From Candidatus Brennerbacteria bacterium (lineage in GTDB: Bacteria; Patescibacteriota; Minisyncoccia; UBA6257; GWB1-50-10): a stretch of DNA of 64,000 bases. The notes under the pieces are model-generated. The model was given only the letters and a program-made list of their open reading frames with translations. It was not told the origin of the DNA and made no database searches. The position numbers were made by a program, and so were the translations under genes. The stretch spans positions 8,592-72,591 of the forward strand of contig JACPEK010000004.1 of NCBI GenBank assembly GCA_016183535.1, written 5' to 3'. Positions 1 through 64,000 of the stretch are shown here, piece by piece (the first letter of the stretch is position 1; each line of letters begins with the position of its first letter).

Positions 1-267
1 CGACACGATGCGCACCTTTTTGAAGAGCGCCGAAAGATCATGTAATGCAAAACCTTGCGGAGGAGTAGGCGTGGGAACGATAGGAGCTTCCGCGCGGGGC
101 GTTTCTGCTCGCCGATTGAGGGCTACGGGAGGCGATGACGTAGCGAACGGACTAAAAATGCGCGGAATGGAGATGAGCTCAATAAAACTTGACTGGGCGA
201 TAAGATAGTATACCCCGTAGATTACAAGGCCGACGAGCATGATAACCAAAAGCGCTTTCCAATTCAT
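1..267 (-). CDS. Partial CDS (N-terminus only, runs off window start): membrane-anchored protein of unknown function, MNWKALLVIMLVGLVIYGVYYLIAQSSF...
   Basis: Minus-strand ATG at about 265-267 overlaps the leuS stop as an ATGA stop/start. The open frame continues to position 1 and has an N-terminal hydrophobic helix. It is absent from the ORF track because it has no stop inside the window. Confidence 0.4.
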   Translation of the reverse strand, partial: MNWKALLVIMLVGLVIYGVYYLIAQSSFIELISIPRIFSPFATSSPPVALNRRAETPRAEAPIVPTPTPPQGFALHDLSALFKKVRIVS

Positions 268-2837
268 TTTGTGACGAAGTTTATGAGACGATCTTCCACA
301 TAAACCACCTTCTTCACCCCCCCGACGCCAAGCGCACTTATTACTTTGGCATCGGCGCGAACAAGCGCCTCCGCTTGCTCTTTCACTATACCCCGTGGCG
401 TCATTACCGTCGCGCGATGTTTGCCGTCCACCTGCACTACAAGCGGGAAAGTATCCTCCGCGATAAGCGATTCTTCATACGACGGCCACGGCGTACGATG
501 GATGGAATCCTCGTGCCCAAGCTCATGCCACAGTTCTTCCGCGAGATGCGGCGCGAACGGGGCGAGAAGCTTGATGAATGTTTCGAAGATACCTTTCGGA
601 GAAAAAACTCCCCACGCTCCCAAATTGTCCTTTTCTCTTTCGAGATAACCAAGTATAACCATCAATGCGCTGATTGCGGTGTTGTAGTGGAGATTTTCAA
701 TATCATTCGTAACGGCTCTGATGGTTTTGTGTAATGTTTTTTCCAAGTTTCTCTTTTCAAGAGTGGGTGTTTCTATCCCGGCGCGCATTCCACCAACCGA
801 CACTAAACGATCCGTGATCCCCGAGGGGGGGATTTTCAAACCGAGCTCACGTATCCTCCTCACAAACCGCACGATGCCCTGGATGCTCGCATCGCGGAAG
901 TCGCCACCCTGCTCGAAAGGCGCCAAAAACATGAGATACATCCGGAGCACGTCCGCGCCGTATTTTTTTATATACTCGTCGGGATTCACCACATTCCCCT
1001 TCGACTTCGACATTTTGGCGCCTTCTTTGATAAGGAGGCCATGAGCGCGGAATTTCGGGAACGGTTCCCCTCCAGGAGCGTCCGAAGAGCCGAACGCAAG
1101 GAGTTTTAAATCGTGGAGCGCGAGCGCCACAAACCGCACATAAAGAAGATGGAGCACCGCGTGCTCGGCACCGCCGGTGTAGAGGTGCACCGGAAACCAT
1201 TGTTTCGTGACAACGGGGTCCCAAGGGGCTTGTCCCAAGCGAGTAGCGCGAGTCGAGGGGTAACGGATGTAATACCACGCGGAGTCGAGAAAAGTGTCCG
1301 ACACATCGGTCTCGCGCCGCGCATCACCGCCACATCCCGGGCATTTTGTTTTATAGAATTCTGGCGCGGACCCGAGCGGTGATTCGTCTCCGCCCTCCGG
1401 ACGGAATTTCTCGATATAAGGGAGTTTGACGGGAAGTTCTTCCTCCGGCACCGCATACCAACCGGACATTTCGCTTTGTTCGCCTTTTCCCGCCGCCGCA
1501 CACGCTTCACAGAAAATCATGGGGATCGGCGCGCCCCAGTAGCGCTGGCGCGAGATGAGCCAGTCTCGAAGACGGAAACGCGTTTCGCGTTTCCCGCCGA
1601 CCACTTCCGCGATTTTCCATTTCGCCTCCTCGGATTTCATGCCGTCGAAGACGCCCGAACCCACAAGATGCCCCTCGCCCTCATACGCCTCGTCGAGCAC
1701 AGGGCATGTCGGTGCGGGATAGTGGGGACACACCACCATCACCACGGGAAGATTGAACTTCTGCGCAAATTCGTAATCACGCTTGTCGTGTGCCGGCACG
1801 GCCATGATCGCGCCCGTACCATATCCCGCGAGTACGTAGTCGGAAATCCACACCGGAATTTTTTCTTTATTCGCCGGATTCGCCGCGAAAATTTCGGTTG
1901 CAACTCCGGTTTTCTCTTTTTGTTTCTCCTCGCCCTCCGCGCGGCGCGCGAGCGCTTCATCCACGTACTCCGCGACCGTCTGCGAAGGTTGCCATCCCTT
2001 TTCCATCCATTCTTTTGCGAGCTCTGGCGACACCACTATAAACGTCGCGCCGAAGAGCGTGTCGGGGCGCGTCGTGAACACTTCAATCTCATCTGAAAAT
2101 TGAAAATCGGAAATAGGAAATTTTATGCTCGCTCCTTCCGATTTTCCGATCCAGTTCTTTTGCGCAATCTTCACGCGCTCGGACCAATCAATTTTCTCTA
2201 AGTTATCCAAGAGCCGCTCGGCGTACTTCGTGATGCGAAAAAACCACTGCTCGAGCTCTTTCACCTCTACCGCGGTGCCGCACCGCTCGCATTTCCCGCC
2301 GATCACCTGCTCGTCGGCCAAGACCGTCTTGCACGACGGGCACCAGTTCACCGCTTGTTTTTTTCGGTATGCGAGGCCGTGTTTCCACATCTGGACAAAA
2401 ATCCACTGCGTCCAGCGATAGTAGGCCGGGTCGTAGGTTTCGAGGCGTTCCTCCCGCGCGAATCCGTTCCCGATCGCGGAGAGCTGATCGTAGAACCGCG
2501 CCTCTGATATCTTCGCCTGCTCCATAGGGTGCGCGCCGATCTTCAGCGCATAGTTCTCCGAATGGATGCCGAAACCATCGAGGCCGATCGGTTCGAACAC
2601 GTCGTAACCTTCCATCCGTTTTTTTCTTCCGTAAATATCGGCGCCGGTGAACGCATACATATTCCCCACGTGGAGCCCTTCCGCCGAAGGGTACGGAAAC
2701 ATCATGAGGTTATAGAACGGCCCCTTACCTTTCGGATTATCCAAATCCGGTTCGTAGGTGCGGTTTTCTTGCCACACCTTCTGCCATTTCTTTTCTATTT
2801 CACCGAAATCGTATCGTTCGGAAGACATATCAATCAC
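264..2837 (-). CDS. leuS: Leucine--tRNA ligase (LeuRS)
   Basis: 857-aa ORF with class-I HIGH-region (HVGN) and KMSKS motifs and a CP1 editing-like region. The true start may be the internal MSSERYDF a few codons downstream. Confidence 0.95.
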   Translation of the reverse strand: MIDMSSERYDFGEIEKKWQKVWQENRTYEPDLDNPKGKGPFYNLMMFPYPSAEGLHVGNMYAFTGADIYGRKKRMEGYDVFEPIGLDGFGIHSENYALKIGAHPMEQAKISEARFYDQLSAIGNGFAREERLETYDPAYYRWTQWIFVQMWKHGLAYRKKQAVNWCPSCKTVLADEQVIGGKCERCGTAVEVKELEQWFFRITKYAERLLDNLEKIDWSERVKIAQKNWIGKSEGASIKFPISDFQFSDEIEVFTTRPDTLFGATFIVVSPELAKEWMEKGWQPSQTVAEYVDEALARRAEGEEKQKEKTGVATEIFAANPANKEKIPVWISDYVLAGYGTGAIMAVPAHDKRDYEFAQKFNLPVVMVVCPHYPAPTCPVLDEAYEGEGHLVGSGVFDGMKSEEAKWKIAEVVGGKRETRFRLRDWLISRQRYWGAPIPMIFCEACAAAGKGEQSEMSGWYAVPEEELPVKLPYIEKFRPEGGDESPLGSAPEFYKTKCPGCGGDARRETDVSDTFLDSAWYYIRYPSTRATRLGQAPWDPVVTKQWFPVHLYTGGAEHAVLHLLYVRFVALALHDLKLLAFGSSDAPGGEPFPKFRAHGLLIKEGAKMSKSKGNVVNPDEYIKKYGADVLRMYLMFLAPFEQGGDFRDASIQGIVRFVRRIRELGLKIPPSGITDRLVSVGGMRAGIETPTLEKRNLEKTLHKTIRAVTNDIENLHYNTAISALMVILGYLEREKDNLGAWGVFSPKGIFETFIKLLAPFAPHLAEELWHELGHEDSIHRTPWPSYEESLIAEDTFPLVVQVDGKHRATVMTPRGIVKEQAEALVRADAKVISALGVGGVKKVVYVEDRLINFVTK

Positions 2838-2843
2838 ATTCTA

Positions 2844-2913
2844 CCCCGCACCTTTTGTAGATGTAAACGCGAAGCGTTTCAATACGAATGCACGCTCCAC
2901 AAAAGGTGCGGGG
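2844..2913 (-). promoter_or_regulatory. Nested inverted repeat in the tatD-leuS intergenic spacer (15-bp outer arms ccccgcaccttttgt / acaaaaggtgcgggg enclosing an aaacgcttcgcgttt hairpin)
   Basis: Read directly from the sequence. It sits immediately upstream of the leuS start codon. No T-box consensus was seen. Confidence 0.35.
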
Positions 2914-2929
2914 TTCTAACCGACATTCT

Positions 2930-3751
2930 TCATATATGGAAAACGCGGGTAATATTTTCGCGGATCTGCGCGGCTATTTTCCCCACCGGCACATCTTTAA
3001 GCTCGGCGAGTTTTTTCACCACCTCGACCACATACGCCGGTTCGTTTCGCTTTCCGCGATAGGGTGCGGGCGTCACGTACGGCGCGTCGGTTTCGGAGAG
3101 AATGCGATTTAAGGGAATTGACCGGATTATTGCGTCGTAATCAGGCGTGAACGTGATGACGCCGCCGAAGGTGAACGAGAATCCGAGCGCGAGGAGATCG
3201 CCCGCTTCTTCCGCGGTACCGGTGAAAAAATGGATGATGCCGGGATTTTCCCTAGGAAGTAGCGAGTAGTTGGTAGTGAGTAGTTTCAAAAGATCGGGGA
3301 AGGCGGAGCGGCAGTGGATCATGAGCGGCTTCCTGATTTCTTTCGCGAACTTCACGTGTTCCATGAAAAGCGCGCGCTGTTTTTCTTTTGTTGCTTCGTC
3401 GCCGACCCTGAAATAATCGAGCCCACATTCTCCTACCGCCACCACGCTCGATTCTTCCGCAAGTTTCCCATAAAACTCCGCGTCAAAAATTTCCTCTCCT
3501 CCCGCGGCCTGCTCGTCGGGATCCGCGTATTCCGACGCGGAAGCGTGGCTCGGATGAATGCCGACAGCCGCATAGCAAAGATCAGGATAGGCGCGCGCGA
3601 GCACCGCCGCCGCCTCGGAAGTTTTCCGCGCCGTCCCCACGTTCACCATCCGTACTCCCGCCTCGCGGGCGCGCGCGAGCACCGCCTCGCGATCCTCATC
3701 GTAGGCGGAAAACTGCGCGTGAGTGTGAGCATCAAAATATTCGAAATTCAT
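2930..3751 (-). CDS. tatD: TatD-family metal-dependent DNase/hydrolase
   Basis: 273 aa with N-terminal FDAHTH and typical TatD TIM-barrel histidines. Confidence 0.85.
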   Translation of the reverse strand: MNFEYFDAHTHAQFSAYDEDREAVLARAREAGVRMVNVGTARKTSEAAAVLARAYPDLCYAAVGIHPSHASASEYADPDEQAAGGEEIFDAEFYGKLAEESSVVAVGECGLDYFRVGDEATKEKQRALFMEHVKFAKEIRKPLMIHCRSAFPDLLKLLTTNYSLLPRENPGIIHFFTGTAEEAGDLLALGFSFTFGGVITFTPDYDAIIRSIPLNRILSETDAPYVTPAPYRGKRNEPAYVVEVVKKLAELKDVPVGKIAAQIRENITRVFHI

Positions 3752-3808
3752 TCTCCCAATTAAACAAAAAAACGCTCCCGAATGGAAGTGTTCATGAAAA
3801 ACGCATGG

Positions 3809-4540
3809 TTAAAGATTCGCAACCACCCATCCGCGAATTTCCTTGACCGAGGCGAGGATATTTTTGATCTCCACGCCAAGGTTTTGAAATTCTTCGAAGG
3901 GAGTTCCTCCGGAGAGGACCGCGATGGATTCCATATCCGCCGCGCGCGCGTACCCCACATCGAATATGGTGTCGCCTACATATACCACCTGCTCGATGCG
4001 GTAACGATGAGACAGGTACGCCTCGATCGCGAGGAATGACGCGGGATTTTCTTTTTCATACCGATTTCTCGGTAATCTTCCTTCCGCGTCGCCTTCGCGC
4101 CCGACCACGAGCGAGAATGCGTCGCGCGCTTTCAACTGCCGGAGCAGTTGATCGACATTTTCCGTATGGCGAGAGGTGTAGAGCGCCACCTCGCCGCAGG
4201 TGTCGCGGCACCATTCAACGATTTCCCGCGCGCCTTTGATAAAGGAGGCGGGATCAATTCCGTCCCAGATCTCCCACTGCTTGTTGATGGCGAGCGCCAT
4301 TTCGTGGGGAATTCCGAGCGATTCCGTAAGCATCGGAATGGCGGGCTTCCCCCACTGCGAGAAAAGCTTCCGCTTCGCCTGTTCGGTGAGAAAGACACCG
4401 TTCACGGCGAGGAGAATGGTAACGCGGTATTTCCCTATGGAGGGAGAATCGAGAAGGGTACCGTCAAGGTCGAAAATAAATCCAGTTTTCACACATACCT
4501 CTCTTTTGTTGGTAAAAAAACTGCCCTTACCGTAGGGCAA
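3809..4540 (-). CDS. HAD-superfamily hydrolase (phosphatase-like)
   Basis: FIFDLDGTLLDS motif I and a VGDTxxD motif IV. Confidence 0.7.
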   Translation of the reverse strand: MPYGKGSFFTNKREVCVKTGFIFDLDGTLLDSPSIGKYRVTILLAVNGVFLTEQAKRKLFSQWGKPAIPMLTESLGIPHEMALAINKQWEIWDGIDPASFIKGAREIVEWCRDTCGEVALYTSRHTENVDQLLRQLKARDAFSLVVGREGDAEGRLPRNRYEKENPASFLAIEAYLSHRYRIEQVVYVGDTIFDVGYARAADMESIAVLSGGTPFEEFQNLGVEIKNILASVKEIRGWVVANL

Positions 4541-4564
4541 TTCGGCGCACCAGTCAAACTTTTC

Positions 4565-5343
4565 TCACTCGATCCGCGGGAAGAGCGGCGGGAATTCCGC
4601 GGTGGTATCTCCGGCTATGGCCAATATCTTTCCGCTCGTCTCCGGCAGAAACGGCGCGAGAAGCTCACCGATCTCCCGCACATCTCGAAGGAGGTTTGCC
4701 ACGTCGCGTTTTGCCCTCTCGGGATCCGTCTTGATTGTTTTGAACGGCTCCGTTTCCTGCACATATCGATCGCTCGCCTGAATGCGTTCCCAAACCGCGT
4801 CCATCGCCTTCTGGAACTCGAACCGTTCCATGGTTTCTCGATACAGTTCCAGAACCGCTCCGTTCGCGCGCGCGCGCTCAAGTGTTACGCCGTACGCCCG
4901 CGCCATTTTCCCCACCCTGCTCACGAGATTACCAAGTCCGTTCGCAAGGTTTGCGTTATAGGACTCCTCGAACCGCTCCCGGGTGAAATCGCCATCTTCG
5001 AAAGTCGGCACCTCCCGCAAGAGCCAGTAGCGAAGCGCGTCCGCGCCGTACCGCGCCACAATTTCGAACGGATCCACCACGTTCCCCGCGCTCTTCGACA
5101 TTTTTTCGCCTCCGGAAACCGTGATGAAACCGTGAATCACAATCTGTCGCGACGGAGGGAGTCCCGCCGACATAAGCATTGCCTGCCACATCGCCGATTG
5201 CTGGCGGAGATTGTCCTTGCCGGCGAACTGGATCGCATTCGGCTCTTCCTTCGTTCCCCAGAATTTTTCGAAGTCGGATGGCTTGTCTGTCGAATTTTCG
5301 GCGGAGGCCGGCCATCCGAGCGTGGATACATAATTTACGAGCG
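4565..5343 (-). CDS. metG: Methionine--tRNA ligase, C-terminal portion (KMSKS plus anticodon-binding domain), frame-shifted relative to the N-terminal portion
   Basis: The track ORF 4565..5191 begins MWQAMLMSAGLP...GEKMSKSAGNVVDP. The same frame stays open upstream (…VDALVNYVSTLGWP…FWGTKEEP…AGKDNLRQQS) back to the junction near 5345, but in a different frame from the N-terminal ORF. Confidence 0.8.
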
Positions 5344-5345
5344 CA

Positions 5346-6023
5346 TCAACCCTCGTCTTCCGGCACCGATACTCCCCACGGCATTTTTTCCTTAAGGCGC
5401 GAGATGCTGAAATCGGAAAGTCCCCCCTCCACGAAACGCCGTATTTCGTTCAATCGAAATTCGGGGAGCACGAAATCCTGATACTTCGCATAAAGCTCAA
5501 GGAGCCTTTCTTGATATCTCGAGAACTTAAAAAAATAGTTTTCTTCTTCCCGCTCTTCGATCGCGAGCGCGGGATGGAGGGGGCAATGCCCGTTTTCGAG
5601 CTCGGAATCGGTTTTTTCGAGCTCGCAACCACTACAATACTTCACGCGATACTTCGCTTTATAGATATCGCCGGCCGCATCGCACCGTCGCCAGAATTCT
5701 TGCGCGGCCGCCGCATGGGCGGGATCGGTGGTGCGGATAAAACGGCCACTTTGGAGATCAATGTTGAGGGCTGTAAGAAGTTTTTTAAAATGCGCGGCGT
5801 TTTCATCCACGTATGTCTGCGGATCCTTTCCCTCCGCAACCGCGTTCCGATAAATTTTCACGCCGTGCTCATCGGTGCCGGTGTTGAGAAACACCTCACA
5901 CTCCTCGTGACGAAGGTAGCGCGCCGCGGCATCCGCCTGCACCAGCTCGAGCGCGAATCCGATGTGCGGTGCGGCGTTCACGTAAGGGAGCGTGGTCGTG
6001 AGATATGATTTTTTTCTCATCAC
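5346..6023 (-). CDS. metG: Methionine--tRNA ligase, N-terminal portion (HIGH motif, Zn knuckle), ends at an in-frame TGA
   Basis: PYVNAAPHIGF HIGH region and a CSGCELEKTD…CPLH zinc-binding knuckle. It stops after …PWGVSVPEDEG, where MetRS normally continues with HVxYVWxDAL. Confidence 0.85.
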   Translation of the reverse strand: MMRKKSYLTTTLPYVNAAPHIGFALELVQADAAARYLRHEECEVFLNTGTDEHGVKIYRNAVAEGKDPQTYVDENAAHFKKLLTALNIDLQSGRFIRTTDPAHAAAAQEFWRRCDAAGDIYKAKYRVKYCSGCELEKTDSELENGHCPLHPALAIEEREEENYFFKFSRYQERLLELYAKYQDFVLPEFRLNEIRRFVEGGLSDFSISRLKEKMPWGVSVPEDEG

Positions 6024-7042
6024 GCAAGACCTTGCCGCTCACGCTTCTGTTCCGCGAGATAATTAAAAACTTCCTGCGCCGCAACCGCGATCGGCACCGA
6101 GAGGAGTACGCCGGTGAAACCCGCGATTTCGCCGCCCGCGAGGAGCGCCATCACTACCATTACGGGATGCACCTTCACCGCACGACCCATAACAACGGGC
6201 GTGAGGATATGATTCTCGAGTTGTTGAACGAGGAAGAAAAAGAGCAGTGTGTAGAGCCCCAACGTCCATGAATCTCCGACGGCAACGAGAAATCCAACCG
6301 CACCGGTGATGATGGGGCCGATAATGGGTACCACTTCAAAAACCGCGGCGATGAGGCCCAGCGCAAGATAGTACCGGACGCCCAAGAGCCACAAACCCAG
6401 CGCCACAATGCCGCCTACCGCGAGCGAGAGGCCCAGCTGGGCGGAAAACCAGTTGCGGATCTTTTCCTTGAAAACCGAGAAGACCGAGAAGAACGCGCGT
6501 TCATACGCATCGGGAAGCACCACCCGAAAAAACCGTTCCGTTCCCTTCTCCTCCACGGTGAGATAGAACGATATGACGATGACCGCCGCGACGAAAAGGA
6601 GCCGCTCGAAGAGCGAACCGATGGCGCCCGCGACCGAGAAATCCGATGAGGAGAAAAACGCGAGCGCCTGTTCGAAATTCTGCGTTACCTGCTCAATCAC
6701 CCCCCGCGGAATCCCGATGTTGAAAAGGCCGCGGAACGTCTCATCAAAGTGCGCGATAAAACTCCCCAGCTCCGTGATGACAATGGGAAGCATAAGATAG
6801 ACCACCGCGCCGAGGGCGAGGGCGGCGGCGAAAAACACAAGCGAGGTGCCGAGGAGCCGAGGAATTCTGCGTCGCTCAAGAAAACTCACGAAAGGATCGA
6901 GCCCGAGCGCCACCACGATCGCAACGACGAACACCCCCATCACCGAACGGGCGAGGATGAGTACGGCGATCATTCCGCCGAACACCGCGAGGCGGAAGAG
7001 TGAAAGCCACGAGATCTCAAAACGAGAGGATGGCGCATCCAT
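6020..7042 (-). CDS. AI-2E family transporter (PerM/YhhT-like) membrane protein
   Basis: 340-aa polytopic membrane protein with a typical AI-2E-like arrangement. It overlaps the metG start by 4 nt. Confidence 0.7.
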   Translation of the reverse strand: MDAPSSRFEISWLSLFRLAVFGGMIAVLILARSVMGVFVVAIVVALGLDPFVSFLERRRIPRLLGTSLVFFAAALALGAVVYLMLPIVITELGSFIAHFDETFRGLFNIGIPRGVIEQVTQNFEQALAFFSSSDFSVAGAIGSLFERLLFVAAVIVISFYLTVEEKGTERFFRVVLPDAYERAFFSVFSVFKEKIRNWFSAQLGLSLAVGGIVALGLWLLGVRYYLALGLIAAVFEVVPIIGPIITGAVGFLVAVGDSWTLGLYTLLFFFLVQQLENHILTPVVMGRAVKVHPVMVVMALLAGGEIAGFTGVLLSVPIAVAAQEVFNYLAEQKRERQGLA

Positions 7043-8355
7043 CAGACTTTCACTATATCAAGAAAAGAGGTTTCTTTATAGGGACCGATCAGGGCAAGGT
7101 TCAAGTGGTTATTGGTAAAAAGTCCCTGCGCGACGGATTGTATATCCTCCGCAGTCACCATCCGGAGCCTTTCTACATACGCTTCGGGTGTGATGAGGGG
7201 GAGCCCTAAAATCTCCTGCCCTCCGTAGAAGTAGCCCTGCGCGTCCGAGGTTTCAAGCGAGAGTACAAACTGCCCTGCGAGGTGCCGCTTCGCGCGGTCG
7301 AGGTCCGCTACGCTCACAGGCTCCGTCACAAAACGGCGGAACTCTTCGAGTGCGACGGCAAGCACGTCACGGAGCTTTTTATGCGTTACCCCCGCGGACA
7401 TTTCGATGAGCCCATGATCGGAAAAGAAATCAGTCGAGGCTCGCACGTAGTACGCCGCGCCAAGCTCTTCCCGCACCCGCTGGAAAAGGCGCGAACCCAT
7501 TCCGCCCCCAAGAATGTCGGCGAGAAGCTCGAGCGCGTAGCGCCGCTCGTCCCGCACCGGAAATGCGCGGAAGCCAAGCACAACGTGCGTTTGATCGGAC
7601 TCTTTGAACTTGACGAGCTCGCGAGGAACTTCCTGCGCCTCCTCCACCATCTGCTTATCGTGCTTTTCCCCACCCGCGAGCCCTCCAAAACGAGCTCGAA
7701 TGCCTTCCTCGATTTTTTGTGCGTCGAACCCTCCCGCCACAACCACCACCGTCGCCTGCGGCAGATAGTGCCGCCCGCGATACGCGAGAAAGTCGTCGCG
7801 GGTAATTTTCTGGATGACCTCTTTCGGCCCCAAGATGCTCCACCCCGCGGGCTGATCGCCGTAGACAAGCTCCATGAAGTATTCGCCAACTCGCCGCTCG
7901 GGACGATCTTCGTACATATTGATCTCCTCAATGATGACCCCTTTCTCCCGCTCGATTTCCTCGGATGCGAAAGTGGGGTTAAGGTAGAGATCGGCCACCA
8001 CGTCGAGCGCGCGCTCCGCATCCTCGTTCTTCACCTTCGCATAGTAGCTCGTATATTCCTGCGAAGTGAACGCGTTGTAGTCCGCGCCCAAGCCGTCGAG
8101 TTCGGAGGCGATATCAATAGGACGCGGACGGTTCGTCGTCCCCTTGAAACACATATGCTCAAGAAAATGCGAGATGCCGTTTTGGTCTTTCGTCTCGTAC
8201 TTCGAGCCCGCCTCGACTAACACCGCCACGGTGGTCGCGAGACTCCCCGCCTCGGGCACGAGGATGATGCGAAGCCCGTTCGGGAAAACTATTCGATGAA
8301 ATTGCTCCATAGCAAGAGGATGGTAGCAGAGGAGAACAGTGCCCGCAACCTGCAC
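7042..8355 (-). CDS. M16-family (insulinase/pitrilysin-like) zinc peptidase
   Basis: Inverted zinc motif HFLEHMCFKGT (HxxEH). The probable true start is at MEQFHRIVFPNGL, about 8310. Confidence 0.85.
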   Translation of the reverse strand: MQVAGTVLLCYHPLAMEQFHRIVFPNGLRIILVPEAGSLATTVAVLVEAGSKYETKDQNGISHFLEHMCFKGTTNRPRPIDIASELDGLGADYNAFTSQEYTSYYAKVKNEDAERALDVVADLYLNPTFASEEIEREKGVIIEEINMYEDRPERRVGEYFMELVYGDQPAGWSILGPKEVIQKITRDDFLAYRGRHYLPQATVVVVAGGFDAQKIEEGIRARFGGLAGGEKHDKQMVEEAQEVPRELVKFKESDQTHVVLGFRAFPVRDERRYALELLADILGGGMGSRLFQRVREELGAAYYVRASTDFFSDHGLIEMSAGVTHKKLRDVLAVALEEFRRFVTEPVSVADLDRAKRHLAGQFVLSLETSDAQGYFYGGQEILGLPLITPEAYVERLRMVTAEDIQSVAQGLFTNNHLNLALIGPYKETSFLDIVKV

Positions 8356-8437
8356 CGCACAACACTTGACAGAAAACCTATTTTTATTCTATTTTTGATC
8401 CAGCCATAATTCTTTCATAATCAAATAGGAGTAAAAA

Positions 8438-8809
8438 ATGAAGACGCAATTATTCTTTCTCTTCATCGCATGGTTCGCGCTCGGCGGGCTTTTTCTTTCG
8501 GTGGTTCTCTATCCTGAAAATGAAAAGGATTCGAGAAAAAACGAACCTATAGAAAAACTCCGCAACAGAATCATCGCGGAGTTCGTTATCATCCCGTCGC
8601 TTTTCGCCGTTTCTGCGATATTTGTGAAAATCGGGGCCGCCTCCGATTCGCATTTATTGGTGGGGATAATGACACTTATTGTCACTTTCGACGTAGCGTC
8701 GAGTTACGTATTCTTTCTTGGAATAAAACATTATTTATTCCGAAAAAGATTCGAGAGTATAAATAGTCTCGCGAGATCTCTCACCCTCGAGGAAGAGGAG
8801 GTAAATTAA
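8438..8809 (+). CDS. Small membrane protein, unknown function
   Basis: 123 aa with three or four hydrophobic helices. Preceded by a cataat -10-like box and an AGGAG RBS. Confidence 0.5.
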   Translation: MKTQLFFLFIAWFALGGLFLSVVLYPENEKDSRKNEPIEKLRNRIIAEFVIIPSLFAVSAIFVKIGAASDSHLLVGIMTLIVTFDVASSYVFFLGIKHYLFRKRFESINSLARSLTLEEEEVN

Positions 8810-8846
8810 AAAATCCCCGTGTCCGGAATACCGGCCGGGGATTTTG
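8807..8846. terminator. Bidirectional rho-independent terminator between convergent genes
   Basis: aaaaatccccgtgtccggaataccggccggggatttt: a GC stem flanked by an A-run and a T-run. Confidence 0.7.
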
Positions 8847-8858
8847 CATACTCGCCCC

Positions 8859-10154
8859 CTATCCTAGTTTTCTTGCAAAATATTCCTTCAGGTTCGCTAT
8901 GGGGATTCGTTCTTGTTTTGTGGTGTCGCGGTCGCGGACGGTAACATCATTTTTTTCGAGCGATTCGAAGTCCACCGTGATGCACCACGGCGTACCGATC
9001 TCGTCCTGACTCAAGTAGCGCTTGCCGATATTTCCGCGGTCGTCCCACGCAAAAGAACCAAGGTGTGAGTGGTCGGCTTTTAGAGCTTCGTAAATGTGAC
9101 GGGCGAGTTTCACGAGATCGGGCTTGTTCGCGAGGAGCGGGAAGACCGCGGCCGTAACCGGCGCGATGTGCGGATGAAACTTCATTACCACGCGTTCCTT
9201 TTCCTCCGTATACGCCTCGCACATCAACGCGAGCGCGATCCGCTCTACGCCGGCCGAGGGCTCTATCACATACGGAAGATAACGCTCTTTTGCTTCTTCG
9301 TCAAAATAAGTGAGATCAATCCCAGACGCCTTCGCGTGCGCCGAAAGATCGAAATTGCCGCGGTTCGCCACACCCTCTATTTCCTGCCATCCGAACGGAA
9401 ATTCGTACTCGATATCCGTGGTCGCTTTTGAGTAGTGAGCCCGCTCCTCCTTGGCTTGCTCGCGCAGACGCACCTTCTTCAAGCCGATGGATTCATGCCA
9501 CGCGAAGCGCCGCTTAACCCACTCATCGAAAATTTTTTCATCTTCGTCCGGCTTCACGAAATACTCGAGCTCCATCTGTTCGAACTCGCGCGTGCGGAAC
9601 ACAAAATCGCGCGGATTAATCTCGTTCCGAAACGCCTTACCGATCTGTGCAACGCCAAACGGGAGCTTCAGCCGCGTAGAATTCAACACGTTCTTAAAAT
9701 TCACGAAGATGCCCCCCGCCGTCTCGGGGCGAAGATACGCGACAGACTCCGACCCTTCGGCGGCGCCCACGCGCGTTTCGAACATTAAATTGAACTGCCG
9801 CCCCACGCCAAAATCACCACCACAGTCGGGGCATTCATTTTTTACTTGATCGGCCCGGAATCGATGATGACATTTTTTACATTCCACCATCGCATCCGAG
9901 AAACCGCCTACGTGCCCCGATGCTTCCCATGCTTTCGGATTCATAATGAGAGCCGCGTCAATATCCACGACATCATCGCGACGTTCCACCGTGTCGCGAA
10001 GCCATGCGTGCTTGATATTCCGCTTCAGTTTTGTTCCCAAAGGGCCCCAATCGTAAAAACCGGCAAATCCGCCGTAAATCTCGCTCCCCGGGTAAACAAA
10101 TCCGCGCCGCTTCGCGAGCGCCACCACTTTTTCCATTAAATCTTTTTCTTTCAT
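8859..10154 (-). CDS. glyQS: Glycine--tRNA ligase (single-chain alpha2 type)
   Basis: 431-aa class-II aaRS with a Cys-rich knuckle (CKKCHHRF…CPDCGG) and an anticodon-binding C-terminus. Confidence 0.9.
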   Translation of the reverse strand: MKEKDLMEKVVALAKRRGFVYPGSEIYGGFAGFYDWGPLGTKLKRNIKHAWLRDTVERRDDVVDIDAALIMNPKAWEASGHVGGFSDAMVECKKCHHRFRADQVKNECPDCGGDFGVGRQFNLMFETRVGAAEGSESVAYLRPETAGGIFVNFKNVLNSTRLKLPFGVAQIGKAFRNEINPRDFVFRTREFEQMELEYFVKPDEDEKIFDEWVKRRFAWHESIGLKKVRLREQAKEERAHYSKATTDIEYEFPFGWQEIEGVANRGNFDLSAHAKASGIDLTYFDEEAKERYLPYVIEPSAGVERIALALMCEAYTEEKERVVMKFHPHIAPVTAAVFPLLANKPDLVKLARHIYEALKADHSHLGSFAWDDRGNIGKRYLSQDEIGTPWCITVDFESLEKNDVTVRDRDTTKQERIPIANLKEYFARKLG

Positions 10155-10196
10155 GCCTTTCGCTCATTCCCAGAGCCTAATGCCTAACGCCTAAAT

Positions 10197-12050
10197 TCAC
10201 GGTACCACGCGCCCTTGACCCTCCGCCACCGTGGGATCATCCTCGAGCGCGGTCGTAATCGCCGCGGCGCGACTCGAGAGCGCCGTTCCCGTCCAAACAT
10301 CGGTCGCGGAGAATACTGTGGGGCCGAGGATTGCCTGAAACTTTCCTTCCTGCGACGGCGTCGGCGCCGCGCGCACCTGAAACACCGCCTCAAGCGGTGT
10401 GTTCACAATGCCCTTTCCCGCCGCTATCTTGCCGATTTCCCACACCGCCTCGCGTGTTTCTTCTTCAAAACGCGGCGGCTCTCCGACGCTCGCGGAAGCG
10501 ATGCCGGTCCACGCAACCTCCGGCGGCAACGCGGCACGCACCTTCCCTCCTTCGACATCCGTGGAAAAATTCTTAACGATCCAATGAACGGTATATTCAG
10601 TGGCGGCGCCGACCTTGGGAGGAAACGCTCCCGCGTTCACGACGCCCGCCGCCGCGTCGCGGTAGAAACCCCGCGCGCCCACAAGCGCGAATCCGGCGAG
10701 CTTTGTTTCGAGGATTGCGGTCGCCGCGGTCTTGTCAGCCGAGAGATATGAGGGCACGCTCGGCGATTCAGCATTCACCGTAAGGCGCACCGCGTAGTTT
10801 TTGTCCGAGAGGCGGCGGATGGGGAAAGACGCTTTCAAGGGAATCGCAAGTGCCACTTCGCCCGCTACGTCCGGATCCACAATCCGGAGTGAGGGAACGT
10901 TCAACGCATCCCACGAAATAGTGCGGGCCGCGACGTTCACGCGCCCCTGCGTCCCCACGGAATTCAGATCGTACATTTCCCCGGCGAGCGTCGCGCGTAT
11001 CGTGAGATCCGCAAGCGTAACGCCCGTCTGGTTCCGATAGCGGATGAGATAGGTAACGAGATCACCGGCCCGCGACACATAATCTCCGCTCCCATTCGCG
11101 GTGATTTCGAGAAAAAGCGGGGAGGGCGCAAGCGGCGCGTCCGCCTCCGTTTCGGCAATTGTGTAATCTTTGCCGAGAAAATTTGCCGAGGCGCTCACAC
11201 CAAACGACGCTGAAGTTTCTCCCGCCGCCGCCACCGCACCTTTTACAATGATCGTTCCTTTCGAGCCGGCATTCAGCGCCCCAAACTTCCAATAGTTGTT
11301 GAGTGAATCGGGAGGAAGACTCGCTGATTGAAAAACGAACGGGGCGGGATAGTGCGCTTCGAGCGCGACCCCTGTGAAATCGAACGGGGAAATATTCTCA
11401 TATTCGATCGTAAATTCAAACGATGAATTACCCACCACCCGCTCGGGCATCCGCACGATCGTCCGTATGCCCGATGTTTTCACGGTGAATGTCGCCCGCT
11501 CGTCCGCTTTGAAGCGGCTTCGCCCGCCCGAAACGTAAAGGAGTGAAACCTCGATCTCTTTCTCCGTCCCGGGGTTTCCCACCGCCATGAGGCGAAAAGC
11601 GCGTTTTGCGATTGACCGTCCGCCGATATCTCCTATTGTTTCTTCAACCATTCTTTCTCCGCCCGAGAGGGCGCCGAGCGCCACCACATTTTCAGGAAGA
11701 TCGAGTGATACTGTCGCTTCCCGCGCGATCCCGTCAATCGTATTTTCCGCGTTCACCACCACATCGAAAGGCACTCCGCTCATCACCTCTTCCGGCGCCT
11801 CGAGCGTCAGGATGATTCCGCGCGACGCTTCGCGGGAAAAGAAAAAATAGAGCCCGCCGCCCGCGATCGCGACGACCGCGAGCACTGCGCCCGCGGCAAA
11901 CGCTATTGAGCGCGCCGCGATCCGCACTTTTTCGGAAAACGAAAGAGGCGGCGGCGTCTCCACGACCGACGCTGGATGGGTTGCGTCCGCGCGTTCCTTC
12001 GTGGTGCCCGGAACAATATCGAGCGGTTTCCGTTCAAAATCTTCCACCAT
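10197..12050 (-). CDS. Large membrane-anchored surface protein with repeated beta-rich (DUF11/CARDB-like) modules
   Basis: 617 aa. An N-terminal TM helix (IAFAAGAVLAVVAIAGGGLYFFF) is followed by long Thr/Val/Gly-rich beta-like segments. Confidence 0.5.
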   Translation of the reverse strand: MVEDFERKPLDIVPGTTKERADATHPASVVETPPPLSFSEKVRIAARSIAFAAGAVLAVVAIAGGGLYFFFSREASRGIILTLEAPEEVMSGVPFDVVVNAENTIDGIAREATVSLDLPENVVALGALSGGERMVEETIGDIGGRSIAKRAFRLMAVGNPGTEKEIEVSLLYVSGGRSRFKADERATFTVKTSGIRTIVRMPERVVGNSSFEFTIEYENISPFDFTGVALEAHYPAPFVFQSASLPPDSLNNYWKFGALNAGSKGTIIVKGAVAAAGETSASFGVSASANFLGKDYTIAETEADAPLAPSPLFLEITANGSGDYVSRAGDLVTYLIRYRNQTGVTLADLTIRATLAGEMYDLNSVGTQGRVNVAARTISWDALNVPSLRIVDPDVAGEVALAIPLKASFPIRRLSDKNYAVRLTVNAESPSVPSYLSADKTAATAILETKLAGFALVGARGFYRDAAAGVVNAGAFPPKVGAATEYTVHWIVKNFSTDVEGGKVRAALPPEVAWTGIASASVGEPPRFEEETREAVWEIGKIAAGKGIVNTPLEAVFQVRAAPTPSQEGKFQAILGPTVFSATDVWTGTALSSRAAAITTALEDDPTVAEGQGRVVP

Positions 12051-12055
12051 CGTTT

Positions 12056-12586
12056 TTATACATTTAATAGTACCTCATCACCTCTCCCCGCGACACACGC
12101 GGAACAAACGAACACACCGTCCGCGGGAATAAAAAACCGAATCGCCGGCGCGCGGCATCGGACGCACCGCGCCTCGGCGGGATCGTACCCAAGCATGGGC
12201 AACACGTCCCGCGCCGTAAGCTGTCCCGATTCGAGCGCGCGCCGGACGCCATAGAAGAGACGGGCGTCGGGCACTTCCTTCGGTGCGAGCGCGCGGATCG
12301 CGAAAAGCGCGCCGAGGGCGGCTCCGAACGTAGATGGGGTGCGCCGGACGCGAGCGAACCGGCTCTTCCCGACCGCGTCGGCGAGCGTGTATCGAATCTT
12401 TTTCACGAGCCGCACCGTGACGAGGCTCGGCGGATCGCAGTGAGGAGAAAATTTCGAGACAATGGCGCGGCCGGCAACCATGCGCGCTTCGAGACGGCCG
12501 AGGGCGGGGGTGAGGAGATCGGCCACGCGGTCACTCCCCCGCGGCCGCACTCCGAGCACGATGGCGTCCGTCACAAATTCTTTCAT
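12056..12586 (-). CDS. recO: DNA repair protein RecO
   Basis: OB-fold N-terminus and a C-terminal CxxC…CxxC zinc motif (CVRCRAP…CSAC). The start is probably the internal MKEFVTDAIVLG. Confidence 0.75.
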   Translation of the reverse strand: MKEFVTDAIVLGVRPRGSDRVADLLTPALGRLEARMVAGRAIVSKFSPHCDPPSLVTVRLVKKIRYTLADAVGKSRFARVRRTPSTFGAALGALFAIRALAPKEVPDARLFYGVRRALESGQLTARDVLPMLGYDPAEARCVRCRAPAIRFFIPADGVFVCSACVAGRGDEVLLNV

Positions 12587-12590
12587 ATTC

Positions 12591-14096
12591 CTACCGTTCC
12601 ACTTTCGGCGTACGCCAGAAACCAAGTCGGAATTTACCGCCCAACATCATCCTTGTCTGCGCGTCGAGCGCGGGCACGCCGCTCCACACAAGAAGCGTGA
12701 ACGGCAGGAGAAACCATTGCGCCACATAGAGCAACGCGCGCCACGGATTTTTCCGTTCCCAAACCAGACGCGGAGAGAGGAGCATCACCGAGAGAAATCC
12801 GAACGTAACGATACCGATGAGGCTCAAATTAATCAGCACTCCCGTGACGCTCGGAAGATTGTAGGAGAGCACAGTGGCGTTGAAATCTCGCCCGCCAAGC
12901 ATGAGGGGAAACCAGCCGAAAAAGAAAATAATAAAGGAGCTTGTCGCCCAAGTGTAGAACCCCTCAAGGAGGTTGAACCCCCAAAACCATTTCACGCGGC
13001 GCGGAATGGTTTTGTTTCGGATGAATTCTCCGAAAAGGTAAGGGATGTTCTCGATACCCCACGCCCATCGCCGTTGCTGTTTGTAGAGATTCCGGAGCGC
13101 CTGCCAAAAATTTTCTCCCTCCACCGCGTCCATGGTAACGGGGTAGTAGAGCGGAACCGCGCGCCATCCTCCGTTATAGCGCGAGAGGCACTGAAAAAAT
13201 ATGCGGGAATCCTCCGACACGATGCCGGTATGCCAGTATCCCACCTCCTGAAGCGCGACGAGGGAAATGGAGTGCGAGGAAAACGTCACGAGCTGTTCGT
13301 GCCGCGACTGTTGCATGAAATTCCAGAACGTGGTGGTAAATCCGATGAGCCTCGCAAAAACCGGGGCGCGGTGCAGATTATTAGTGAAAAGCGGGATGGG
13401 TTGGTAGCTCACCCGCCACGGATGCGGTTCGGTGAGAAAACGGCAGGTGAGGACACCGAAGTAGTCCGGACCGGGGCGAGTATCAATATCAAACACCGAC
13501 ACCATGACACGCTCGTGAGGAATGTTGCGCTCTTCAATGAATTTTTCGATCGCTTCTTTCGCCGCCCACGTCTCGTTTGATCCTTTTCCCGGAAGTTCGC
13601 CGGGGATGTTCGCCGGGTGCCGCGCCACATGAAGGCCGGCGAAGAGCCCGCCGAACTCGCGGATCATCGCGCGGGCGGTTTCGGCATCTCCTTCGCCGCC
13701 GCGCTCCTCCGTCGCGAGCACGACAATCATGCGATCCTTTTCATATCGCGCGCGGGCAAGATTCGCCATCGTTTCCCGCACAAGCGCCACCGGTTCCTGA
13801 AACATGGGGAGTACCACGAGGTGGTAGATCTCGCGCGAAGAAATCCATCCCTGTTTTTCGCGGTCAAGCGCCGCGCGCGCGGCCTCCCAGTTCTCGGCGC
13901 GCGTCCGTTTCATCCTCACAAAAGAATAGCGCAGATGAAAAAAGAGATACACGGTCTTTAAAAACCAATAGAGGTCAAAAAGAACAATAAACACCGCGAC
14001 CGCGGCGGGCGCGCGCCACGAAAAAAAGAGGAGGGCGGCGAGCGTACTCCACGAGAGCGCCCCCGGAAGTATTTCAAAAAAGCGGTTTCTGCTCAT
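12591..14096 (-). CDS. Family-2 glycosyltransferase, integral membrane (cellulose/chitin-synthase-like processive GT2)
   Basis: 501 aa with D, DxD and QxxRW-like (QQRRWAWG) signatures and multiple TM helices. Confidence 0.75.
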   Translation of the reverse strand: MSRNRFFEILPGALSWSTLAALLFFSWRAPAAVAVFIVLFDLYWFLKTVYLFFHLRYSFVRMKRTRAENWEAARAALDREKQGWISSREIYHLVVLPMFQEPVALVRETMANLARARYEKDRMIVVLATEERGGEGDAETARAMIREFGGLFAGLHVARHPANIPGELPGKGSNETWAAKEAIEKFIEERNIPHERVMVSVFDIDTRPGPDYFGVLTCRFLTEPHPWRVSYQPIPLFTNNLHRAPVFARLIGFTTTFWNFMQQSRHEQLVTFSSHSISLVALQEVGYWHTGIVSEDSRIFFQCLSRYNGGWRAVPLYYPVTMDAVEGENFWQALRNLYKQQRRWAWGIENIPYLFGEFIRNKTIPRRVKWFWGFNLLEGFYTWATSSFIIFFFGWFPLMLGGRDFNATVLSYNLPSVTGVLINLSLIGIVTFGFLSVMLLSPRLVWERKNPWRALLYVAQWFLLPFTLLVWSGVPALDAQTRMMLGGKFRLGFWRTPKVER

Positions 14097-14150
14097 AGCG
14101 TTCCCGCGCGGCGCGCAGAAAGCGCGTCGCGCGCGTGCGTTATCTTCCTC

Positions 14151-14555
14151 TTAATAGATGAAAACGCCGAGGGCGTCGTCGAGACCAAGGGCGCCGCCTC
14201 CCGTCGTCGCGAGGAGCAGGGAAACCGAGAGGATCAGAAGATCAAATTCGTACCCGCCCACAAGTCCCCGCGCGCGGTTCACCTTCAACACGATAAAAGC
14301 GAACTGGAGCGCCACCAAAACCGCCACCGCCTGCGTGAGAAATCCGACGATGAGCGCTATGCCACCGAAGAATTCAAGAAGGGCGGCAGGAAACGCGAAA
14401 AGCACCCCCGGCCGAAGACCAATCGAAGCCATCCATACGGAGGTCCGCCCTAGATCCTTAAGTTTCGGAAACCCGTGCGCGATGAGAATGACACCGAGCG
14501 CCACACGCAAGAAGAGAATGGCCCAGTCGTAGAATGCAAAAAATGGCTGAATCAT
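14151..14555 (-). CDS. DoxX-family membrane protein
   Basis: The C-terminal 134 aa of the track ORF (MIQPFFAFYDWAILFLRVALGVILIAHGFPKL…) is the DoxX-like part. The upstream extension of the track ORF overlaps the tsaD start on the opposite strand and is probably not translated. Confidence 0.7.
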   Translation of the reverse strand: MIQPFFAFYDWAILFLRVALGVILIAHGFPKLKDLGRTSVWMASIGLRPGVLFAFPAALLEFFGGIALIVGFLTQAVAVLVALQFAFIVLKVNRARGLVGGYEFDLLILSVSLLLATTGGGALGLDDALGVFIY

Positions 14556-14661
14556 GGGAGTAAAAATTCCCGACCTTTGATGATAAGGACGAGTATAGGC
14601 CTCTGCGGACGAAAAGAAAAGAGCGCTGGGAAGCGAGGGCGCGCTCGGATATAATGCCGCC

Positions 14662-15750
14662 ATGCGCATCCTTGCGATCGAAACGAGTTGCGACGAGACG
14701 GGAATCGCGCTCATTGAGGCGACCGGCGGCGTGCGCGCGCCAAGAATCCGCATCCTCAAAAATCTCGTCTCGTCGCAGATCGCGGTGCATGCCCCTTTCG
14801 GCGGCGTGGTGCCAAACCTCGCGAAACGCGAACACCTTAAAAATCTTCCCGTGTTGTATGGGAAAATTTCTGCAAACTCGAAATCCGAAATGCTGGATCC
14901 CGGACAAACTCGCGATCTCAAATCAAAAATTCAAAAAATAGATCTGGTCGCCGTGACGGTCGGACCCGGCCTCGAACCGGCCCTCTGGACCGGCATCACG
15001 TTCGCCAAAGAGCTTTGGAAAAAGCTCAAAACTCAAAATCCAAACATCAAATTAGTAGGCACGAATCACCTCGAAGGCCACCTTTATAGTTTTCTTCTCG
15101 CTAAAAACTATCAACTAAAAACTAAAAACTTATTTCCCGCCATTGCGCTCATTGTATCGGGCGGCCACACCATTCTTCTCACGATGGACTCGCCCGTGAG
15201 GTGGAAAAAAATCGGGGAGACGCGGGACGATGCGGTGGGCGAAGCGTTCGACAAAGTGGCGCGGCTTCTCAACCTTCCCTACCCGGGCGGCCCCGAGATT
15301 GAGAAGCTCGCAAATCGCGGAAACCCCGAAGCGATCGCTTTCCCGCGCCCGATGCTCGATCAAAAGAATTACGATTTCAGCTTCTCGGGACTTAAAACCT
15401 CGGTGCTTTATTACGCGCGAGACCACAAACCAACAACCAACGACCATAATCTAAAAGCCGATATCGCCGCTTCCTTCCAACAAGCCGCCATAGATGTTCT
15501 CATTTCAAAAACCAAACGCGCCACAAAGGAATTCGGCGCGCGATCCATCCTTCTCTCGGGCGGCGTCGCCGCGAATCGCGCCCTCCGAAAAAGGTTATTA
15601 GTCGTAAGTCGCAAGCTATCAGTTAATTTCATGGCCCCACCCATGAAATTCAACACCGACAATGCCGTTATGATCGGCGTTGCGGGATACATGAGCTTCC
15701 TCCGTAAAAAGGCGCGACGCTTTGCCGCGCAGGGAAATCTGGATCTATAA
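14662..15750 (+). CDS. tsaD: tRNA N6-adenosine threonylcarbamoyltransferase TsaD
   Basis: Kae1/TsaD motifs (MRILAIETSCDETG, VSGGHT, CTDNA). It contains two unusual A-rich low-complexity in-frame insertions. Confidence 0.95.
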   Translation: MRILAIETSCDETGIALIEATGGVRAPRIRILKNLVSSQIAVHAPFGGVVPNLAKREHLKNLPVLYGKISANSKSEMLDPGQTRDLKSKIQKIDLVAVTVGPGLEPALWTGITFAKELWKKLKTQNPNIKLVGTNHLEGHLYSFLLAKNYQLKTKNLFPAIALIVSGGHTILLTMDSPVRWKKIGETRDDAVGEAFDKVARLLNLPYPGGPEIEKLANRGNPEAIAFPRPMLDQKNYDFSFSGLKTSVLYYARDHKPTTNDHNLKADIAASFQQAAIDVLISKTKRATKEFGARSILLSGGVAANRALRKRLLVVSRKLSVNFMAPPMKFNTDNAVMIGVAGYMSFLRKKARRFAAQGNLDL

Positions 15751-15756
15751 AATAAA

Positions 15757-15790
15757 AGCGCGGACACAGTGTCCGCGCAAAATTTCTTTC
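15757..15790 (+). terminator. Rho-independent terminator after tsaD
   Basis: gcgcggacac-agt-gtccgcgc followed by aaaatttcttt. Confidence 0.7.
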
Positions 15791-15947
15791 GTTTCTCGGA
15801 GGTATGTGTCAAGAGAGGCGAGCGGTGCGCCACGTTCTCAATCGCGACTGTCGGAAGTTGACCTATAAACATCCGCACGATATAGTATTCCCGTCGACCG
15901 ATCCGCTCCGCAAAAGCGGATTTGTTCTTAAAAGACCGTCCGTAAAC

Positions 15948-17183
15948 ATGATAGACACCAAGGCGCTCGCCGCCGCCGCGGCAAAAGTCGCTTCAGAGAA
16001 GGGAATCCCGCCCGAACGGGTCATCGAAGCGATCGAAACCGCCATTGCGGCCGCCTACAAAAAGGAATACCGAAAACGAACGGAGATTATCCGCGCCAAG
16101 CTCGACGCCAAAACGGGCGCCTTAAACTTCTCACAGATCAAAACAGTGGTGGACCCCGCCAAGGTCCGCATAATTACAGAAAACGAGGAAGAGGCCGAAT
16201 TGCTTCAACCTCCGAAACACCGACCGGAGGCGGAAGGAGAGGAAGAGGTATTACCCCGCTACCATCCGGATCGGCATATTTTCCTCGAGGAAGCGCGCGT
16301 TATAAAATCCGATGTCGCGATCGGCGACGAAGTGGAATTTCCACTCGAAACACACGAGTCGTTCGGGCGCATCGCGGCACAAACCGCGAAACAGGTAATT
16401 CTCCAGGGTCTCCGCGATGCCGAGCGGGCTTCGGTACGGGAAGAGTTTACGGACAAGGAGGGAACGATTGTGAGCGGAGTCATCCAGCGCTTTGAGCGCG
16501 GCAACGTCTATGCGGATCTCGGACGCGCGGTCGGTGTCATGTTCCACACCGAAACCATTCCGGGCGAACACTACCAGATCGGCGAACGGCTCCGCTTCTA
16601 CGTGCTCGCGGTGCAGGACGACGCGCGCCGTCCCGGCATTGTTCTCTCGCGTTCGCACCCCGAATTCGTGAAAAAGTTGTTTGCACTCGAGGTGCCGGAA
16701 ATCGCCGAGGGAGTGGTGGAGATCAAAGGGATCGCGCGCGAGGCGGGAAGTCGCACGAAGGTCGCGGTCGCTTCAAAAGAGGAAGGGGTGGATCCGGTCG
16801 GATCCGCGGTGGGTCAGCGCGGCACGCGAGTTATGGCGGTCACGAACGAGCTCGGAAACGAGAAAATCGACATCATCGAGTGGTCGGACGATCCCGCGAC
16901 CTTCATCGGCAACACGCTCTCCCCCGCGAAGGCAAAACTCGTGGAAACTTTCGATCGGCGCGAGGCGCGAGTCCTGGTTGCCGAGGATCAGCTCTCGCTC
17001 GCGATCGGGAAGGGTGGGCAAAACGTGCGCCTCGCCGCAAAACTCACCGGATGGAAGATAGATGTCCGCTCGCAATCGAATCCAGAAACGGTGCAGGAGG
17101 GAGGGGTGGCGGCGAGTGCGAAGAGAGAACCCGAACCGCTCTCCGACGCTCCGTCCGAAGAAGAAAAAAACGTCGAATCATAA
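15948..17183 (+). CDS. nusA: Transcription termination/antitermination factor NusA
   Basis: S1 and two KH domains. The likely start is MIDTKAL at 15948; the track ORF begins earlier at 15804. Confidence 0.9.
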   Translation: MIDTKALAAAAAKVASEKGIPPERVIEAIETAIAAAYKKEYRKRTEIIRAKLDAKTGALNFSQIKTVVDPAKVRIITENEEEAELLQPPKHRPEAEGEEEVLPRYHPDRHIFLEEARVIKSDVAIGDEVEFPLETHESFGRIAAQTAKQVILQGLRDAERASVREEFTDKEGTIVSGVIQRFERGNVYADLGRAVGVMFHTETIPGEHYQIGERLRFYVLAVQDDARRPGIVLSRSHPEFVKKLFALEVPEIAEGVVEIKGIAREAGSRTKVAVASKEEGVDPVGSAVGQRGTRVMAVTNELGNEKIDIIEWSDDPATFIGNTLSPAKAKLVETFDRREARVLVAEDQLSLAIGKGGQNVRLAAKLTGWKIDVRSQSNPETVQEGGVAASAKREPEPLSDAPSEEEKNVES

Positions 17184-17204
17184 ATAAAAAAACAATAGAC
17201 CGTT

Positions 17205-19613
17205 ATGAAAAGAAAAAAAATTCCGTTGGGTTTTTTGTTCCTCTCCGCCGTTGCGACATTCTTCGTGCCGTCGGCCACCGCCGCAAGCGAAGCTAAATTG
17301 GCGCTTCCCGACATGGGTATAGTGTCATTTTTCGGTGTGAGCGGTTTTTCTCTGCTTCTCGGCGGCCTCGCGGTATCACTGCTCGGTATGGCGTTTGGGC
17401 TCTTCATGTACCGCCGCGTCCGGCGCCTGCCCGTACATGTCGCCATGAGGGAAATAGGAAACCTCATCTACGAAACCTGCAAGACATACCTTATTACGCA
17501 AGGGAAATTCCTTGCTATACTCGAACTCTTCATAGGCGCGATTATCGTGTTCTACTTCGGTTTCCTTAGAGACTTCGGAGCTCTGCGCGTACTCATTATT
17601 CTCCTCTTCAGCGTCGTCGGGATTCTGGGAAGCTACGCGGTCGCGTGGTTCGGCATCCGCATCAACACATTCGCCAACTCCCGCACCGCGTTCGCGAGTC
17701 TCAAAGGAAAACCGTATCCCACCTACGACATTCCCCTCCGTGCCGGTATGAGCGTGGGCACCCTCCTTATCAGCGTGGAGCTTTTCATCATGCTCGCCAT
17801 TCTACTGTTCGTTCCCCGTGACCTGGCGGGGGCATGCCTCATCGGGTTTGCGATCGGCGAATCGCTTGGGGCGGCCGCGCTCCGCGTCGCGGGCGGCATT
17901 TTCACCAAAATCGCCGACATCGGCGCCGACCTCATGAAAATCATTTTTCGCATCAAGGAGGATGACGCGCGAAATCCGGGAGTCATCGCCGACTGCGCCG
18001 GCGACAACGCGGGCGATTCGGTGGGTCCCACTGCCGACGGTTTCGAAACGTACGGGGTGACCGGCGTAGCCTTGATCACCTTCATTCTCCTTGCGGTCGC
18101 TTCGGTAACCACGCAAGTTCAGCTTCTTGTATGGATATTCGCGATGCGCATCGCGATGGTGGTGACAAGTGTGGGGGCCTACTTCATAAACCAGATTATC
18201 GCGAAGGCACGCTACGGCGATCGTGATGAGATGGACGCCGAGGCACCGCTTACCACGCTCATTTGGATCGCCTCCGTCATTTCCGTAGGAGCCACCTACC
18301 TGCTCTCTTGGCTCCTCATTGGCGGACTCGGCGACGGTTCGCTTTGGTGGAAACTCGCCACCATTATCAGTTTCGGCACGCTCGCGGGCGCTATTATTCC
18401 AGAGCTCGTGAAAATATTTACCTCTACGAAATCTGCCCACGTGAAAGAAATAATCGATTCGTCCCGCGAAGGAGGCGCCTCCCTTAATATCCTCTCCGGC
18501 CTCGTGGCGGGCAACATGAGCGCGTACTGGATGGGGCTCGCCATCGTCGGGCTCATGGCGCTCGCGTTCGGTGTGAGCACTATGGGGCTCGGAACGCTCA
18601 TGATCGCGCCCGCCATCTTTGCCTTCGGGTTGGTCGCTTTCGGATTTCTCGGGCTCGGGCCCGTCACGATCGCGGTTGACTCCTACGGCCCCGTGACCGA
18701 CAACGCCCAATCGGTCTACGAGCTTTCCCTCATCGAGAGCGTTCCAAAAGAAGAGATTAAGAATGAGTTTGGATTCGATCCGGATTTCGACCGCGCGAAA
18801 GATTTCCTCGAGAAAAACGACGCCACCGGAAATGCCTTCAAGGCAACCGCGAAGCCGGTTCTCATCGGCACTGCGGTCGTCGGTGCGACGACGCTTATTT
18901 TCTCGATTGTGATGATACTCACCCAAGGACTGAAACCGGAATTTCTCCAGAATCTCTCGCTCCTCTACCCCCCGTTTCTTCTCGGCTTCATTGCGGGCGG
19001 CGCCGTCATCTACTGGTTCTCGGGCGCCTCAACGCAGGCGGTCGTTGCAGGCGCCTATCGCGCGGTCGCGTTCATTAAAGATAAAATCAGGCTCGACGAC
19101 TCGGTCACGAAGGCCTCCGTCGAAGATTCGAAGCGGGTAGTCGAAATCTGCACGCAATTCGCGCAGAAGGGAATGTTCAATATTTTCCTCGCGGTATTCT
19201 TCGGCACGCTCGCTTTCGCGTCGGTTGATCCTTATTTCTTCATCGGCTATCTCATCTCCATCGCCGTATTCGGACTCTATCAGGCGATCTTCATGGCGAA
19301 CGCGGGTGGCGCGTGGGACAACGCAAAAAAACTCGTCGAGACGGAACTGAAGGAGAAAGGCACCGAACTCCACGCCGCCACCGTCGTCGGCGACACAGTA
19401 GGCGACCCTTTCAAGGACACCTCATCGGTGGCGATGAATCCCATCATCAAATTCACGACGCTCTTTGGTCTCCTCGCGGTGGAGCTCGCAATTACTCTGC
19501 CGCGGACGACCACTTGGATGCTCTCCGCGGTGTTCTTCGCGGTATCGATCTTCTTCGTTTGGCGCTCGTTCTACGGCATGAAGATCATTCCGCAGGAATC
19601 AGGCCGTCGGTAA
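17205..19613 (+). CDS. hppA: Membrane-bound proton/sodium-translocating pyrophosphatase
   Basis: 802-aa polytopic protein with GDNAGD, DxxGDxxKD and DNVGDxxGxxAD-like H+-PPase motifs. Confidence 0.95.
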   Translation: MKRKKIPLGFLFLSAVATFFVPSATAASEAKLALPDMGIVSFFGVSGFSLLLGGLAVSLLGMAFGLFMYRRVRRLPVHVAMREIGNLIYETCKTYLITQGKFLAILELFIGAIIVFYFGFLRDFGALRVLIILLFSVVGILGSYAVAWFGIRINTFANSRTAFASLKGKPYPTYDIPLRAGMSVGTLLISVELFIMLAILLFVPRDLAGACLIGFAIGESLGAAALRVAGGIFTKIADIGADLMKIIFRIKEDDARNPGVIADCAGDNAGDSVGPTADGFETYGVTGVALITFILLAVASVTTQVQLLVWIFAMRIAMVVTSVGAYFINQIIAKARYGDRDEMDAEAPLTTLIWIASVISVGATYLLSWLLIGGLGDGSLWWKLATIISFGTLAGAIIPELVKIFTSTKSAHVKEIIDSSREGGASLNILSGLVAGNMSAYWMGLAIVGLMALAFGVSTMGLGTLMIAPAIFAFGLVAFGFLGLGPVTIAVDSYGPVTDNAQSVYELSLIESVPKEEIKNEFGFDPDFDRAKDFLEKNDATGNAFKATAKPVLIGTAVVGATTLIFSIVMILTQGLKPEFLQNLSLLYPPFLLGFIAGGAVIYWFSGASTQAVVAGAYRAVAFIKDKIRLDDSVTKASVEDSKRVVEICTQFAQKGMFNIFLAVFFGTLAFASVDPYFFIGYLISIAVFGLYQAIFMANAGGAWDNAKKLVETELKEKGTELHAATVVGDTVGDPFKDTSSVAMNPIIKFTTLFGLLAVELAITLPRTTTWMLSAVFFAVSIFFVWRSFYGMKIIPQESGRR

Positions 19614-19648
19614 CGTCCCGCGCACCGCGCGAGATGGTCTCTTCCTTA

Positions 19649-19682
19649 ATCCCTCCGCGCGGCGCGCGGAGGGATTTGTTTG
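19649..19682 (+). terminator. Rho-independent terminator after hppA
   Basis: atccctccgcgc-ggc-gcgcggagggat followed by ttgttt. Confidence 0.7.
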
Positions 19683-19706
19683 AGGCAAAGCAAAAAAGCG
19701 CGCATA

Positions 19707-21152
19707 ATGGGCAAAATGGAATTTCAATCCAAAAAAATCCTTGTGATGGGCCTCGGAACGCTCGGCGGAGGGGTCGCGACCACGAAGTGGCTCGTGAAGC
19801 GCGGCGCAAAGGTGACCGTCACCGATCTCCGCGCAAAGCGGGAGCTTGCGCCGTCCATAAAAGCGCTTGGAACTGACGCAAAAAAAGTGCGTTTCGTTCT
19901 CGGGGCGCATCGTGAAGCGGATTTTCGCACGCATGACATCGTAGTGGTGAACCCGGCGGTGCCGCGGGGGAGCAAGTTTCTCGCGATCGCGCGCGCGGCG
20001 GGAAAACAAATCGTGAACGACGCCCGCATATTTTTTGACCTCGCGCCGAATTCAATCGTGGCGGTAACCGGCACACGCGGAAAAACCACCACCGCAAACT
20101 GGATCGCTCATTTTCTCCGCGCGGGAGACAAGGCGGTTTTTGCCGCCGGCAACACCCCCAACCGCCCGCTTCTCGCCGACCTCGACCGGCTCGCACACCG
20201 ACCCGATACCCCCGCCGTCCTCGAGCTTTCCTCATGGCAACTGGAGCTTCTCGGTGAGGCGTGGCGCGCACCCGACGTCGCCGTCATCACAAACCTCTAC
20301 CCGGATCACCTCAACCGCTACCGCGGCATGGAGGACTACGCCCACGCAAAGGCGGTGATATTCCAAAATCAAAATCCCGCGCAAGCGATAATTTTGAACG
20401 CTCAAAATAAATGGACGGCGTTTTTTCTCAAAATGAACCCAAGAGGACGTCATTACTTTTTCTCCTTGAAAACACTCCCCCGCGACACGCAAGGGCTTTT
20501 TCTGCGCCACAGTGAGATAATATTCACCGAGAGCGGGGAGGTGAAAACGCTCGCGGGAAAGAAATTCGTCCGCGATTTCGTTTCCGTGTGGGGCACACAC
20601 AATCTCGAAAATCTCCTCGCCGCGATGCTTGCCACGCACCTTTCGGGATTGGCGTGGCAAACTATCCTCGCACGCATATCTTCGATCCCTTCAATTCCGT
20701 TTCGGCAGGAGATTATTATGCGAAGAAGAGCTTTTCTCGTTGTAAACGATTCGGCCAGCACCTCGCCCGACGCCGTGATCGCCGCGCTCACCCGCTTTAG
20801 AGGATCGGGCGCCCGTCTCATCACCGGCGGCACCGATAAAAAACTGGAGTTCCAAAATCTCGCCCGCATCATGAAAAAATCCATTCCCGCCGCGCAAACA
20901 TTTTTCCTAAACGGTAGCGCCACTAAAAAACTTCTCCGCGAGCTTTCACAAGTTGGTTTCTTCGGAAAGCAAAGACCGCAAGTATTCGAAAATCTCCCCG
21001 ATATTCTCCGCACCATCAAGAGCGGGTTAAAAACTCACAACCGACAACTAACAACTATCTTGTTCTCTCCCGGCGCCGCGAGTTTTGAGAAGTTCAAGAA
21101 CGAGTTTGACCGCGGGCGACGCTTTGCGGAAGCGGCGCGGAAATATCTTTGA
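19707..21152 (+). CDS. murD: UDP-N-acetylmuramoylalanine--D-glutamate ligase (Mur ligase family, MurD-like)
   Basis: N-terminal Rossmann GLGxxG, a Mur ligase central domain with GTRGKTT, and a C-terminal domain. The start is probably at MGKMEF; the track starts at 19680. Confidence 0.85.
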   Translation: MGKMEFQSKKILVMGLGTLGGGVATTKWLVKRGAKVTVTDLRAKRELAPSIKALGTDAKKVRFVLGAHREADFRTHDIVVVNPAVPRGSKFLAIARAAGKQIVNDARIFFDLAPNSIVAVTGTRGKTTTANWIAHFLRAGDKAVFAAGNTPNRPLLADLDRLAHRPDTPAVLELSSWQLELLGEAWRAPDVAVITNLYPDHLNRYRGMEDYAHAKAVIFQNQNPAQAIILNAQNKWTAFFLKMNPRGRHYFFSLKTLPRDTQGLFLRHSEIIFTESGEVKTLAGKKFVRDFVSVWGTHNLENLLAAMLATHLSGLAWQTILARISSIPSIPFRQEIIMRRRAFLVVNDSASTSPDAVIAALTRFRGSGARLITGGTDKKLEFQNLARIMKKSIPAAQTFFLNGSATKKLLRELSQVGFFGKQRPQVFENLPDILRTIKSGLKTHNRQLTTILFSPGAASFEKFKNEFDRGRRFAEAARKYL

Positions 21153-21209
21153 CGAAGCGCGTGGTGCGTGGTATCGTGCCGGCAGAATAAACCTTAACAA
21201 GGAGGGAAT

Positions 21210-21488
21210 ATGTCTTGGAGGCATTCGCTCGACGCGTGCAATGTGCATACGCTCGGCGAAAAAGAAACGCTCGCGCGACTTTGCGAGCTTGGCGCCAATC
21301 CGCCCGAAATAGAACAAAGTGAGTACCGCGAGTTCGCAAGCTCGCTCCGCGGAAGGATGGCGGAAATTCTCGGAGTCAACTGTGATTACGAGTTCTCCGA
21401 GGAAGATCTTTTCGAGATTATAACCCACCTCCGAAACGGCAAGGAGGTGAGAGAAATTGCGCGCCACTGCTTCGGCGCGCGTGCATAG
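21210..21488 (+). CDS. Hypothetical small protein (92 aa)
   Basis: A good AAGGAGGG RBS lies 7 nt upstream and a terminator follows. Confidence 0.5.
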   Translation: MSWRHSLDACNVHTLGEKETLARLCELGANPPEIEQSEYREFASSLRGRMAEILGVNCDYEFSEEDLFEIITHLRNGKEVREIARHCFGARA

Positions 21489-21503
21489 AGCCCCCAACCC
21501 AAG

Positions 21504-21540
21504 CTTCGTCCGCGATTTCCGTCCGGACGAAGTTTTTTAT
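21504..21540 (+). terminator. Rho-independent terminator
   Basis: cttcgtccg…cggacgaag followed by ttttttatttt. Confidence 0.7.
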
Positions 21541-21556
21541 TTTCCGGCCGCTCCGC

Positions 21557-22024
21557 TCAATCGTTTCCCTTCACCTTTAACTTCTTGGCCTTCTGGCGGT
21601 CGATTTTCGGCATTTTTACCGTGAGCACACCGTCTTTAATCGTGGCGGAGGATTTATCCGGATCCACCTCGTGCGGGAGAATAATTGAACGCGAAAAACT
21701 CCCCCAGAAACACTCCTGATAAAAATAATCTTTTTCTTCAACCTCCTTCGTTCGCTCCCGCTTCCCGTGGATTGAGACGGATTCCGGCGTGATCGAAACC
21801 TCAACCTCTTCCGCTTTCACGCCCGCCACGGTGGACTGCACGATGAGGTACTCGCCGTCCTGGTAGACGTCCACGGTGAGCTGGCCCTCGGCATCGTCCT
21901 CATCCGCGAGCGGCGCGGCTTCTCCCTCTTGCATTAGAAGCGCCGCCGGCGCGCCTTTCACTTTCGCAAGCTCCGCGAAAATATCTTTCTCATGCTGTTC
22001 TTCGGTCATGGGAAGATTATACAC
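21557..22024 (-). CDS. Small heat-shock protein (Hsp20 / alpha-crystallin family)
   Basis: 155 aa with an alpha-crystallin domain and a C-terminal I/V-x-I/V-like motif. Confidence 0.85.
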   Translation of the reverse strand: MYNLPMTEEQHEKDIFAELAKVKGAPAALLMQEGEAAPLADEDDAEGQLTVDVYQDGEYLIVQSTVAGVKAEEVEVSITPESVSIHGKRERTKEVEEKDYFYQECFWGSFSRSIILPHEVDPDKSSATIKDGVLTVKMPKIDRQKAKKLKVKGND

Positions 22025-22025
22025 C

Positions 22026-22712
22026 CTATCGTTTCAATCGTTCAAAGTCGACGAGCACAAAGAATCCCGCCAGCGCGAGAAAAAGCGCCGGCACGAGGAT
22101 ATTCTCATACTCGAAGCGATAAATAAGGAAGTTGAAAACCGCATGCATCGCACCGGCGATCGCGAGACCAAGCGCGACGAAGCGCCGCGGATTCTTCCGT
22201 ATTCGGCCGCGCGCCCATGCGTATCCGACAAGCGACGAAGCGAGGGCATGGAGGAGCGTTGCCCCCACGAACCGATAAATAAGAATCGAGAGCGCGCCGC
22301 CCGCCGCGAAGAAGACTCCGAGTGAGGCTGAGAGCGGATATGCCGACCCCGTCACAAAAATATTCTCAACCGTTGCAAAACCCAGTGCGGCGGCAATCGT
22401 ATAGATCATCGCGTCTACCGGCTCATCAAAGGCGGGGTTGCGGCGCACCGCGAACCATGCCGCGAGAAATTTGAAGAATTCTTCGAGAAATGCGAGGGTT
22501 GCGACGAGAATCACGAACTCGCCTTTCAAAAAATAATCCGCGACGCTCTGGATCGCAAAAGTGGGAACGGTAACCGCGGCACCGAAAAGAAAGGTTTTAA
22601 TAATGAGACGCTTCGGTTCGGGATGAAGATCTTCTCGAAGAAAAAAGAAGAGCCAGACGAGCGCGGGGACGAAGGCGGCGGCGAGCACGATGAACACGTT
22701 CGCTACTTCCAT
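22026..22712 (-). CDS. PrsW-family intramembrane protease-like protein
   Basis: EEFFKF and GFAxVEN plus conserved His motifs characteristic of the PrsW family. The start is probably MEVANVFIV; the track ORF is extended upstream. Confidence 0.7.
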   Translation of the reverse strand: MEVANVFIVLAAAFVPALVWLFFFLREDLHPEPKRLIIKTFLFGAAVTVPTFAIQSVADYFLKGEFVILVATLAFLEEFFKFLAAWFAVRRNPAFDEPVDAMIYTIAAALGFATVENIFVTGSAYPLSASLGVFFAAGGALSILIYRFVGATLLHALASSLVGYAWARGRIRKNPRRFVALGLAIAGAMHAVFNFLIYRFEYENILVPALFLALAGFFVLVDFERLKR

Positions 22713-24955
22713 GGGTTCATCATGAGAAATTCGCGCTCCCGCCGGAAGTTTTTCCCGCCGGCAGGAAGATTTTGATAGAGCGCTTCGGTGACAAACGGCA
22801 CAAACGGATGGAGCATCACAAGACACTCCATGAGGATCGCTTCGAGGAGGTGATAGGCGGCGGCCGCTTTTTTTGCGTCGGCATCCTTCAGATCTTCCTT
22901 TTTTGCCTCGATGATTTTATCCGCAAACGTGTGCCAGAGATAATGATAGGCGCGTTCGGCGGCCCGATGGAATTGGAATTTTTCGATGAATCGCGCTACT
23001 TCTCTTTTTGCTTTCACCGCGCCCGCGAGATGTTTTTTGTCCGACACGGAAAAAACCGCGTGTTGATTGGCAAACTCCGGCGTGTAGTGCATAAGGACGA
23101 AGCGCCCCACGTTCCATATTTTTGTCGTGAAATTGCGATACCCGCGCACTTTATCTTCCGACAATTTAATATCACTTCCCGGCGCCGCGCCCATCACGAG
23201 CGAAAGTCGCGTGGCGTCCGCGTTGTATTTTCGGATCATGTCCAGGGGGTCGATCACGTTGCCGTCGGTCTTCGACATTTTCTTTCCTTTTTCGTCCCGC
23301 ACAAGGCCGTGGAGGTACACCGTGCGGAATGGAATATCGCCCAAGAGCGCACCGGTCATCAAGATCATGCGCGCCACCCAAAAAAAGAGAATATCGTAGC
23401 CGGTCTCCAATACGTCCGTAGGGTGATAGGTCGCAAGATCGCTCCCTTTCTTGGGCTTGCTCCGAGCGTAGTCGAGGGGCCACCCGAGCGTGGAGAAGGT
23501 CCATAGGCCGGATGAAAACCACGTGTCGAGCGTGTCCGGATCTTGCGCCCAATCCATCTCGGCTCCGCCAGCTGGCGGATCTCCCGCTATCATCTCATTG
23601 CCGTTGTCCGCCGAAACCTTAGCGAAGGCGCGGTGGTACCACACCGGAATCCGGTGGCCGAACCAGATCTGGCGCGAGATGCACCAGTCCCGCAAATTCT
23701 CAATCCAGTGGAAATAGATTTTCTCGAAACGTTTGGGAATGATCTCGATCTGCCCGCCCGCGACCGCGGCGAGCATGATTTTTTTCAAAGTCGTCTCGCT
23801 CCCCGATCGGATGCCTTTAATCTTCGATTTCTCGAGCGTGAATTTTTTATTGACCGCCACAAACCACTGTTCTTTGATCTGCGGCTCGATCCGTCCTCCG
23901 CCTCGGCTTGAGGTCGCGATGCGGTGCACATACCCTTCCTCCACCTTCACCAAAAGGCTTTTTTGTCTCAATTTTTCGACGATCGCGGCGCGGGCGTCCC
24001 TTATCTTCATCCCTGCAAATTCCCCGGCCACGGGAAGGAGCTTTCCCCGCTCATCGATAATCTGTTCCCTGTCCAACCCGTGCCGTTCCGCGATTTCAAA
24101 GTCCGTCGCGTCATGCCACGGCGTAATGGTCATGGCGCCCGTGCCGAAATCCATATCCATCACTGCATCTTTCACGACCGTCGCAATCACGGGACCGTTG
24201 ATCCATTCAAGTGATAATTTTTCTCCGCCCTTATACTTCGCATATCGTTTGTCTTTCGGATGCACCACGACGTATTTGTCGCCGAACTTCGTCTCGGGAC
24301 GCGCCGTCGCGATCACAAAGGGGCCGTACTGGAGATAGTAGAGCGGCACCTTTTCTTCCCTCCATTCAATCTCATCGTCCGAAACGGTCGTCTGCATCTT
24401 CGGGTCCCAGTTCACAATACGCGCGCCGCGATAAATGAGACCCATGTCGTACATCCGTTTGAACGCGGTTGCGACCGCTTCTCCGCGCGCCTCATCGAGG
24501 GTGTACGCCTCGCGGCTCCAGTCGACCGACGCCCCCATCCGCCGCATCTGGTTCACAATCGTATCGTGGCTCTCCGCCGCGAACTCCCGCACCCGCTTCA
24601 AAAATTCCTCGCGCCCGAGATCGTGCCGATTCTTCCCTTCTTTCTTATAGATGAGCGACTCCACCTTCGACTGCGTCGCGATCGCGGCGTGATCGGTGCC
24701 CGGAAGCCAGAGCGCTTTCCTTCCCTTCATACGCCAGTACCGCACCATGATGTCTTCAATAACCAACATCGCGGCGTGACCCATGTGGAGGGTACCGGTG
24801 ACGTTCGGCGGCGGGAGAACGATCGTAAACGGCTTCGCGTTTTTCTTCGTCGCTCCTTTTGCGACACACGTATCGGGATTAAAAAAACCCGACGCCTCCC
24901 ATCGCCGATAGATTTCTCCCTCCACCGCGTTTCCGTCGTATTGAGGTTCAAGCAT
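22703..24955 (-). CDS. valS: Valine--tRNA ligase (short form)
   Basis: HIGH (PNVTGTLHMGHA) and KMSKT motifs, and a C-terminal coiled-coil-less short form (750 aa). Confidence 0.95.
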   Translation of the reverse strand: MLEPQYDGNAVEGEIYRRWEASGFFNPDTCVAKGATKKNAKPFTIVLPPPNVTGTLHMGHAAMLVIEDIMVRYWRMKGRKALWLPGTDHAAIATQSKVESLIYKKEGKNRHDLGREEFLKRVREFAAESHDTIVNQMRRMGASVDWSREAYTLDEARGEAVATAFKRMYDMGLIYRGARIVNWDPKMQTTVSDDEIEWREEKVPLYYLQYGPFVIATARPETKFGDKYVVVHPKDKRYAKYKGGEKLSLEWINGPVIATVVKDAVMDMDFGTGAMTITPWHDATDFEIAERHGLDREQIIDERGKLLPVAGEFAGMKIRDARAAIVEKLRQKSLLVKVEEGYVHRIATSSRGGGRIEPQIKEQWFVAVNKKFTLEKSKIKGIRSGSETTLKKIMLAAVAGGQIEIIPKRFEKIYFHWIENLRDWCISRQIWFGHRIPVWYHRAFAKVSADNGNEMIAGDPPAGGAEMDWAQDPDTLDTWFSSGLWTFSTLGWPLDYARSKPKKGSDLATYHPTDVLETGYDILFFWVARMILMTGALLGDIPFRTVYLHGLVRDEKGKKMSKTDGNVIDPLDMIRKYNADATRLSLVMGAAPGSDIKLSEDKVRGYRNFTTKIWNVGRFVLMHYTPEFANQHAVFSVSDKKHLAGAVKAKREVARFIEKFQFHRAAERAYHYLWHTFADKIIEAKKEDLKDADAKKAAAAYHLLEAILMECLVMLHPFVPFVTEALYQNLPAGGKNFRREREFLMMNPWK

Positions 24956-25112
24956 GATTGAGATGATTCCATCATACCCGAAAAACGCCGAGGAATGAAT
25001 GTTTTATCCCGCCATTCTTCACAAGGTTGTAAAAACAAAAATATGTTATACCGACAACAATAAAACCGAGCACGCGGAGATAAACCGTTCAATTTATAAA
25101 ATTCGAACTCCA

Positions 25113-25152
25113 AAAAACAGGGTGCTATACTTTAGTATAGCACCCTGTTTTT
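25113..25152. terminator. Perfect hairpin terminator downstream of yraN (A-run on one side, T-run on the other)
   Basis: aaaacagggtgctatac-ttt-agtatagcaccctgtttt. Confidence 0.75.
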
Positions 25153-25180
25153 ACACGCCATACACGTATCTCAAACGCCG

Positions 25181-25565
25181 TCAGACATTTTCATAGTGGC
25201 GAACCGCGAAACCGCCGGCGGTCCGGACGAGCGCCACGAGATCAAGGCGGTAGCCGCGGTCGTCGCGCACAAGCTCATGCCGGTGGCCGGCATAGAGCGA
25301 CGCGGTCCGGCGAAACTTTTCCATCTTCTCCCCTGTCATGTGATCTTCCGGCCGCAAGCCGGAACCCCGAGCGTTGGCGGGGGGCTCCGTCATGGTCTTT
25401 ACCTCCACAAATACCAATGTCCCATCCGGCGCTTGCGTCACGACATCAAGCTCTCCCCAAGGATACCTCACGTTCCGGTCGATGATTTTGTATCCCTTCC
25501 GCTCCAAAAAAAGACACGCCGCGGATTCTCCATGTGTTCCTAATTCGGCGTTTTTAGTGATCACA
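25181..25565 (-). CDS. yraN: YraN/UPF0102-family endonuclease
   Basis: LG-HGE…LERKGYKI…GELDVV…FVEVKT core. The track ORF runs to 25660, but the conserved family core begins just after an in-frame GTG at about 25565. That GTG is directly preceded by a TGtTATAAT extended -10 box. Confidence 0.65.
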
Positions 25566-25713
25566 AGACTATTATAACACTGCCGATAGTGCAAAAAATG
25601 GGTCAAAATGTTTGTCGATAAACAAAATAAATACATAAAAATAAAAAGTGTAGGTTTCATCGCATTATCGGATAAGTAGATAAAACCTACATTTGTAGGT
25701 TTTATGCGGTTAT

Positions 25714-25780
25714 CAGGTTTTTTAGTTTTTTCAGTTTTTTTGATTTATCGGATTTTTCTGATTTTCCCACTTTTTCAATA
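25714..25780. repeat. Array of about 7 degenerate 9-bp tandem repeats (phased T/A tracts; minus-strand consensus about NTAAAAACT)
   Basis: gttttttag ttttttcag tttttttga tttatcgga tttttctga ttttcccac tttttcaat. T-tract starts are spaced exactly 9 nt apart. Confidence 0.6.
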
Positions 25781-25926
25781 AAAACTCCTGTGCGTATATC
25801 ACACACAGGAGTAAATCAAATGTTAATAATGCGGTTTTAAAATATCACCTAAATATGTTTCTGTCAAATAATCTGCTACACTTACAATCGTGAATATGAA
25901 AGATTTCCACTTCGTTCATCCGTTCA

Positions 25927-25950
25927 GCGAGCAACGCTCCTGCTCGTTTT
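25927..25950 (+). terminator. Terminator-like hairpin plus T5 immediately upstream of the ftsK start (attenuator or end of a small transcript)
   Basis: cgagca-acgctcc-tgctcg followed by ttttt, about 25 nt before the ftsK start. Confidence 0.4.
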
Positions 25951-25974
25951 TACCCTCCATTTCTGCTTTAATTA

Positions 25975-28077
25975 GTGGCGCAAACCAATCACTTGATGGC
26001 CAAGCGAAAGAAAAAGCCCGCGAAGCGGGTGCGGGAAGAAAATAATGACGCGAAGGGTGAGTTTTTTGAGAACCTTCACCCCGACGTAAAGCGGCATATT
26101 CTTTCGATCCTTTTTTTCGGCATCGCGGTGCTTTTTCTTCTCGCGGCGGTGGGACAGGCGGGGCCGTGGGGGAGCGGGTCATATAAGTTTCTCTCAATGC
26201 TCTTTGGCATCGGGTATTTTCTTCTCCCTTTGACTGCGCTCATTCTCGGCTTCACTTTCTACCGCCCCGCGCGCACGCGCTTCGTATGGCTCACCTTGGG
26301 CGGCGCGCTTGTATTCGTGCTCGCGGGGCTCGGCTTCATCGATATCGTCGCGGAGGGACGCGGCGGCTTGATCGGCGAGCTCCTTGGGGCTTTGAAAGGT
26401 CCCTTCGGGACGCCGGCGTCCTTGGTCATCACGGGTGCCACAGCGCTCGCGTCGCTCCTCGTGGTCTTGAACCGTCCGCTCCGGCTCCACCTCTTCTCGC
26501 GGAACGCCGAGGAGGAATCGGAGGGTGAGGAAATTGAGATTACAATGCCGGAGGAAACGGGGGTAAAGAGTAAAGAGAAAGAAATAAAAAACGAAGAAAA
26601 AGAGGAAGCCGAAAAAGAACCGGAAGTGCGGCACGGACTATCATCCATGAAAAGTCGTGGTGCGCTCCCTAAGATCAAAAACTACGTCCCGCCGCCCTTG
26701 TCGCTCCTTGTCTCGTCGGTCGAGCGACCCGAGATCGGCGACCTGCGGGCGAACGCGAATATCATCAAACGCACGCTCGAATCGTTCGGCGTCTCGGTTG
26801 AGATGGGGGAAATCCACGTGGGGCCAACCGTTACCCGCTACACCCTGAAGCCCGCGGAGGGGATGAAACTCTCGCGCATCACAGCCCTCCACTCCGACCT
26901 TGCGCTCGCCTTGGCCGCTCACCCCATCCGCATCGAAGCGCCGATCCCCGGAAAATCGCTTGTTGGTATTGAGGTGCCGAACAAAGCGGCCGCCTTGGTG
27001 CGCCTCGGAAGCCTCATCCAGTACCCCGATTTCCAGAAGGCGGGGTCGCTCGTGTTTGGTCTCGGCCGGAACGTCTCGGGAGAACCCATCCTCCCTGATA
27101 TCGCAAAGATGCCGCACCTGTTGGTCGCGGGCGCCACGGGTTCGGGAAAATCCATCACCATCCACTCCATTCTCGTCTCGCTCCTTTACAAGAACTCGCC
27201 CGACATGCTCCGCTTCATTATGATTGACCCGAAACGCGTGGAGCTCTCGATTTATGACGGCATCCCGCATCTCATCGCGCCGGTCGTGACCGAAAACAAG
27301 AAAGCACTCGGCGCCTTGCGGTGGCTTATTGGAGAGATGGATCGACGCTACGAGCTTCTCCTTGCCGCCGGAGTCCGCGATATCAAAGGTTATAACAAGG
27401 ATGAGCAAGAGCCCTTGCCCTACATCGTAACCGTGATTGACGAGATGGCGGATCTCATGACGACCTACGGCCGCGAGGTGGAGGGCTACATCATCCGCTT
27501 GGCACAGATGGCACGCGCGACCGGCATCCACCTCGTCGTCTCAACCCAGCGCCCATCGGTCGAGGTTATCACGGGTCTTATCAAGGCAAACATCACAACA
27601 CGCGTGGCGTTGCAGGTCGCGAGCCAGATAGATTCACGCACCATATTGGACACTGCGGGTGCGGAAAAACTTCTCGGCGCAGGCGACCTTCTTCTTATTT
27701 CCGCGGAACATTCCAAACCGGTCCGTATCCAAGGTTCGTTCCTTTCTGAAGACGAGCTGAAAAAAGTTATCGGATTCATCAAGGAACATAACGAAACACC
27801 TTCAGAATCGGGGGAACTTGCGGTTGATAACGGCGTTTCCGGCGCCCCCACCGAGCACCCGTTTGATGTTTTAGGCGAGGGAGACGACGAAGACGACGAA
27901 CTCCTCGAAGAAGCGGTTGCGCTCGTGCGGAGTGCGAAGAAAGCCTCTGCCTCGCTCCTCCAGCGACGCCTCAAGGTGGGATATGCCCGCGCCGCGCGCC
28001 TCCTTGATATTATGGAAGAGAGGGGCGTCATCGGGCCGGGCGACGGCGCAAAACCAAGAGAAGTGTATGAAGAGTGA
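25975..28077 (+). CDS. ftsK: DNA translocase FtsK
   Basis: N-terminal TM segments, an acidic/Lys-rich linker, a motor domain with Walker A GATGSGKS, and a C-terminal gamma winged-helix domain. Confidence 0.95.
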   Translation: MAQTNHLMAKRKKKPAKRVREENNDAKGEFFENLHPDVKRHILSILFFGIAVLFLLAAVGQAGPWGSGSYKFLSMLFGIGYFLLPLTALILGFTFYRPARTRFVWLTLGGALVFVLAGLGFIDIVAEGRGGLIGELLGALKGPFGTPASLVITGATALASLLVVLNRPLRLHLFSRNAEEESEGEEIEITMPEETGVKSKEKEIKNEEKEEAEKEPEVRHGLSSMKSRGALPKIKNYVPPPLSLLVSSVERPEIGDLRANANIIKRTLESFGVSVEMGEIHVGPTVTRYTLKPAEGMKLSRITALHSDLALALAAHPIRIEAPIPGKSLVGIEVPNKAAALVRLGSLIQYPDFQKAGSLVFGLGRNVSGEPILPDIAKMPHLLVAGATGSGKSITIHSILVSLLYKNSPDMLRFIMIDPKRVELSIYDGIPHLIAPVVTENKKALGALRWLIGEMDRRYELLLAAGVRDIKGYNKDEQEPLPYIVTVIDEMADLMTTYGREVEGYIIRLAQMARATGIHLVVSTQRPSVEVITGLIKANITTRVALQVASQIDSRTILDTAGAEKLLGAGDLLLISAEHSKPVRIQGSFLSEDELKKVIGFIKEHNETPSESGELAVDNGVSGAPTEHPFDVLGEGDDEDDELLEEAVALVRSAKKASASLLQRRLKVGYARAARLLDIMEERGVIGPGDGAKPREVYEE

Positions 28078-28214
28078 AATCCTAAGCGCGAAATCTTAAA
28101 ATCTAAAAAAATTAAAACTCCAATGATCAAAACTGCATGGTTTGGAATTTCTGATTTTGGTCGTTGTGATTTGTTTAGGATTTAGATATTAGAATTTAGG
28201 ATTTTTTATATCAC

Positions 28215-28874
28215 ATGGATCAATACGACGACAAAACTCTTGCGGAAGCGCTCGCGGAGGCGATGAGGCTCAAGGGATTCACCGTATCGAAGCTCGCGGA
28301 GATGACGGGCGTCGCCGAACGCATCATCGAACTCTTCCTCGCTGAACGCTTTGAGGACCTCCCTCCCTCACCCTACGTGCACGGCTATCTTTTGAAGATC
28401 GGGGAGTCGCTGGGGGCGGACGGCAACGCGCTGTGGAACGCGTACGGAAAATTCCATCGCGAGATTCGCCGCGCGGGGCACCGCGATACATTACCCGAAA
28501 ATCGCTTCGCACTTCCAAAAATTCCGCGAAAGCTCGCGATCGGGGCGCTCCTCGCGCTCCTTGCCGCCGGCTTGGCCGGGGCGCGCCTCTTTTTCGGGGG
28601 ATCATCATTCATGCTCGAAATGAACATCCCCGAAAACCTCGTGGTTGCCACTTCCACCTATCTCCTCGAAGGCCATGCGCGGCCAGGCGACCAACTGACC
28701 GTGAACGGCGCGTTGATCGTTCTTGAAGACGACGGGGCGTTCGCGGAAGAGTTGAATCTTGTACCCGGATTCAATACTCTGCGGTTTGTAATCACGCGGC
28801 CGCTCGAGCGCGCGCGCGAGTCCGTACGGAAAATTTTCTACCAGGTTTCAACCACCACCCCTGCGGCATTCTAG
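28215..28874 (+). CDS. HTH (XRE-like) domain membrane protein, RodZ-like
   Basis: N-terminal HTH (LAEMTGVAERIIELFLAE), one TM helix and a C-terminal beta domain, in a RodZ-like arrangement. Confidence 0.55.
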   Translation: MDQYDDKTLAEALAEAMRLKGFTVSKLAEMTGVAERIIELFLAERFEDLPPSPYVHGYLLKIGESLGADGNALWNAYGKFHREIRRAGHRDTLPENRFALPKIPRKLAIGALLALLAAGLAGARLFFGGSSFMLEMNIPENLVVATSTYLLEGHARPGDQLTVNGALIVLEDDGAFAEELNLVPGFNTLRFVITRPLERARESVRKIFYQVSTTTPAAF

Positions 28875-28910
28875 CGCCGCATCGTCTATAATAAGAATGC
28901 ACACATACTC

Positions 28911-29981
28911 ATGACGCCCCCATCCAAGAAGGGAAGTGAAAAAAAATCAGACCGCACCGACCTCGAAACTCTGATGGAAACGCTCCAGTCGCGCTTCGGC
29001 GAGGGCGCCATCATGAAGCTCGGCGACGTGCGCAAGGTGAATATCGCGGCGGTGCCGTCGGGTTCGTTCTCGCTTGATCTGGCGCTCGGCGTGGGCGGCC
29101 TCCCGAAGGGTCGCATCGTTGAAATCTACGGCCCCGAATCGAGTGGAAAAACGACTTTGGCGCTCCACGTGGTGGCCGAGGTGCAGAAGAAAGGCGGAAA
29201 AGCCGCATTCATTGACGCGGAGCATGCCTTGGATCCCGAGTACGCGGCGAGAATCGGCGTGAAGGTGAAAGATCTCGTGATCTCCCAACCCGAGAGCGGC
29301 GAAGAAGCTCTGAATATTTTGGAGAGTTTGGTGCGTTCCGGCATTATTGATATCGTTGTGGTAGACTCGGTCGCCGCGCTCACGCCACGCGCGGAAATCG
29401 AGGGAGAGATGGGGCAATCGCATGTGGGGCTCCAGGCGCGCTTAATGAGTCAAGCGCTCCGTAAACTCACCGCGGTCGCGGCGAAATCCGGCACTATCGT
29501 CATTTTTATCAACCAGACCCGCATGAAGATCGGGGTGATGTACGGAAACCCCGAGACTACGCCGGGCGGCCTCGCTCTGAAATTCTACGCTTCGGTCAGA
29601 ATTGATATTCGCCGTATCGCGCAAATCAAAAAAGGGGAGGAGATCACCGGAAACCGCGTGAAAGCGAAGGTGGTGAAAAACAAGGTGGCGCCGCCCTTTA
29701 AGATCGCGGAGTTCGACATTATGTACGGCGAAGGTATTTCATACGAATCGGACGTATTGAACACCGCGGTGAAATACGGCGTGGTGGCGAAATCCGGCGC
29801 GAGTTATTCTTTCGGCCCGCCACCAGGCGGTGAAAAGCTCGGCGTGGGGTTCGATAACGTCCGCGGAAAACTCAAAGAAAATTCGAAGCTCCTCGGTGCC
29901 ATCAAGAAAGCCGCGACGGAAGCGGTAGAGAAAAAAGGGATGGCGGCGGGAGACGGGAGCGGAGAAGAAGAGAAAGAATAA
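28911..29981 (+). CDS. recA: Recombinase RecA
   Basis: Walker [10 protein letters not shown] and RecA loops L1/L2. 356 aa. Confidence 0.97.
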
Positions 29982-29991
29982 TATTTGATCT

Positions 29992-30540
29992 ATGTTGGAG
30001 AAGTTCGAAAATTTCGAAGATTTTTCGCCGGAAGACCGTGAACGGATGGAGGAAATCGCCAGAGAGGCGAAAAAAATTCTCGCTGGCGCGGAACGCGATT
30101 CGAAAGAAGAAACCGAAGAAGTACTGGACCAAGGAAAAGTACTCCTCGCCGAAGAAACAGTGAAAGAACTTAACGTTATAAGAGTCTCCCTGGAGACGCT
30201 CCTCGAAAATAACGATTTTAAAAACGCTTTCCTGTCGAAATTTCAAAATGAGTACGGATGGGACAAAGAAAAAATCGGGGATATGCTGGACAAACTCATC
30301 TGGGCTTTGGACGCATTACACCGGAAGGTGCGATTCCCGCCGCCGGACGAACTTGAACCGAGCCCCGCAGGGGGATCGCGCGATTCGCGGAGTGTTCTCT
30401 CCGCTCTCATCGCGCACAACTACGGGAAAAAGACCGCGCAAGAAGCCTGGCCCCTGGTGGATACTTACGTAAAACTCGCGCACGGGATCGCGAAAAACGA
30501 ACGGGAGCGGAGAAGCGGAGAGGACGGGAACGGCGAATAA
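29992..30540 (+). CDS. Hypothetical acidic helical protein in the position usually occupied by recX
   Basis: 182 aa, helical and acidic. It sits 10 nt after recA but has no recognisable RecX repeats. Confidence 0.45.
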   Translation: MLEKFENFEDFSPEDRERMEEIAREAKKILAGAERDSKEETEEVLDQGKVLLAEETVKELNVIRVSLETLLENNDFKNAFLSKFQNEYGWDKEKIGDMLDKLIWALDALHRKVRFPPPDELEPSPAGGSRDSRSVLSALIAHNYGKKTAQEAWPLVDTYVKLAHGIAKNERERRSGEDGNGE

Positions 30541-30567
30541 TCACGAGGAACCGCGCGGTGCGGGTTT

Positions 30568-31434
30568 TTATTCGGGGTTTAGAACGTAAAAATTTTCAAA
30601 TAGTTTGGCCACAAGGATAGGGCCGGTGCCGTGCGGCACAGGCGTGTACCGCAAATTTCCAATTTCCAACCCGCCTGCCGGACGGGCAGGTTTCCAATTT
30701 CCAATCTGCGAAGCGGAGAAATCGCCGTGAAGTTTGCCGTCCGCGGCGCGGGAGTAGCCGAAATCAATCACGAGCGCACCATCTTTTAACATCTCCGGCC
30801 TTACAAGGCCCGCTTTGCCGACACCGAGAATAACCACATCCGCGTCTTTGAGGCGCGCGAGGTCGTCGCTCACATCAAGCGTGAGAAGCTCTCTTGCTTT
30901 ACCTTTCAACCATGCTGTGATCGGTTTCCCAACTAGAAACCCTAATCCCACCACTGCCATGCTCAAATTTTCAATTTTGCAATTTTCTCCGATCCCATCG
31001 CGAGTCCGCGACAAAGTCGGGACAATTTTTAATATCTCTTCCACCACGCCGGCGGCGGGAGAAAGCACTAAATCACCACCGCGGAGATTATCTGCGTCTT
31101 TCTCGAAAGGGATCGCGGCAATAACGCGGTCGCGATTAATGTGCGCGGGGAGCGGGAGTTGGAGAATGACGCCACCGCATCCGCCGGCGGGCGAATCGTC
31201 GCGCGTAAGTTCTTCCACTTTTGCGCGCAAATCCGCTTCGGACACCTCTTGGGGGAGACGGATAACACGGAAATCCACGCCGAGCGCGCGCGCCACATTT
31301 TCCTTCTGTTTCACGAAGCTCGCCGACGCCGGATCGTCGCCGACAAGTATGACCGCGAGGAATTTATTCGACGCGGGACATTTTTTAAGTCGCGCGAGAA
31401 TTTCACCTGCTATTTTTCTTCCGTCAATCACCAT
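30568..31434 (-). CDS. folD: Bifunctional methylenetetrahydrofolate dehydrogenase/cyclohydrolase FolD
   Basis: FolD N- and C-terminal domains (…TPVPxGxGP…). It carries an in-frame insertion of about 14 aa near the C-terminus. Confidence 0.9.
   Translation of the reverse strand: MVIDGRKIAGEILARLKKCPASNKFLAVILVGDDPASASFVKQKENVARALGVDFRVIRLPQEVSEADLRAKVEELTRDDSPAGGCGGVILQLPLPAHINRDRVIAAIPFEKDADNLRGGDLVLSPAAGVVEEILKIVPTLSRTRDGIGENCKIENLSMAVVGLGFLVGKPITAWLKGKARELLTLDVSDDLARLKDADVVILGVGKAGLVRPEMLKDGALVIDFGYSRAADGKLHGDFSASQIGNWKPARPAGGLEIGNLRYTPVPHGTGPILVAKLFENFYVLNPE
30656..30704. repeat. Two 14-bp direct repeats (tttccaatttccaa; each is itself a 7-bp tandem) flanking a GC palindrome, embedded in frame in the folD 3' coding region
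   Basis: tttccaatttccaa-cc-gcctgccggacgggcagg-tttccaatttccaa. On the coding strand this encodes …IGNWKPARPAGGLEIGN…. Confidence 0.7.
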
Positions 31435-31461
31435 TGCTTTTAATGTGTCATTTTGCGCGGG

Positions 31462-31495
31462 CCCGGCATGCTATACCTAAGTATAGCATGCCGGG
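31462..31495. repeat. Perfect 15-bp-arm palindrome cccggcatgctatac-ctaa-gtatagcatgccggg in the glyA-folD spacer (not followed by a T-run)
   Basis: Read from the sequence. It shares the gctatac…gtatagc core with the yraN terminator hairpin. Confidence 0.6.
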
Positions 31496-31503
31496 TTCAA
31501 TAT

Positions 31504-32739
31504 CTACGCTCGCGTTGCACTTGTGGAATCCTCAAGAAGCGCCGCAGTGATTTTTTTGGCCAGACGGATCATGTCACGCTCATTCATGCCGCCTGCCTGC
31601 CAGCCGGGCAAGCGCGTCGTAACCGCCGCAGTGCCAAGACGAATACCGGAAGGGTCCGCAGGCGGCCGCTTATCGAATGGGATGCTTTCTTTATTTACCG
31701 TGATACCCGCCGCGGCGAGCCGCGCCTCCGCCACGCCGCCACTTACACCGCGCAACATAGTATCCATCGAAAAAAGATGCGAGTCGGTGCCCCCCGAGAC
31801 AATCCGCCATCCCAAACGCGCAAGTTCGTTCGACAAAGCCCGCGCGTTTTTTATTATTTGCTTCGCATATTTCTTGAACGACGGTTGCGCGGCCTCGTGG
31901 AGCGCCACCGCCAGCGCGGCAATTTGATTCACATGGGGACCGCCTTGCACGCCCGGGAACACCGCCTTGTCGATCGCTTGCGCGATCGTTAATTTTGAAT
32001 TTTTAATTTTTAATTTTCTAGCAAAAACAAGCGCCGCGCGAGGTCCCCGCAAGGTTTTGTGAGTGGTGGTCATAACAATATCGGCATAAGGAAAGGGCGA
32101 GGGATACGCACCGCCCGCGACAAGTCCCGCGAAATGGGATATGTCCACCATAAAGATCGCGCCCACTGCGTCCACAATCTTCCTGAACTTATTAAAATCC
32201 GGCACGCGGGAGTACGCGCTCCACCCTGCGATGAGAATTTTCGGCTTCTCTTTTCTTGCGATGCGGAGGATCGCTCCATAATTCAGTTTCTCGGTCTTTC
32301 TGTCCACATTGTAATGAACGGCTTTCCATAGTTTCCCGGAGGCACTCACCTTGGCGCCATGCGTGAGGTGCCCGCCCGCGTCGAGCGCCATTCCCATAAT
32401 TGTGTCGCCCGGTTTCACGAGCGCGAGGTACACCGCGAGATTCGCGGGCGAGCCGGAATACGGCTGGACATTCACGCTCCATTTACGGCGATCCGCCGGA
32501 GAGCGGATAAAAAGCTTGAGCGCGCGGGCGCGCGCAAGCTTCTCCAGTTCGTCCACCGTTTCGCACCCCGCATAGTAGCGCTTCCCCGGATACCCTTCGG
32601 CATACTTGTTCGTAAATACGCTCCCGAGCGCCTCGCGCACATCGTCGGAGACAAAATTCTCCGACGCAATGAGGTTGATCACGCGCTTTTGGCGCGTTTC
32701 TTCTTGCTCGATAAGCCGCTCAATCTGTTTATCTCTCAC
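31504..32739 (-). CDS. glyA: Serine hydroxymethyltransferase
   Basis: 411 aa with a PLP-binding TTHKTLRGPR motif. Confidence 0.97.
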   Translation of the reverse strand: MRDKQIERLIEQEETRQKRVINLIASENFVSDDVREALGSVFTNKYAEGYPGKRYYAGCETVDELEKLARARALKLFIRSPADRRKWSVNVQPYSGSPANLAVYLALVKPGDTIMGMALDAGGHLTHGAKVSASGKLWKAVHYNVDRKTEKLNYGAILRIARKEKPKILIAGWSAYSRVPDFNKFRKIVDAVGAIFMVDISHFAGLVAGGAYPSPFPYADIVMTTTHKTLRGPRAALVFARKLKIKNSKLTIAQAIDKAVFPGVQGGPHVNQIAALAVALHEAAQPSFKKYAKQIIKNARALSNELARLGWRIVSGGTDSHLFSMDTMLRGVSGGVAEARLAAAGITVNKESIPFDKRPPADPSGIRLGTAAVTTRLPGWQAGGMNERDMIRLAKKITAALLEDSTSATRA

Positions 32740-32766
32740 CCCACCATCATAGCCCGCACACTCAAC

Positions 32767-32862
32767 TCACACAAAGAGGAGCGGGACGTAGGCGAGAATC
32801 AGCGCGAGGACGATGATTGAGACCACCACCGTAACGAGCGTGCGATTGCGGAACCATTTCAT
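32767..32862 (-). CDS. Possible 31-aa hydrophobic micro-protein (MKWFRNRTLVTVVVSIIVLALILAYVPLLFV)
   Basis: Un-annotated small ORF between the exonuclease gene and glyA. It has a single predicted TM helix and no clear RBS. Confidence 0.25.
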   Translation of the reverse strand: MKWFRNRTLVTVVVSIIVLALILAYVPLLFV

Positions 32863-32887
32863 GGGAATAGGTGTTAGCCTCTAGGCG

Positions 32888-33460
32888 CTAGGAGAACAAA
32901 TTGGCGGGAGGAGGCGCGGGCTCCGCGAACGAGAGCGCCACTTTCGCCATCTGTGAGGAATTCCGCTGGGGCACCCAAAGATAACCCTGGCGTTGCATGA
33001 GGTCGTAAAGCTCCTTCGTGATTTTCACGTCCTGCAAGCAGTAGTCTTTCAACTTCTGCATTTCGCCGTTCCGGTAAAATTCGATCGCTTGGAGTCCGTG
33101 TGCGGTTTTCCCGACTCCCAAATTCGCTTCGGCGAGGATGCCGAGTCCCACGCGGCGACCGAAGCTCTTTTCGATGGCTTCGAGAATATCGAAGTGGGGA
33201 ATGGGCGCGAGCGGAAAATTAACGTATTTCTGGAGAATCGGGAGGTCAAATCGCTTCGAGGAAAACCCGATCAAGAGATGCGCGCGACGGAACGCATCCG
33301 CGAGAGCGGAAAATTCATATTCCTCGTAGGCGCGATAGGCGTCGTCCGCGTAGGAATAAACACCCACCACCGAGATGTGGAGCTCTTTGAGGTTTTCCTG
33401 CCCGCCGACCTCCTCGAAGGTGTCTTTGGTTTCAATGTCGAAAACAAACTTGTTGATCAT
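32888..33460 (-). CDS. DEDD-type 3'-5' exonuclease (RNase H-like fold, PolB-exonuclease-related)
   Basis: Exo I FDIET, Exo II and Exo III YCLQD motifs. The start is MINKFVFDIE at 33460; the track ORF is extended upstream. Confidence 0.7.
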   Translation of the reverse strand: MINKFVFDIETKDTFEEVGGQENLKELHISVVGVYSYADDAYRAYEEYEFSALADAFRRAHLLIGFSSKRFDLPILQKYVNFPLAPIPHFDILEAIEKSFGRRVGLGILAEANLGVGKTAHGLQAIEFYRNGEMQKLKDYCLQDVKITKELYDLMQRQGYLWVPQRNSSQMAKVALSFAEPAPPPANLFS

Positions 33461-33942
33461 TACACGTGCCGATCCGCCACTTTTGATGCCGCGTAGCTTT
33501 CCGGCTTGGTTTTCACGGTGAAGTTTGAAGCGCGGATAATACCGGTCACTTCCTGAATGAGCGCGCTGGTGGGCCCATTCTCGCCCACATCCGCATGGAT
33601 CTCGAAATCCCACGCAATTTCATTCGCATAATCCCGAAGCTCGGTTAAAACCTTCTCCGCCACCTCAAGCGAAATCAATACCTCGCGGATGATGCGGTCG
33701 CGGAGCGTATGAAAACGCTTGAGCTCGTGCCGACGGAAGAAGTAAATACCGCCGTTTCCCACGCGGTGTACGACGATCGCCGTCACAAAATCGGGGTTTG
33801 CGCTCCCCGACTGCTGGGAATCCGTGCCGATGATGACCTTATATTTCCGCTTCGGATCGACTTTGATGAAACGGACAACCTCCCGCACCACGGCGGGAAT
33901 GTCGAATTGTGCTCCGAGCGAGCTCAAGAACGTGGTTGGCAT
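33460..33942 (-). CDS. RNase H-like YkuK/DUF458-family protein
   Basis: 160 aa. The KVIIGTDSQ…D…D pattern is typical of DUF458. Its stop overlaps the downstream exonuclease start. Confidence 0.55.
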   Translation of the reverse strand: MPTTFLSSLGAQFDIPAVVREVVRFIKVDPKRKYKVIIGTDSQQSGSANPDFVTAIVVHRVGNGGIYFFRRHELKRFHTLRDRIIREVLISLEVAEKVLTELRDYANEIAWDFEIHADVGENGPTSALIQEVTGIIRASNFTVKTKPESYAASKVADRHV

Positions 33943-34090
33943 TGGTGTTTCTACGATACGCCGGAGGGAGGGACGGTGTCAACGAGAGTTTGTGCTAAAT
34001 CAAAAAAACACCATGGTGTTTTTTTGATCGCGCGAACATTGCACTGTGATGTTTTGGTGCGCGGTGAGGGATTCGGTGCCCTGCACAAAG

Positions 34091-34162
34091 TGGGCGCTGT
34101 AGGGATCGAACCTACGACCTTCTTGGTGTAAGCAAGACGTTCTACCACTGAACTAAGCGCCC
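34091..34162 (-). tRNA. tRNA-Val (anticodon UAC)
   Basis: Cloverleaf read by hand: GGGCGCT acceptor, GTTC/GAAC D-stem, anticodon loop CTTACAC, GTAGG/CCTAC T-stem, discriminator A. No encoded CCA. Confidence 0.85.
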
Positions 34163-34170
34163 GTTCTCAA

Positions 34171-34180
34171 ATGATACCAC
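34171..34180 (-). promoter_or_regulatory. Extended -10 element (TGgTATCAT) about 8 nt upstream of tRNA-Val
   Basis: Minus-strand tggtatcat directly upstream of the tRNA 5' end. Confidence 0.4.
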
Positions 34181-34441
34181 TGAGTCCCGAAAAATCATTT
34201 CTTAGTGGAAATAGATTTTTCGAGGATCCTCGATTTTGTAGCTCCGCTTCGCAGAGACAAAATCGGGACTAACCGCGCATTGCTTTTTAAGGGTAAATCA
34301 CTGCGTCAGTATAGGTAAAGAGAAATTCCTCGATTAAATAGATCAAGGAACGTTTGGGCGCGGCACTTGTACGATACGAATATCCAATGCTAAAGTTGCG
34401 AAAGGAGTGCTGATGGGATTGAAGGCAATCGGAGATCGCTT

Positions 34442-34513
34442 CGGCCTGTAGCTCAATGGCAGAGCAGTCGCCTTATACGCGATTGGTTGGGGGTTCGAGT
34501 CCCTCCAGGCCGA
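34442..34513 (+). tRNA. tRNA with anticodon UAU (tRNA-Ile2-like; would decode AUA)
   Basis: Hand-folded cloverleaf. The 7-bp acceptor CGGCCTG/CAGGCCG, D-stem GCTC/GAGC and anticodon stem GTCGC/GCGAT pair as expected. The anticodon loop is C-U-UAU-A-C. The T-stem is GGGGG/CCCTC, the discriminator is A, and no CCA is encoded. The body resembles the Ile/Met family. Confidence 0.7.
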
Positions 34514-34523
34514 CAAGGAAAAT

Positions 34524-36368
34524 TTAAAACGTGGTTAAGACGACGGGCTTCAGGCGGAACCCTCTGACCATCTGCTCGAATTCCGCCTGCTCGATCGTTT
34601 CTTTTTCCATCAACGTTTTCGCGATTTTCTCGAGTGCGGATTTGTGCTTTGTAATAACCTGCTTCGCGGTTATGAGCGCCTTCGTAATCACCTTGTTCAT
34701 CTCCTCGTCGATTTGCGCACCCACCGCCTCCGAGTAGTCCTTCTCGGATGCGATTTCGCGCCCCAAAAAGATAAGTTCTTGCGCTTTGCCGAACGCCCGA
34801 GGACCGAGACGCTCACTCATGCCATAGCGCGTTACCAAACCATGCGCGAGGTCGGTCGCCTGCCGGATGTCGTTTGAAGAACCCGTTGAAATATCTTTGA
34901 ACACCGCGAATTCCGCCGCATAGCCGCCGAACGCGACCGCGAGATCCGCGAGGAATTGCGACCTGGTACGGAGACGTCGCTCTTCAGTGGGAAGTTTCAA
35001 CGTGTACCCGCCCGCCATGCCGCGCGAGACAATCGAGATTTTATGGACGGGATCCGCATCTTTCAAGGAGGCCGCGACCAAGGCGTGCCCCGCCTCATGG
35101 TACGCCGTGATTTCCTTCTCTTTCACGGAAATGACGCGGCTCCGGCGCGCGGGACCCAGCATCACTTTCTCGATCGAATCCAGAATGTCTTTTTCTCTCA
35201 CGATTTTTCGATTCTCGCGCGCGGCCACGATCGCCGCCTCGTTCATGAGATTTGCGAGATCGGCGCCCGAGAACCCCGGCGTGCGCACCGCGACTGTTTT
35301 CAATTTCACGTCTTTCTCGAGCGGCTTTCCTTTCGCGTGAATAGCGAGAATCGCCTCGCGATCCGCGATGTCCGGCATATCCAGCACCACCCGCCGGTCG
35401 AAACGGCCGGGCCGCAGGAGCGCGGGATCCAAAATATCGGGGCGGTTCGTCGCCGCCATCACAATCACGTTTGTGTCGCGCTCGAAGCCGTCCATTTCCA
35501 CCAAGATCTGATTGAGTGTTTGTTCGCGCTCATCATGGCCTCCGCCCAATCCCGCGCCGCGCTCGCGCCCCACCGCGTCGATCTCGTCAATAAATATTAT
35601 CGAGGGCGCCGCGCGCTTCGCGGTCTGGAAGAGGTCGCGCACGCGCGACGCGCCGACCCCCACAAACATCTCCACAAACTCCGACGCGGAGAGGTGGAAA
35701 AACGGCGCGTTTGATTCACCCGCGACCGCGCGCGCGAGAAGCGTCTTTCCTGTGCCGGGCGGCCCCATGAGGAGCGCCCCGCGGGGGATGCGCGCCCCGA
35801 TCTCCAAAAATTTTTTCGGATGGCGCAGAAAATCCACCACCTCTTCCAATTCCTCTTTCGTTTCTTTGAGTCCCGCGACGTCTTTGAAGGTTACCTTGTC
35901 GCGCGAGGCGGAGAAGAGGCGAGGATTGATTTTCCCGAACGAAAACGCTTGGTTCGCGCCCGTCTTCGCCTGCCGGAAAATCCACCAGAAAATAGCGAGC
36001 ATAAGGAGAAGCGGGAGGAGCGTGGGGAGGATGGCGCCGAGCCAGTACGCCGCACCGCTCTCACCCTCCACACTTAAAGCCACCGCGCGGAGCGCTTCGT
36101 CGGAGACGCCATAGTTTCTCAAGGTTTCCGTAAGGCTTGCCTCTTTTTCTTTTTTTGACGCGCCGAGAGAGCCGTCGGCAAACATCACCGCAAGCTCATC
36201 GCCTCTCACCTCGATGCTTTTCACCTCTCCCGCCGCGATCCGGGCGGCGAGGGCACCGATCGAAACCGGAGGGGTTTTATCCCGTTCTCCGCTCCAGAGC
36301 GAAACCAACGTCGCAACAAAAAGAATCAGTGTTATACCGACGAGAAAATGGCGGGTGAGTTGTCTCAT
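34524..36368 (-). CDS. ftsH: ATP-dependent zinc metalloprotease FtsH
   Basis: Two N-terminal TM helices, an AAA+ Walker [12 protein letters not shown], and an HEAGH zinc motif. Confidence 0.97.
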
Positions 36369-36490
36369 GTGGGTATCACTATAAACGACTTCTCATTAAA
36401 AACAACACATCCGTGCGATGTGAAAGCGTCATCGAAAGGCGGGGGCGCAGAGGCTACGCCAATGATTCTTCGATTTTCAACCCACAAACG

Positions 36491-37666
36491 TTACTTCTTC
36501 AGCTTCAAAAGCGCTCTTCGCTCCGCGGGCTTCACCTCCTGCACCGCGAACACGTACGACTTCCCCATCACGAGTTGTTTCTTCATCTCCTCGATGCTTC
36601 CGAACTCCGTCACGTGAATCTGACCCTGTAAATCCGCGAAATTTATGAGCGCGCCGAAAGGATTCATGGCATACACCAATCCATTGACCTCCGTACCCGT
36701 GGGATAGCGCTCTGCGGCACCCACCCACGGATCGTCTTTAAGCGCCTTGAGCGACAGAGAAATTTTTCCGTCTTTGATTTCCGCGATTTTCACTTTCACC
36801 GCCTCGTCCAACTTCACCACCTCCTTCGGATTTTCCACCATGCGGTGGTCGAGTTCGGACACATGGATCAATCCCTCGACGGAGGGGTTGTCGGCAAATC
36901 GCACAAACACCCCGAAATCGGCAATGCCGGACACGATGCCTTCGATCACCTGCCCCTCGCCATAGTTCTTCACGAGTTCACGCATGGACACCTCGGCCGC
37001 TTCCCGTTCGGAGAGAATCAGCTTCCCGGTGCGGGGATTCGCATCAATGATTTTTACCGAAAGCTCCGTGCCCACAATGGCCTGGAGCATTTTTCCTATC
37101 TCGCTCTTATCTTCGGAAATGACCCGCGGATAGTGCTCGGGCGCGAGTTGGGAAACCGGTATAAACGCGGGGAGCCCTTCGAGGTCGGCGGTGAGACCTC
37201 CTTTATTCGCACCCGTCACCTTCACGGGAAAAGGCTCTCCTTTATCCTTTAATTCGACGGCGGCGGCCCACGCTTTTTGCCGCCCCGCCTCCGCGATCGA
37301 GAGTTCTACATAACCCTCCTCGTTGTCGAGCGCGACCACTTTCGCGTGGAGTGCGGCGCCGGGCTCGAGATTTTTGACGGCGCTCCGCGCACCCATGAGT
37401 TCTCCTTGATACACCACGCCTACCCCGTGCCGGCCGAGATCAAGAAGAATTCGGCGCGCGCCGCGCTCGAGGAGCGTTCCCTCGACGAGATCGCCCACCT
37501 TCAAGACGCCGAACGCCGCCGGTTCCTCCTTCACAAGCTCGGCGAGCCTCGAGATTGAATTTTTAGTTCCATTCGTCTGCATGAATATATTGAACGGCAT
37601 TTCAGCGTACCTTGAGAGCGGGGTAAAAATCAAGTATAAAGGGAGGGCGATCGTTATGGTTATCAC
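36491..37666 (-). CDS. S1 RNA-binding-domain protein (four S1 repeats; short ribosomal protein S1-like)
   Basis: Repeated S1 OB-fold segments (…G.V.G.V..I.DFGAFV…). The true start is probably MPFNIF or MQTNG near 37580-37600. Confidence 0.75.
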   Translation of the reverse strand: MITITIALPLYLIFTPLSRYAEMPFNIFMQTNGTKNSISRLAELVKEEPAAFGVLKVGDLVEGTLLERGARRILLDLGRHGVGVVYQGELMGARSAVKNLEPGAALHAKVVALDNEEGYVELSIAEAGRQKAWAAAVELKDKGEPFPVKVTGANKGGLTADLEGLPAFIPVSQLAPEHYPRVISEDKSEIGKMLQAIVGTELSVKIIDANPRTGKLILSEREAAEVSMRELVKNYGEGQVIEGIVSGIADFGVFVRFADNPSVEGLIHVSELDHRMVENPKEVVKLDEAVKVKIAEIKDGKISLSLKALKDDPWVGAAERYPTGTEVNGLVYAMNPFGALINFADLQGQIHVTEFGSIEEMKKQLVMGKSYVFAVQEVKPAERRALLKLKK

Positions 37667-38255
37667 TTATCATGGAGAAAACTACGTGAAGGCGGCGGCG
37701 GGATCCCTCGTATTCCTCGTCGATCCCACCGACGAGCGCTCATTCCGGAGCGCGAAGTTTGTGCTGTTCACCGAATCGCCCCCGCCGCTCATGAAAGGAG
37801 AAGGCACGGAAAATCTCCTCGCGCGGCGCGAACCTCTCCTTATCGCCGACGCGGGAGAGTACGAGGTGGAGGGTGTCCGCATCGCGGGATATCGCACGGG
37901 CATACGCGGTGAAACCTCTCATCTCGCCTACCGCGTCACGATGGAAAATCTCTCGCTCGTGTTCCTCGGCCATCTCACCGAACTCCCCGACCAAAAGACG
38001 GCGAGCGAGTTCGCTGACGCGGACATCTTGTTTGTGCCCGGAGGGGGAGCGCCGTGGCTTAAAGAGACGGACGCCGCGAAACTCGTGCGCCAACTCGAGC
38101 CCGGCATCATAATCCCCACGCTCGTCGGGAACCGCGCGTGCGAACGTTTCGTTAAAGAACTCGACGCGCAACCCGGCGCGCCCACCGACAAACTTACCCT
38201 CAAGAAGAAAGACGTCGTGCCGAAAGCGATGGCGGTAACGTGTCTCACCGCCTGA
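37656..38255 (+). CDS. Putative metallo-beta-lactamase-fold / UPF0173-like hydrolase
   Basis: About 200 aa starting MVITYHGEN. The YHGEN…LVFLVDP…LFVPGGG pattern suggests an MBL-like fold. The assignment is tentative. Confidence 0.4.
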   Translation: MVITYHGENYVKAAAGSLVFLVDPTDERSFRSAKFVLFTESPPPLMKGEGTENLLARREPLLIADAGEYEVEGVRIAGYRTGIRGETSHLAYRVTMENLSLVFLGHLTELPDQKTASEFADADILFVPGGGAPWLKETDAAKLVRQLEPGIIIPTLVGNRACERFVKELDAQPGAPTDKLTLKKKDVVPKAMAVTCLTA

Positions 38256-38677
38256 TATGCTCCATCATGCCGCTCTCCATTTTTATGAACGCGCGTGCGT
38301 TTCTCCGCAAGCTCCAGCGAGCCCCCGAACCGGTGAGAAAACGATGGTTTATTGGATTTTCGGCGGCCGCCATCGCCGTGGTACTCGCGGGATGGGCGCT
38401 CTCTCTCAATTTTTCCGTGGCGCCGGAAGAGCTCGCCGAAGCGACGGAGTCGAAGGAGCCTCCATTCGCTCAAACGTTCGGGAGGGGAATCGCGGTAATC
38501 CAGTCGGAGACCTCGGAACGATGGAGGGTGATTCAAAAAAACTGGGGATGGCTTTGGAGCGCGATCGGCGCGGCGCTCGACGAAGAAACTACGTTCTCGT
38601 TCATACAAGAAACGTCGTCTTCCTCGACGCCTCCCGCCTATGAGGCGCTCCCGCCCGCTACACTTCCCGTTCGATGA
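38240..38677 (+). CDS. Hypothetical membrane-anchored protein
   Basis: 145 aa with one TM helix (WFIGFSAAAIAVVLAGWALSL) and a Ser/Thr/Pro-rich tail. Confidence 0.45.
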   Translation: MSHRLICSIMPLSIFMNARAFLRKLQRAPEPVRKRWFIGFSAAAIAVVLAGWALSLNFSVAPEELAEATESKEPPFAQTFGRGIAVIQSETSERWRVIQKNWGWLWSAIGAALDEETTFSFIQETSSSSTPPAYEALPPATLPVR

Positions 38678-38760
38678 TTCAATCAAAATTACCGTTGAAA
38701 AGCGAATGATTTAAGAGAATCGAAACCAAATAATTTTTCAATTTTTCAATCCGCATAACC

Positions 38761-41313
38761 ATGGCACGCACCATTCACCCCACACCGGAAAAAGATCCGA
38801 AGAAAAAACCGGAGCAGGCGGCGCACGCCGCGCGGCGCGGAGCGGGGTCGCCTCCGCCCGCGGATTTACCCGCACCGGCGGGCGGCGTCGAAGCGCGCCC
38901 CATCGCGGACGAGCTCCGGGAGTCTTACCTCGACTACGCCATGTCCGTCATTGTGTCGCGGGCGCTCCCCGATGTGCGGGACGGCATGAAACCGGTTCAG
39001 CGAAGAATTCTCTGGGCGATGTGGGACCTCGGATTAACCCACGCCGCAAAGTTCAAGAAATCAGCGAATGTTGTGGGGGAAGTCCTCGGTAAATACCATC
39101 CGCACGGCGATATGGCGGTCTATGACGCGATGGCGCGCATGGCGCAAAATTTCTCCCTCCGCTACACCCTGGTCGACGGACAAGGCAACTGGGGTTCGAT
39201 TGACGGCGATCCTCCGGCGGCCATGCGTTACACAGAGAGCCGCCTCTCAAAAATCGCCGAGGAAATGCTCACCGACATCGAGAAGGAAACCGTCGTGTGG
39301 CGCGCAAACTACGACAGCTCCCGCCTCGAACCTTCTTATCTCCCTGCCAAACTCCCGAATCTCGTCGTGAACGGGACGGTCGGTATTGCCGTCGGCATGG
39401 CCACCTCGATCCCTCCCCACAACCTCGCCGAGGTCGCGGAAGCCCTCATTTATATCGCGAAGCATCCGGACATCGCGCTTGAAGAGCTCATGAGGTTCGT
39501 GCCGGGACCCGATTTCCCGACGGGCGGCGTAATTTACGACCGACGCGCGATCGCGAGCGCGTACCAGACGGGCCGCGGTTCCATTACCATGCGCGGCGTC
39601 GCCGAAATCGAGGAAGGAAAAAAGAACGCATTTCACATCATCATCACCGAGATCCCCTATCAGGTCAACAAATCCGACCTCGTGACGAAAATGGCGGAAC
39701 TCGTCACCGAAAAACGCATCGAGGGCGTAAGAGATATTCGCGACGAATCCGACCGCGAGGGGCTCCGGATTGTCTTGGATCTCAAAACCGACGCCGCGCC
39801 GCAGAAGATTTTGAACCAACTCTTCGAATACACCGAACTCCAGAAAAATTTCCACTTCAACATGCTCGCGCTCACAGACGGCCTCCAGCCGCAGATTCTC
39901 TCGCTCAAGGAGCTCCTCGCGGCGTACCTCGCCCACCGCGAAGACGTCATCCGCCGGCGCACCGCGTTCGATCTCGCGCGCGCGGAGGAACGCGCCCACA
40001 TCCTCGAGGGACTCGTGAAAGCGCTCGACGCGATCGATGAAGTCATCAGGATCATCAAAAAATCGGAAGACAAGGAGGAGGCGCGCGCCAACCTTATGAA
40101 AAAGTTTCAATTCACGGAAATGCAGGCGAATGCCATCTTGGAGATGCGTCTCCAGACGCTCGCCGCGCTCGAGCGTGAAAGGCTCGAGGGAGAACTCAAA
40201 GAAAAAAAGAAGCTCATCGGGGAATTGAAACTCATTTTGAAAACACCCGCGCGCATCACCGACCTGGTCATTGAGGAACTCGGCGAACTTAAAAAAGATT
40301 TCCCCGAACCGCGCCGCACGAAGGTTATTGCCTCCGGACTCAAGGAATTCAAGGATGAGGACTTAATCGCGAAAGAAGATATTGTGCTCGTCCTAACCGA
40401 AGACGGCTATCTCAAACGTTTGCCTCCCTCCGCTTTCCGTGCCCAGCGGCGGGGCGGCAAAGGCCTCATCGGTTTTGATCTCAAAGAAGAAGATCAGATA
40501 CGACAAATCACGGCGGCGACCACTCACGACAACGTGCTCTTTTTCACCGATCGCGGGCGCGCATTTCAAACCAAGGCGTATGAGATCCCCGTATCATCCC
40601 GCACCGCAAAGGGAAAATCAGTGTTGAACTTCCTCTCCGTTCCGCAAGGCGAAAAGATAACCGCGCTCGTCGCGTACGACGAGGCGGGCGCCCAAGGAAA
40701 GTTCCTCGCAATGGCGACAAAAGGGGGGGTTATTAAAAAAACCCCTCTCGGAGATTTTGCGAACGTACGCCGTTCGGGACTCGCCGCATTGAACCTTAAA
40801 AACGGCGACGCTTTACAGTGGGCGACGCTCTCTTCGGGAACGGATGAATTCATCCTTGTTACCGCGCAGGGAGCCTCTATCCGCTTCAAAGAAAAAGATG
40901 TCCGGCCGATGGGGCGGAGCGCCGGCGGCGTCGGCGCCGTACGCCTCAAAAAAGGAGACGAGGTCGCGGGACTTGATATAATAAGCGCGGGGGAAAAGTC
41001 AGAAATTAAAAATCAAAAGTTATTGGTCGTCATGTCGCGCGGTTATGCGAAACAAACACCCCTCAAAGAATACAAAGTTCAACGGCGCGGCGGCGGCGGG
41101 ATCAAGACCGCAAACGTCACCGAAAAAACCGGCCGCGTGATGGCCGCAATCATCGTGAGCGGAGAGGAAGAAGAGGTGCTCGCGTTTTCCTCGAAGGGCC
41201 AGGCACTCCGCACAAAACTCGCCGACATTCGCATCGCGGGTCGCGCCACGCAGGGAGTGCGCATCATGAATCTCGAGGCGGGGGATACCTTGATTGGACT
41301 TGTCTGCTTATAA
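38761..41313 (+). CDS. gyrA: DNA gyrase subunit A
   Basis: 850 aa with an active-site Tyr region (…AMRYTESRL…) and a C-terminal beta-pinwheel with a GyrA-box-like QRRGGKG motif. Confidence 0.95.
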
Positions 41314-41376
41314 ATTCTCAATTGCTAATTTTCAATCAATGATTAAATGATCAATGAAGTAATTGAAAATTAATTA

Positions 41377-42681
41377 ATGAATTTTACGAAAAACCAATTA
41401 ATTATTGCCGGTATTACGAGCTTTGTCGTGACGCTGGGCATCCTCGTGCTCGTCGGCGTTATTCCGGGCCTTCAATCATCGGATCCAACCGACGTTGCGG
41501 CGACGCTCGCTATATGGAATGTGGAGGATTCCGAAGGAGCCTTCGCGGCGGCATTCACCGCGTTCAGAACAAAATACCGCAACGTGACGTTCCAATATCG
41601 CTCGTTCCCCGATGAAGCGACCTACGAGGCGGCGCTTATCGACGCCTTGGCCGCCGGCGAGGGCCCCGATATCTTCGCCGTCCGAAGCGATAAAGTGCTC
41701 CGACACGCGAATAAGATGCTCCCCGCGCTCACCGCCATTACCCTGCCGGAGCTCCGAGCGCGTTTCCCTCAAATCGTGGAGAAGGATTTTTACCGCGCAG
41801 GGAGCGGTACCTACGCGCTCCCGCTCTCCATTGATACCCTCACGCTCTTTTATCACCGCGATCTTCTCGACACCGCGGGCGTCGCGAAAGTTCCCGCAAC
41901 CTGGGACGACATCCAGCGTACCGCGCCGCTCCTCACAAAAAAAGATTCTACGGGCGCGGTTCTACAGTCTGGCGTGGCGCTTGGCGGGCGCGCGGAAGAA
42001 ATCGAGGCGGCGATCGACACGCTCTATCTCCTTATGCTCCAGACAGGAACAAAGATGGGGGACGAGAGGGGAGATCGCGCCGCGTTCGATTCGGCGGAGG
42101 GTTTGAACGCTCTCCGTTTTTATCTCCAGTTCGGGAACCCGACTTCGGCATCCTACGCATGGAGGGGGAATCAGGGGAGCGCGCGGGTGCGCTTCGCGGA
42201 CGAAAAACTCGCTATGATGATTGATTATGCATCGGCCATCCCCGCGCTCGCCGCGCGGAACACGTTCCTCAACTATGGCGTGGCGCCCGTTCCCCAGCCG
42301 AAAGATGCGGGAAATGCGCTCACCTACGCTTCTTACTACGGCCTCGGCGTATCGCGCCGGAGCGCGAACCCTGCACTTGCATGGGAATTCATAACGACTG
42401 CGGCAACCTCGGAAGCGGCCGCGCAATCGTATGCCGAGGCGACCAAAAAACCTCCCGCGCTCCGATCGCTCGCAAACGCGTATGAGAGCGATCCGGTAAG
42501 ACGGGTGTTCGCGCGGCAAATTCTCACGGCCCGTTCGTGGCTTCAAACGGACCCTGACGCGATCCGCGCGTCATTTTCGAAACTCATCGAATCTGCGATT
42601 ATGAATCCTTCGGGGGTAGCCAACGCACTCCGCACCGCCGAGCGAGAAGTAACGGAGATAATAAGTCGTGGAAAATTCTAG
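41377..42681 (+). CDS. Extracellular solute-binding protein, family 1 (ABC-transporter-type substrate-binding protein), orphan
   Basis: 434 aa with an N-terminal signal/anchor and an SBP_bac_1-like fold (…LAIWNVEDSEGAF…YRAGSGTYALPL…). No permease or ATPase gene is adjacent. Confidence 0.7.
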   Translation: MNFTKNQLIIAGITSFVVTLGILVLVGVIPGLQSSDPTDVAATLAIWNVEDSEGAFAAAFTAFRTKYRNVTFQYRSFPDEATYEAALIDALAAGEGPDIFAVRSDKVLRHANKMLPALTAITLPELRARFPQIVEKDFYRAGSGTYALPLSIDTLTLFYHRDLLDTAGVAKVPATWDDIQRTAPLLTKKDSTGAVLQSGVALGGRAEEIEAAIDTLYLLMLQTGTKMGDERGDRAAFDSAEGLNALRFYLQFGNPTSASYAWRGNQGSARVRFADEKLAMMIDYASAIPALAARNTFLNYGVAPVPQPKDAGNALTYASYYGLGVSRRSANPALAWEFITTAATSEAAAQSYAEATKKPPALRSLANAYESDPVRRVFARQILTARSWLQTDPDAIRASFSKLIESAIMNPSGVANALRTAEREVTEIISRGKF

Positions 42682-42709
42682 GCGCGACAAAAGTTTTATA
42701 CTCTATCCA

Positions 42710-43126
42710 ATGAAGAAAACGGCGAGAGGGCGAATAGCGGCGGTAATAGCAGTGGTAATTTTCATAACGCTCACGGCGCCCGCATACGCCGGAGAGGGCA
42801 TCTGGAAGGACGCGAAGTGTGCGGCGGATTCGGCGGGTCCCACGAACCCCTGCGATTTCTGCGACGCTTTGGTTGTCGCCCGAAACATCGTGGGGACACT
42901 TCTCGAATTCGCGTTCCTCGCCGCGGCCGTCATGATCGCGGTAGGCGCGTTCATGATGATGTTCGCGGCCGGGTCAGAGGATCGCTTCAAATTGGGAAAA
43001 CAAACCATCCAGAACGCCGTGATCGGCCTTGCGGTCGCGCTCGGCTCGTGGCTCATCGTGAACACCATCCTCCAGTTCCTCTCCGGCAGGCCGGACCTGC
43101 CATGGAACAAGATCGCGTGCGGATAA
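42710..43126 (+). CDS. TrbC/VirB2-like type IV secretion system pilin family protein, paralog 1
   Basis: A signal peptide and two hydrophobic helices around the motif GAFMMMFAAGSEDRFKLGKQTIQNAVIGLAVAL. Confidence 0.7.
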   Translation: MKKTARGRIAAVIAVVIFITLTAPAYAGEGIWKDAKCAADSAGPTNPCDFCDALVVARNIVGTLLEFAFLAAAVMIAVGAFMMMFAAGSEDRFKLGKQTIQNAVIGLAVALGSWLIVNTILQFLSGRPDLPWNKIACG

Positions 43127-43173
43127 TCTGATACAATAGAATCCAAGCAAGTATGAAACATAAGGGGGCGATT

Positions 43174-43521
43174 ATGGGACTCATAATGATGATGGTGATT
43201 TTCGCCATCGCGCCATTTGCACTTGCGGGCGGACACGAGCCCCAAGGCAACGTCATTGAGCTCCCGAATCCTCTTGGCGCCACGAGCACACCCGCCGAGC
43301 TTCTCGATAAAATCCTCACCTTCCTTATCCAAATCGGCGGCGTCATCGCGAGCATTATGGTCATCGTGGGCGCGTTTCAGATGCTCTTCGCCGCGGGCGA
43401 CCCCGAGAAATTCATCATCGGCCGCCGCACCGTAATCTACGTCGCCGTCGGCTATGGTATACTGCTCATGGCGAAAGGAGTAACGCTCATCATTAAAGAT
43501 TTCCTTACCATAAAACCGTGA
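43174..43521 (+). CDS. TrbC/VirB2-like T4SS pilin family protein, paralog 2
   Basis: Motif VGAFQMLFAAGDPEKFIIGRRTVIYVAVGYGILL. An AAGGGGG RBS lies 6 nt upstream of the ATG at 43174. Confidence 0.75.
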   Translation: MGLIMMMVIFAIAPFALAGGHEPQGNVIELPNPLGATSTPAELLDKILTFLIQIGGVIASIMVIVGAFQMLFAAGDPEKFIIGRRTVIYVAVGYGILLMAKGVTLIIKDFLTIKP

Positions 43522-43553
43522 AAGGTCGATGAGTTAACGCGTTAAATAATCCT

Positions 43554-43904
43554 ATGAACAACAAGAAAGTAGTGTCAGCGATAGCGATAGGAGTCGCGCT
43601 CGCAACGCCGCTCATCGGCTTTGCGCAACCGACGACCGTAAGCGGTGTTACGAATCTCATAAATAAGGCGCTCGGAATCATTCAGTATGTGTTCTTTATC
43701 GTCGCGGCGATTTTCATTATCGTGGCGGCCTTCAAATATCTGACCGCGCAGGGCGACCCCGAAAAGGTAGGGGCGGCGCGCCAGATGGTGATCTACGCGG
43801 TGATCGGCATCGCGGTGGCGCTTCTCGCGCTCGTTATAGACAACATTGCGGCAGATTTTCTCGGAACCAGCGCTCCAGCTGAAATAACTCCGGGTAATTT
43901 TTAA
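43554..43904 (+). CDS. TrbC/VirB2-like T4SS pilin family protein, paralog 3
   Basis: Motif AAFKYLTAQGDPEKVGAARQMVIYAVIGIAVAL. Confidence 0.75.
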   Translation: MNNKKVVSAIAIGVALATPLIGFAQPTTVSGVTNLINKALGIIQYVFFIVAAIFIIVAAFKYLTAQGDPEKVGAARQMVIYAVIGIAVALLALVIDNIAADFLGTSAPAEITPGNF

Positions 43905-43924
43905 CCCGCGACATAGGGAATGAG

Positions 43925-43960
43925 AAAAACCGCTCCGGTTTAAACCGGAGCGGTTTTTTT
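43925..43960. terminator. Bidirectional rho-independent terminator after the pilin triplet
   Basis: aaaaaccgctccgg-ttta-aaccggagcggttttttt. Confidence 0.8.
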
Positions 43961-44010
43961 AAAAGAAAGCTCCGCAAATCATATATTTGCGGAGCGATAC
44001 ATTCGTTGAG

Positions 44011-44355
44011 TTAGTAGACGATGTCGACGAGCACCACATCGTCTTTCGGTCCCGAGAACCGGAAGGGGCCTGGTTTCTTTCCGTGCCATTCGGCGATCCA
44101 ACCGCTCGTCCCGTCGCCGAAGTGGATTCTTGCTTCCGGAGGGCCGGAGTAGTAAATACCCCGCGCCCCCTTGGGGTTCCCAATCGGATCGGTGAGGACG
44201 TTCTCGCCTTTGAGAACGACGACGATCCGATCGATTTTTTTCTCTGCTTTCTTATTAGCAGACAAAAACATGATTCCCCACACTATAAATCCGGAAATCA
44301 CGAGAAACCGGAGAAATTTCCATGCGTTTCCGGAAACGCCGTTTTCCTCTCTCAT
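44011..44355 (-). CDS. NfeD-like (short form) membrane protein partner of SPFH protein
   Basis: 114 aa with an N-terminal TM helix and a C-terminal beta-rich OB-like domain. It overlaps the upstream SPFH gene by 4 nt. Confidence 0.5.
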   Translation of the reverse strand: MREENGVSGNAWKFLRFLVISGFIVWGIMFLSANKKAEKKIDRIVVVLKGENVLTDPIGNPKGARGIYYSGPPEARIHFGDGTSGWIAEWHGKKPGPFRFSGPKDDVVLVDIVY

Positions 44356-45488
44356 AACTCGCCTCCTTTTTCCTCGCCAAACGCAGAAATGATCTGCGGA
44401 ATGATGATTTTGATCATTTCTCTAGTTTCCGGAGAGATATTAAGTTTGCTCTCCGTAATCATTTTTGTTACCTTCGAGCGCTCGGTTTGTATAACCTCAA
44501 GCGCCTGTTCGGAAGAGAAATTGTATGGCGGTTTCATAAGTTCTTCCACGAGTTTTTGCACGTGGGAGATTTCAAAACGCTCCGCCTTTCTCTCCTCTTC
44601 CTCTTTCGCCTCCTTCTCGGCGGCTTTCGCGACCTCTCCGAGAACCTTGACGTCTCCGACATTCAAACGCTCGATTTTAACGCCGAGGTCTTTAAGCACA
44701 ATACTGCCGGTGCCAGTGCGAAGTTTTTTGACCTCCTCTCGCCGTGATTTCACCGCGGTTTTGAGATCTTCTTTTTGAGTATCAACGAGTGGGTCGTATA
44801 CCTCATTCACTCGCTTCCAACCGTCTTTCATCCACTCCTCCTCGCTCTTTGAGGTCGGAAGGGTGGGTCGCGGCTCCATGAAATATCCCATCCATATTAC
44901 CGTCGGTACGCTCTGCGCATACGACGGAATTTCCGTAATGGAATTCAAGCCGATCGTCTTTGTGAGCACGCTCGTGGCTTCAAGGCGAGATTTTTGGAGC
45001 TCTTTCCAGTCCTGCGGACCTTCCTCGTCGGAAATGGCCCACTCGCGGACGCGCTCCTCTATCTTTCCGTTCAACTGCGTCTCAATGCCGGCGTGGCCAC
45101 CGTTGTTGAGAAATTCGATAAAATGCTCGTCGAGCGGACGGTAGGTGATGGCGATCGGGATTTCCGAATCCGCCAGGTCGGGTGTTTTTGTCTTTACCAC
45201 AAATTCCTTCGAGATCCTCGTAACCGGCACCAGAACAAAGCCGAACACGAACGGGAAAAAAGGGAAAAAATTCCATCCTTCCTTTAATGTCTTTTTCTGT
45301 CGCGCCCCAAGAAAAGTGAGTACACCTTTCTGCGGCGGCTCATTCGGAATATTCCTCAACCCTTGGAGAAGAAATGATCCCGCGACGGCGACGAAAGCGG
45401 TAATGCCGAGGACCACATGAGAAAAGACAAAAAGAGAGAATAAAAGCACAAAGATAAGAACCAATGCGCTCATAACTGTCCTTTTCAT
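44352..45488 (-). CDS. SPFH/band-7 (stomatin/prohibitin/flotillin-like) domain protein
   Basis: 378 aa with N-terminal TM helices, a PHB/SPFH core (…EGWNFFPFFP…IAITYRP…) and a C-terminal Glu/Lys-rich coiled coil. Confidence 0.7.
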   Translation of the reverse strand: MKRTVMSALVLIFVLLFSLFVFSHVVLGITAFVAVAGSFLLQGLRNIPNEPPQKGVLTFLGARQKKTLKEGWNFFPFFPFVFGFVLVPVTRISKEFVVKTKTPDLADSEIPIAITYRPLDEHFIEFLNNGGHAGIETQLNGKIEERVREWAISDEEGPQDWKELQKSRLEATSVLTKTIGLNSITEIPSYAQSVPTVIWMGYFMEPRPTLPTSKSEEEWMKDGWKRVNEVYDPLVDTQKEDLKTAVKSRREEVKKLRTGTGSIVLKDLGVKIERLNVGDVKVLGEVAKAAEKEAKEEEERKAERFEISHVQKLVEELMKPPYNFSSEQALEVIQTERSKVTKMITESKLNISPETREMIKIIIPQIISAFGEEKGGEL

Positions 45489-45548
45489 TTTTTACCTCAT
45501 TATTTAGTTATTTATCTACTGTTTTAATTCAAGCATAAAAAATTCCAT

Positions 45549-45577
45549 TTGTCAAACTTATCCGCGTATGGAATAAT
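45549..45577 (+). promoter_or_regulatory. Sigma70-like promoter for tRNA-Leu (-35 ttgtca, 17-nt spacer, extended -10 tgg-aataat)
   Basis: Read from the sequence. The -10 box ends about 8 nt before the tRNA 5' end. Confidence 0.45.
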
Positions 45578-45585
45578 GGCCACGG

Positions 45586-45671
45586 GGGCAGGTGGCGAAA
45601 CGGCAGACGCGCGGGTTTTAGGAGCCCGTGGGAGCAATCCCGTGAGAGTTCGACTCTCTCCCTGCCCACCA
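45586..45671 (+). tRNA. tRNA-Leu (anticodon UAG), class II with long variable arm, CCA encoded
   Basis: Acceptor GGGCAGG/CCTGCCC. Anticodon stem CGGGT/GCCCG with loop TTTAGGA. Variable arm GGGA-GCAA-TCCC. T-stem GAGAG/CTCTC. Discriminator A followed by CCA. Confidence 0.85.
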
Positions 45672-45746
45672 GTGGTTGACTTTCAATCCTATTCCGTATT
45701 GCAATGGAGCATAAGGAGCACTTTCAAAATAAAAAAGAGGTAGGCC

Positions 45747-45968
45747 ATGTACCAGTATGAACCGAGGCACGGAACAACCGTGGCAAAAGCCGCGGAAGAA
45801 ATGGTTGCGATCGCGAACAAAACGAACACCGCGGTCGAGGGCGAATTCAACGGCATCATCCTCATTGCGAAACCCGGCGAGGATCCGCAAAAGATAGCGG
45901 ACCTTTACTATGAGCAATATATGAAGCGGGCCAATTCGTTGGCCGCAACGACCTACTATTTGTATTGA
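45747..45968 (+). CDS. Hypothetical small protein (73 aa) between tRNA-Leu and the recombinase gene
   Basis: An RBS-like AAGAGG lies upstream. Confidence 0.4.
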   Translation: MYQYEPRHGTTVAKAAEEMVAIANKTNTAVEGEFNGIILIAKPGEDPQKIADLYYEQYMKRANSLAATTYYLY

Positions 45969-45997
45969 CAAACACCCCCGAAAAATCGGGGGTATTT

Positions 45998-46882
45998 TTA
46001 TCGGCGGCGTCCGTGGAAACTTTTGTGAACTTCCCGCAACTCTTTATTGGTTAAATGCGTGTAAACTTGCGTCGTTGCGATGTTCGCATGGCCCAAAAGC
46101 TCCTGCACCGACCGGAGATCCGCACCGTTTATCAAAAGATCGGTGGCGAAGGAGTGGCGAAGGAGGTGGGGATGTATTTTTTTGCCGCCGATGCCCGCTT
46201 TTCGCGCGTGAAAATCCACCAAGCGCTCAACCGCGCGCGGCGTGATCGGCCCGAGCGTCTTTCCTGCGCGGTCGAGGCTCACGAAGAGCGCTTCTTCTGT
46301 GTCTTGGCGTTTGTCCATATATTCCTTGAGCGCGCGCTTCGCCCCCTCGGAAAGGAACACCACGCGCACCTTTTCGCCCTTTCCCCGCACCGAAAATTCT
46401 CCGCGCGAGAGATCGAGCGTGCGCGGGAGCTTGCAGAGTTCCGAGAGTCGCAGACCGGTCGAGAAAAACACCTCAAGAATGGCGCGATCGCGGAGCGCGC
46501 GGAGGCCGGTCCCTTGGGGCGAGGCGAGGAGCCGCTCAAGTTCGCCGTACGAGAGTGTTTCAATGTCGCGGCGCACAACTTTCGGGAGTTCAATGGTCTC
46601 GGGCGGTAAGACCCCGATGCCGCGACGGACGAGATATTTCAAAAAATTGCGGAGTGCGATCACATAGTAACCTTGTGTCGCTTTTTTAAGATCGCGGCGA
46701 GCAAGGGAAAGACGAAACTTCCGCACCGCGTCTGCCGTGATGGCGCGCGGCGTCTTAACGCCCGTTTCTTTTAAGAATGCCGCGAGATAGCGTCCATAAT
46801 TTTCCTGCGTTTTCCGCGCGCGCCCGCGCTCAATCTCGAGATAGTCGAGGTATTCCTTCGTCAATTTTTCGAGTTCGGTCAT
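45998..46882 (-). CDS. Tyrosine site-specific recombinase, XerC/XerD family
   Basis: N-terminal SAM-like domain (YLDYLEIERG…). The catalytic R…K…HLLRHSFAT…R…Y(THL) residues are present. The start is probably MTELEKLTKEY; the track begins at 46918. Confidence 0.85.
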   Translation of the reverse strand: MTELEKLTKEYLDYLEIERGRARKTQENYGRYLAAFLKETGVKTPRAITADAVRKFRLSLARRDLKKATQGYYVIALRNFLKYLVRRGIGVLPPETIELPKVVRRDIETLSYGELERLLASPQGTGLRALRDRAILEVFFSTGLRLSELCKLPRTLDLSRGEFSVRGKGEKVRVVFLSEGAKRALKEYMDKRQDTEEALFVSLDRAGKTLGPITPRAVERLVDFHARKAGIGGKKIHPHLLRHSFATDLLINGADLRSVQELLGHANIATTQVYTHLTNKELREVHKSFHGRRR

Positions 46883-47015
46883 ATCATTATCATAACCCAC
46901 CCGTCGGAAAACGAGCACTCCGGATTCTACTCATCATTTCTCGTCATCGGCAAAAGCGGTTAATAAAATAACGAGCGGCGGCAGTGTAAAATCGCGCGAA
47001 AATACACGAGGAAAA

Positions 47016-47044
47016 TTGACAAATAAGTAAAACCCCGCTAGAAT
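47016..47044 (+). promoter_or_regulatory. Strong sigma70-like promoter for rpsO (-35 TTGACA, 17-nt spacer, -10 TAGAAT); predicts a leaderless or near-leaderless rpsO mRNA
   Basis: ttgaca-aataagtaaaaccccgc-tagaat. The -10 box ends 8 nt before the rpsO ATG. Confidence 0.55.
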
Positions 47045-47052
47045 GCTTCGCA

Positions 47053-47316
47053 ATGCTCACCAAGAGACAAAAACAAGGCGCTATTAAGGACTTCTCAACG
47101 CACGAGCGGGACACCGGATCGGCCGAGGTACAGGTCGCGCTCCTCACGCGCCAGATCAAGGCGCTCGCCGATCATCTGAAGAAGCACCCGAAAGACCACC
47201 ACTCGCGGCGGGGACTCCTCATGATGGTGGGAAAGCGGCGCAAGTTCCTCGCGTATGTGAAACGCGAGAACGAGCCCACCTACGCGAAGCTCGTGAAAAA
47301 ACTCGAGCTCGGATAA
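47053..47316 (+). CDS. rpsO: 30S ribosomal protein S15
   Basis: 87 aa with conserved …HERDTGS…Q.A.LT..I..L..HLK.HKKD.HS.RGLL…. Confidence 0.97.
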   Translation: MLTKRQKQGAIKDFSTHERDTGSAEVQVALLTRQIKALADHLKKHPKDHHSRRGLLMMVGKRRKFLAYVKRENEPTYAKLVKKLELG

Positions 47317-47323
47317 CATCAGT

Positions 47324-47857
47324 ATGACCGTTCCTTATTCAGATCAGCGGGCGGCGATCTTCGTTGACATTCAAAACGTTTACCACTCCGCGAAAAATCT
47401 CCATCACGCGCGGGTAAATTTCAAAGAGCTTCTCCGTACCGCCGTGGGAAACCGCCCGCTCGTCCGCGCGTTCGCTTACGTCGTGAAGAGCGACACCGCG
47501 CTCGGAGAAGATTCGTTCTTCGAGGCCTTGCGACAGACGGGTTTCGAGCTTCGCCTCAAAGATCTCCAAATTTATCCCGACGGCACAAAGAAAGCCGACT
47601 GGGACATCGGGATGGCGATCGACGCGGTGCGCCTTGCGCCAAGCGTGGACGCGGTAATCCTCGTCACCGGCGATGGAGATTTTGTGCCGCTTGTCGAATA
47701 TCTGCGGTGGGGACTCGGCAAGCAAGTTGAAGCGGTCGCCTTCCGGCGCAGTGCGTCCACAAAACTCAAAGAAGCCGTGGATCGGTTCGTTGATATCGAA
47801 ACCATCCCCCGTATTTTGTTGAAGATTCGGGAACGGAGAGAAAAGAAAGACGACTAG
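47324..47857 (+). CDS. NYN-domain (LabA/PIN-like) predicted ribonuclease
   Basis: IFVDIQN…D…VILVTGDGDFVPLV shows the NYN/LabA signature acidic residues. It is located between rpsO and pnp. Confidence 0.65.
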   Translation: MTVPYSDQRAAIFVDIQNVYHSAKNLHHARVNFKELLRTAVGNRPLVRAFAYVVKSDTALGEDSFFEALRQTGFELRLKDLQIYPDGTKKADWDIGMAIDAVRLAPSVDAVILVTGDGDFVPLVEYLRWGLGKQVEAVAFRRSASTKLKEAVDRFVDIETIPRILLKIRERREKKDD

Positions 47858-47882
47858 CACAATTATTTATCAAAACTTAACC

Positions 47883-49931
47883 ATGCAACTCAACAGAAAA
47901 AAATTCGCGACGAAATTAGACGGGGATGAAGTAACACTCGAGATATCCGAACTCGCGGGCCAGGCGAACGGCGCGGTGATCGGGCATCACGGCGATACCG
48001 TGGTCTTGGCCACCGTCGTCATGGGAAACAAAGAAACCTCGACCGATTATTTCCCTCTCACGGTGGACTACGAGGAGCGCTTCTACGCGGCGGGAAAAAT
48101 TCTCGGGAGCCGCTTCGTGCGGCGCGAAGGAAAGGCGTCCGACGAAGCCACGCTCTCCGCGCGCCTCATTGACCGCACCATCCGCCCTCTTTTCGATCCG
48201 CGGCTCCGGCGCGAAGTGCAAGTCACGATCACCGTTCTCTCGTACGACGAGCTTCACGATCCCGACGCGGTGGCGCTCCTCGCCGCTTCCGCGGCGCTCG
48301 CGATCTCCGACATTCCGTGGAATGGCCCGGTGGCGGGCGTGCCGTTCGTCGAAAAAAATGATGATGGTTCGCTTCGCTCTCACGCGTTTTTCGCCGGCCC
48401 TAAAGGGAAGGTGAATATGATTGAGCTTGAAGGTGTCGAGATCGCGGAAGAAAAAGCGACGGAGCTTTTCATGGAAGGACAGCGCGTGATCGATGAATTG
48501 GTCTCCTTTCAGGAACGGATCGCGAAAGAAATCGGGAAAACCAAAATAGAAATATCCTTCCGCGCGCGCGACGAGGAAACCGTCCGTGTGGCGCGCGAAT
48601 TTTTGAAAAGAGAATTGCCGGCGGCGGTAAAGGAAAAAAGACTCGAGGAGGTGCGCGCGGCGCTTGTTACTGCGCTCGCAACGAACGAAGCAACCGCGGC
48701 GCATGCCGGAAGCGCGGATGAGATCTTCGAGGAGGCGGTGGACGCTTACGTGCGAGAGGAAGTGATGGCGAGAAACGAACGCCCCGACAGCAGGAAGCTC
48801 GACGAGGTGCGCGATCTCTACGCCGAAGTGGGACTTCTGCGGCGCACGCACGGCTCCGCGCTCTTCATGCGCGGTAACACCCAAGTGCTCGCCGTCACAA
48901 CCCTCGCGAGTCCCGGCGCCGAACAGCTCATCGAAACCATGGAGACGCAAGGGAAACAGCGTTTCATGCTCCACTACAATTTTCCGGGATTCTCGACCGG
49001 CGAGGCAAAACGCGCGCGCGGCCCGGGACGCCGCGAGATCGGGCACGGCAACCTTGCCGCGAAAGCGGTGCGGAACCTCATTCCCTCAAAATCGGAATTT
49101 CCCTACACCATCCGCGTGGTCGCGGAAACACTCTCCTCGAACGGATCGTCTTCCATGGCGACCGCCTGCGCGACGATCCTCGCACTCATGGATGCGGGCG
49201 TACCCGTTAAAAAACACGTGGCGGGAATCGCGATGGGACTCATGACCGACGACAAGGGCAACTTCAAGATTCTCACCGACATCCAGGGGCCGGAGGATCA
49301 CTATGGCGACATGGATCTGAAAGTCGCGGGCACCGCGGATGGAGTGACGGCGATTCAAATGGACACGAAAATCGAGGGGATCACGGACACTATCTTCAAA
49401 GCGGCGCTCGCCGATGCGAAACAGGCGCGGCTTCATATTTTGAAAACAGTCCGCGCGGCGCTCGCCGCTCCACGTCCAGAACTTTCTTCTTACGCGCCGC
49501 GCATCCTCACGCTCACCATACCAGAAGAAAAAATAGGACTCGTCATCGGCCCCGGCGGGAAAACCATCAACGGGATGGTGGAAGCCGCGGGAGGCGACGT
49601 TGAAATCACCGTCGAAGACGACGGGAGCGTATTCATCGCGAGCGTGAACGCCGCGCACGCAAAAACAGCGTACGAAATGGTGGCGAATCTCACGAAAGAA
49701 TATAAATTGGGGGATGTGGTGGAGGGGCCCATTATTAAAATCCTCGAGTTCGGCGCGATTGTGGACTTAGGCGGCGGGCGCGATGGCATGATCCACGTTT
49801 CGGAACTTCGTGATGGATTTGTGCCGCGCGTCGAAGATGTCGTACGCGTCGGCGACCACGTACGGGCGGCAGTGGTGCGCGTGGAAGACGGACGTATCGC
49901 GCTTTCCTTGAAACGACTGAAGGAACAATAA
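47883..49931 (+). CDS. pnp: Polyribonucleotide nucleotidyltransferase (PNPase)
   Basis: Two RNase PH domains plus KH and S1 domains. 682 aa. Confidence 0.97.
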   Translation: MQLNRKKFATKLDGDEVTLEISELAGQANGAVIGHHGDTVVLATVVMGNKETSTDYFPLTVDYEERFYAAGKILGSRFVRREGKASDEATLSARLIDRTIRPLFDPRLRREVQVTITVLSYDELHDPDAVALLAASAALAISDIPWNGPVAGVPFVEKNDDGSLRSHAFFAGPKGKVNMIELEGVEIAEEKATELFMEGQRVIDELVSFQERIAKEIGKTKIEISFRARDEETVRVAREFLKRELPAAVKEKRLEEVRAALVTALATNEATAAHAGSADEIFEEAVDAYVREEVMARNERPDSRKLDEVRDLYAEVGLLRRTHGSALFMRGNTQVLAVTTLASPGAEQLIETMETQGKQRFMLHYNFPGFSTGEAKRARGPGRREIGHGNLAAKAVRNLIPSKSEFPYTIRVVAETLSSNGSSSMATACATILALMDAGVPVKKHVAGIAMGLMTDDKGNFKILTDIQGPEDHYGDMDLKVAGTADGVTAIQMDTKIEGITDTIFKAALADAKQARLHILKTVRAALAAPRPELSSYAPRILTLTIPEEKIGLVIGPGGKTINGMVEAAGGDVEITVEDDGSVFIASVNAAHAKTAYEMVANLTKEYKLGDVVEGPIIKILEFGAIVDLGGGRDGMIHVSELRDGFVPRVEDVVRVGDHVRAAVVRVEDGRIALSLKRLKEQ

Positions 49932-49989
49932 CGATCCGGAGGGTTTTCCACAGGAACCCGCGAGCCAAAGCATGCTATAATCCCTCCAT

Positions 49990-51099
49990 ATGGAAGGGTC
50001 TACGTTTTCCCAAAAAATAGGCGCCGGCGAAGGAGAATCGCCGCTCGGCGCTCCTCGTCCGCAAGTTGAACCGCGCCCGATACCGCCTCCTCCGTCGCTT
50101 GAAACGCGCACGTTCGCTTCCGATCTCGATTCCATCAGGACGAGTGGCGGAAGCGAACCCACGCCCTACACGCCCGCCGCAACGACGCCTCCAAAACCTG
50201 CCGCAATCCCGATCGCCGAAGCGGCGCCACTCGGCGCACACCTTCCGGTGCCGCCCGCATCCGCCGACCCCTCTTTCTCGTCGCCCACCCTCCCTCCATC
50301 AGCGACGGGCGGCGGAAAAAGAGTTTTCGTCGCGATCCTTTCGTTCCTTATCGTGATTGGGCTCGGTGCGGTGGGATATTTCTTCATCTATCCGCTCTTT
50401 ACCGCCGAGGAAGAAGCGCCCGTCACCGTTACGCCCACACCTTCGGCTCCCGCCCTCCCCGAAGAAATTTTTTCCGACGAAGTGGCGGAGGTCCCGGCGC
50501 TAGAAGCCCCTGCCGCAGATCCATGGAGTGGAGTTTTGACTCTCTCTTCTCATCGCTCCATTTTTCAAATTATCCCCGACACCACAACGGAACTCATTCT
50601 CGCCGAGCCGGCACTTGCCGCCGTAAAATCATCGGTTCCGTCCGGCGCGGTCGCAACGCCTCTCTTGAGTGAAACGGTGTTTAAAACCCCGTCCGGAGGT
50701 TTTGTTCCTCTCTCCGTCATCGCTTCGCTCATCGCGCCAACCTTTTTTACTCCCGAGCGCCTCGCCGCGTTCAACGATGACGCCGCATATTACACCTACG
50801 CGGCGCCGAACGGCACGTGGTTCGGAGTGGCCATGCCCCTCAAAGCGGATGTGCCTATAGGGCCCGTGCAAGATGGCATGAGCGCCCTTCAGGCAGATCC
50901 AAATCTTTTGAATTTCTTCCTTGAAAACCCGGGGGAGAAGGGAGTGTGGGCCGATGGGCGCGTGCGCGGCAAGCCAGCCTCCCAAGTATCTTTCTCCGCA
51001 CCCGACGCTGTTTTCTCCTACGTTTGGATGGGGAGAACGCTTCTCCTCTCGACCAACCTCACCGGCGCGGAAGAAGCCGCTCGGCGTCTCGGTTTCTAA
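49990..51099 (+). CDS. Proline-rich membrane-anchored protein, unknown function
   Basis: 369 aa with a Pro/Ala/Ser-rich N-terminal region, one TM helix (FVAILSFLIVIGLGAVGYFFIYPLF) and an extracytoplasmic C-terminal domain. Confidence 0.5.
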   Translation: MEGSTFSQKIGAGEGESPLGAPRPQVEPRPIPPPPSLETRTFASDLDSIRTSGGSEPTPYTPAATTPPKPAAIPIAEAAPLGAHLPVPPASADPSFSSPTLPPSATGGGKRVFVAILSFLIVIGLGAVGYFFIYPLFTAEEEAPVTVTPTPSAPALPEEIFSDEVAEVPALEAPAADPWSGVLTLSSHRSIFQIIPDTTTELILAEPALAAVKSSVPSGAVATPLLSETVFKTPSGGFVPLSVIASLIAPTFFTPERLAAFNDDAAYYTYAAPNGTWFGVAMPLKADVPIGPVQDGMSALQADPNLLNFFLENPGEKGVWADGRVRGKPASQVSFSAPDAVFSYVWMGRTLLLSTNLTGAEEAARRLGF

Positions 51100-51186
51100 A
51101 ACAACCGCCCGCATTTCCGCTAATTCTAATTGGCCCCCGCGGGCTTGCGTGATTGACTTATCCCGCAAACGAATTATTTTAAACGC

Positions 51187-51519
51187 ATGAAACAAGACGA
51201 AAAGAAACAGCTCGAGAAAAAACTGCAGGAAGAAGAAAAAAAACTCGAAGGCGAACTCGAAGATTTCAAAAAAAATCTTGATTTCGGAAGTGAAACCGAT
51301 CACCTTGAAGAGGAAGCGGACGAAACCGAGGAATTCGGGGCGTGGATAGGAGTGAAACGAATCCTCGGACGTGAACTCGCGCGGGTGCGTCGCGCCCTTG
51401 GAAAAATCCATCTCGGCGCCTACGGCGTCTGCGAATCCTGCGGAAAAGAAATCGAGCTTGAGCTTCTTGAAGCGAATCCCGCATCCACGCTCTGTGTGAG
51501 CTGTAAGGCAAAAAAGTAA
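51187..51519 (+). CDS. DksA/TraR-family C4-type zinc-finger protein
   Basis: A coiled-coil N-terminus and C-terminal CESCGKEI…CVSC. A ttgact…tatttt promoter-like sequence lies upstream. Confidence 0.8.
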   Translation: MKQDEKKQLEKKLQEEEKKLEGELEDFKKNLDFGSETDHLEEEADETEEFGAWIGVKRILGRELARVRRALGKIHLGAYGVCESCGKEIELELLEANPASTLCVSCKAKK

Positions 51520-51556
51520 ATCTCGCAAGTCCCGCGTGGAGTGTTTATAAATATAA

Positions 51557-53098
51557 ATGAATCCCGTTCCCAAGCTTTTTTCGGTGGGACTCGAGGGCAT
51601 TGAAGCCGAACTTGTCGAGGTGGAGGCCGACTTAAATGTCGGCCTCCATTCGTTTACAATCGTCGGTCTCGCCGACAAAGCAATCGCCGAATCGAAAGAG
51701 CGGGTGAATTCTTCCCTCAAACACATCGGGGTGAGGCCGCCGACGCGCGAAAATCGGCGCATCACCGTAAACCTCGCCCCGGCCGACGTAAAAAAAATCG
51801 GATCGCATTTTGATCTCCCTATCGCACTCGCTTATCTCCTCGCCTCCGGACAACTCAAACCATTTGAGAGCGCGGAAAAACTTTTCGCGGGCGAACTCTC
51901 ACTCGACGGCACACTCCGCCCCGTCTCGGGAATTTTGAACGCCGCGCTCTTCGCCCGCACGCGCGGATTCATGGAATTTTTTGTCCCCCGCGAAAACGCC
52001 GATGAGGCCGCGGCGATCCCGCAGGTGCGCGTGTTTCCCGTCTCACATCTACGTGAACTCGTCGCTCACCTTGAAGGAACCACACTCATTGCCGCACATC
52101 CGCCTGTGCCGCTTTCCGCGCAACCGACGCCGAGCCGCGCCGCGTTCTCCGACATTCGCGGACAGGAAGCCGCAAAACGCGCCCTCCTCGTCGCGGCGGC
52201 CGGCGGACATAACGTCCTGCTCGCGGGGCCGCCGGGAACGGGAAAAACAATGCTCGCCGAGGCGTTCGCCGGCATCCTCCCGCTCCCCGCGGGGGAGGAG
52301 ATGCTCGAGATTACACGCGTGTGGAGCGCCGCGGGGCTCACCGCGAAGAATCCGATCGTGAACTTCCGACCGTTCCGCGCACCCCACCACAGCGCCTCCG
52401 CGGTCGCCATCCTCGGTGGCGGAACCAATCCGCACCCCGGAGAGGTTTCGCTCGCCCACCGTGGCGTGATGTTCCTCGATGAGTTCCCCGAATTCCATCG
52501 CGACGTACTTGAGGGACTCCGCCAACCTTTGGAGAGCGGAGAGGTGCTCGTCGCGCGCGCAAAAAAAACCATCGCGTTTCCGGCCAGGTTCACGCTCATC
52601 GCCGCGATGAACCCGTGCCCCTGCGGATACTTCGAAGATTCCGCCCACGAGTGCCGTTGCACCGCCGCAGAGGTGTTCCGCTACCAACGAAAGGTGTCGG
52701 GTCCGCTCCTCGACCGGATCGACATTCAACTCCATGTGCCTCGCATTAAAACCGATGAGCTTCTCGCGGATCGTCCCGCCGCCGGCGCGGCGGGGGACGA
52801 GAAAATTCGCGCGCGGGTGCGCGAGGCGCGCGCGCGGCAAGAAGAGCGTTTTAAAAATCACGCGCGCACCGTCTTCGCAAACGGGGAAATGACTTCGCGG
52901 GAGGTTGAGGAGCTCATCACGCTCGATGCCGAGGCGGACGCACTCTTGAAACGGGCGCTTGATCGCGCGCTTCTCTCGCCCCGCGGGTACTATCGCACCC
53001 TCAAGGTCGCGCGCACTGTCGCAGACCTCGACCGCGCCGAGCGCGTGTCGGCACCTCACCTCGCGGAAGCGCTTCAGTATCGGGTCAAGCAAGAGTAG
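51557..53098 (+). CDS. comM: Mg-chelatase-like AAA+ protein ComM/YifB
   Basis: N-terminal Lon-like domain, Walker A GPPGTGKT and a C-terminal ChlI-like domain. 513 aa. Confidence 0.9.
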   Translation: MNPVPKLFSVGLEGIEAELVEVEADLNVGLHSFTIVGLADKAIAESKERVNSSLKHIGVRPPTRENRRITVNLAPADVKKIGSHFDLPIALAYLLASGQLKPFESAEKLFAGELSLDGTLRPVSGILNAALFARTRGFMEFFVPRENADEAAAIPQVRVFPVSHLRELVAHLEGTTLIAAHPPVPLSAQPTPSRAAFSDIRGQEAAKRALLVAAAGGHNVLLAGPPGTGKTMLAEAFAGILPLPAGEEMLEITRVWSAAGLTAKNPIVNFRPFRAPHHSASAVAILGGGTNPHPGEVSLAHRGVMFLDEFPEFHRDVLEGLRQPLESGEVLVARAKKTIAFPARFTLIAAMNPCPCGYFEDSAHECRCTAAEVFRYQRKVSGPLLDRIDIQLHVPRIKTDELLADRPAAGAAGDEKIRARVREARARQEERFKNHARTVFANGEMTSREVEELITLDAEADALLKRALDRALLSPRGYYRTLKVARTVADLDRAERVSAPHLAEALQYRVKQE

Positions 53099-53170
53099 GA
53101 ATTTAGTTTATTAGTTACGCTTCGTTTTAGTTGGTCAGTTAAAACTAATCAATTATTCAACTAATTCATA

Positions 53171-53971
53171 ATGGGACGAAGATTGGGCCAACACTTTTTG
53201 AACGACAAGAAAATCCTCGCGGCAATCGCTCGTGAGGCGTTGTCGGCCAACAACTGCATTATTGAGATCGGCCCGGGGCACGGGGAACTGACGGAACAGC
53301 TTTTAACTTTGAGCGGCGAGCTTCAAGTGGTAGCGATAGAAAAGGACGGCGAACTCATTCCCCACCTTTCGTCCCTTCAAACCAAGTATAAAAACCTTGA
53401 AATTATCCAAGGAGATGTGCGAGAAATTCTCCCGGAATTAACTAAAAGCTCAAAGTTAAAAACTAAAAACTGTACCATCGTCGGCAACATTCCCTACTAC
53501 CTCACCGGCTATCTTCTTCGCCTCATCGGAAAACTTGCGATAAGCGACCCGAAACTGATAACAAGAGTGGTGGTGGTGATTCAGAAAGAGGTTGCCGAGC
53601 GGGTGTGCGCCGTTGCGCCACACGCCAATCTGCTCTCATCCATAATCCGCGGCTGGGCGGAACCTATGATTGGATTCGCGATTCCGCGAAGCGCGTTTTC
53701 GCCGCCGCCGAAAGTTGATTCGGCGCTCCTCACGCTCGTCTCGAATGGGCGCGTACCGGAGCGTACGCGTTCTCGCTACTTCGAGATGGTAAGAATAGTT
53801 TTCACGCACCCGCGAAAAACGCTTGCGAACAATCTCGCGCACGGATTCGCGCTCACACGCGCGCGCGCGGAGCGGATTGTCGCTGACCTTGGTCTCCCGC
53901 GGGAAGCGCGCGGCGCGCTTCTCACCCCCGCCCACCTCATCACACTCGCCGAAACGTTGTATGATAAGTAA
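53171..53971 (+). CDS. rsmA: 16S rRNA (adenine1518/1519-N6)-dimethyltransferase RsmA/KsgA
   Basis: GQHFL…EIGPGxGxLT…NIPY motifs. It contains an in-frame A-rich insertion (…TKSSKLKTKN…). Confidence 0.93.
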   Translation: MGRRLGQHFLNDKKILAAIAREALSANNCIIEIGPGHGELTEQLLTLSGELQVVAIEKDGELIPHLSSLQTKYKNLEIIQGDVREILPELTKSSKLKTKNCTIVGNIPYYLTGYLLRLIGKLAISDPKLITRVVVVIQKEVAERVCAVAPHANLLSSIIRGWAEPMIGFAIPRSAFSPPPKVDSALLTLVSNGRVPERTRSRYFEMVRIVFTHPRKTLANNLAHGFALTRARAERIVADLGLPREARGALLTPAHLITLAETLYDK

Positions 53972-53974
53972 CAC

Positions 53975-54601
53975 ATGAAACATCGTGGAAAAATACTCGC
54001 GGCGCTCGTGATAACGCTCGTCGCGTTTCCGCTCCCCACCGATGCGATTTCGCTTTTCTCTCCGTTCGGCGGGAAAGTGAAGAGTTGGAACCTCTCCTGC
54101 ATCAAGGAAATCACGCTTCCGGTGCTCGTCGCCACCGCGTTTTCTACGCTCGTCACGGTTGAAAAAATAGAGGTCGGGGAACCCTCCGAAACGACCGCCG
54201 GCCTCCTCCGCATAGATCTCGTGCCGATCCCAAATCCTAATGTGGTGAAAAGGAATTTTGGCTACTTTGTGCCGGGCACCAACGTGCTCGGAAATTCCAT
54301 CAATCTCTGTGACGTTTGTAAAAAAATAAAAGACGCCGGGGAAACGCTGGGAGGCCCCGCGAAAGAAATAGGTGAAAAATTTTGTAAATCGATCCCTGCG
54401 GTGGGAGAATTTCTCGACGTAATCTGCTCGGTTAGTTCTAAAGAATGCCCCGTTACTAATCTCGTCTATCAAATCGGGTCCGGTTCCCCCATCGGCGGCA
54501 TCGTGGAAGGCACCGCGTCAAATATTATTTCTTACGTGTGCACCTCGGTTGCCGATGCGGTGCCGCTTGTGGGAAGTTTCTTAAAAGAACTTTGCCCTTA
54601 G
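53975..54601 (+). CDS. Cysteine-rich secreted protein, unknown function (first gene of the T4SS-like cluster)
   Basis: 208 aa with a signal peptide (MKHRGKILAALVITLVAFPLPTDA) and about 11 Cys in the mature part (CDVCKK, KFCKS, VICSVSSKECP…). Confidence 0.5.
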   Translation: MKHRGKILAALVITLVAFPLPTDAISLFSPFGGKVKSWNLSCIKEITLPVLVATAFSTLVTVEKIEVGEPSETTAGLLRIDLVPIPNPNVVKRNFGYFVPGTNVLGNSINLCDVCKKIKDAGETLGGPAKEIGEKFCKSIPAVGEFLDVICSVSSKECPVTNLVYQIGSGSPIGGIVEGTASNIISYVCTSVADAVPLVGSFLKELCP

Positions 54602-54651
54602 TTACAAAAAAGAACGGAAATTCGGGCATAAATAGTATATAATGAGAGAAA

Positions 54652-55413
54652 ATGCGGATGTATTTTCATTTTCTTCGTCTGCCACACAAGCGCCGCGCGC
54701 TCCTCGCGGCCGCCATCCTCGCCGCTTCGATCGGTGTGAGCGCCTACTTCGTGGCGTCTTCCGCGCCGAATACTCCTCCGGCGTTTTCGGGGTCGCTAAC
54801 GCCAATAGTTGCGCACGCCGACCCCGCGCCTGAAGCGTCCAACCTCACCCAAGAGTTTACCCGGCAAGCCGTCGAGAAGCTCATCACCGACAACGAACCG
54901 CTCAAGGCGGAAGGCGCGGCACTTGAAGCGTATGCCGTCATCCCCGACGCGCCCGACGTCGCCGTCATCGTTTCAGAACTCATCGACCGCGAGCTTACGA
55001 CCGAACAACTCAAAACATCCGACCTCCTGACGCATGAATCGAACTCGAAAGAGATTCAGCTCGCCTACCTCTTTTTTATAAATGAAATTCTTGAAACGCA
55101 GGGGGGTGAAATGCCGGCGCTCGGCGCGGGTTCTCTCGCCACATACTTCACCGACACCGCGGCGAAGCTCCATGAAACCGCGGAGATTTTGAAAGCGGTG
55201 AAGACTCCTTCTTCTTGGCTCCCTCTCCACCGCGATCTCGTCGCATTCTTCCTCCGGCAGGGAAATATTTATCGCTCCCTCGGCGCGGCGAACACGGATC
55301 CGCTCCGGTTTATGATCGCGGCAACGCGCCTTCTTCCCGCCGAAACCGAGCGCGAGTTTCAAAAACTGCAGGCGACGATCGATCAAAAAATAAAGGATGA
55401 AAAGCTCATCTAG
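54652..55413 (+). CDS. Membrane-anchored or secreted helical protein, unknown function
   Basis: 253 aa with an N-terminal hydrophobic anchor. It overlaps the next gene by 17 nt. Confidence 0.5.
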   Translation: MRMYFHFLRLPHKRRALLAAAILAASIGVSAYFVASSAPNTPPAFSGSLTPIVAHADPAPEASNLTQEFTRQAVEKLITDNEPLKAEGAALEAYAVIPDAPDVAVIVSELIDRELTTEQLKTSDLLTHESNSKEIQLAYLFFINEILETQGGEMPALGAGSLATYFTDTAAKLHETAEILKAVKTPSSWLPLHRDLVAFFLRQGNIYRSLGAANTDPLRFMIAATRLLPAETEREFQKLQATIDQKIKDEKLI

Positions 55414-57103
55414 ACCCACTCTTGCCGCCGCGCTTATTTTTTCAATCGCTTCAAGCGGGATCGTATGGCCCGCGCCCGTGGCACGCGCCGCGTGCACCTC
55501 ATGGGAGCTCGTTTGGACCGCGACGCCTCCCGAACTTGAGATTCTAAATCCGGGTGATCGCATAGAACCTCCCTACTACGGCGGCCTCAATCCGGTAACT
55601 GCGGAGTCGTCTCCCGCCGCGCCAAACCTCCCCACGGGGAGCGAGGGAGAGTGGCGATGCATCAAGCAAGCCGCCGAACCGCCGGACTCTTCTCGTACGG
55701 AGGAAGAAAAAGCGCGGCCGGTCGGCATGGAACTCTGCGACCGCGCGGCGAAGCTCGCCGCGCGCCTCGGCGGACTCACCGCATTCAATCTCGACATAAA
55801 GGCGCAGATACAGACCGAGGCTTTGAACCGCATCAAAGATTATATGGGTGAGCAATTTAAAGACGCGACGGGCGTCAATCTTAATCTCAATGATCTCAAA
55901 AAGACGGCGTTCGACGCGGCGGGGAAATTTGCCAGCGATTTTGGAAAGGATTTGTGGGACAACAGCGGACTCAAGAAAGAGATAGATGATAAGATAAAGG
56001 CGATCGAGAAGGCGGGGATTGAAAAACTCAAGGAGCTTGGCGGAAAAGCCGCAGAGAAAGCTCTCGACACCGCAAAAGGCATCTTGAGCACCGAAGTGCC
56101 GATAACCGACCCCGAAGGGAATCGCCAGCGGGAAGAACTTAAAGACAAGCAGGATCGGTTGATTACCGAGCAAAAAATTGCGGAACTAAACGCCGACACG
56201 CGCCAGAAATGCGCCGAACTCCTCAAGACCACGAACGAGTCTATTAAGCGCGCACTCCTTTACCAACTCTCGACGCAGGTCGTCGAGTGGATCCAAACCG
56301 GCAAAACCCCGCAGTTTGTGAAACAGCCGGGTGTGTTTCTTGAGGAGAGCGGACGCCTCGCGCTCGACCGCTTCATCTCGCGCACCGCGCCGCGTCTTTG
56401 CCAGTCGTTCCGCACAAAAATCCAGCTCGAGATCCCGAGCGTCGCGAAGCGGGACAATCCCTTCTACGAAGAAATTACCTGTTCGCTCGACCGGGTGGTG
56501 AAAAACGCCGACAATTTCTACCAGGACTTCCGCAAAGGAGGATGGATCGCGTACTCGGAATCGCTCAAACCGAAGAACAATTACTTCGGCGCGTCGCTTA
56601 TGGCGCAGGATCAGGCGCTCGAGGAAGCGGCGCGCGCCAAGGAAGAAGCGGCGCGCGATATCGCCGCCGGGCGTGGCTACCGAAGTCAGCGGCAGTGCGT
56701 CGAGTGGGCAAAATACGAGCTCAAGCGGACGCCCGACCCTTTCATGTTGAGCGACACGCTTTCCGTCGGGAGCACTTTCTATGCGCGTACCGAGACGAGG
56801 ACGGGTACCACCAAGGAGGGAACGCCGCCCGGGGCGGAAGGATATACCAACACGAAAGGCGACCAAAAGTTCTGGGCCGCCGACGGTTTGTCGTTCTGGC
56901 AGTGCGAGCGCGACGAGATCACAAACCCCGGCACGGTCGCGGCAGGGCTTTCCGAAAAAGTCGCGCAATCGGACTTCGAGAGTCTCGCAAACGCCGACGA
57001 CGCATCGGTACTCCTCCAGACGATTGAGGACGCCATCGTGAACAAGCTCGCGAAATCCGGCGTGAAAGGCCTCAAGTCGCTCCTCCCCAAGGTATTCGAA
57101 TGA
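55397..57103 (+). CDS. Large secreted protein with coiled-coil region (candidate T4SS-associated extracellular component)
   Basis: 568 aa with a signal peptide (…ASSGIVWPAPVARAAC) and a Lys/Glu-rich helical middle. It overlaps the VirB6-like gene start. Confidence 0.5.
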   Translation: MKSSSRPTLAAALIFSIASSGIVWPAPVARAACTSWELVWTATPPELEILNPGDRIEPPYYGGLNPVTAESSPAAPNLPTGSEGEWRCIKQAAEPPDSSRTEEEKARPVGMELCDRAAKLAARLGGLTAFNLDIKAQIQTEALNRIKDYMGEQFKDATGVNLNLNDLKKTAFDAAGKFASDFGKDLWDNSGLKKEIDDKIKAIEKAGIEKLKELGGKAAEKALDTAKGILSTEVPITDPEGNRQREELKDKQDRLITEQKIAELNADTRQKCAELLKTTNESIKRALLYQLSTQVVEWIQTGKTPQFVKQPGVFLEESGRLALDRFISRTAPRLCQSFRTKIQLEIPSVAKRDNPFYEEITCSLDRVVKNADNFYQDFRKGGWIAYSESLKPKNNYFGASLMAQDQALEEAARAKEEAARDIAAGRGYRSQRQCVEWAKYELKRTPDPFMLSDTLSVGSTFYARTETRTGTTKEGTPPGAEGYTNTKGDQKFWAADGLSFWQCERDEITNPGTVAAGLSEKVAQSDFESLANADDASVLLQTIEDAIVNKLAKSGVKGLKSLLPKVFE

Positions 57104-58896
57104 TAAAGCGCATATTTTCAAACGAAAAATTCCGCGCGATCATGGGCGCCGCCGCCGCGCTCGCGATCCTCTTCTTCGTCATCCCCGAACCCGCGGGCGC
57201 CATCTTCGGCATCGATCTAAGCCCCGCCGGCCTCATCACATTCGCGTTCCGCGCGGTTGCGGCAATCCTTTCCTTCCTCATTGGCATCGCGTACATGATC
57301 GCGAGCTACTTTGTGAACTTCATGCTCCAGATGAACTACGACGTTCTTTCGACCAACAATGGCGTGGTGGACGTCGGATGGCGCATCGTCCGCGACGTGG
57401 CAAACCTCGGATTCGTTCTCGTTATTATTGTCATCGCAATCGCCACTATGCTCCGCATCGAGAGCTACGGCGCGAAAAAACTCCTCGTCCGGCTCATTAT
57501 GGCCGCCGTCATCGTGAACTTCTCGCTCGCGATCGCGGGCGTCTTTATCGACTTTTCCCATGTCCTTACCCGCTTCTTTCTCGAGGGAGGACTTGGCACT
57601 TCGAATGCATTCTCCCTCGCGGACAATCTCGGCGCCGCGTTCAGCCCCCAGCGCTTCACTATCGACTCCGGCGATCCTACGCCGCCCGACCCCTCTGAGC
57701 AGGCCGGCGCGTTCACGGGTTTCGCGACCGCAGTTTTGGTCGGCGTGTCGGGATCTATATTTTCCATCATCTTCATGTTGATCGCGACCTTGGTCGTGGC
57801 CGCCCTCGCTCTCATGCTCCTTATCCGCTATGTCGCGCTTTCCTTTCTTCTTATCTTCTCGCCGCTCGCGTGGCTCTTCTGGATCGTCCCCGCGCTCGAG
57901 AGCCAGTTTCATAAATGGTGGAGTAAATTTTTCCAATGGGTGTTCTTCGCGCCAGCGGTGTCATTCTTTATTTATCTCGCGATCACGAGCGTGAAGGCGC
58001 TCGGTTCAAAACCTCTCTCCGTCATCCCCGGCCTTTCGGGCGCGCTCCAGACGGTGGCGAGTCAGGGAGCGCAGATGGCGGTCCTCGCAGGCATCATGAT
58101 CGGCGGACTCATCGTCGCGCAGAGCATGGGTATCGCGGGTGCGGCGGGCGCGCTCAAACTCGCGAACAGCGCAAAGGCGGGCGCGCTCAAGTGGGCCGGC
58201 AAGAAAGCGGGAGAGGGCGGCACGCTCGCGCTCCGTAGCGAGAGAGGACGCAAGCTTACTTCCCTGATGCAGAAAACTCCCGGATTCCGGACCGCCGGCA
58301 CTTTCCTCGCGAGACAACGCCTCGCATTCGAAAAGAAAGCCGCCGACGAAGCAAAAAAGAAGCTTGGCATCACAAAAGATCTCAAAGAAAAAGCGCTTAT
58401 GTACGGCTCCGCCACCACCTCGAACGCCGAGCGGGTTCAGATCATGGATGACGTTTCGAAGGAACGCAACGCCCGAGTAAAGAAACAACAGTCGGAGCAA
58501 GCGAAGGTAGACGAGAAAGAAAACGAGGTCCGTGATCTCGAGAAACAGCGCGAGGAGGCGCGGTCAAAGGGAGACTTAGAAACCGTCGGGAAGCTCACGT
58601 TGAATATCAACGCCAAGATCGAGGAAAAAAAGAAGATCGAAGGGAGTGAATCTTACACGAAAGCGCGGGAAGCGGTGCGGGAGATTGAGGAGGTGATCGC
58701 GACGCTCCCGCAAGAAGCTCGCGAGGAACTCGCGAAAGCTGGTTACAAGGTAAGCAACACAAAACTCGGGGGGCTCTACGGAAGGGGAGATGCCGTCACG
58801 GCGACCGAGGGAGGATGGGAGAAAGTAAAAGCCGCGGTCAAAGCTGAAGAGGAAACCGGCGCGGCTCCCGAAAAGAAAACAGAGAAAAAGAAATAA
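57100..58896 (+). CDS. VirB6/TrbL-like polytopic membrane protein with charged coiled-coil C-terminal tail
   Basis: 598 aa with at least 6 TM helices in the first 330 aa, followed by a Lys/Glu-rich helical tail. The architecture is typical of Gram-positive-type VirB6 analogues. Confidence 0.55.
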   Translation: MIKRIFSNEKFRAIMGAAAALAILFFVIPEPAGAIFGIDLSPAGLITFAFRAVAAILSFLIGIAYMIASYFVNFMLQMNYDVLSTNNGVVDVGWRIVRDVANLGFVLVIIVIAIATMLRIESYGAKKLLVRLIMAAVIVNFSLAIAGVFIDFSHVLTRFFLEGGLGTSNAFSLADNLGAAFSPQRFTIDSGDPTPPDPSEQAGAFTGFATAVLVGVSGSIFSIIFMLIATLVVAALALMLLIRYVALSFLLIFSPLAWLFWIVPALESQFHKWWSKFFQWVFFAPAVSFFIYLAITSVKALGSKPLSVIPGLSGALQTVASQGAQMAVLAGIMIGGLIVAQSMGIAGAAGALKLANSAKAGALKWAGKKAGEGGTLALRSERGRKLTSLMQKTPGFRTAGTFLARQRLAFEKKAADEAKKKLGITKDLKEKALMYGSATTSNAERVQIMDDVSKERNARVKKQQSEQAKVDEKENEVRDLEKQREEARSKGDLETVGKLTLNINAKIEEKKKIEGSESYTKAREAVREIEEVIATLPQEAREELAKAGYKVSNTKLGGLYGRGDAVTATEGGWEKVKAAVKAEEETGAAPEKKTEKKK

Positions 58897-58908
58897 CCAA
58901 CACCCGCC

Positions 58909-60366
58909 ATGGCATACGACACGCTCGCCGATGATCTCCTCTTGCTCTTCCCCACATGGGAAGAGGGGATATGGGAAGCGCTCCAGAAAAAACAGTACCG
59001 CGCGGCCGCGGAACGCTTCGCGATCCTCGTCCGTTCCATGAACCCCGACGAGCGACGGAGTATCGCGTGGGGCACCACGATCCGCGGCGTGCCCGCGGCG
59101 CGGGGGGCGGTAACCGAATCGGAATGGGAACGCGAGGTCCGACCATTCCTCATCAGAGAATTCCTCGAAATCGCCACGGGGCGGATCGTAGCCGACGTCC
59201 TGAACGGTTTTGATCCGCAAGATCGAATTTTGATCTTTAAAACGTTCATAACCGCCATCCCCGGCGGAAGTCCGGAAGAAAAACAACAGTGGCTCGCGCG
59301 CCAAAAATCCACCTCGGCGTCCTATTTCCTCGCGACACCGGCGCAAATCTTCGATCCGTCGGCGCCCGGAACAGATCGCGAAATTTCTCCCGACCTCGCC
59401 GTGAAAAAATTCCTCTCGCTCACAAACACGCTCCAGCGCATCATTTTTACTTACGACACGGCGGAAACCATCCATCGCGCCGCAACGGAAAATCTCCTCG
59501 ATGCCGCGAAAACCCGCGCCGTGGCGCGCGTAGCGGGTCGCGTGCTCGTCGGGTTCGAGGCTCCGCACCACATCGCTAAAACGATCGGAAACGAGGCCAT
59601 CCTCGACGAAAAAACCTCGGAAACGCTCGCGCGGGAATTCCGTTCGCGGATTTTCGCGCCTATTTTCTCCGATCTCGAAGAGGCGTATGAACCGCCAGAG
59701 GATTTTAACGAAACGGCGAAAAAAATTTTTGAGGGGTCGACGGTTGAAGCGAACGTTCCGTCGTTCGCTGAATTTCACCGGAACCCGCCGTCGTCTCCCT
59801 TGTTCCAAATTCCCATCGCGCGCGGCGAAAACACATTCCCCGCGAAAGACACGAAGCAAGCCGCACCCGCGCCTTTCGTCCTCCACGATGAGCGCCCTTT
59901 CGCGGACGCGGCAAAAAAAGAATCCATGAAAGGTTTTTCTTTGCCGTTCGGTCTTTTTAAACCGAAATCCGCTCCCTTCGGAGCGGTGCCTAAGGCGACC
60001 GTGGAAGCGCCCGCTTCCGTCTCCGCTTTCACAAAAACCCCGGAGAATAAAGAAGAAAAAAAGGTGGTGCACTACAGCGAATACCGCACCGATTCCTTGT
60101 CTGAAACCGAGGGCGAGGTTATCAATCTTGAGACCTTCGGACGGGTACGAATGAACACGGATGGAACCGCAAATACCGCAAATACTCCAGCGGTGACGCC
60201 TCCGTCTCCGCCACCAATTACAATCAGCACCGATGAGCACGACGGGTCGGGTATGACTCCTCCATCGAATATAACGATCAAAAAATCGGAGGTGCCGCTT
60301 CCCAATCCGCCGCCTTCACCAGGAAACGCGCCTGCCCTAGAAGGAAATATTGTTGACCTTCGGTAG
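58909..60366 (+). CDS. Hypothetical protein with Pro/Thr-rich C-terminus
   Basis: 485 aa with no TM helix. It is embedded in the cluster between the VirB6-like and VirB3-like genes and overlaps the next gene. Confidence 0.45.
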   Translation: MAYDTLADDLLLLFPTWEEGIWEALQKKQYRAAAERFAILVRSMNPDERRSIAWGTTIRGVPAARGAVTESEWEREVRPFLIREFLEIATGRIVADVLNGFDPQDRILIFKTFITAIPGGSPEEKQQWLARQKSTSASYFLATPAQIFDPSAPGTDREISPDLAVKKFLSLTNTLQRIIFTYDTAETIHRAATENLLDAAKTRAVARVAGRVLVGFEAPHHIAKTIGNEAILDEKTSETLAREFRSRIFAPIFSDLEEAYEPPEDFNETAKKIFEGSTVEANVPSFAEFHRNPPSSPLFQIPIARGENTFPAKDTKQAAPAPFVLHDERPFADAAKKESMKGFSLPFGLFKPKSAPFGAVPKATVEAPASVSAFTKTPENKEEKKVVHYSEYRTDSLSETEGEVINLETFGRVRMNTDGTANTANTPAVTPPSPPPITISTDEHDGSGMTPPSNITIKKSEVPLPNPPPSPGNAPALEGNIVDLR

Positions 60367-60868
60367 TATGGCGACCTTCCAGATTCCACAATTCATTGAG
60401 CAACAACCGAAGGTGGTCGGGTTTCTCACGCTCCCGCAGTTCCTCTATCTCGCCACCGCGGGGGGGATAAGCTTCGCCGCATTTTACGTGTTCACGTTCC
60501 TACTCTGGCTTTTTGTGAGTGTGGTGGTCGTCGCGGCCGGCATCGCGCTCGCCTTCATAAAAGTGAACGGTCAGCCGCTCCCCGCGGTGCTTCGCGCCGC
60601 GCTCTCCTATTATTGGAAACCGCGCACATACGTATGGTCCCGCGCGCTTCAGGAGGAAACGCTCGATCTCTCGCAGATTGAGAAAATAGAAGCGCTCCGG
60701 AGACGGATGGGAATCGAAGAAAAATTAAAAAATCTCGCTCTTCAGGTAACGACAGGGAAGATTTTTTCGCGGCGCGGAAACGCTACGAACCCGCGCGCGC
60801 GCTACCAAACCGTCACCTACCTCACGGGAGAAAAAAAAGTCGCGCGGCGCGTGGATTACGGAGCGTAA
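60350..60868 (+). CDS. VirB3-like / PrgI-TcpE-like two-TM small membrane protein
   Basis: 172 aa with two adjacent TM helices near the N-terminus. It sits immediately upstream of the VirB4-like ATPase, as in Tn916 orf17 and Tcp systems. Confidence 0.5.
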   Translation: MLTFGSMATFQIPQFIEQQPKVVGFLTLPQFLYLATAGGISFAAFYVFTFLLWLFVSVVVVAAGIALAFIKVNGQPLPAVLRAALSYYWKPRTYVWSRALQEETLDLSQIEKIEALRRRMGIEEKLKNLALQVTTGKIFSRRGNATNPRARYQTVTYLTGEKKVARRVDYGA

Positions 60869-60886
60869 TCAGGGTAAACTCTACTT

Positions 60887-61528
60887 ATGCCAAAAGAAGC
60901 GACCGCACCGACGCAACAACTTGTCGCCGTCAAGGAAATTCGCGACGGAGTCGTGTACCTCAAGCGGGGCGGGGTGCGCCGCGTGCTTATGGTGAGCGGC
61001 ATCAATTTCGAGCTGAAATCCGAGGAAGAGCAAAACCTCATTCTTGGAAGCTTCCGGAATTTTCTCAATACGCTCGATTTTTCCGTCCAGTTCTTCATCC
61101 ATTCACGGAAGGTGAATGTGGCTCCTTATCTCGCCTCGCTCCGCGCCCGCATGGAGGAAGAACCAAACGAGCTTCTCAAGATTCAGATCGGCGAATACGC
61201 CGAATTCATTCGTGCCTTTGTGGAAGAAAATGCCATTATCGCCAAAACATTCTTCGTCATTGTGCCGTATGAACCGGCGATTTCCGAAAAAACACGGGGA
61301 GGCATCATGTCTCTCTTTAAAAAAGCAATTCCTGTGGAAACCTTGCGCGGAGAGAGTGTCCAAGAGATGCTCTCCCAACTCGAGCGACGCGCGAATCAAG
61401 TAATCGACGGCCTCTCCCAAACAGGACTCCGCGTAACGCCGCTCGAGAACGATGCGCTCGTGGAACTTTTCTATAATCTCTACAATCCGGAATTCACCGA
61501 AAAGAAAAAAGGCGCGGAACAGCGCTAA
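60887..61528 (+). CDS. VirB4-like conjugal-transfer ATPase, N-terminal fragment or subunit
   Basis: 213 aa. …IRDGVVYLKRGGVRRVLMVSGINFELKSEEEQ…LDFSVQFFIHSRKV… resembles the N-terminal domain of Gram-positive VirB4 homologues (Tn916 Orf16/TcpF-like). Confidence 0.6.
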   Translation: MPKEATAPTQQLVAVKEIRDGVVYLKRGGVRRVLMVSGINFELKSEEEQNLILGSFRNFLNTLDFSVQFFIHSRKVNVAPYLASLRARMEEEPNELLKIQIGEYAEFIRAFVEENAIIAKTFFVIVPYEPAISEKTRGGIMSLFKKAIPVETLRGESVQEMLSQLERRANQVIDGLSQTGLRVTPLENDALVELFYNLYNPEFTEKKKGAEQR

Positions 61529-61554
61529 AGAAAGCTTCCGGCAATTTTTCTCCC

Positions 61555-63306
61555 ATGGAACAAGAAATTAAAAAATCCCATGAAGTGTCTCCCGAGGACA
61601 TTGGTAACATCATTGCGCCCGCCGGCGTTGAGGTGTCCTCGCACCATCTGAAACTCGGCGATTACTACGCCAAAACGCTTTTTCTCTTCGCCTATCCGCG
61701 CTACCTTCCGAGCGGATGGTTTTCTTCTTTGGTCAACCTCCCGGAGATGCTCGATGTTTCCATTTTTGTCCATCCGACCGACACCTCGCTCGCGCTTAAA
61801 AAGCTTCGAAAAAAAGTGGCGCAGGTGCAGGCGGAAATGATGGAGCGGGAAGAAAAAGGACTTGTGCGCGATCCTGTTCTCGAAACCGCGTATCAAGACG
61901 TGGAAAGTCTCCGCGACACGCTTCAGCAGGCCCAGGAAAAACTCTTCAAAGTGGGCGCGTATCTCACTATTTACGGGAAATCTCTCGAAGAACTCGCGAA
62001 ACTTGAGGATAAAGTGCAATCACTCCTCGAGGCGCGACTGGTGAACATAAAATCGGCGCTCTTCCGCCAGGACGAAGCGTTTCTCTCGGTACTTCCTGCG
62101 GGAAACGATTTACTCGCCGTTATCGCTCCCATGAATTCCGGCCCCGCGTCGTCTTTTTTTCCTTTCGTCTCACCCGATCTCACCTCCGACCGCGGTATCC
62201 TCTACGGCGTAAATCTCCACAATCAGTCGCTCGTGATTTTCGATCGATTTTCGCTCGAGAACGCGAACGAGGTGGTCTTCGCAAAATCGGGCGCCGGAAA
62301 GTCCTACGCGACAAAGCTCGAGGTTCTCCGGTCTATGATGCTCAACACCGACGTCATCGTGATTGATCCCGAAAACGAGTACCAAAACCTCGCGAACGCG
62401 GTGGGGGGGAGTTATTTCAAAATTTCGCTCACGTCTCCAAACCATGTGAATCCCTTCGATATTCCCCTCATTCCGGAGGGTGAAGAGCCGGCGGACGTGT
62501 TCAAATCGCACGTATTAAACCTCACGGGACTCGTGAAACTCATGCTCGGGTCCATAACCGCGGAGGAAGATGCGCTTCTCGACCGCGCGATCACGGAAAC
62601 TTACGCCTCGCGCGATATCACCGCGGAAAATTTCGGAACCACGCAGACGTTGAATCCTCCACTCCTCGAAGACCTCCAGACGATCCTCTCTTCGACCGAA
62701 GGAGGTCGCGGCATCGCCACGCGCCTCGAGAAATTCGTGCACGGTTCGTACGCCGGCTTCACGAACGCTCCCACGAACGTAGACGTGAAGAACCGCCTTA
62801 TTATCTTCTCGATCCGTGATCTCGAGGAAGAACTCCGCCCCATCGCGATGTACATCGTGCTGAACTTCGTGTGGAACCTCGTGCGCTCAAAACTCAAGCG
62901 CCGTCTCCTCGTGATCGATGAGGCGTGGTGGATGATGAAGTACAAAGATTCTGCGTCGTTCCTTTTTGGCCTTGTAAAGCGCGCGCGAAAATATTACCTC
63001 GGCGTTACCACTATCACGCAGGATGTCGAGGATTTCCTTCACTCCGAATACGGGCGGCCCATTGTGACGAACTCCTCGATCCAGCTTCTCATGAAACAGT
63101 CCCCTGCCTCGATCGGAGCGGTTGCCTCGGCGTTCGACCTCACGGAGGGCGAAAAGCTACTTCTCCTTGAGGCGGGGGTGGGGGAGGGCCTCTTCTTCGC
63201 GGGACTGAAACACGCCGCGATAAAAGTCATCGCCTCCTACACCGAGGATCAAATTATCACCACCAACCCCGAACAAATGCTCGAGATCAAAGGACTTAAA
63301 GTATAA
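61555..63306 (+). CDS. VirB4-like conjugal-transfer ATPase, C-terminal fragment or subunit (Walker A/B)
   Basis: 583 aa. …IIAPAGVEVSSHHLKLGDYYAKTLFLFAYPRYL… is a VirB4 signature segment. It has Walker A FAKSGAGKSY and Walker B LLVIDEAWWMM. It is in a different frame from the N-terminal ORF, with a 27-nt gap. Confidence 0.8.
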   Translation: MEQEIKKSHEVSPEDIGNIIAPAGVEVSSHHLKLGDYYAKTLFLFAYPRYLPSGWFSSLVNLPEMLDVSIFVHPTDTSLALKKLRKKVAQVQAEMMEREEKGLVRDPVLETAYQDVESLRDTLQQAQEKLFKVGAYLTIYGKSLEELAKLEDKVQSLLEARLVNIKSALFRQDEAFLSVLPAGNDLLAVIAPMNSGPASSFFPFVSPDLTSDRGILYGVNLHNQSLVIFDRFSLENANEVVFAKSGAGKSYATKLEVLRSMMLNTDVIVIDPENEYQNLANAVGGSYFKISLTSPNHVNPFDIPLIPEGEEPADVFKSHVLNLTGLVKLMLGSITAEEDALLDRAITETYASRDITAENFGTTQTLNPPLLEDLQTILSSTEGGRGIATRLEKFVHGSYAGFTNAPTNVDVKNRLIIFSIRDLEEELRPIAMYIVLNFVWNLVRSKLKRRLLVIDEAWWMMKYKDSASFLFGLVKRARKYYLGVTTITQDVEDFLHSEYGRPIVTNSSIQLLMKQSPASIGAVASAFDLTEGEKLLLLEAGVGEGLFFAGLKHAAIKVIASYTEDQIITTNPEQMLEIKGLKV

Positions 63307-63310
63307 CAAC

Positions 63311-63685
63311 ATGCCCATGGAGGAACCAAAAAACAAATTCACGGAGAGTGAGATGATCGTCGGCGGCTTCGCGTTCCTTGGCGTGGACGCAGTGTGCCTC
63401 GCGCTCGATTTGACGGGTGTGGGAATCGCGCTTACCCCTTTCCTCCAGGGCGCGGCGACGTTCTTTGTTGAGTGGTGGGTAAAATCAAAATCGGGATCGT
63501 GGGGCGCGTTGGACTTGAAAAGGGTGGCAAAATATCTCGCGAACGCAATACCGTTTTTTCCCACCGTACTTTTTATTTTTATTGTCTCCGCGTTCATTCA
63601 TAACCATCCGGAAAAACTCCGCGTGTTCGAAAAAGCGGCGGCGGGGAAGGGCGGCGGGACGGCGAAAGCCGCCGGAGGGGTATAA
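63311..63685 (+). CDS. Small membrane protein (two TM helices, Gly/Ala/Lys-rich tail)
   Basis: 124 aa, directly after the VirB4-like gene. Confidence 0.45.
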   Translation: MPMEEPKNKFTESEMIVGGFAFLGVDAVCLALDLTGVGIALTPFLQGAATFFVEWWVKSKSGSWGALDLKRVAKYLANAIPFFPTVLFIFIVSAFIHNHPEKLRVFEKAAAGKGGGTAKAAGGV

Positions 63686-63699
63686 TGAAACAGTAATAC

Positions 63700-64000
63700 A
63701 TGAAACGCACGATTTTCTTCGTCACAGGAGTCCTCCTCATTATGGGGTTCGCCGAGGGCGCGTGGGCGCAAACCGCCGTGGAACCCCAACTGATCCTCAC
63801 CTGGCAAGCGTATAGTTTTCGCCCTTTTTCATACTCCGGAAAAACGCTTCCTGCGGCCGGTACGCCCATTGCGGTTGCACTTGCTGCCGTGCGAAACGGG
63901 CAGTTCTTGGATCTCACGCGGGCAAAAATTTCGTGGTATCTCGATGGGGAATTTGAGGCGGGGGGGGTAAATCTCGCCGAGTTTCGTTTCTCGGCTCGCG
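63700..64000 (+). CDS. Partial CDS (5' end): secreted protein with signal peptide, continues beyond the window
   Basis: MKRTIFFVTGVLLIMGFAEGAWAQTAVEP… has no stop before the window end and is absent from the ORF track. Confidence 0.45.
   Translation, partial: MKRTIFFVTGVLLIMGFAEGAWAQTAVEPQLILTWQAYSFRPFSYSGKTLPAAGTPIAVALAAVRNGQFLDLTRAKISWYLDGEFEAGGVNLAEFRFSAR

Follow-up and report, generated by a model that had tools for sequence, protein, structure and literature searches.

The question raised by this locus is whether the methionyl-tRNA synthetase (MetRS) gene, metG, is really broken inside its catalytic domain in the organism, or only in the assembled sequence. The window, by which we mean the whole 64-kb stretch of Candidatus Brennerbacteria DNA that was analysed, presents metG on the minus strand as two reading frames, the second of which lacks a start of its own near the break. 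An initial annotation had left two alternatives open, a split or non-functional gene and a local assembly error. The analyses described below indicate that the interruption almost certainly belongs to a known class of local errors in metagenome-assembled genomes, and is not a real biological feature.

The metG locus and its product

The N-terminal ORF (5346..6023, minus strand) is 225 amino acids long, or 224 when counted from the ATG at 6020, and terminates with ...PWGVSVPEDEG (RLKEKMPWGVSVPEDEG) immediately before a premature TGA. The 3′ part of the gene continues in the +1 frame as RVDALVNYVSTLGWP...GGEKMSKS (HGFITVSGGEKMSKSAGN), which can also be written VDALVNYVSTLGWP...KMSKS, and runs to a stop at 4567..4565. 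Comparison with the intact copy described in the next section shows that the deficit is exactly 20 nt (six codons and 2 nt), located between window positions 5350 and 5349. The coordinates, the +1 relation of the two frames and the deficit of 18–20 nt, or about six codons, had been correctly read from the window in the initial annotation. The first ATG, GTG or TTG in the frame of the 3′ part is the codon for M284 of the intact protein. The features are collected in Table 1.

Table 1. Features of metG and of its surroundings, in window coordinates
Feature	Position	Strand	Description
metG 5′ part	5350..6020	-	Codons 1–223 and first two bases of codon 224 (Gly); HIGF form of HIGH signature; CxxC...CxxH zinc knuckle
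metG junction	5349..5350	-	20 nt ACACGTCATGTACGTATGGT (gene orientation) absent; present in contigs L001 and L002
Premature TGA	5346..5348	-	Arises in the N-terminal frame from the 20-nt loss (GAG GGT TGA)
metG 3′ part	4565..5349	-	Last two bases of codon 231, codons 232–491 and stop; DALVNY, KMSKS, anticodon-binding domain
First possible start codon in frame of metG 3′ part	5189..5191	-	ATG, M284; 53 codons downstream of junction
LeuRS	264..2837	-	
Class II tRNA-synt_2b/HGTP_anticodon enzyme	8859..10154	-	
ValRS-type gene	22703..24955	-	At 22.7 kb
Two TrbC/T4SS-pilin genes	43153..43521 and 43554..43904		
TrbL_3	57100..58896		
PrgI-like	60368..60868		
TraC-like	60887..61528		

Both fragments are recognised as MetRS. 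The Pfam domain tRNA-synt_1g (PF09334) matches the N fragment with an E value of 5e-44, the best stretch corresponding to profile positions 2–140, and matches the C fragment with an E value of 1e-35 over positions 249–390 of 391. The C fragment also matches Anticodon_3, the MetRS anticodon-binding domain (PF19303, E 2e-10). When the two fragments are concatenated, they align end to end with solved MetRS structures, with E values of 9e-94 for A. aeolicus (2csx) and 1e-87 for Brucella (4dlp). Alignment of the fragments to MetRS structures, which had been suggested as a check, gives a clean six-residue gap against the Brucella protein, in which VPGDEKHVMYVWVDALTNY is placed opposite VPEDEG------VDALVNY. 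The second check suggested was a search for another metG; tblastn with the intact MetRS as query finds none within the 64-kb window, the other matches being LeuRS and the ValRS-type gene.

Full-length similarity to the structures, together with the presence of both the catalytic and the anticodon-binding domain, identifies the protein as a type 1 class Ia MetRS. The similarity extends over the full length of the type-1 bacterial enzymes (MetRS1) of Aquifex aeolicus (2csx), Brucella melitensis (4dlp), Thermus thermophilus (1a8h) and Staphylococcus aureus (7wpi), with which the locus shares the tRNA-synt_1g and Anticodon_3 architecture. The intact allele also shares with them KMSKS, a single CxxC...CxxH knuckle, and the methionine-pocket motif YVW-x-x-AL-x-x-Y. 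The locus differs from MetRS1 in that the window copy is frameshifted and lacks residues 225–231, and in that the signature reads HIGF; the intact protein, at 491 aa, has no C-terminal dimerisation or tRNA-binding appendix. The nearest named relative and GTDB representative is a Candidatus Brennerbacteria MAG, with 69% MetRS identity. The underlying gene is an ordinary type-1 metG of CPR/Patescibacteria.

Conservation was assessed in the 120 best homologues, all of them CPR/Patescibacteria MetRS with 59–70% identity. Both class I signatures are present in the locus, HIGH as the HIGF variant and KMSKS at residues 313–317, the latter being invariant or nearly so in the 120 relatives. HIGF is encoded at window 5955..5966 (minus strand, residues 19–22), and its H19 and G21 are invariant in the same set. 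At position 22, 96 of the 120 closest CPR sequences have HxGF and the remaining 24 HxGH, so HIGF is no error but a clade-wide form of the signature.

The residues missing from the window are also strongly conserved. The columns for residues 225–231 read (H/Q)VMYVWF and are gap-free in all 120 relatives, and V229, W230 and F231 are invariant. The Tyr-Val-Trp triad within this block is strictly conserved in MetRS and corresponds to Y235-V236-W237 of S. aureus MetRS1, where the L-Met pocket is lined by Trp237, Ala240, Leu241 and Tyr244, and where Trp237 flips by about 6 Å upon methionine binding (PMC9071491). The W-x-x-A-L-x-x-Y spacing of the S. aureus enzyme is reproduced here as W230/A233/L234/Y237. 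In the E. coli enzyme, the residues of the methionyl-adenylate pocket include Trp253, Ala256, Pro257 and Tyr260 (PMC10535265). An AlphaFold2 model of the intact MetRS (mean pLDDT 90.1, pTM 0.89) has a strand at residues 222–227 followed by a helix at residues 229–239, and on this model the 20-nt loss shortens a core strand at its end and deprives the pocket helix of its first turn. The locus is a MetRS gene, but the version of it in the window, as it reads, cannot encode an active MetRS. The 120 related proteins are all single-piece, and the best 80 related genome loci likewise contain only single-piece metG, with no split or frameshifted gene among them.

An intact allele in sister assemblies

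In the window, metG adjoins a gene for a 340-aa transporter of the AI-2E family (6020..7042, minus strand). The same transporter, identical in sequence, is found on two contigs from Logan assemblies, namely L001, a 17.3 kb contig from run SRR12113420, and L002, a 7.8 kb contig from run SRR12113422. On L001, the gene that follows the transporter encodes a single 491-aa MetRS. Alignment of L001 with window positions 1..15261 gives 15,281 columns with 0 mismatches and one 20-nt gap. Read in the direction of the gene, the window has GACGAGGG|TTGATGCG, while both L001 and L002 have GACGAGGG-ACACGTCATGTACGTATGGT-TTGATGCG. The added 20 nt bring the frame back into register and code for G224-H-V-M-Y-V-W-F231, of which H225-VMYVW-F231 is the conserved block described above; Y228, V229 and W230 are thus encoded by L001 and L002 and missing from the window copy. 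L001 is the only contig that runs unbroken through the junction.

On either side of the junction, the gene is the same in all of these sequences. The 5′ part shows no difference from L001 and L002, and the 3′ part none from L001 and L004, a second contig of SRR12113422. Gene decay into a pseudogene was considered and rejected, given the intact allele in two sister samples and the absence of any other difference from it in the remaining 1,456 nt of metG. The contigs L004, L005, L006, L087, L088 and L089, drawn from both runs, are all 100% identical to the window without indels. Altogether, eight independent contigs span 43,247 window bases at 100% identity (a figure that excludes window 15262..28175, which lies outside all the fetched independent contigs), and 25,868 of these bases are covered by two independent contigs. 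The 20-nt block in metG is the sole difference, and the window is otherwise base-perfect across the bases compared.

The absence of mismatches over 43 kb indicates that the window and the runs SRR12113420 and SRR12113422 represent the same population. Since this population has an intact gene at the same locus, a split or non-functional metG in the organism, which was the first of the two alternatives in the initial annotation, is unsupported, and it is the second, a local assembly error, that is favoured. About 20 additional nucleotides at the junction, seen in reads and restoring a single ORF, had been named in advance as the observation that would count against a truly interrupted gene. Such a block is indeed found, at the level of independent assemblies rather than of mapped reads: the 20 nt in L001 and L002 give one ORF of 491 aa that includes HVMYVWF.

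The broken form was also sought elsewhere. The exact 224- and 225-aa N-terminal fragments and the 208-aa C-terminal ORF have no entry in the gene-position index, and the broken form is therefore reproduced by no public gene call. A gapped DNA pattern that catches both alleles gave 0 matches in GTDB representative genomes and JGI metagenome contigs, and a pattern for the left flank only gave 0 matches in JGI metagenome contigs.

Origin of the 20-nt loss

In SRR12113422, the metG locus is split over two contigs, L002 and L004, which overlap by only 2 nt. L002 stops at gene nt 693 (...GTATGGTTT) and L004 begins at gene nt 692 (TTGATGCG...). The first base of L004 is window 5349, that is, the base right after the junction. 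The four fetched contigs of this run have 8 ends in about 28.8 kb, and the chance that a given end falls at a given base is about 3e-4. The site of the lesion thus coincides with a contig end in a sister assembly, at the one place where the consensus is discordant with the independent assemblies between perfectly agreeing flanks.

The overlaps themselves are informative. By the logic of de Bruijn graphs, unresolved forks in a k = 31 graph should give overlaps of k-1 = 30 nt, and shorter overlaps point to missing spanning k-mers; the contig ends in SRR12113422 would therefore be low-coverage dropouts. The behaviour of contig ends in this run was calibrated with a second pair of consecutive contigs, L089 and L006, which overlap by 19 nt (window 50819..50837) and not by 30. 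At this second place the window is correct, as judged against the SRR12113420 contig L088.

There is no direct repeat flanking the 20-nt block and no unusual hairpin at the junction (DNA fold z = +1.3 against shuffles), so that replication slippage has no substrate here and a polymerase-skipping artefact finds no explanation either. Furthermore, as there is no repeated k-mer, there is no false de Bruijn path, and the junction must either be present in the reads or have come from a step that the graph does not constrain, for instance scaffolding, gap closing or manual editing. The window holds no Ns, and the junction carries no visible join marker.

We consider it probable that a wrong contig join across a low-coverage spot in metG explains the loss, and that the gene of the organism is intact and in a single piece. 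The joining step and the clipping are inferred from the geometry of the junction, which is what would result from joining two such contigs on an over-estimated overlap. Coverage would have dropped at one spot within metG, leaving two contigs with their ends there, and a step outside the graph, for example paired-end scaffolding or gap closing, would have joined them without inserting Ns. In this join the right-hand contig would have stayed complete to its last base (window 5349), and the left-hand contig would have been trimmed by about 22 nt; with a true overlap of only 2 nt, clipping of this size would produce a net loss of 20 nt. If the IDBA scaffolder, when given a negative gap estimate, adds the next contig after skipping that many bases, with the overlap left unverified, an estimate of about -22, against a true value of -2, would yield exactly the lesion seen in metG.

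A pipeline of this kind is documented for a closely numbered run. The accession SRR12113421 falls between those of the two runs, and this run yielded a genome from agricultural groundwater in Modesto, California, sampled for He et al. 2021 (bioRxiv 10.1101/2024.02.19.580942). In He et al. 2021, bulk (0.1 µm) and serial size-fraction filters were used, and each filter was separately assembled with MEGAHIT 1.2.9 followed by IDBA-UD scaffolding. The 100% identity to SRR12113420 and SRR12113422, together with the adjacent accession SRR12113421, suggests that the window originated in this project; SRR12113420 and SRR12113422 themselves are absent from the supplements of He et al. 2021.

Chen et al. 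2020 (Chen, Anantharaman, Shaiber, Eren, Banfield; Genome Res 30:315; PMC7111523) described local assembly errors that no read supports, and their CPR example contained about one local error per 87 kb. One error in a 64-kb window fits this rate. The lesion in metG resembles their local MAG errors in being short and confined to a single spot of an otherwise perfect scaffold, in corrupting a protein-coding gene, and in its CPR host, and the probable pipeline includes IDBA-UD scaffolding. It differs in how it was recognised: their criterion was the absence of any supporting read, whereas here the evidence is assembly discordance and the coincidence with a contig end.

The other readings of the junction were weighed against the same observations. 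The best placed of them, which we nevertheless regard as unlikely, is that the 20-nt deletion is a genuine metG allele, carried by some members of the natural population or by damaged or amplified DNA molecules, and that the assembler followed it. This reading draws on the fact that a de Bruijn assembler emits only junctions whose k-mers are in the reads, there being no repeat to provide a false path, and on the start of L004, which lies exactly at the in-fork expected at nt 692 if reads with G+TTGATG... coexisted with the intact allele. However, such an allele would lack invariant active-site residues and be frameshifted in an essential gene of which the window has only this copy, and a lineage carrying it should not attain assembly-level abundance. 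Its flanks match the intact allele without a single SNP in 43 kb, so that a deletion allele has no strain background of its own to belong to. Furthermore, L002 crosses the left breakpoint (nt 671) unbroken and ends at nt 693, which is not what a simple bubble between intact and deleted alleles at k = 31 predicts; the contig overlaps of 2 nt and 19 nt in SRR12113422 point to coverage dropouts, not forks; and there is no microhomology or hairpin to drive a deletion of 20 nt. That the deletion is a real allele dominating one size-fraction sample of the groundwater community seems to us quite improbable. If it were so, episymbiotic CPR cells would be persisting with their sole metG inactivated, for which possible routes are heterozygous multi-copy chromosomes or dependence on host or sibling cells.

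The contig ends could also be read as the trace of a mobile element (group I intron, intein or IS) that is polymorphic at YVWF|DAL, the contig breaks and the damaged junction being its by-products. Homing elements prefer highly conserved active-site motifs, and if an alternative allele had the left flank in common up to 693 and the right flank in common from 692, a k = 31 graph would be expected to end contigs at nt 693 and 692, as observed. Against this, L001 is uninterrupted at the site and no sequence of such an element was recovered. An intron- or intein-sized insertion is present in 0 of the best 80 related metG genes, which span 1.36–1.57 kb, in a sample in which interrupted genes are under-represented because one of the two patterns used to find the loci spans the site. 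The overlap of the second contig pair of SRR12113422 likewise falls short of k-1, at a place that has no such site in its vicinity, and low coverage is therefore a sufficient explanation without any element. We give this reading very little weight.

We find it scarcely credible that the interrupted gene is expressed as it stands, either as a split MetRS of two subunits or through programmed +1 frameshifting at GGT-TGA. It is true that both fragments retain perfect MetRS sequence with no other lesion, and that split aminoacyl-tRNA synthetases exist in nature, as does +1 frameshifting at a UGA codon in prfB. However, the seven residues, gap-free and nearly invariant in all 120 relatives, are absent from the DNA itself, so no translational device can restore them, and the reading is rejected on this ground. 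In the C-terminal frame, the 53 codons past the junction contain no start codon, which leaves no plausible separate C-terminal subunit, and the sister assemblies are intact, as are the best 80 related loci, 0 of which have a split or frameshifted metG. In natural split synthetases, for example the alpha/beta LeuRS of Aquifex aeolicus and the AlaRS of Nanoarchaeum equitans, no conserved residues are lost, both halves have start signals of their own, and relatives show the same split. The window copy of metG resembles them as a class I synthetase in two consecutive ORF pieces, but differs in all three respects: conserved residues are lost, the second piece has no start, and the relatives are single-piece. 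With prfB (RF2) it shares an in-frame TGA and a downstream part in the +1 frame; unlike prfB, it has no slippery site of the CUU-U type, re-pairing from GGU to GUU would not amount to a slippery shift, relatives do not share the arrangement, and seven essential residues would be missing from the product all the same.

The converse reading, in which the window is right and both Logan assemblies carry a spurious 20-nt insertion, has only the formal symmetry of an indel in its favour and is rejected outright, because the 20 nt put the gene back into one frame and supply precisely the HVMYVWF of the relatives, which a random insertion could not do, and because two samples, assembled separately, both contain them.

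With a wrong contig join as the preferred explanation, the main worth of the result is as a quality flag, in that a 64-kb stretch, base-perfect elsewhere, contains a local error of 20 nt. If the break were accepted as it stands, the genome would be scored as lacking a functional MetRS or as having a “split essential gene”, and such calls feed claims on the dependency of CPR symbionts and on gene loss. The true sequence of metG can be restored from the sister assemblies. The approach also provides a cheap test that needs no reads: a suspect region is compared with assemblies of sister samples, and the position of the lesion is compared with their contig ends.

Surroundings of metG in the window

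Four aminoacyl-tRNA synthetase genes lie within 25 kb of each other, encoding LeuRS, MetRS, a class II enzyme and a ValRS-type class I enzyme (Table 1). The last of these is only 750 aa long and lacks a C-terminal extension. A second broken synthetase was considered at 22026..24955 and rejected, since in the 750-aa ORF both the catalytic and the anticodon domain are complete, and the ORF that follows encodes a PrsW protease. The exact product of the ValRS-type gene is not on record in the gene-position index, which may reflect a difference in start codon or contig breaks in the other assemblies. The exact product of an 802-aa ORF at 17205..19613 (plus strand) is likewise not on record.

Further along the window there is a gene set resembling type IV secretion or conjugation systems, at about 43153..43904 and 55397..62854, which also includes several large ORFs without a Pfam match. 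Between its two parts, a contig of SRR12113420 stops at 45615 and one of SRR12113422 at 45612, so that their ends fall within 3 nt of each other. On the opposite side, a contig of SRR12113420 stops at 43954, and the intervening stretch of about 1.7 kb (43955..45615) is in no fetched contig. This stretch adjoins a tyrosine recombinase gene of the phage-integrase family (45998..46918, minus strand), and may be a variable or mobile region.

Follow-up and report, generated by a model that had tools for sequence, protein, structure and literature searches.

The window, that is, the 64-kb stretch of DNA analysed here, encodes a tRNA-Ile with the anticodon UAU next to the ftsH gene. We consider it very probable (roughly 0.85) that this tRNA is a functional decoder of AUA codons that replaces tRNA-Ile2(CAU) and its modifying enzyme TilS, and that it is an orthologue of a UAU tRNA present at the ftsH locus in most Patescibacteria of the class Paceibacteria. 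In bacteria, TilS and its product lysidine are regarded as essential and almost universal, and they have attracted interest as a bacteria-specific drug target.

The isoleucine tRNA of the window

ARAGORN calls three tRNAs in the window:

34090-34162 (-), tRNA-Val(UAC), also found with Rfam, the usual neighbour of the UAU tRNA
34442-34513 (+), tRNA-Ile(UAU), with U34 at position 34474 (ARAGORN, Rfam and covariation in alignment A1)
45586-45671 (+), tRNA-Leu(UAG)

The ARAGORN call for the tRNA-Ile (34442-34514 on the plus strand, anticodon tat) agrees with the Rfam tRNA model RF00005, which covers 34442-34513 end to end with 70.3 bits and an E value of 2.5e-13 in the 64-kb window; the gathering score of this model is 29. 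The preliminary description had folded the sequence into a canonical cloverleaf with the anticodon UAU and the loop C-U-U-A-U-A-C. Both statements hold. The loop reads C32-U33-U34-A35-U36-A37-C38, with no other register, and ARAGORN gives no shift to a Lys or Met identity. The anticodon is TAT in the DNA and thus not the CAU of the tRNA-Ile2/lysidine system. All 21 pairs form, every invariant position is kept and the tRNA is 94.5% identical to its orthologue in a sister genome (L001). The acceptor stem opens with C1-G72, and the discriminator A73 is followed by CAA, so that no CCA is encoded. An exact search of the genome contigs with the tRNA sequence gave no match.

The determinants of isoleucine identity that are present in the window tRNA are A73, G3-C70, C4-G69, U12-A23, C29-G41 and A35-U36-A37, and the tRNA also has C5-G68. 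Those without a match are position 38, which is C and not A38, and G16/U20/U21 of the D-loop. G3 or A3 with C70 or U70 is the discriminator between tRNA-Ile and tRNA-Met (Silva et al., PMC1635315), the E. coli isoleucine determinants include U12-A23, C4-G69 and A38 (PMC9976931), and the Met-type pairs are U4-A69, A5-U68 and C3-G70 (PMC9976931, PMC1635315).

Conservation of the UAU tRNA among relatives

The window was compared with the loci of 80 related genomes at species level (GTDB), which were fetched through FtsH. The nearest FtsH relatives are 72-73% identical and come from Patescibacteria MAGs (Jorgensenbacteria, Paceibacterota, Wolfebacteria and others). A tRNA-Ile(UAU) is carried by 60 of the 80 ftsH loci. 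All but one of these tRNAs (59 of 60) lie at most 2.5 kb downstream of ftsH, and for about 42 the distance is no more than 300 bp. Fifty-one share the strand of ftsH, and in 35 of the 60 loci the next tRNA is tRNA-Val. Ten of the 20 loci lacking the UAU tRNA have less than 500 bp of downstream sequence and are hence uninformative, and so the tRNA is present in 60 of about 70 informative species. Eight informative loci have neither a UAU nor a CAU tRNA near ftsH.

Alignment A1 contains the 61 UAU tRNA sequences, including that of the window, and all 61 are distinct. The cloverleaf is 99.3% paired across this alignment and 19 of the 21 pairs have compensatory changes. None of 500 shuffles reached the observed pairing score, and slid registers come nowhere close. 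The conserved positions in alignment A1 are:

C32-U33-U34-A35-U36-A37, 61 of 61
A73, 61 of 61
G3-C70 (58) or A3-U70 (3), 61 of 61
U12-A23, 59 of 61
C4-G69, 51 of 61

At the level of sequence, a pseudogene or a chance fold is therefore excluded for the UAU tRNA by the covariation, the shuffles and the conserved positions. The preliminary description had taken the gene to be a genuine AUA-decoding tRNA-Ile, as opposed to a misfolded Lys or Met tRNA or a pseudogene. Two detectors support this, as do the covariation among the 61 distinct orthologues and the finding, described below, that AUA codons behave like isoleucine codons.

It had also called such tRNAs rare in bacteria. This is true of the published surveys, which list 9-17 genomes with a UAU tRNA-Ile plus 371 unassigned metagenomic tDNA(TAT) sequences (PMC3575796, PMC4013482, PMC8450103), and a 2026 preprint still speaks of 'rare cases' (10.64898/2026.02.03.703510). 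However, it does not apply to this lineage, where the proportion given above makes the UAU tRNA the rule; the window tRNA is the ordinary AUA decoder for its lineage.

A few other tRNA features attract attention. Twenty of the 61 UAU tRNAs, including that of the window, start with C1-G72, and in the FtsH tree they are spread among several clades; the tRNA-Val and tRNA-Leu of the window start with G1, unlike its tRNA-Ile. A C1-G72 pair is unusual among bacterial elongator tRNAs except tRNA-Pro, and it might serve as an identity element or an anti-determinant. ARAGORN also calls tRNAs with A34 anticodons, namely tRNA-Ser(ACU) on two Paceibacteria contigs (L068, 21367-21455, minus strand; L078, 17254-17343, minus strand) and tRNA-Leu(AAG) on L116 (2179-2262, plus strand). 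Such anticodons are very rare in bacteria (cf. PMC4013482).

The ancestral tilS locus

The genes on the ftsH side of the tRNA-Ile are as follows:

34524-36368 (-), ftsH (Pfam AAA and Peptidase_M41), convergent with the tRNA-Ile and the conserved anchor of the locus
36369-36490, intergenic gap of 122 bp between the S1-domain gene and ftsH, the slot that holds a cmk-like gene and tilS in the sister clade
36491-37666 (-), S1-domain protein gene (Pfam)
37581-38255 (+), Lactamase_B gene (Pfam), in the synteny block shared with tilS-bearing genomes
38761-41313 (+), gyrA (Pfam), in the same synteny block

The ftsH stop codon ends 10 nt from the 3' end of the tRNA-Ile. To locate tilS, E. coli TilS and afterwards CPR TilS served as tblastn queries against the window and 1.22 Mb of loci. 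Neither tilS nor a tRNA-Ile2(CAU) was found within the 64-kb window. Just three of the 80 loci (L033, L041 and L043) have tilS, directly upstream of ftsH in each case, and the encoded proteins have both the PP-loop and the TilS domains (PF01171 plus PF09179 in Pfam). In the FtsH tree, a rough neighbour-joining tree with a midpoint root, the three group together as a single clade. The UAU tRNA is absent from all three loci; a CAU tRNA occurs downstream in L041 and L043, and L033 comes without downstream sequence.

Three further contigs with tilS (L120-L122) have the gene order gyrA(-), Lactamase_B(-), S1(+), cmk-like(+), tilS(+), ftsH(+) and DUF7544(+), and in each of them a tRNA(CAU) adjoining tRNA-Val(GAC) follows the block that extends from gyrA to DUF7544. 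All five CAU tRNAs have G3-C70, A73 and U12 and they lack initiator features; G3-C70, by the published discriminator, and the missing initiator features indicate that they are of the Ile2 type. The distribution across the loci is strictly either/or, as there are 0 loci with both tilS and a UAU tRNA.

The window keeps the order gyrA, Lactamase_B, S1 and ftsH of the tilS-bearing block, and it has the UAU tRNA at the downstream position where the tilS-bearing loci have CAU. Since the S1-domain gene and ftsH are just 122 bp apart, the cmk-like gene and tilS are gone from their ancestral slot. The preliminary description had linked a genuine UAU tRNA-Ile to the loss of tilS, and at the ancestral tilS locus, in the window and its relatives, this link is borne out.

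Two other genes display a similar pattern. In the tilS clade (L041, L043 and L120-L122) every tilS has a cytidylate-kinase-like/guanylate-kinase-like gene ahead of it, and every ftsH has a gene for a DUF7544/DUF4013 membrane protein behind it. Like tilS, these two genes are absent from the window locus. A database search with CPR TilS is not decisive on which lineages own the enzyme, as its best 120 matches consist of Moranbacteria, generically named organisms and a single entry under the label 'Candidatus Bathyarchaeia'.

The main alternative to replacement would be that the UAU tRNA is supplementary and that a complete tilS and a tRNA-Ile2(CAU) are located elsewhere in the genome. Lactobacillus plantarum and L. 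casei do have both systems together (PMC3575796), the window represents only 64 kb of the genome, and the eight informative loci with neither type of tRNA near ftsH imply that these genes can move. However, tilS is missing from its conserved slot both in the window and in all 60 UAU loci, it is seen only where the tRNA is CAU, and the two never share a locus. Such redundancy would also be less likely in the strongly reduced genomes of Patescibacteria. We regard coexistence as improbable.

The spacer and the missing promoter

On its 5' side the tRNA-Ile faces the tRNA-Val:

34163-34441, spacer of 279 bp between the two divergent tRNA genes, whose 5' ends face each other
34308-34451 (+), 3' remnant (the last ~37-48 codons) of a gene of ~220 aa with HTH and LAGLIDADG-like parts (nhmmer, tblastn, reading frames, alignments A2/A4)

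In the sister genome L001, ftsH, tRNA-Ile and tRNA-Val are on one strand and the two tRNAs abut. Compared with L001, the tRNA-Ile of the window is flipped and is separated from tRNA-Val by the 279 bp. The flipped layout is also present in the metagenome contigs L104 and L091 and in the Jorgensenbacteria L111-L115; because it recurs in independent assemblies, it is no assembly artefact.

The tRNA-Ile(UAU) is flipped relative to ftsH in several branches of the FtsH tree (L009, L010, L012, L014, L021, L025, L027, L067, L077 and the window), and its 3' end is about 10 nt from the ftsH stop in L009, L010, L012 and the window. The junction at the 3' end of ftsH appears to be a hot spot of rearrangement.

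The spacer had been described as structured, and it does fold better than shuffled sequences (z of -2.4 on the plus and -3.9 on the minus strand). Its first ~145 nt form hairpins and have no homologue by blastn; its last ~135-140 nt are the gene remnant, and Rfam finds no RNA family in the spacer at a permissive threshold. Within the flipped contigs about 130 nt upstream of the tRNA-Ile are conserved and the rest of the spacer is not. A promoter, a leader and a mini-ORF containing AUA (MGLKAIGDRFGL*) were considered for the conserved 130 nt and rejected, as the stop-to-stop frames identify this part as the C-terminus of the 220-aa gene. Likewise, the conserved TATATAAA was rejected as a -10 box, as it represents the codons for Y-I-K of the PYIK motif.

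The remnant matches by nhmmer at 34311-34440 (E value of 5e-35), and by tblastn positions 34338-34445 have 80.6% amino acid identity to residues 183-218 of an intact protein (E value of 2e-12). The region varies at third codon positions. The remnant has a stop at 34334-34336 and a frameshift; its frame is open from 34337 onwards only, and its own stop codon, TAG at 34449-34451, is U8-A9-G10 of the tRNA-Ile. According to the stop-to-stop frames, the intact gene in relatives often ends at this same TAG of the tRNA.

Two of the Jorgensenbacteria contigs (L111 and L115) keep an intact gene, and the window spacer is about 470 nt shorter than their interval between tRNA-Val and tRNA-Ile. The missing ~470 nt include an extended -10 promoter (TGTGTTATAAT) located ahead of the gene in these two contigs. 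The preliminary description had seen no obvious promoter for the tRNA-Ile, and no sigma-70 consensus was found on the plus strand upstream of it. Both the structured spacer and the missing promoter are explained by decay of the upstream gene, which carries the promoter in relatives.

These observations raise the question of whether the window tRNA is a silent or decaying copy that was flipped, lost its promoter with the upstream gene and is becoming a pseudogene. The lack of a sigma-70 consensus, the deletion of the L111/L115 promoter and the stop and frameshift in the upstream remnant would all fit with this. However, the tRNA itself is intact in its 21 pairs and its invariant positions and is close to the L001 orthologue, and AUA is used at 7.7 per 1000 codons, which requires a decoder, with no other candidate seen. 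Furthermore, the retained remnant contains a weak candidate promoter, TTGTAC-N17-TAAAGT at 34368-34396, which was read from the sequence and is below the scan threshold. A silent copy is thus very improbable, and we continue to consider the tRNA functional.

On the other side of tRNA-Val, just downstream of it on the minus strand, is a perfect 30-nt palindrome (ATCAAAAAAACACCA / TGGTGTTTTTTTGAT) at 33999-34028, which is probably a bidirectional terminator. It is just upstream of a promoter-like site, TTGACA-N18-TATCGT (33982-33953), for a PF04308 gene, and the same TTGACA...TATCGT element is ahead of the orthologous gene in L001.

A gene family at the 5' edge of tRNA genes

The upstream gene belongs to a family of proteins of about 220 aa that numbers at least 1,329. 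Among 120 listed family matches, every organism named by the source is from a Patescibacteria lineage and the others have a generic label. The source annotations are hypothetical, HTH-containing or transposase-like proteins. Pfam gives only N-terminal HTH families in 40 of 40 members, among the families listed and up to an E value of 10, and NCBIfam gives only weak matches to transposase HTH models; neither database has a curated LAGLIDADG model that matches. Sequence searches of the PDB gave no match. An AlphaFold model is confident (pLDDT of 89), and Foldseek found no significant match to it in the PDB. The motifs AGLFLYWGEGSK, NTDP, PYIK and FGHGTC are invariant in the family.

In the DNA examined, close homologues are directly 5' of a tRNA-Ile(UAU) on the same strand in 18 of 18 cases, and the same is true of all four members that were chosen independently of any tRNA. 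Two copies 5' of a tRNA-Ile(UAU), in the window and in L009, are remnants. For nine distant paralogues (25-31% identity), which have the motifs as well, the end of the gene falls in the interval from -15 to +44 nt relative to a tRNA start; the tRNA is tRNA-Gly(GCC) in six cases, tRNA-Val(GAC) in two and tRNA-Ile(UAU) in one; a tenth (L038) is at the end of its locus, where there is no downstream sequence.

The family is present patchily, with copies that are intact and others that have decayed, and its insertion point is fixed, which suggests a free-standing element, similar to a homing endonuclease, that would target tRNA genes. LAGLIDADG proteins include homing endonucleases and also WhiA, a regulator derived from them, and a WhiA-like regulator is an alternative for this family. 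Free-standing homing endonucleases do occur in tRNA gene clusters, e.g., SegB of phage T4. The family differs from the LAGLIDADG homing endonucleases in that its genes are not inside an intron or intein; they are at a fixed 5' flank of a tRNA and often share the TAG of the tRNA as their stop codon. No description of the family was found in the literature searched.

AUA codons and their decoding

The preliminary description had proposed an examination of AUA usage. Of the 1134 isoleucine codons in 52 ORFs of the window, 147 (13%) are AUA, which corresponds to 7.7 per 1000 codons. FtsH, GyrA, S1, RecA, SHMT and ValS were aligned across the loci, and in the columns that hold AUA the other sequences have I in 46%, V in 21%, L in 16% and M in 3.6%. 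The columns with AUU and AUC have a matching profile and those with AUG a different one. Judged by these columns, AUA means isoleucine in the organism of the window. As AUA is both used and Ile-like, a decoder that reads it as isoleucine is needed, and the window tRNA is the candidate.

Reassignment of AUA, for example to methionine as in many mitochondria, with a Met-type UAU tRNA that reads AUA and AUG, is highly improbable: a UAU anticodon can in principle wobble-pair with both codons (PMC3575796), but methionine is as infrequent in AUA columns as in those of AUU/AUC, and the tRNA has C4-G69, C5-G68 and G3-C70 in place of the Met-type pairs.

Two genes of the window are relevant to charging and modification:

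14662-15750 (+), tsaD, a subunit of the t6A37 transferase (NCBIfam TIGR03723, 354 bits versus a cut-off of 296)
22703-24955 (-), valS, a class I synthetase identified as ValRS by profile matches

The t6A37 modification is expected on tRNAs with A37 that read ANN codons, and it is an IleRS determinant in bacteria (PMC9976931). IleRS was not found in the window or the fetched loci; over 1.2 Mb the tblastn matches of E. coli IleRS were all ValRS. Within the 64-kb window there is also no gene for U34 modification. The preliminary description had stated that a UAU tRNA needs a special wobble modification so as not to read AUG. Such a modification is not known to be required. In Mycoplasma mobile, U34 of tRNA-Ile(UAU) is unmodified; the organism relies on IleRS, which is adapted by a Trp-to-Arg change (R865, aligned with W905 of the E. 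coli enzyme), and on the ribosome, which rejects AUG (PMC3575796).

The ValRS itself is only 750 aa and matches ValRS models to about position 695 of 860; its C-terminal coiled-coil arm seems to be absent. The ORF of a PrsW-type protease (22026-22826, minus strand) overlaps the 3' end of the ValRS gene.

Other features of the window

Core chromosomal genes (ftsK, recA, folD, glyA, ftsH, the S1-domain gene, gyrA, leuS, valS and tsaD) surround the locus, and the window is a piece of a CPR chromosome, not of a phage or plasmid. It also contains a T4SS pilin gene (43554-43904), a tyrosine recombinase gene (45998-46918, minus strand) that adjoins the tRNA-Leu(UAG), and a cluster at 55397-63685 with a PrgI-like gene (60350-60868), a TraG/VirB4-like P-loop ATPase gene (61555-63306) and several large ORFs without Pfam matches. 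The pilin, the recombinase and the cluster may together represent an integrated element of the conjugative or type IV secretion kind.

In the region 4148-6023, just one ORF of 225 aa (5346-6023, minus strand) matches the N-terminal part of MetRS, and a long ORF on the opposite strand (4148-5395, plus strand) has no Pfam match. The remainder of metG may lie in a different frame, owing to a frameshift, a split gene or a mis-chosen ORF.

Comparison with known systems

Bacterial tRNA-Ile(UAU) is known from M. mobile and other mycoplasmas, Bifidobacterium and Neorickettsia, and it occurs alongside tilS in some lactobacilli (PMC3575796, PMC4013482, PMC8450103). The window resembles M. mobile, which also has a genomic UAU, a reduced genome and AUA as an isoleucine codon (PMC3575796, PMC1635315). 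In both cases tilS is missing from a place beside ftsH: in Mycoplasma the gene is flanked by pth and ftsH, and M. mobile has lost it by deletion (PMC3575796, PMC1635315). However, M. mobile represents a single species-level event with a tRNA that resembles tRNA-Ile(GAU). Here the UAU tRNA characterises a deep, species-rich clade, it is at the ancestral CAU position, and a third type of difference is the C1-G72 start in 20 of the 61 sequences.

Bifidobacterium and Neorickettsia resemble the window in having a UAU tRNA-Ile and no tilS, the absence being known here from the window and the ancestral slot. Their UAU tRNA is explained by a horizontally acquired IleRS of the eukaryotic type (PMC3575796, PMC8450103).

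The system of tRNA-Ile2(CAU) and TilS performs the same task of reading AUA as isoleucine, and its tRNA shares G3-C70, A73 and U12-A23 with that of the window. In Moranbacteria it even has the same neighbourhood, with tilS next to ftsH and the CAU tRNA beside tRNA-Val. The window differs in its UAU anticodon and in the lack of any tilS found; with this anticodon the lysidine step would be neither needed nor possible on the window tRNA.

No paper that links Patescibacteria or CPR bacteria to tilS, lysidine or a UAU tRNA-Ile was found in the literature searched, and an earlier report is possible. In genome annotations these genes will already bear the label tRNA-Ile(TAT).

A proposed origin

We propose that the genomically encoded U34 would pair with the A of AUA and that IleRS would charge the UAU tRNA, as predicted from tsaD and the isoleucine determinants listed above. 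TilS would be absent from the remaining genome as well. By analogy with M. mobile, AUG would be avoided through adaptation of IleRS and the ribosome together with competition from tRNA-Met; alternatively, a modification of U34 may protect AUG.

The ancestral locus would have had the order S1-cmk-tilS-ftsH followed by tRNA-Ile2(CAU) and tRNA-Val, and this arrangement would survive in the Moranbacteria clade. In the other lineages a UAU tRNA would have taken the CAU position, and tilS, no longer needed, would have been lost. The tRNA-Ile of the window would have been flipped relative to ftsH as a unit with the upstream HTH/LAGLIDADG-like gene, which has decayed since, together with its promoter.

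The position downstream of ftsH, paired with tRNA-Val, points to a switch from CAU to UAU in place. Pairwise similarity among tRNAs was also used to test this descent and was uninformative: it is about 70% throughout the Ile-UAU, Val, Ala and CAU tRNAs and does not separate descent from the CAU tRNA from descent from tRNA-Ile(GAU). The argument for a switch in situ is therefore one of position.

A broader scenario is tentative, and we consider it rather doubtful. Most of the class Paceibacteria might have dropped TilS by such an in-place switch, while the HTH/LAGLIDADG-like family, with at least 1,300 genes, inserted as a homing element at the 5' edges of tRNAs (Ile-UAU, Gly-GCC and Val-GAC), rearranged these loci and perhaps spread the UAU allele. 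If so, many of the metagenomic tDNA-Ile(TAT) sequences that were noted in 2013 might come from this class.

Conclusions

The lineage-wide UAU pattern and the gene family that flanks the tRNAs are the parts of this analysis that deserve follow-up. The family is a separate lead on the remodelling of tRNA loci in reduced genomes. The two forms of the locus, tilS-ftsH with a CAU tRNA and ftsH with a UAU tRNA, provide a before and after pair from which the replacement of a decoding system could be reconstructed. If the proposed explanation is true, these bacteria would offer many natural replicates of how IleRS and the ribosome separate AUA from AUG without a modified cytidine. If most Paceibacteria are without TilS, what has been considered a rare exception would become a major evolutionary solution to the decoding of AUA.

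Follow-up and report, generated by a model that had tools for sequence, protein, structure and literature searches.

Why should the gene of a MalE-type solute-binding protein (SBP) stand directly ahead of three genes for small pilin-like proteins, with no transporter genes beside it? We addressed this question in a 64,000-nucleotide stretch of DNA, hereafter the window, and in related loci. The window comes from a Candidatus Brennerbacteria MAG. The features of the locus are as follows (strand in brackets).

38761..41313 (+): gyrA, directly 5′ of the SBP gene; PF00521/PF03989 on the identical contig L001.
41377..42681 (+): SBP gene, MalE type (CUT1, family 1), 434 aa, with a predicted N-terminal transmembrane (TM) anchor.
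42710..43126 (+): putative pilin 1, subfamily A, 138 aa; PF18895 at 24.8 bits, just below the cutoff of 26.6.
43153..43521 (+): putative pilin 2, subfamily B, 122 aa; PF18895 at 39.6 bits; NPLG motif and GAFQxLxAxGDPEKF.
43554..43904 (+): putative pilin 3, subfamily C, 116 aa; PF18895 at 42.1 bits; AAFKYLTAQGDPEKV.
43923..43960 (both strands): bidirectional intrinsic terminator hairpin with an A-tract, a 17-bp stem and a U-tract, from sequence and fold.
43969..43995 (−): second hairpin, terminator of the convergent minus-strand genes (44011-45488), from scan and fold.

A sequence-only reading of this region had described a plus-strand unit made of an SBP gene and three small ORFs sharing one motif, closed by a strong bidirectional terminator. 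All four ORFs were confirmed. The motif was seen in alignments of the three small proteins, and hhalign between the pilin subfamily profiles gave probabilities of 99.5-99.9% (99.5% for subfamily A against B and C). The hairpins 43923-43960 and 43969-43995 jointly fold at −45.4 kcal/mol (z = −10.3 versus shuffles), in agreement with a strong terminator. For pilin 1, the ATG at 42710 was preferred over the GTG at 42668 that the earlier reading implied; an independent gene call on contig L001 likewise yielded 138 aa. On the 5′ side, the terminator scan found no plus-strand terminator between gyrA and the SBP gene, and the two genes probably belong to the same transcription unit. Among related loci, gyrA lies immediately upstream of the SBP gene in 68 (median gap 20 bp, with frequent overlaps), and a Lactamase_B_3 gene and a methyltransferase gene occur in the same co-directional block as the gyrA, SBP and pilin genes.

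The small proteins had been taken for VirB2-like pilins of a family common in Patescibacteria, and the HMM check supports this assignment, with the PF18895 score of pilin 1 falling below the cutoff. Scores with the TrbC/VirB2 profile PF04956 were 22.4, 26.5 and 25.6 bits, all under the cutoff of 27.9; the E-values (1e-4 to 7e-6) are significant though sub-cutoff. These matches assign the three proteins to the VirB2-like T4SS_pilin family (PF18895). Their predicted architecture also fits VirB2-like pilins in general, with a signal peptide and two hydrophobic helices separated by a short charged loop. Pilin A has a predicted signal peptide (AYA|G), Cys37, Cys48 and Cys51 ahead of TM1 and Cys137 at the C-terminus, and this four-cysteine pattern is conserved. 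AXA-type sites read from the other two sequences are ALA|G and GFA|Q. The AF2 model of pilin C consists of a signal-peptide helix followed by a helical hairpin (29-64/69-103) with a QGDP loop.

The three pilins had also been presented as paralogs; in the sense of recent duplicates, this view is not borne out by the comparison across loci. In 70/77 cases a first-position pilin finds its top out-of-locus match in another pilin of that position, and orthology follows position for 66 of the 75 second-position pilins. Middle- and last-position pilins form one subfamily (C), which is the pilin class amplified in other genomes. These matches identify A, B and C as three ancient orthologous subfamilies fixed in position. 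Subfamily A pilins are frequently decorated with extra extracellular domains. In other lineages, pilins of this family bear either a lysozyme-like SLT_3 domain or modules of Ig-like and Cys-rich type, which shows that the pilin hairpin serves as a surface scaffold.

The SBP itself matches PF01547 at 94.3 bits (cutoff 26). In a PDB profile search, the top match was 5ci5 (2.9e-29), followed by trehalose/maltose, arabino-oligosaccharide and sulfoquinovosyl-glycerol binders. Its AF2 model reached a pLDDT of 94.3, and Foldseek aligned this model to oligosaccharide SBPs with TM-scores of 0.65-0.75 and E from 1e-21 to 1e-24 (5ci5, CbpB, MalE, GacH). The model thus predicts an intact two-lobe periplasmic-binding-protein fold of the oligosaccharide type, MalE-like. 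Columns that never vary hold many aromatic residues, and invariant aromatic and acidic residues of the kind usual in sugar binders are retained. Cysteine is absent from residues 1-45 (N-terminus, MNFTKNQLIIAGITSFVVTLGILVLVGVIPGLQSSDP), hence there is no lipobox. Because of this, the SBP is not the lipoprotein that had been proposed but a protein anchored by an N-terminal TM helix, predicted at residues 5-26 and followed by GVIPGL. This GxIPG-type motif is conserved as G(V/I)IPG(L/F), and the conservation of anchor and motif equals that of the globular domain, an unusual trait in a plain signal anchor. A class III (prepilin) signal, as in the archaeal bindosome, was considered and rejected: the N-terminal consensus read by eye, M-x-L-T-K-x-Q-hydrophobic, misfits the motif, since the hydrophobic stretch is not preceded by a [KR][GA] cleavage motif and a Glu at +5 is missing.

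A full, high-confidence MalE-like fold and a family-1 HMM match both favor the main rival to any role with the pilins. The SBP would then be an ordinary CUT1 importer component, with permease and ATPase encoded elsewhere in the genome, and the pilins would be its neighbors through synteny inherited in a housekeeping operon, with no functional link. CUT1 SBPs are normally adjacent to their own permeases. In the 64-kb window we found no ABC ATPase and no EAA-motif permease, so that the initial description of an SBP devoid of local transporter partners stands. Across 173 loci (2.04 Mb, flanks of 7-10 kb), EAA-motif permeases numbered 0 and the sole ABC ATPase was of the exporter type, paired with an ABC2_membrane gene. 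Likewise, the Pfam-annotated neighborhoods of related loci contain no PF00528 permease pair or ATPase partner. More than 100 SBP loci offer neither a permease nor an ATPase of the SBP type within 7-10 kb, which, set against the CUT1 norm of adjacency, argues against a plain importer. A literature search on ABC sugar permeases in Paceibacteria/Parcubacteria yielded no usable information.

The linkage between the SBP and pilin genes bears on the same point. Directly after the SBP gene come 2-7 pilin genes in 103/103 related loci with downstream sequence (77/77 testable genome loci, 23/23 metagenome or look-up loci with SBP and 3/3 further loci). Because the order recurs in all these loci, the arrangement is not an assembly artefact; with no SBP-type permease within 7-10 kb, the missing-neighbor artefact that had been envisaged is excluded. 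The gap between the SBP gene and the first pilin gene has a median of 7 bp, and many stop and start codons overlap (−4/−1). This junction is never interrupted, whereas about 9 loci have a broken or rearranged gyrA-SBP junction, and the pilin arrays take insertions. Of all junctions in the region, the SBP-pilin one is the best conserved, and it is often translationally coupled, which weighs against the importer explanation, as does the retention of the SBP by every member of a very large, gene-poor Paceibacteria clade. Overall, the SBP and pilins A, B and C form a four-part cell-envelope operon conserved in a large Paceibacteria clade of ultra-small bacteria, and in many genomes the operon is probably transcribed together with gyrA.

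A sister clade has the arrangement gyrA-methyltransferase-pilin B-pilin C, without the SBP. Since this clade keeps the pilin operon, the pilins function without the SBP, and the SBP is an addition specific to one clade. Its presence changes a single time on the gyrA tree, by one gain or one loss; therefore, the SBP-pilin association has no independent replication. This single gain or loss, the pilins retained in the SBP-less sister clade, and the fact that gyrA and the methyltransferase gene are co-operonic to the same degree, all side with the importer explanation, which we consider possible but somewhat unlikely. If it holds, the locus is a case of conserved synteny only, and of modest interest. 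The idea that methyltransferase and SBP genes exclude each other in the gyrA-pilin slot was rejected, as L171-L173 have both.

Most SBP loci carry an A-type pilin after the SBP, and none was ever seen in the SBP-less clade. Together with the translational coupling of the two genes and the conserved TM anchor, this distribution would suit an SBP-fold protein that helps the pilins, above all the cysteine-bearing A, as an extracytoplasmic chaperone or assembly factor, having lost transport and binding no small ligand. Yet L113, L138 and L141 have an SBP and no A-type pilin, the sugar-binder aromatic and acidic residues are retained and invariant, and an SBP-fold chaperone for T4SS pilins has no precedent known to us. 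A chaperone role therefore seems very unlikely. The same three loci weaken the idea, taken from L089, that SBP and pilin A are an obligate pair, which is further weakened by the single-event phylogeny; A-type pilins were scored by a crude regex, with 12 apparent changes on the tree.

The T4SS-like cluster said to lie 10 kb away was located at about that distance: its candidate genes start at 54652, about 10.7 kb downstream of the pilin unit, and the PrgI and VirB4 genes are 16-18 kb downstream. Its main features are the following.

60350..63306 (+): T4SS core with PrgI/VirB3-like, TrsD-like and CD1110-family VirB4 genes; chromosomal, monoderm type.
60350-60868 (+): PrgI/VirB3-like gene, part of the T4SS core.
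61555-63306 (+): VirB4, CD1110 family, 365.9 bits (cutoff 325).

This core is presumably the system served by pilins A, B and C. In another lineage (L166), B- and C-type pilin orthologues are contiguous with PrgI/VirB4, and the L166 VirB4 is 64.5% identical to that of the window. Southlakia epibionticum is the one genetically tractable member of Patescibacteria, and its T4SS and pilin array (SEML1_0014-0019) are essential (PMC10633639, Wang et al. 2023).

The distance of 10 kb, and the attachment of the operon to gyrA in many genomes, might instead mean that the hairpin proteins form no pilus and build, with the SBP, a membrane complex independent of the T4SS, either a sensor or an uptake channel of an unconventional, SBP-dependent kind. 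No pilus has yet been seen for a monoderm T4SS (PMC12857230), which would also fit. Against such a complex stand the PF18895 match with sub-threshold TrbC homology, the B/C orthologues contiguous with VirB4 in L166 and inside the essential S. epibionticum T4SS cluster, and the pilin-SLT_3 (VirB1-like) fusions. We regard it as highly doubtful.

In the most likely reading, the SBP works together with the T4SS pilins as a receptor or capture module for carbohydrates, a proposal that we hold with about as much belief as doubt. The pilins would be exported by Sec, lose their signal peptides to signal peptidase I and enter the membrane as helical hairpins whose two termini face the cell exterior. 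The VirB3/VirB4 T4SS encoded 10-17 kb downstream would then use them to build a pilus or conduit. The SBP would be held at the extracellular side of the membrane, next to the T4SS apparatus, and bind a ligand of the carbohydrate type from a host or partner cell. Its role for the pilus/T4SS would be that of a receptor, an adhesin or a module that captures substrates rather than that of an ABC permease feeder, and it would be a clade-specific accessory rather than a core pilus component. A receptor or adaptor role is favored because the operon coupling is tight. Operon membership as such has weak weight, because the genomes are streamlined and gyrA, Lactamase_B_3 and methyltransferase genes share the block; the sister clade without SBP, the single change of SBP presence on the gyrA tree and the essential S. 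epibionticum array without SBP also count against a receptor. A bolder version, in which SBP and pilins form a new SBP-dependent capture or uptake route through the T4SS pilus or channel that replaces the ABC permease, is in our estimate rather unlikely. The anchored SBP would then recognize a host glycan or glycoconjugate and pass the ligand, or a contact signal, to the VirB2-type conduit.

The significance of the locus is that a carbohydrate-type binding protein is fixed ahead of pilin genes in several hundred Paceibacteria species. The cargo or ligand of the Patescibacteria T4SS is an open question in the field (PMC10633639, PMC12857230), and the pilus as a conduit for uptake from the host is a review's speculation (PMC12857230). 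The SBP is a concrete, expressible protein for ligand fishing and a lead on what the T4SS binds or takes up. It permits a direct test of the pilus/T4SS in host recognition or nutrient acquisition.

Compared with importer SBPs of the MalE/CUT1 type (5ci5, 1eu8, CbpB 7x0i, E. coli MalE 3puy), the protein described here shares the family-1 HMM, the two-lobe fold, the size and the aromatic-rich conserved positions. It differs in lacking neighboring genes for MalF/MalG-type permeases or a MalK ATPase in every one of more than 100 loci, in a predicted TM-helix anchor with a conserved motif instead of a lipobox or cleaved signal peptide, and in its translational coupling to pilin genes. ChvE of Agrobacterium (ChvE-VirA) is a sugar-binding periplasmic protein that reports host sugars to the T4SS regulon; its gene does not lie with virB2, and the protein serves an ABC transporter as well. 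Unlike the ChvE-VirA system, the SBP-pilin operon contains no sensor kinase. VirB5, CagL and PrgB are dedicated binding proteins that give T4SS pili or channels target specificity, with folds unrelated to that of SBPs.

Tandem pilin arrays in Patescibacteria are already published: VirB2 arrays are widespread, and no adhesins were detected (PMC12102498, Quinonero-Coronel et al. 2025). As in those arrays (PMC12102498, PMC10633639), the genes here are tandem, of the PF18895/PF04956 type and divergent within the array. They are also chromosomal and within about 20 genes of a monoderm-type virB4, and neither a relaxase nor a coupling protein was identified among the annotated genes of the 64-kb window. 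In contrast to them, the present array is headed by a family-1 SBP and fused to the gyrA operon. Neither PMC12102498 nor PMC10633639 mentions a solute- or substrate-binding protein, and the S. epibionticum array has none. In the literature searched we found no report of SBP-pilin coupling, which does not prove that none exists. Whereas published arrays are read as variable paralogues (host-range or antigenic variation), the three position-fixed orthologous classes suggest a heteromeric structure, not mere antigenic variation.

The archaeal bindosome, in which Sulfolobus sugar-binding proteins are assembled by the type-IV-pilus-like Bas system (PMC3047682), is similar to the proposed arrangement in that its sugar-binding proteins are tied, by genes and by function, to a pilus-assembly-type machine and displayed at the cell envelope. 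The bindosome relies on class III signal peptides and a type IV pilus-like machine and continues to supply ABC transporters. In the present locus, the N-terminus of the SBP is not of the class III kind, and its partner genes encode putative VirB2-type T4SS pilins. Should the capture route be real, it would give bacteria an equivalent of the archaeal bindosome and hint at the mechanism that makes the T4SS essential in Patescibacteria.

The solute-binding protein (SBP) gene and three small VirB2-like pilin genes form a unit of four co-directional genes with intergenic gaps of 28, 26 and 32 bp. The sequence-only reading had proposed this unit, and all its ORFs as well as its terminator were confirmed in the sequence.

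Features of the SBP-pilin operon in the window
38761-41313, +, gyrA, 63 bp upstream of the SBP gene
41377-42681, +, SBP gene, 434 aa (ORF listing and sequence reading)
42710-43126, +, pilin 1, 138 aa
43153-43521, +, pilin 2, 122 aa
43554-43904, +, pilin 3, 116 aa
43923-43960, terminator hairpin, 17-bp perfect stem between an A-tract and a U-tract, closing the pilin unit
43969-43995, second hairpin, serving the convergent minus-strand genes

For pilin 1, the ATG at 42710 was favoured over an upstream GTG at 42668, in agreement with the gene call on L001, a contig identical to that of the window. Folded together, the two hairpins gave -45.4 kcal/mol (z = -10.3). An antisense 209-aa ORF (42703-43332, -) overlaps pilins 1 and 2 and is chosen over the real pilin genes when genes are called naively by longest ORF; it is almost certainly spurious. 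A minus-strand pair (44011-45488) converges on the operon: an SPFH/Band_7 gene (44352-45488, -) and an ORF for a 114-aa membrane protein without family match (44011-44355, -), which share 4 nt. In many related loci (clusters c13, c22 and c34; L082 and L086), SPFH genes again occupy this place.

The SBP matched PF01547 (SBP_bac_1) with 94.3 bits, and a Candidatus Brennerbacteria MAG carries an annotated protein identical to it. When a profile of 20 SBP homologues was searched against solved structures, the top match was 5ci5 (2.9e-29), followed by trehalose/maltose, arabino-oligosaccharide, sulfoquinovosyl-glycerol, acarbose and maltodextrin binders. The AF2 model, a confident one (pLDDT 94.3), likewise came closest to oligosaccharide binders of the MalE type (TM-scores 0.65-0.75, 14-22% identity). 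The SBP had been taken for a lipoprotein, wrongly, since residues 1-45 contain no cysteine; helix 5-26 anchors it. In 69 homologues, this anchor and the G(V/I)IPG(L/F) motif following it were as conserved as the globular domain, and linker 34-43 was variable. Plain signal anchors are not usually so conserved, a hint that this one has a specific membrane partner. Residues 1-33 (window 41377-41475) carry the anchor pattern MxLTKxQ... and then G(V/I)IPG(L/F).

A scan with the SBP alignment, one genome per species, showed that 358 genomes encode a relative. The best 80 of these, from Brenner-, Jorgensen-, Wolfe-, Liptonbacteria and other Paceibacteria, were retrieved with 10-kb flanks. Two to seven same-strand pilin ORFs lay directly 3′ of the SBP gene in 77/77 loci extending past it, most often three (in 38 loci) or four (in 17). 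The same order was observed in 23 SBP-bearing loci from pilin-centred look-ups and a pilin-alignment metagenome scan, and in three more distant SBP relatives. The co-occurrence check thus gave SBP-then-pilins in 103/103 loci. The median SBP-pilin gap was 7 bp, with 4- or 1-bp overlaps common. This junction was never interrupted, whereas that between gyrA and SBP was broken in about nine loci; insertions were tolerated within the pilin arrays.

Across 173 loci (2.04 Mb), no EAA-motif permease was found, nor was any in Pfam-annotated neighbourhoods, and the single ABC ATPase was paired with an exporter-type ABC2_membrane gene. Because no permease adjoins it in these loci, the SBP is consistently orphan at the local level; the orphan status claimed earlier holds for local neighbourhoods, and its explanation by a neighbour missing from one assembly was not borne out. 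The main rival explanation, which we consider rather unlikely, is that the SBP is the binding protein of a conventional importer whose permease lies elsewhere in the genome. The most likely reading, to which we give about even credence, is that the SBP serves as a receptor or capture module for carbohydrates, one that is particular to this clade and attached to the T4SS pilin operon.

The pilin identity of the small proteins was supported. With PF18895 (T4SS_pilin, cutoff 26.6 bits), pilins 1, 2 and 3 scored 24.8, 39.6 and 42.1 bits, pilin 1 thus falling below the cutoff; with PF04956 (TrbC/VirB2) all three were under the cutoff, although the E-values ranged from 1e-4 to 7e-6. All three begin with a signal peptide that has an AXA-type site; behind it, two hydrophobic helices are connected by a loop that is short and charged (AGSEDR or GDPEK). 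The AF2 model of pilin 3 is a helical hairpin. A pilin HMM scan of the 64-kb window detected no further pilin gene.

The best out-of-locus match was a pilin of the same position for 70/77 first-position, 66/75 second-position and 61/70 last-position pilins, which defines three subfamilies, A, B and C. Their profiles match one another with 99.5-99.9% probability and are clearly homologous; the three pilins are not recent duplicates. Extra middle copies resemble the last-position pilin, subfamily C (AAFKYLTAxGDPEKV) being the amplified one; subfamily B is marked by an NPLG motif and GAFQxLxAxGDPEKF. Conserved cysteines, about four in number, characterise subfamily A: three precede TM1, and another belongs to a PWxxIxC motif at the C-terminus (Cys37, Cys48, Cys51 and Cys137 in the window). 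Given VirB2 topology, both termini would face outward, which makes it geometrically plausible that the C-terminal cysteine forms a disulfide with the N-terminal cluster. Such a bond, we infer, would be an analogue of head-to-tail cyclisation in VirB2/TrbC.

In other lineages, large extensions are found on subfamily A, either repeats rich in Cys or an Ig-like domain (CarboxypepD_reg). In five loci (L013:11247-12380, L033:11437-12534, L043:1478-2749, L049:1358-2518, L067:6937-8127) they lengthen the pilin at one end or at both by 150-300 extracellular aa and look adhesin-like. Other copies are joined with SLT_3, a lysozyme-like domain (PF18896; L070:6773-7609, L082:5566-6516, L166:4826-5752), in effect a VirB2-VirB1-type fusion that would put a cell-wall hydrolase on a pilin scaffold. 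Extensions and fusions together show the pilin hairpin in use as a surface scaffold for functional modules. Two ORFs of L090 (544-1167 and 2631-3230) each contain two consecutive PF18895-type hairpins.

The T4SS-like cluster reported downstream is real.

Features of the downstream T4SS cluster
60350-60868, +, PrgI/VirB3-like gene
60887-61528, +, TrsD-like gene
61555-63306, +, VirB4, Gram-positive CD1110 family (365.9 bits, cutoff 325)

VirB4 appears split (60887-63306, +): a TrsD-like protein of 213 aa, which matches VirB4 models over their N-terminal part, precedes the 583-aa ATPase. L166 carries the same split. The order in L166, whose array lacks SBP, is PrgI, TrsD-like, VirB4 (64.5% identical to that of the window), two genes, pilin-SLT_3, one gene, B, C, C, C. 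Subfamilies B and C are therefore physically tied to the T4SS.

In the deeply conserved block around the operon, reverse-oriented FtsH and S1 genes precede Lactamase_B_3, a small gene, gyrA, SBP and pilins; beyond lie a variable region with an SPFH gene, then xerC (reverse), rpsO, NYN and pnp. A sister clade has gyrA, methyltransferase, B and C, with neither SBP nor A-type pilin, and therefore its pilins work without SBP. A further configuration is gyrA, methyltransferase, SBP, pilins. The methyltransferase, a small class I SAM enzyme (~171-182 aa; L089:7091-7606, L171:6443-6988, L172:6444-6992, L173:6453-6989), is absent from the window's clade. The L173 gyrA (2406-6449; 1347 aa) bears an intein (PF14890). 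A gyrA neighbour-joining tree required one change in SBP presence, hence a single gain or loss and then retention throughout, with no repeated co-gain. Since gyrA and the methyltransferase are also co-operonic, operon membership alone does not prove shared function.

The gene for an O-mannosyltransferase, a membrane protein of the PMT family (PF02366, 92 bits; PF16192, 79 bits), lies 3′ of the pilin array on the same strand in at least 13 genomes, directly adjacent in about ten (13 loci among L002-L081, cluster c15; examples, L026:13000-14358 and L173:11589-13412). Pilins or SBP may therefore be glycosylated in these genomes; the window has no such gene.

ChvE-VirA offers a precedent in which a sugar-binding protein reports to a T4SS. 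The archaeal bindosome is one of a different kind, its sugar-binding proteins being tied to a pilus-type assembly system (PMC3047682); in contrast, neither its class III signal peptides nor its type IV pilus-like machine was found at the SBP-pilin operon. In Patescibacteria, Quinonero-Coronel et al. described 441 arrays of 2-11 VirB2-like genes and did not find adhesins; the words solute, substrate-binding and ABC do not occur in their text (PMC12102498). Wang et al. found the six-pilin array within the S. epibionticum T4SS cluster essential, and their tables place no SBP in it (PMC10633639). A further patescibacterial SBP of importance, SEML1_0634, is likewise orphan at its locus, adjoining secG and a holin-family gene rather than permeases (PMC10633639, Supplementary Table S1). 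A 2025 review speculated that T4SS and pilus might draw in host molecules (PMC12857230), and no earlier report of an SBP-pilin operon was found in the literature searched. Overall, the pilin array is a known kind of system, set apart in this case by an SBP gene conserved at its head, by pilin classes fixed as A, B and C, and by its place in the gyrA operon.

Follow-up and report, generated by a model that had tools for sequence, protein, structure and literature searches.

The gene cluster at the end of the 64 kb window (the whole stretch of Candidatus Brennerbacteria DNA that was analysed) is very probably a chromosomally fixed type IV secretion system (T4SS) of the Patescibacteria, in the Parcubacteria/Paceibacteria arrangement, repurposed from MPF_FATA-type conjugation machinery of single-membrane bacteria. 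PrgI/VirB3-like and VirB6-like proteins make up its membrane core together with a VirB4 ATPase, the N-terminal domain of which comes as a separate TrsD-like protein. We infer a T4SS function for the cluster by analogy, and the experimental evidence behind that analogy comes from Saccharibacteria, a different class from the Brennerbacteria. The cluster is an ordinary member of a class of T4SS already described between 2023 and 2025 (PMC12102498, PMC10633639, PMC12857230), which is characterised by TrsD, PrgI, VirB6 and pilin arrays, by the absence of a relaxase, and in Paceibacteria by proximity to dnaA/rnpA/ksgA (PMC12102498).

Extent and genomic setting

An ORF listing and a hydrophobicity scan placed ten plus-strand genes, abutting or overlapping with spacings of -17 to +50 nt, between position 53975 and the window end. 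The preliminary description had counted eleven such genes; the tight packing holds, and the number eleven is reached only if ksgA is included. The window end cuts the cluster: a Logan contig that equals the window sequence with 0 mismatches over 12,444 bp extends further and carries three more plus-strand genes (229, 441 and 397 aa), bringing the cluster to 13 genes. These are followed by jag-yidC-rnpA on the minus strand and then by dnaA-dnaN, while the other flank is formed by ksgA (53171-53971), 3 nt upstream of the first cluster gene. A comM/Mg-chelatase-like gene (51557-53098) and a DksA/TraR zinc-finger gene (51187-51519) lie just upstream, as described before, and both were confirmed by Pfam. 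A GC-skew minimum and a group of DnaA-box-like sequences occur about 3 kb past the last cluster gene, which likely places the cluster about 3 kb from the replication origin, a position that had been missed in the earlier reading.

The membrane core

The VirB4-family ATPase of the CD1110 / MPF_FATA type (g8; 61555..63306, + strand, 583 aa) matches NF045971 conju_CD1110 at 4.3e-109 (365.9 bits; curated cutoff 325) and PF19044 at 3.4e-27, which bears out its original assignment, and both of its Walker motifs, A (SGAGKS) and B (LLVIDEAW), are intact. The N-terminal part of VirB4 is missing from this protein and is provided by the TrsD-like product of g7 (60887..61528, +, 213 aa). This product, encoded on its own and homologous to the N-terminal domain of VirB4, matches NF041427 TrsD (5.4e-8, positions 21-200 of 201) and VirB4_plasma (1.1e-10, model 103-262) and has a precomputed match to PF26593 TraC-like. 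The g7 product aligns with positions 2-105 of the conju_CD1110 model, and TrsD and VirB4 together are collinear with full-length VirB4 models. The earlier notion of a VirB4 ATPase in two ORFs is thus right as homology and wrong if a broken gene is meant, since 68 of the 72 complete orthologs have TrsD as an ORF of its own (207-258 aa) and just four have it as a fusion with VirB4. A frameshifted VirB4 was ruled out, the short VirB4 and the TrsD split being conserved among orthologs. More than 8000 homologues of g8 were found, the best 120 of which are 578-595 aa long and at least 75% identical, and the protein is 100% identical to one from a Candidatus Brennerbacteria MAG, so that the Patescibacteria origin guessed at first is correct. 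The closest plasmid VirB4s come from Bacillota and Actinomycetota (27-35% identity, several annotated in the CD1110 family), in agreement with the Firmicute-type affinity first proposed.

The previously described VirB3-like protein with two transmembrane segments, which are adjacent (g6; 60350..60868, +, 172 aa), belongs to the PrgI family, as it exceeds the gathering score of PF12666 (1.3e-7, 32.5 bits; gathering score 27), and it is found directly upstream of TrsD in 72 of 81 loci. The VirB6-like assignment of g4 (57100..58896, +, 598 aa) also survives, more weakly than those of VirB3 and VirB4. This VirB6/TrbL-like polytopic protein has seven hydrophobic segments in residues 1-345, followed by a K/E-rich charged C-terminal tail of about 250 aa, and a precomputed match to PF19590 TrbL_3; PF04610 TrbL is matched by 3 of 33 orthologs (best 1.1e-6) and TrbL_4 by one, and a direct scan of the window protein against TrbL was not significant (E = 0.97). 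Neither a VirB8-like component nor a VirB1-like one (glycosidase) was found.

Pilins and accessory proteins

Three tandem genes for VirB2-like T4SS pilins (42710-43904, all +) sit 10 kb upstream of the cluster and had escaped the earlier reading. Against PF18895 T4SS_pilin (gathering score 26.6), paralogues 2 (43153..43521, 122 aa) and 3 (43554..43904, 116 aa) score 39.6 and 42.1 bits, and paralogue 1 (42710..43126, 138 aa, 4 Cys), which is 25-36% identical to the other two and also matches TrbC (1.1e-4), falls slightly below at 25.1 bits. A fourth pilin-domain protein, g11, is encoded two genes after virB4, just past the window end, and carries at its C-terminus a LAS-fold (MepA/VanX/hedgehog-like) zinc-peptidase domain. 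PF18895 is matched by 30 of 32 g11 orthologs; the LAS module is found in 4 of 32 loci and in 15 of 21 close database homologues, and is therefore not a universal part of the mechanism.

Seven of the 13 products (g1, g2, g3, g5, g9, g10 and g12) have no established fold. Most partner proteins had been described as possible lineage-specific components; the earlier reading missed that they mostly belong to families conserved across Parcubacteria. The first, a secreted Cys-rich protein with a signal-like hydrophobic N-terminus (g1; 53975..54601, +, 208 aa, 8 Cys), had no match in Pfam or NCBIfam; its mature N-terminus bears a PFGGK motif that recurs in at least 11 related loci, where small secreted proteins encoded at the corresponding place have it too, and the PFGG[KR] family sits between ksgA and g2 in related loci. 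The bitopic g2 product (54652..55413, +, 253 aa), with an N-terminal hydrophobic segment and about 220 aa without Cys, gave no sequence match in Pfam or the PDB. Its family was recovered by jackhmmer in 40 of the 45 related loci having both flanking markers, and by tblastn in only 10-11, and g2 is a fast-evolving, positionally conserved core member of the cluster. The secreted or anchored g3 product (55397..57103, +, 568 aa), whose gene shares its last 4 nt with the VirB6-like gene that follows, combines a coiled-coil-like region with a conserved Cys-containing domain (about 275-565; conserved W298, C335, C362, N394, G398, C434 and P511), the same stretch being conserved in a family that numbers 2306 representatives at E<=1e-3, of which 900 remain at E<=1e-10. 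PDB profile searches with g3 returned coiled-coil noise only, and its AF2 model (pLDDT 44) was unusable.

The 485-aa product of g5 (58909..60366, +), present in 46 of 81 loci, has no hydrophobic segment and is probably cytoplasmic. It comprises a conserved helical core (about 165-260) and a disordered Pro-rich tail with the conserved short motifs PxILHxE, GFxxxFGFF, RVVHYSExRTP and a C-terminal EGNxxDLR; Pfam gave no match in any of 33 orthologs, nor did the PDB. The small membrane protein g9 (63311..63685, +, 124 aa), with no match in Pfam or NCBIfam, shows invariant E14, P81, P84 and N98 and an HNHPEK motif in a 27-member alignment. Finally, g10 (63700..64000, +; full length 229 aa, truncated here by the end of the window), a secreted protein with a signal peptide found in 71 of 81 loci, gave weak Ig-like/PKD-like signals (PKD E = 0.004; BiPBP_C in 4 of 32 orthologs), none of which reaches its family cutoff.

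Conservation and alternative explanations

Comparison with related Patescibacteria showed that gene order and site recur in dozens of Parcubacteria genomes: across 80 related loci the order is ksgA-g2-g3-VirB6-g5-PrgI-TrsD-VirB4-g9-g10-g11-g12-<jag<yidC-dnaA-dnaN wherever the flanks allow. Because this order recurs at one chromosomal site, the cluster is not a mobile element, which sustains the preliminary view that it is no canonical conjugative element; the relaxase, coupling protein and adjacent integrase reported as absent were likewise not found, with neither a relaxase nor a VirD4-type coupling protein in the 64 kb window and 7.7 kb beyond. It is scarcely credible that the cluster is a decayed ICE, a non-functional Firmicute-type remnant stripped of its relaxase, coupling protein and integrase. 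Such an origin would fit the homology of the VirB4/PrgI/TrsD core to conjugative MPF_FATA systems, and also the presence, 7-8 kb upstream, of a tRNA-Leu and a tyrosine recombinase; yet this recombinase, the only one in view and 7 kb from the cluster, is XerC/D-like and separated from it by the housekeeping genes for PNPase, S15, ComM and KsgA. Moreover, all 13 ORFs are intact, the short VirB4 and TrsD split is conserved with no frameshift, the GC content (0.53-0.58) is that of the remaining window, and order and site are identical in dozens of species-level genomes. VirB4 also surpasses DnaA in conservation at 43 of 44 loci (median identity 74% against 67% in the same genomes), a comparison biased by the selection of loci by VirB4 match. 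Active conjugation of an unconventional kind, relying on a remote relaxase that escapes recognition and on a coupling ATPase from another part of the genome, is highly improbable. VirD4 homologues do occur far from virB4 in most Patescibacteria genomes and very divergent relaxases are allowed for (PMC12102498), and the inspected portion of the genome is 64 kb plus 7.7 kb. Against this, relaxases occur in only 103 of 3,035 genomes (PMC12102498), the VirD4 homologue of Southlakia is non-essential whereas its T4SS is essential, and the chromosomal, origin-proximal, vertically inherited position is unlike that of mobile elements.

A competence-type T4SS, like Helicobacter ComB or archaeal Ced, that would work together with comM and bring in DNA from the host or the environment, to be recombined or used as a source of nucleotides, is unlikely. 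The adjacent comM counts against the preferred reading and would suit a DNA-related role; 24 related loci were found to have ComM upstream of ksgA, the flanks of the others being mostly too short to reach it, and recA is also present in the window. Uptake systems likewise have no relaxase or coupling protein, and class ABY1 has comF/recG/radA beside its T4SS (PMC12102498). A CedB match is weak (7.6e-11), with 41 bits where that model demands 700, while the score for the conjugative CD1110 model lies above the threshold set for it. In Southlakia, deletion of comEC abolished competence and left viability unaffected, whereas the T4SS is essential, and competence relies on type IV pili (summarised in PMC12857230). 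The comM adjacency itself may be explained by a conserved origin-proximal backbone.

Relation to known systems

The pGO1/pSK41 trs and pIP501 tra operons run in the order VirB3-like (TrsC), TrsD and VirB4 (TrsE), with a peptidoglycan hydrolase a few genes on. The Brennerbacteria cluster shares this gene order with these MPF_FATA systems of the pGO1 subclass, of which TrsD is a marker (PMC12102498). They differ in being plasmid-borne, in possessing their own relaxase, oriT, VirD4-type coupling protein, VirB8-like proteins and SLT/CHAP VirB1, and in lacking pilins. The pCF10 Prg/Pcf system (PrgH-PrgI-PrgJ) likewise has the order VirB6-like, PrgI, VirB4, and the NCBIfam annotation places PrgJ, like g8, in the CD1110 family, but PrgJ is a full-length VirB4 of 796 aa, there is no TrsD, PrgK (VirB1), PrgL (VirB8), PcfC (T4CP) and a relaxase are present, and adhesins take the place of pilins. 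The closest VirB4 in the plasmid collection (35% identity) lies on a Pontibacillus sp. ALD_SL1 megaplasmid, in a cluster that was likened together with the Mycoplasma ICE Mbov_0395/0397 families. Besides its CD1110-type VirB4, that cluster encodes a peptidoglycan metalloendopeptidase, a pilin-like protein of the Mbov_0395 family and three further products, one large and hypothetical and two small; no relaxase was seen within 12 kb of it. This is, however, a Bacillota replicon and not origin-linked, its accessory genes are likened by description, and its peptidase is a separate 1050-aa protein of the DD-metalloendopeptidase family with no pilin fusion.

Within the Patescibacteria, the Paceibacteria-type T4SS of Quiñonero-Coronel et al. 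2025 (PMC12102498) is matched in its MPF_FATA-type VirB4, adjacent TrsD, PrgI/VirB3, VirB6 and VirB2-like pilins, in the absence of a relaxase and of a nearby T4CP, and in the adjoining dnaA/dnaN/rnpA/ksgA; at that level of description there is no difference. The T4SS of Southlakia epibionticum ML1 (SEML1_0006-0019; Wang et al. 2023, PMC10633639) is also Gram-positive-like, has pilin genes and is without a recognisable relaxase or coupling protein in its cluster, and to judge from the low numbers of its locus tags it probably lies near the origin. Downstream of its virB4 come a peptidase and a lysozyme, analogous to the LAS-fold module seen here. Southlakia differs in its class, Saccharimonadia, and in a six-gene pilin array within the cluster as against three pilins 10 kb away, and its T4SS was shown to be essential by experiment.

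Proposed mechanism

Beyond the main text of PMC12102498, the present analysis adds the conserved accessory families g1, g2, g3, g5, g9, g10 and g12, occasional TrsD-VirB4 fusions, and a pilin-domain protein whose C-terminal module varies and in this genome resembles a LAS peptidase. Epibiotic growth of Southlakia requires the T4SS and its pilins (PMC10633639), and pilus-like tubes have been reported at a parasite-host interface (bioRxiv 10.64898/2026.06.21.733656). In the Brennerbacteria system, TrsD and VirB4 would dock onto VirB3 and VirB6, pull pilins out of the membrane and polymerise them into a thin pilus or conduit, and the peptidase module may cut the peptidoglycan of the cell itself or of its host to let this structure pass. 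The secreted g1, g2, g3, g10 and g12 products would build or decorate the extracellular part that touches the host cell, which these ultrasmall bacteria need in order to live. Such a system would carry proteins or other macromolecules between the symbiont and its host, and would not serve relaxase-driven mobilisation of DNA.

Organization and genomic position of the cluster

[quoted passage not shown] According to the ORF table, an unbroken series of + strand genes, spaced at -17 to +50 nt, extends from 53975 to the window end. The first gene, g1 (53975-54601, 208 aa), encodes a protein with a signal-like N-terminus and eight Cys, g2 (54652-55413, 253 aa) and g3 (55397-57103, 568 aa) proteins with a single N-terminal hydrophobic segment, g4 (57100-58896, 598 aa) a protein whose seven hydrophobic segments precede a K/E-rich tail of 250 aa, g5 (58909-60366, 485 aa) a protein devoid of such segments, and g6 (60350-60868, 172 aa) one with two of them side by side; signal, Cys and hydrophobic-segment analysis bears out the earlier characterization of these six products. 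They are followed by the TrsD-like g7 (60887-61528, 213 aa), the virB4 gene g8 (61555-63306, 583 aa), g9 (63311-63685, 124 aa), whose product is a small membrane protein bearing the motif HNHPEK, and g10 (from 63700 onward, 229 aa at full length), where the cluster is cut by the window end. The longer Logan contig L001, which carries the VirB4 protein and is identical to the window across 12,444 bp, supplies g11 (L001 12832-14157, equivalent to 64386-65711 of the window; 441 aa, with a pilin domain) and g12 (397 aa); these are followed by minus-strand jag, yidC and rnpA and, further on, by dnaA, dnaN and a gene for a class A PBP. The eleven genes originally counted from 53975 are in fact ten, an eleventh being reached only if ksgA (53171-53971) is included, but the DksA/TraR zinc-finger gene and the ComM/Mg-chelatase-like gene placed upstream are both confirmed. 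Promoter and terminator scans gave the same counts as shuffled sequence and were hence uninformative.

The cluster is bracketed by ksgA, 3 nt upstream, and by jag-yidC-rnpA, dnaA and dnaN directly downstream. Five of eight DnaA-box-like 9-mers fall within the AT-rich dnaA-dnaN spacer or next to it (none of 100 shuffles reached eight), and the cumulative GC skew reaches its minimum and turns at this spacer (L001 18399-18729), which together indicate a likely oriC about 3 kb past the last cluster gene. Throughout the window the + strand shows negative GC skew, and the 13-gene operon is therefore apparently transcribed toward the origin, head-on to replication.

The same arrangement recurs among 80 related loci from species-level genomes, retrieved with VirB4 and labelled as Jorgensen-, Brenner-, Wolfe-, Harrison- or Liptonbacteria, Paceibacterota or simply 'Patescibacteria group'. 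In tblastn searches the order ksgA-g3-VirB6-g5-PrgI-TrsD-VirB4-g9-g10-g11-g12, followed by jag and yidC in the opposite orientation and then by dnaA and dnaN, is kept wherever the flanks reach. Median identity to the window protein is highest for VirB4 (74%), followed by DnaA (67%), TrsD (56%), PrgI (47%), VirB6 (38%), g11 (37%), g10 (32%), g12 (30%), g3 (29%) and g5 (27%). VirB4 exceeds DnaA in 43 of 44 loci, a comparison that is biased in that the loci were picked by their VirB4 match. A constrained motor, fast-evolving surface parts and a fixed origin-proximal site mark the system as a vertically inherited cell component and not a mobile element.

The motor and its membrane partners

On its sequence, g8 can be assigned to the VirB4 signature ATPases of the monoderm MPF_FATA type. 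It matches the NCBIfam model NF045971 ('VirB4-like conjugal transfer ATPase, CD1110 family') at 365.9 bits against a curated cutoff of 325, and PF19044 at 3.4e-27, along with the Pfam TraG P-loop and AAA_10 models; the Walker A and Walker B motifs are intact. HerA/DUF87, the family to which a misassigned ATPase might have belonged, gave only a weak secondary match. The protein is 100% identical to one from a Brennerbacteria MAG and 64-86% identical to those of about 80 Parcubacteria genomes, whereas the nearest plasmid VirB4s, from Bacillota and Actinomycetota, share 27-35% identity and none exceeds 35%; these values make it probable that g8 belongs to the monophyletic Patescibacteria VirB4 clade.

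The TrsD-like g7, which ends 26 nt before the start of virB4, matches NF041427 (TrsD) at 5.4e-8, and a TrsD-like protein was detected in 76 of 81 loci. It corresponds to the N-terminal parts of full-length VirB4 models and g8 to the remainder, collinearly. That the divided VirB4 might be a pseudogene is ruled out by ortholog lengths: the best 120 VirB4 homologues listed measure 578-595 aa, and among 72 complete orthologs TrsD is a separate ORF of 207-258 aa in 68 and fused with VirB4 in only four (the related loci L060, L074, L077 and L080, with a single ORF of 716-795 aa). With 68 genomes showing the split and four the fusion, the split must have been made or undone within the group.

The VirB3-like claim for g6 rests on PF12666 (PrgI, the VirB3 equivalent), matched at 32.5 bits and above the gathering score of 27. 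The putative VirB6-like g4 is the weakest of the core assignments: a precomputed match to PF19590 (TrbL_3), a fitting topology and TrbL matches in 3 of 33 orthologs (best 1.1e-6) speak for it, but a direct scan of the window protein returned only E = 0.97. VirB8-like proteins were not recognised in the cluster by sequence.

Pilins and a variable peptidase head

Three VirB2-like pilin genes, absent from the preliminary description, lie in tandem on the + strand about 10 kb upstream of the T4SS core. They are located at 42710-43126, 43153-43521 and 43554-43904, match PF18895 at 25.1, 39.6 and 42.1 bits, respectively (gathering score 26.6), and are divergent, with 25-36% pairwise identity. Between them and the core are found an SPFH protein, tRNA-Leu, a Xer-like recombinase, S15, an NYN-domain protein, a PNPase-like ORF and others. 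The stretch from 44 to 46 kb, which encodes the SPFH/Band-7 protein, has the lowest GC content in the window (0.494), and at 45586-46918 the tRNA-Leu(tag) on the + strand stands next to the minus-strand XerC/D-like tyrosine recombinase. The interval 47324-49931, a few kb upstream of the cluster, holds the NYN-domain (RNase-like) gene and a 682-aa ORF whose translation looks like that of PNPase.

A further pilin domain is found at the N-terminus of g11, two genes past virB4, where PF18895 is matched in 30 of 32 orthologs. An AlphaFold2 model of g11 (pLDDT 77, the C-terminal domain above 90) predicts that the C-terminal domain has the LAS (MepA/VanX/hedgehog) zinc-peptidase fold; the protein carries the motifs HGxGx4D and C-terminal HxH, as do 15 of 21 close database homologues. 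These motifs occur in only 4 of the 32 orthologs from related genomes, which rules out the LAS peptidase as a universal part of g11 and, given the near-constant PF18895 match, implies that the pilin domain is constant and the C-terminal module variable. Searches of the cluster for SLT, CHAP and NlpC domains gave no match, and no glycosidase-type VirB1 was recognised; as modelled, the LAS-fold module of g11 could possibly be a functional substitute for a VirB1-like cell-wall hydrolase.

Accessory proteins

The 'hypothetical' partners belong for the most part to conserved families, each keeping to a set position. In g3, a conserved Cys-containing domain (residues ~275-565) recurs in some 900 cluster representatives (E<=1e-10) and has no Pfam, NCBIfam or PDB sequence match. 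The AlphaFold2 model of g3, built from a shallow alignment of 11 homologues (pLDDT 44, pTM 0.22), was too poor for a fold search; the position of g3 directly upstream of VirB6 prompted the idea that it may be VirB5-like. Although tblastn suggested poor conservation of g2, jackhmmer places the family in 40 of 45 related loci having both flanking markers, and its size and topology would suit a VirB8-like (NTF2-fold) bitopic protein, but sequence searches gave no match. The N-terminal motif PFGG[KR] of g1 is common to small secreted proteins in at least 11 loci. In relatives, the small ORFs that separate ksgA from g2 had been considered as pilins, a candidacy rejected when a pilin-domain HMM matched none of them.

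The g5 protein combines a small helical core with a disordered tail in which orthologs share several short motifs (PxILHxE, GFxxxFGFF, RVVHYSExRTP and, at the very end, EGNxxDLR); its first ~160 residues are peculiar to this genome, and it matched no known family. Weak Ig-like signals were seen in g10 and a weak beta-propeller signal in g12. PDB profile searches of g2, g3 (whole protein and isolated domain), g4, g5, g10 and g12 yielded only coiled-coil or non-significant matches, and Pfam scans of the g2, g3, g5, g10 and g12 ortholog sets nothing consistent. In hhalign comparisons of the family profiles with single pCF10 Prg/Pcf proteins, including PrgL, not even the positive controls, which paired the PrgI family with PrgI and TrsD with the N-terminus of PrgJ, reached 1% probability, so that the negatives are void.

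Mobile element or resident machine

Canonical conjugative MPF_FATA systems (pCF10, pIP501, ICEBs1, Tn916, pCW3) possess a relaxase with an oriT, a coupling ATPase, a VirB8-like protein and an SLT, CHAP or NlpC hydrolase, and are carried on mobile elements, whereas the cluster described here sits at a fixed chromosomal site. As originally proposed, no relaxase and no VirD4/TcpA-type coupling ATPase accompany virB4, Pfam annotation having found neither in the 64 kb window or in 7.7 kb downstream; the sole FtsK-like gene bears alpha and gamma domains and is therefore the chromosomal FtsK. Cryptic conjugation, in which the MPF_FATA-type motor would still serve DNA transfer, is very unlikely. The notion of a decayed ICE could draw on the window's only tyrosine recombinase, an XerC/D-like gene (45998-46918, minus strand) that adjoins tRNA-Leu 7 kb upstream of the cluster; housekeeping genes lie between the two, the GC content of the cluster is like that of its surroundings, and dozens of genomes have the cluster at the same chromosomal site, so that this origin is extremely improbable. 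The cluster does not lie on a plasmid or ICE-type element, and Pfam shows the rest of the window to be housekeeping in nature (tRNA synthetases, TsaD, NusA, H+-PPase, Mur ligase, FolD, SHMT, FtsH, gyrase A, RecA, FtsK and the PNPase-like ORF). The main rival is a role in DNA uptake, which a relaxase-less T4SS might serve; a search for the CedB-type ATPase of the DNA-import T4SS (archaeal Ced) gave 41.3 bits with NF041017 against a cutoff of 700, and this role is considered unlikely.

The system is of a kind already published in detail and not a new class. Quiñonero-Coronel et al. (2025; PMC12102498) described the VirB4s of Patescibacteria as a monophyletic clade within MPF_FATA, with TrsD as the most frequent partner along with PrgI/VirB3, VirB6 and VirB2-like pilin arrays, with relaxases nearly absent and T4CP genes seldom near virB4, and with the Paceibacteria T4SS adjoining dnaA, dnaN, rnpA and ksgA. 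Shared with it here are the FATA-type VirB4, the adjacent TrsD, PrgI, the VirB2-like pilins, the lack of a nearby relaxase or coupling protein, and the chromosomal dnaA/dnaN/rnpA/ksgA site. A 2025 review (PMC12857230) treats Patescibacteria T4SSs as a recognised branch of the superfamily. The nearest plasmid-borne VirB4 outside the phylum (35% identity) is on a megaplasmid of Pontibacillus sp. ALD_SL1, a Bacillota replicon (L086, 351801-361354), in a compact cluster with a pilin-like protein, hypotheticals, the CD1110-type VirB4 and a peptidoglycan metalloendopeptidase, a relaxase being absent within 12 kb. It therefore seems that Patescibacteria are not alone in having monoderm T4SSs with pilins but no relaxase.

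Functional implications

What is established directly is which parts the system has, how conserved they are and where they lie. A TrsD/VirB4 motor seated on VirB3/VirB6 would build VirB2-type pilins into a pilus or conduit, the peptidase module may aid passage through peptidoglycan, and secreted accessory proteins would make up the host-contacting part, such that the role of the system would be in a host-dependent lifestyle rather than relaxase-driven conjugation. In line with such a role, both the T4SS and its pilins were shown by Tn-seq to be indispensable to a Saccharibacterium growing epibiotically (Wang et al. 2023; PMC10633639), and pilus-like tubes have been reported at a parasite-host interface (2026 preprint). 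PNPase and VirB4 have been connected with RNA feeding in the Patescibacteria phylum (2026 preprint). A more elaborate and rather doubtful proposal is that g1-g3, g5, g9, g10 and g12 together with g11 could form a Parcubacteria-specific extracellular apparatus, a T4SS pilus with swappable enzymatic heads, in this case a LAS-type peptidoglycan endopeptidase breaching the host wall, that would mainly take up host macromolecules such as RNA rather than export, with g5 and its short motifs, among them the C-terminal EGNxxDLR, as a cytoplasmic adaptor in place of the missing coupling protein.

With all 13 genes in place, the locus cleanly exemplifies the Parcubacteria arrangement and adds to it the position-conserved accessory families, a pilin whose LAS-type head varies, and the fission or fusion of TrsD and VirB4. 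The Patescibacteria comprise a large part of the diversity among bacteria and lead a life of attachment to other microbes; the T4SS is among the few machines demonstrated, in Saccharibacteria, to be essential for this lifestyle. Once a Paceibacteria co-culture becomes workable, the accessory families and the LAS-headed pilin would offer definite targets for structural and genetic studies.
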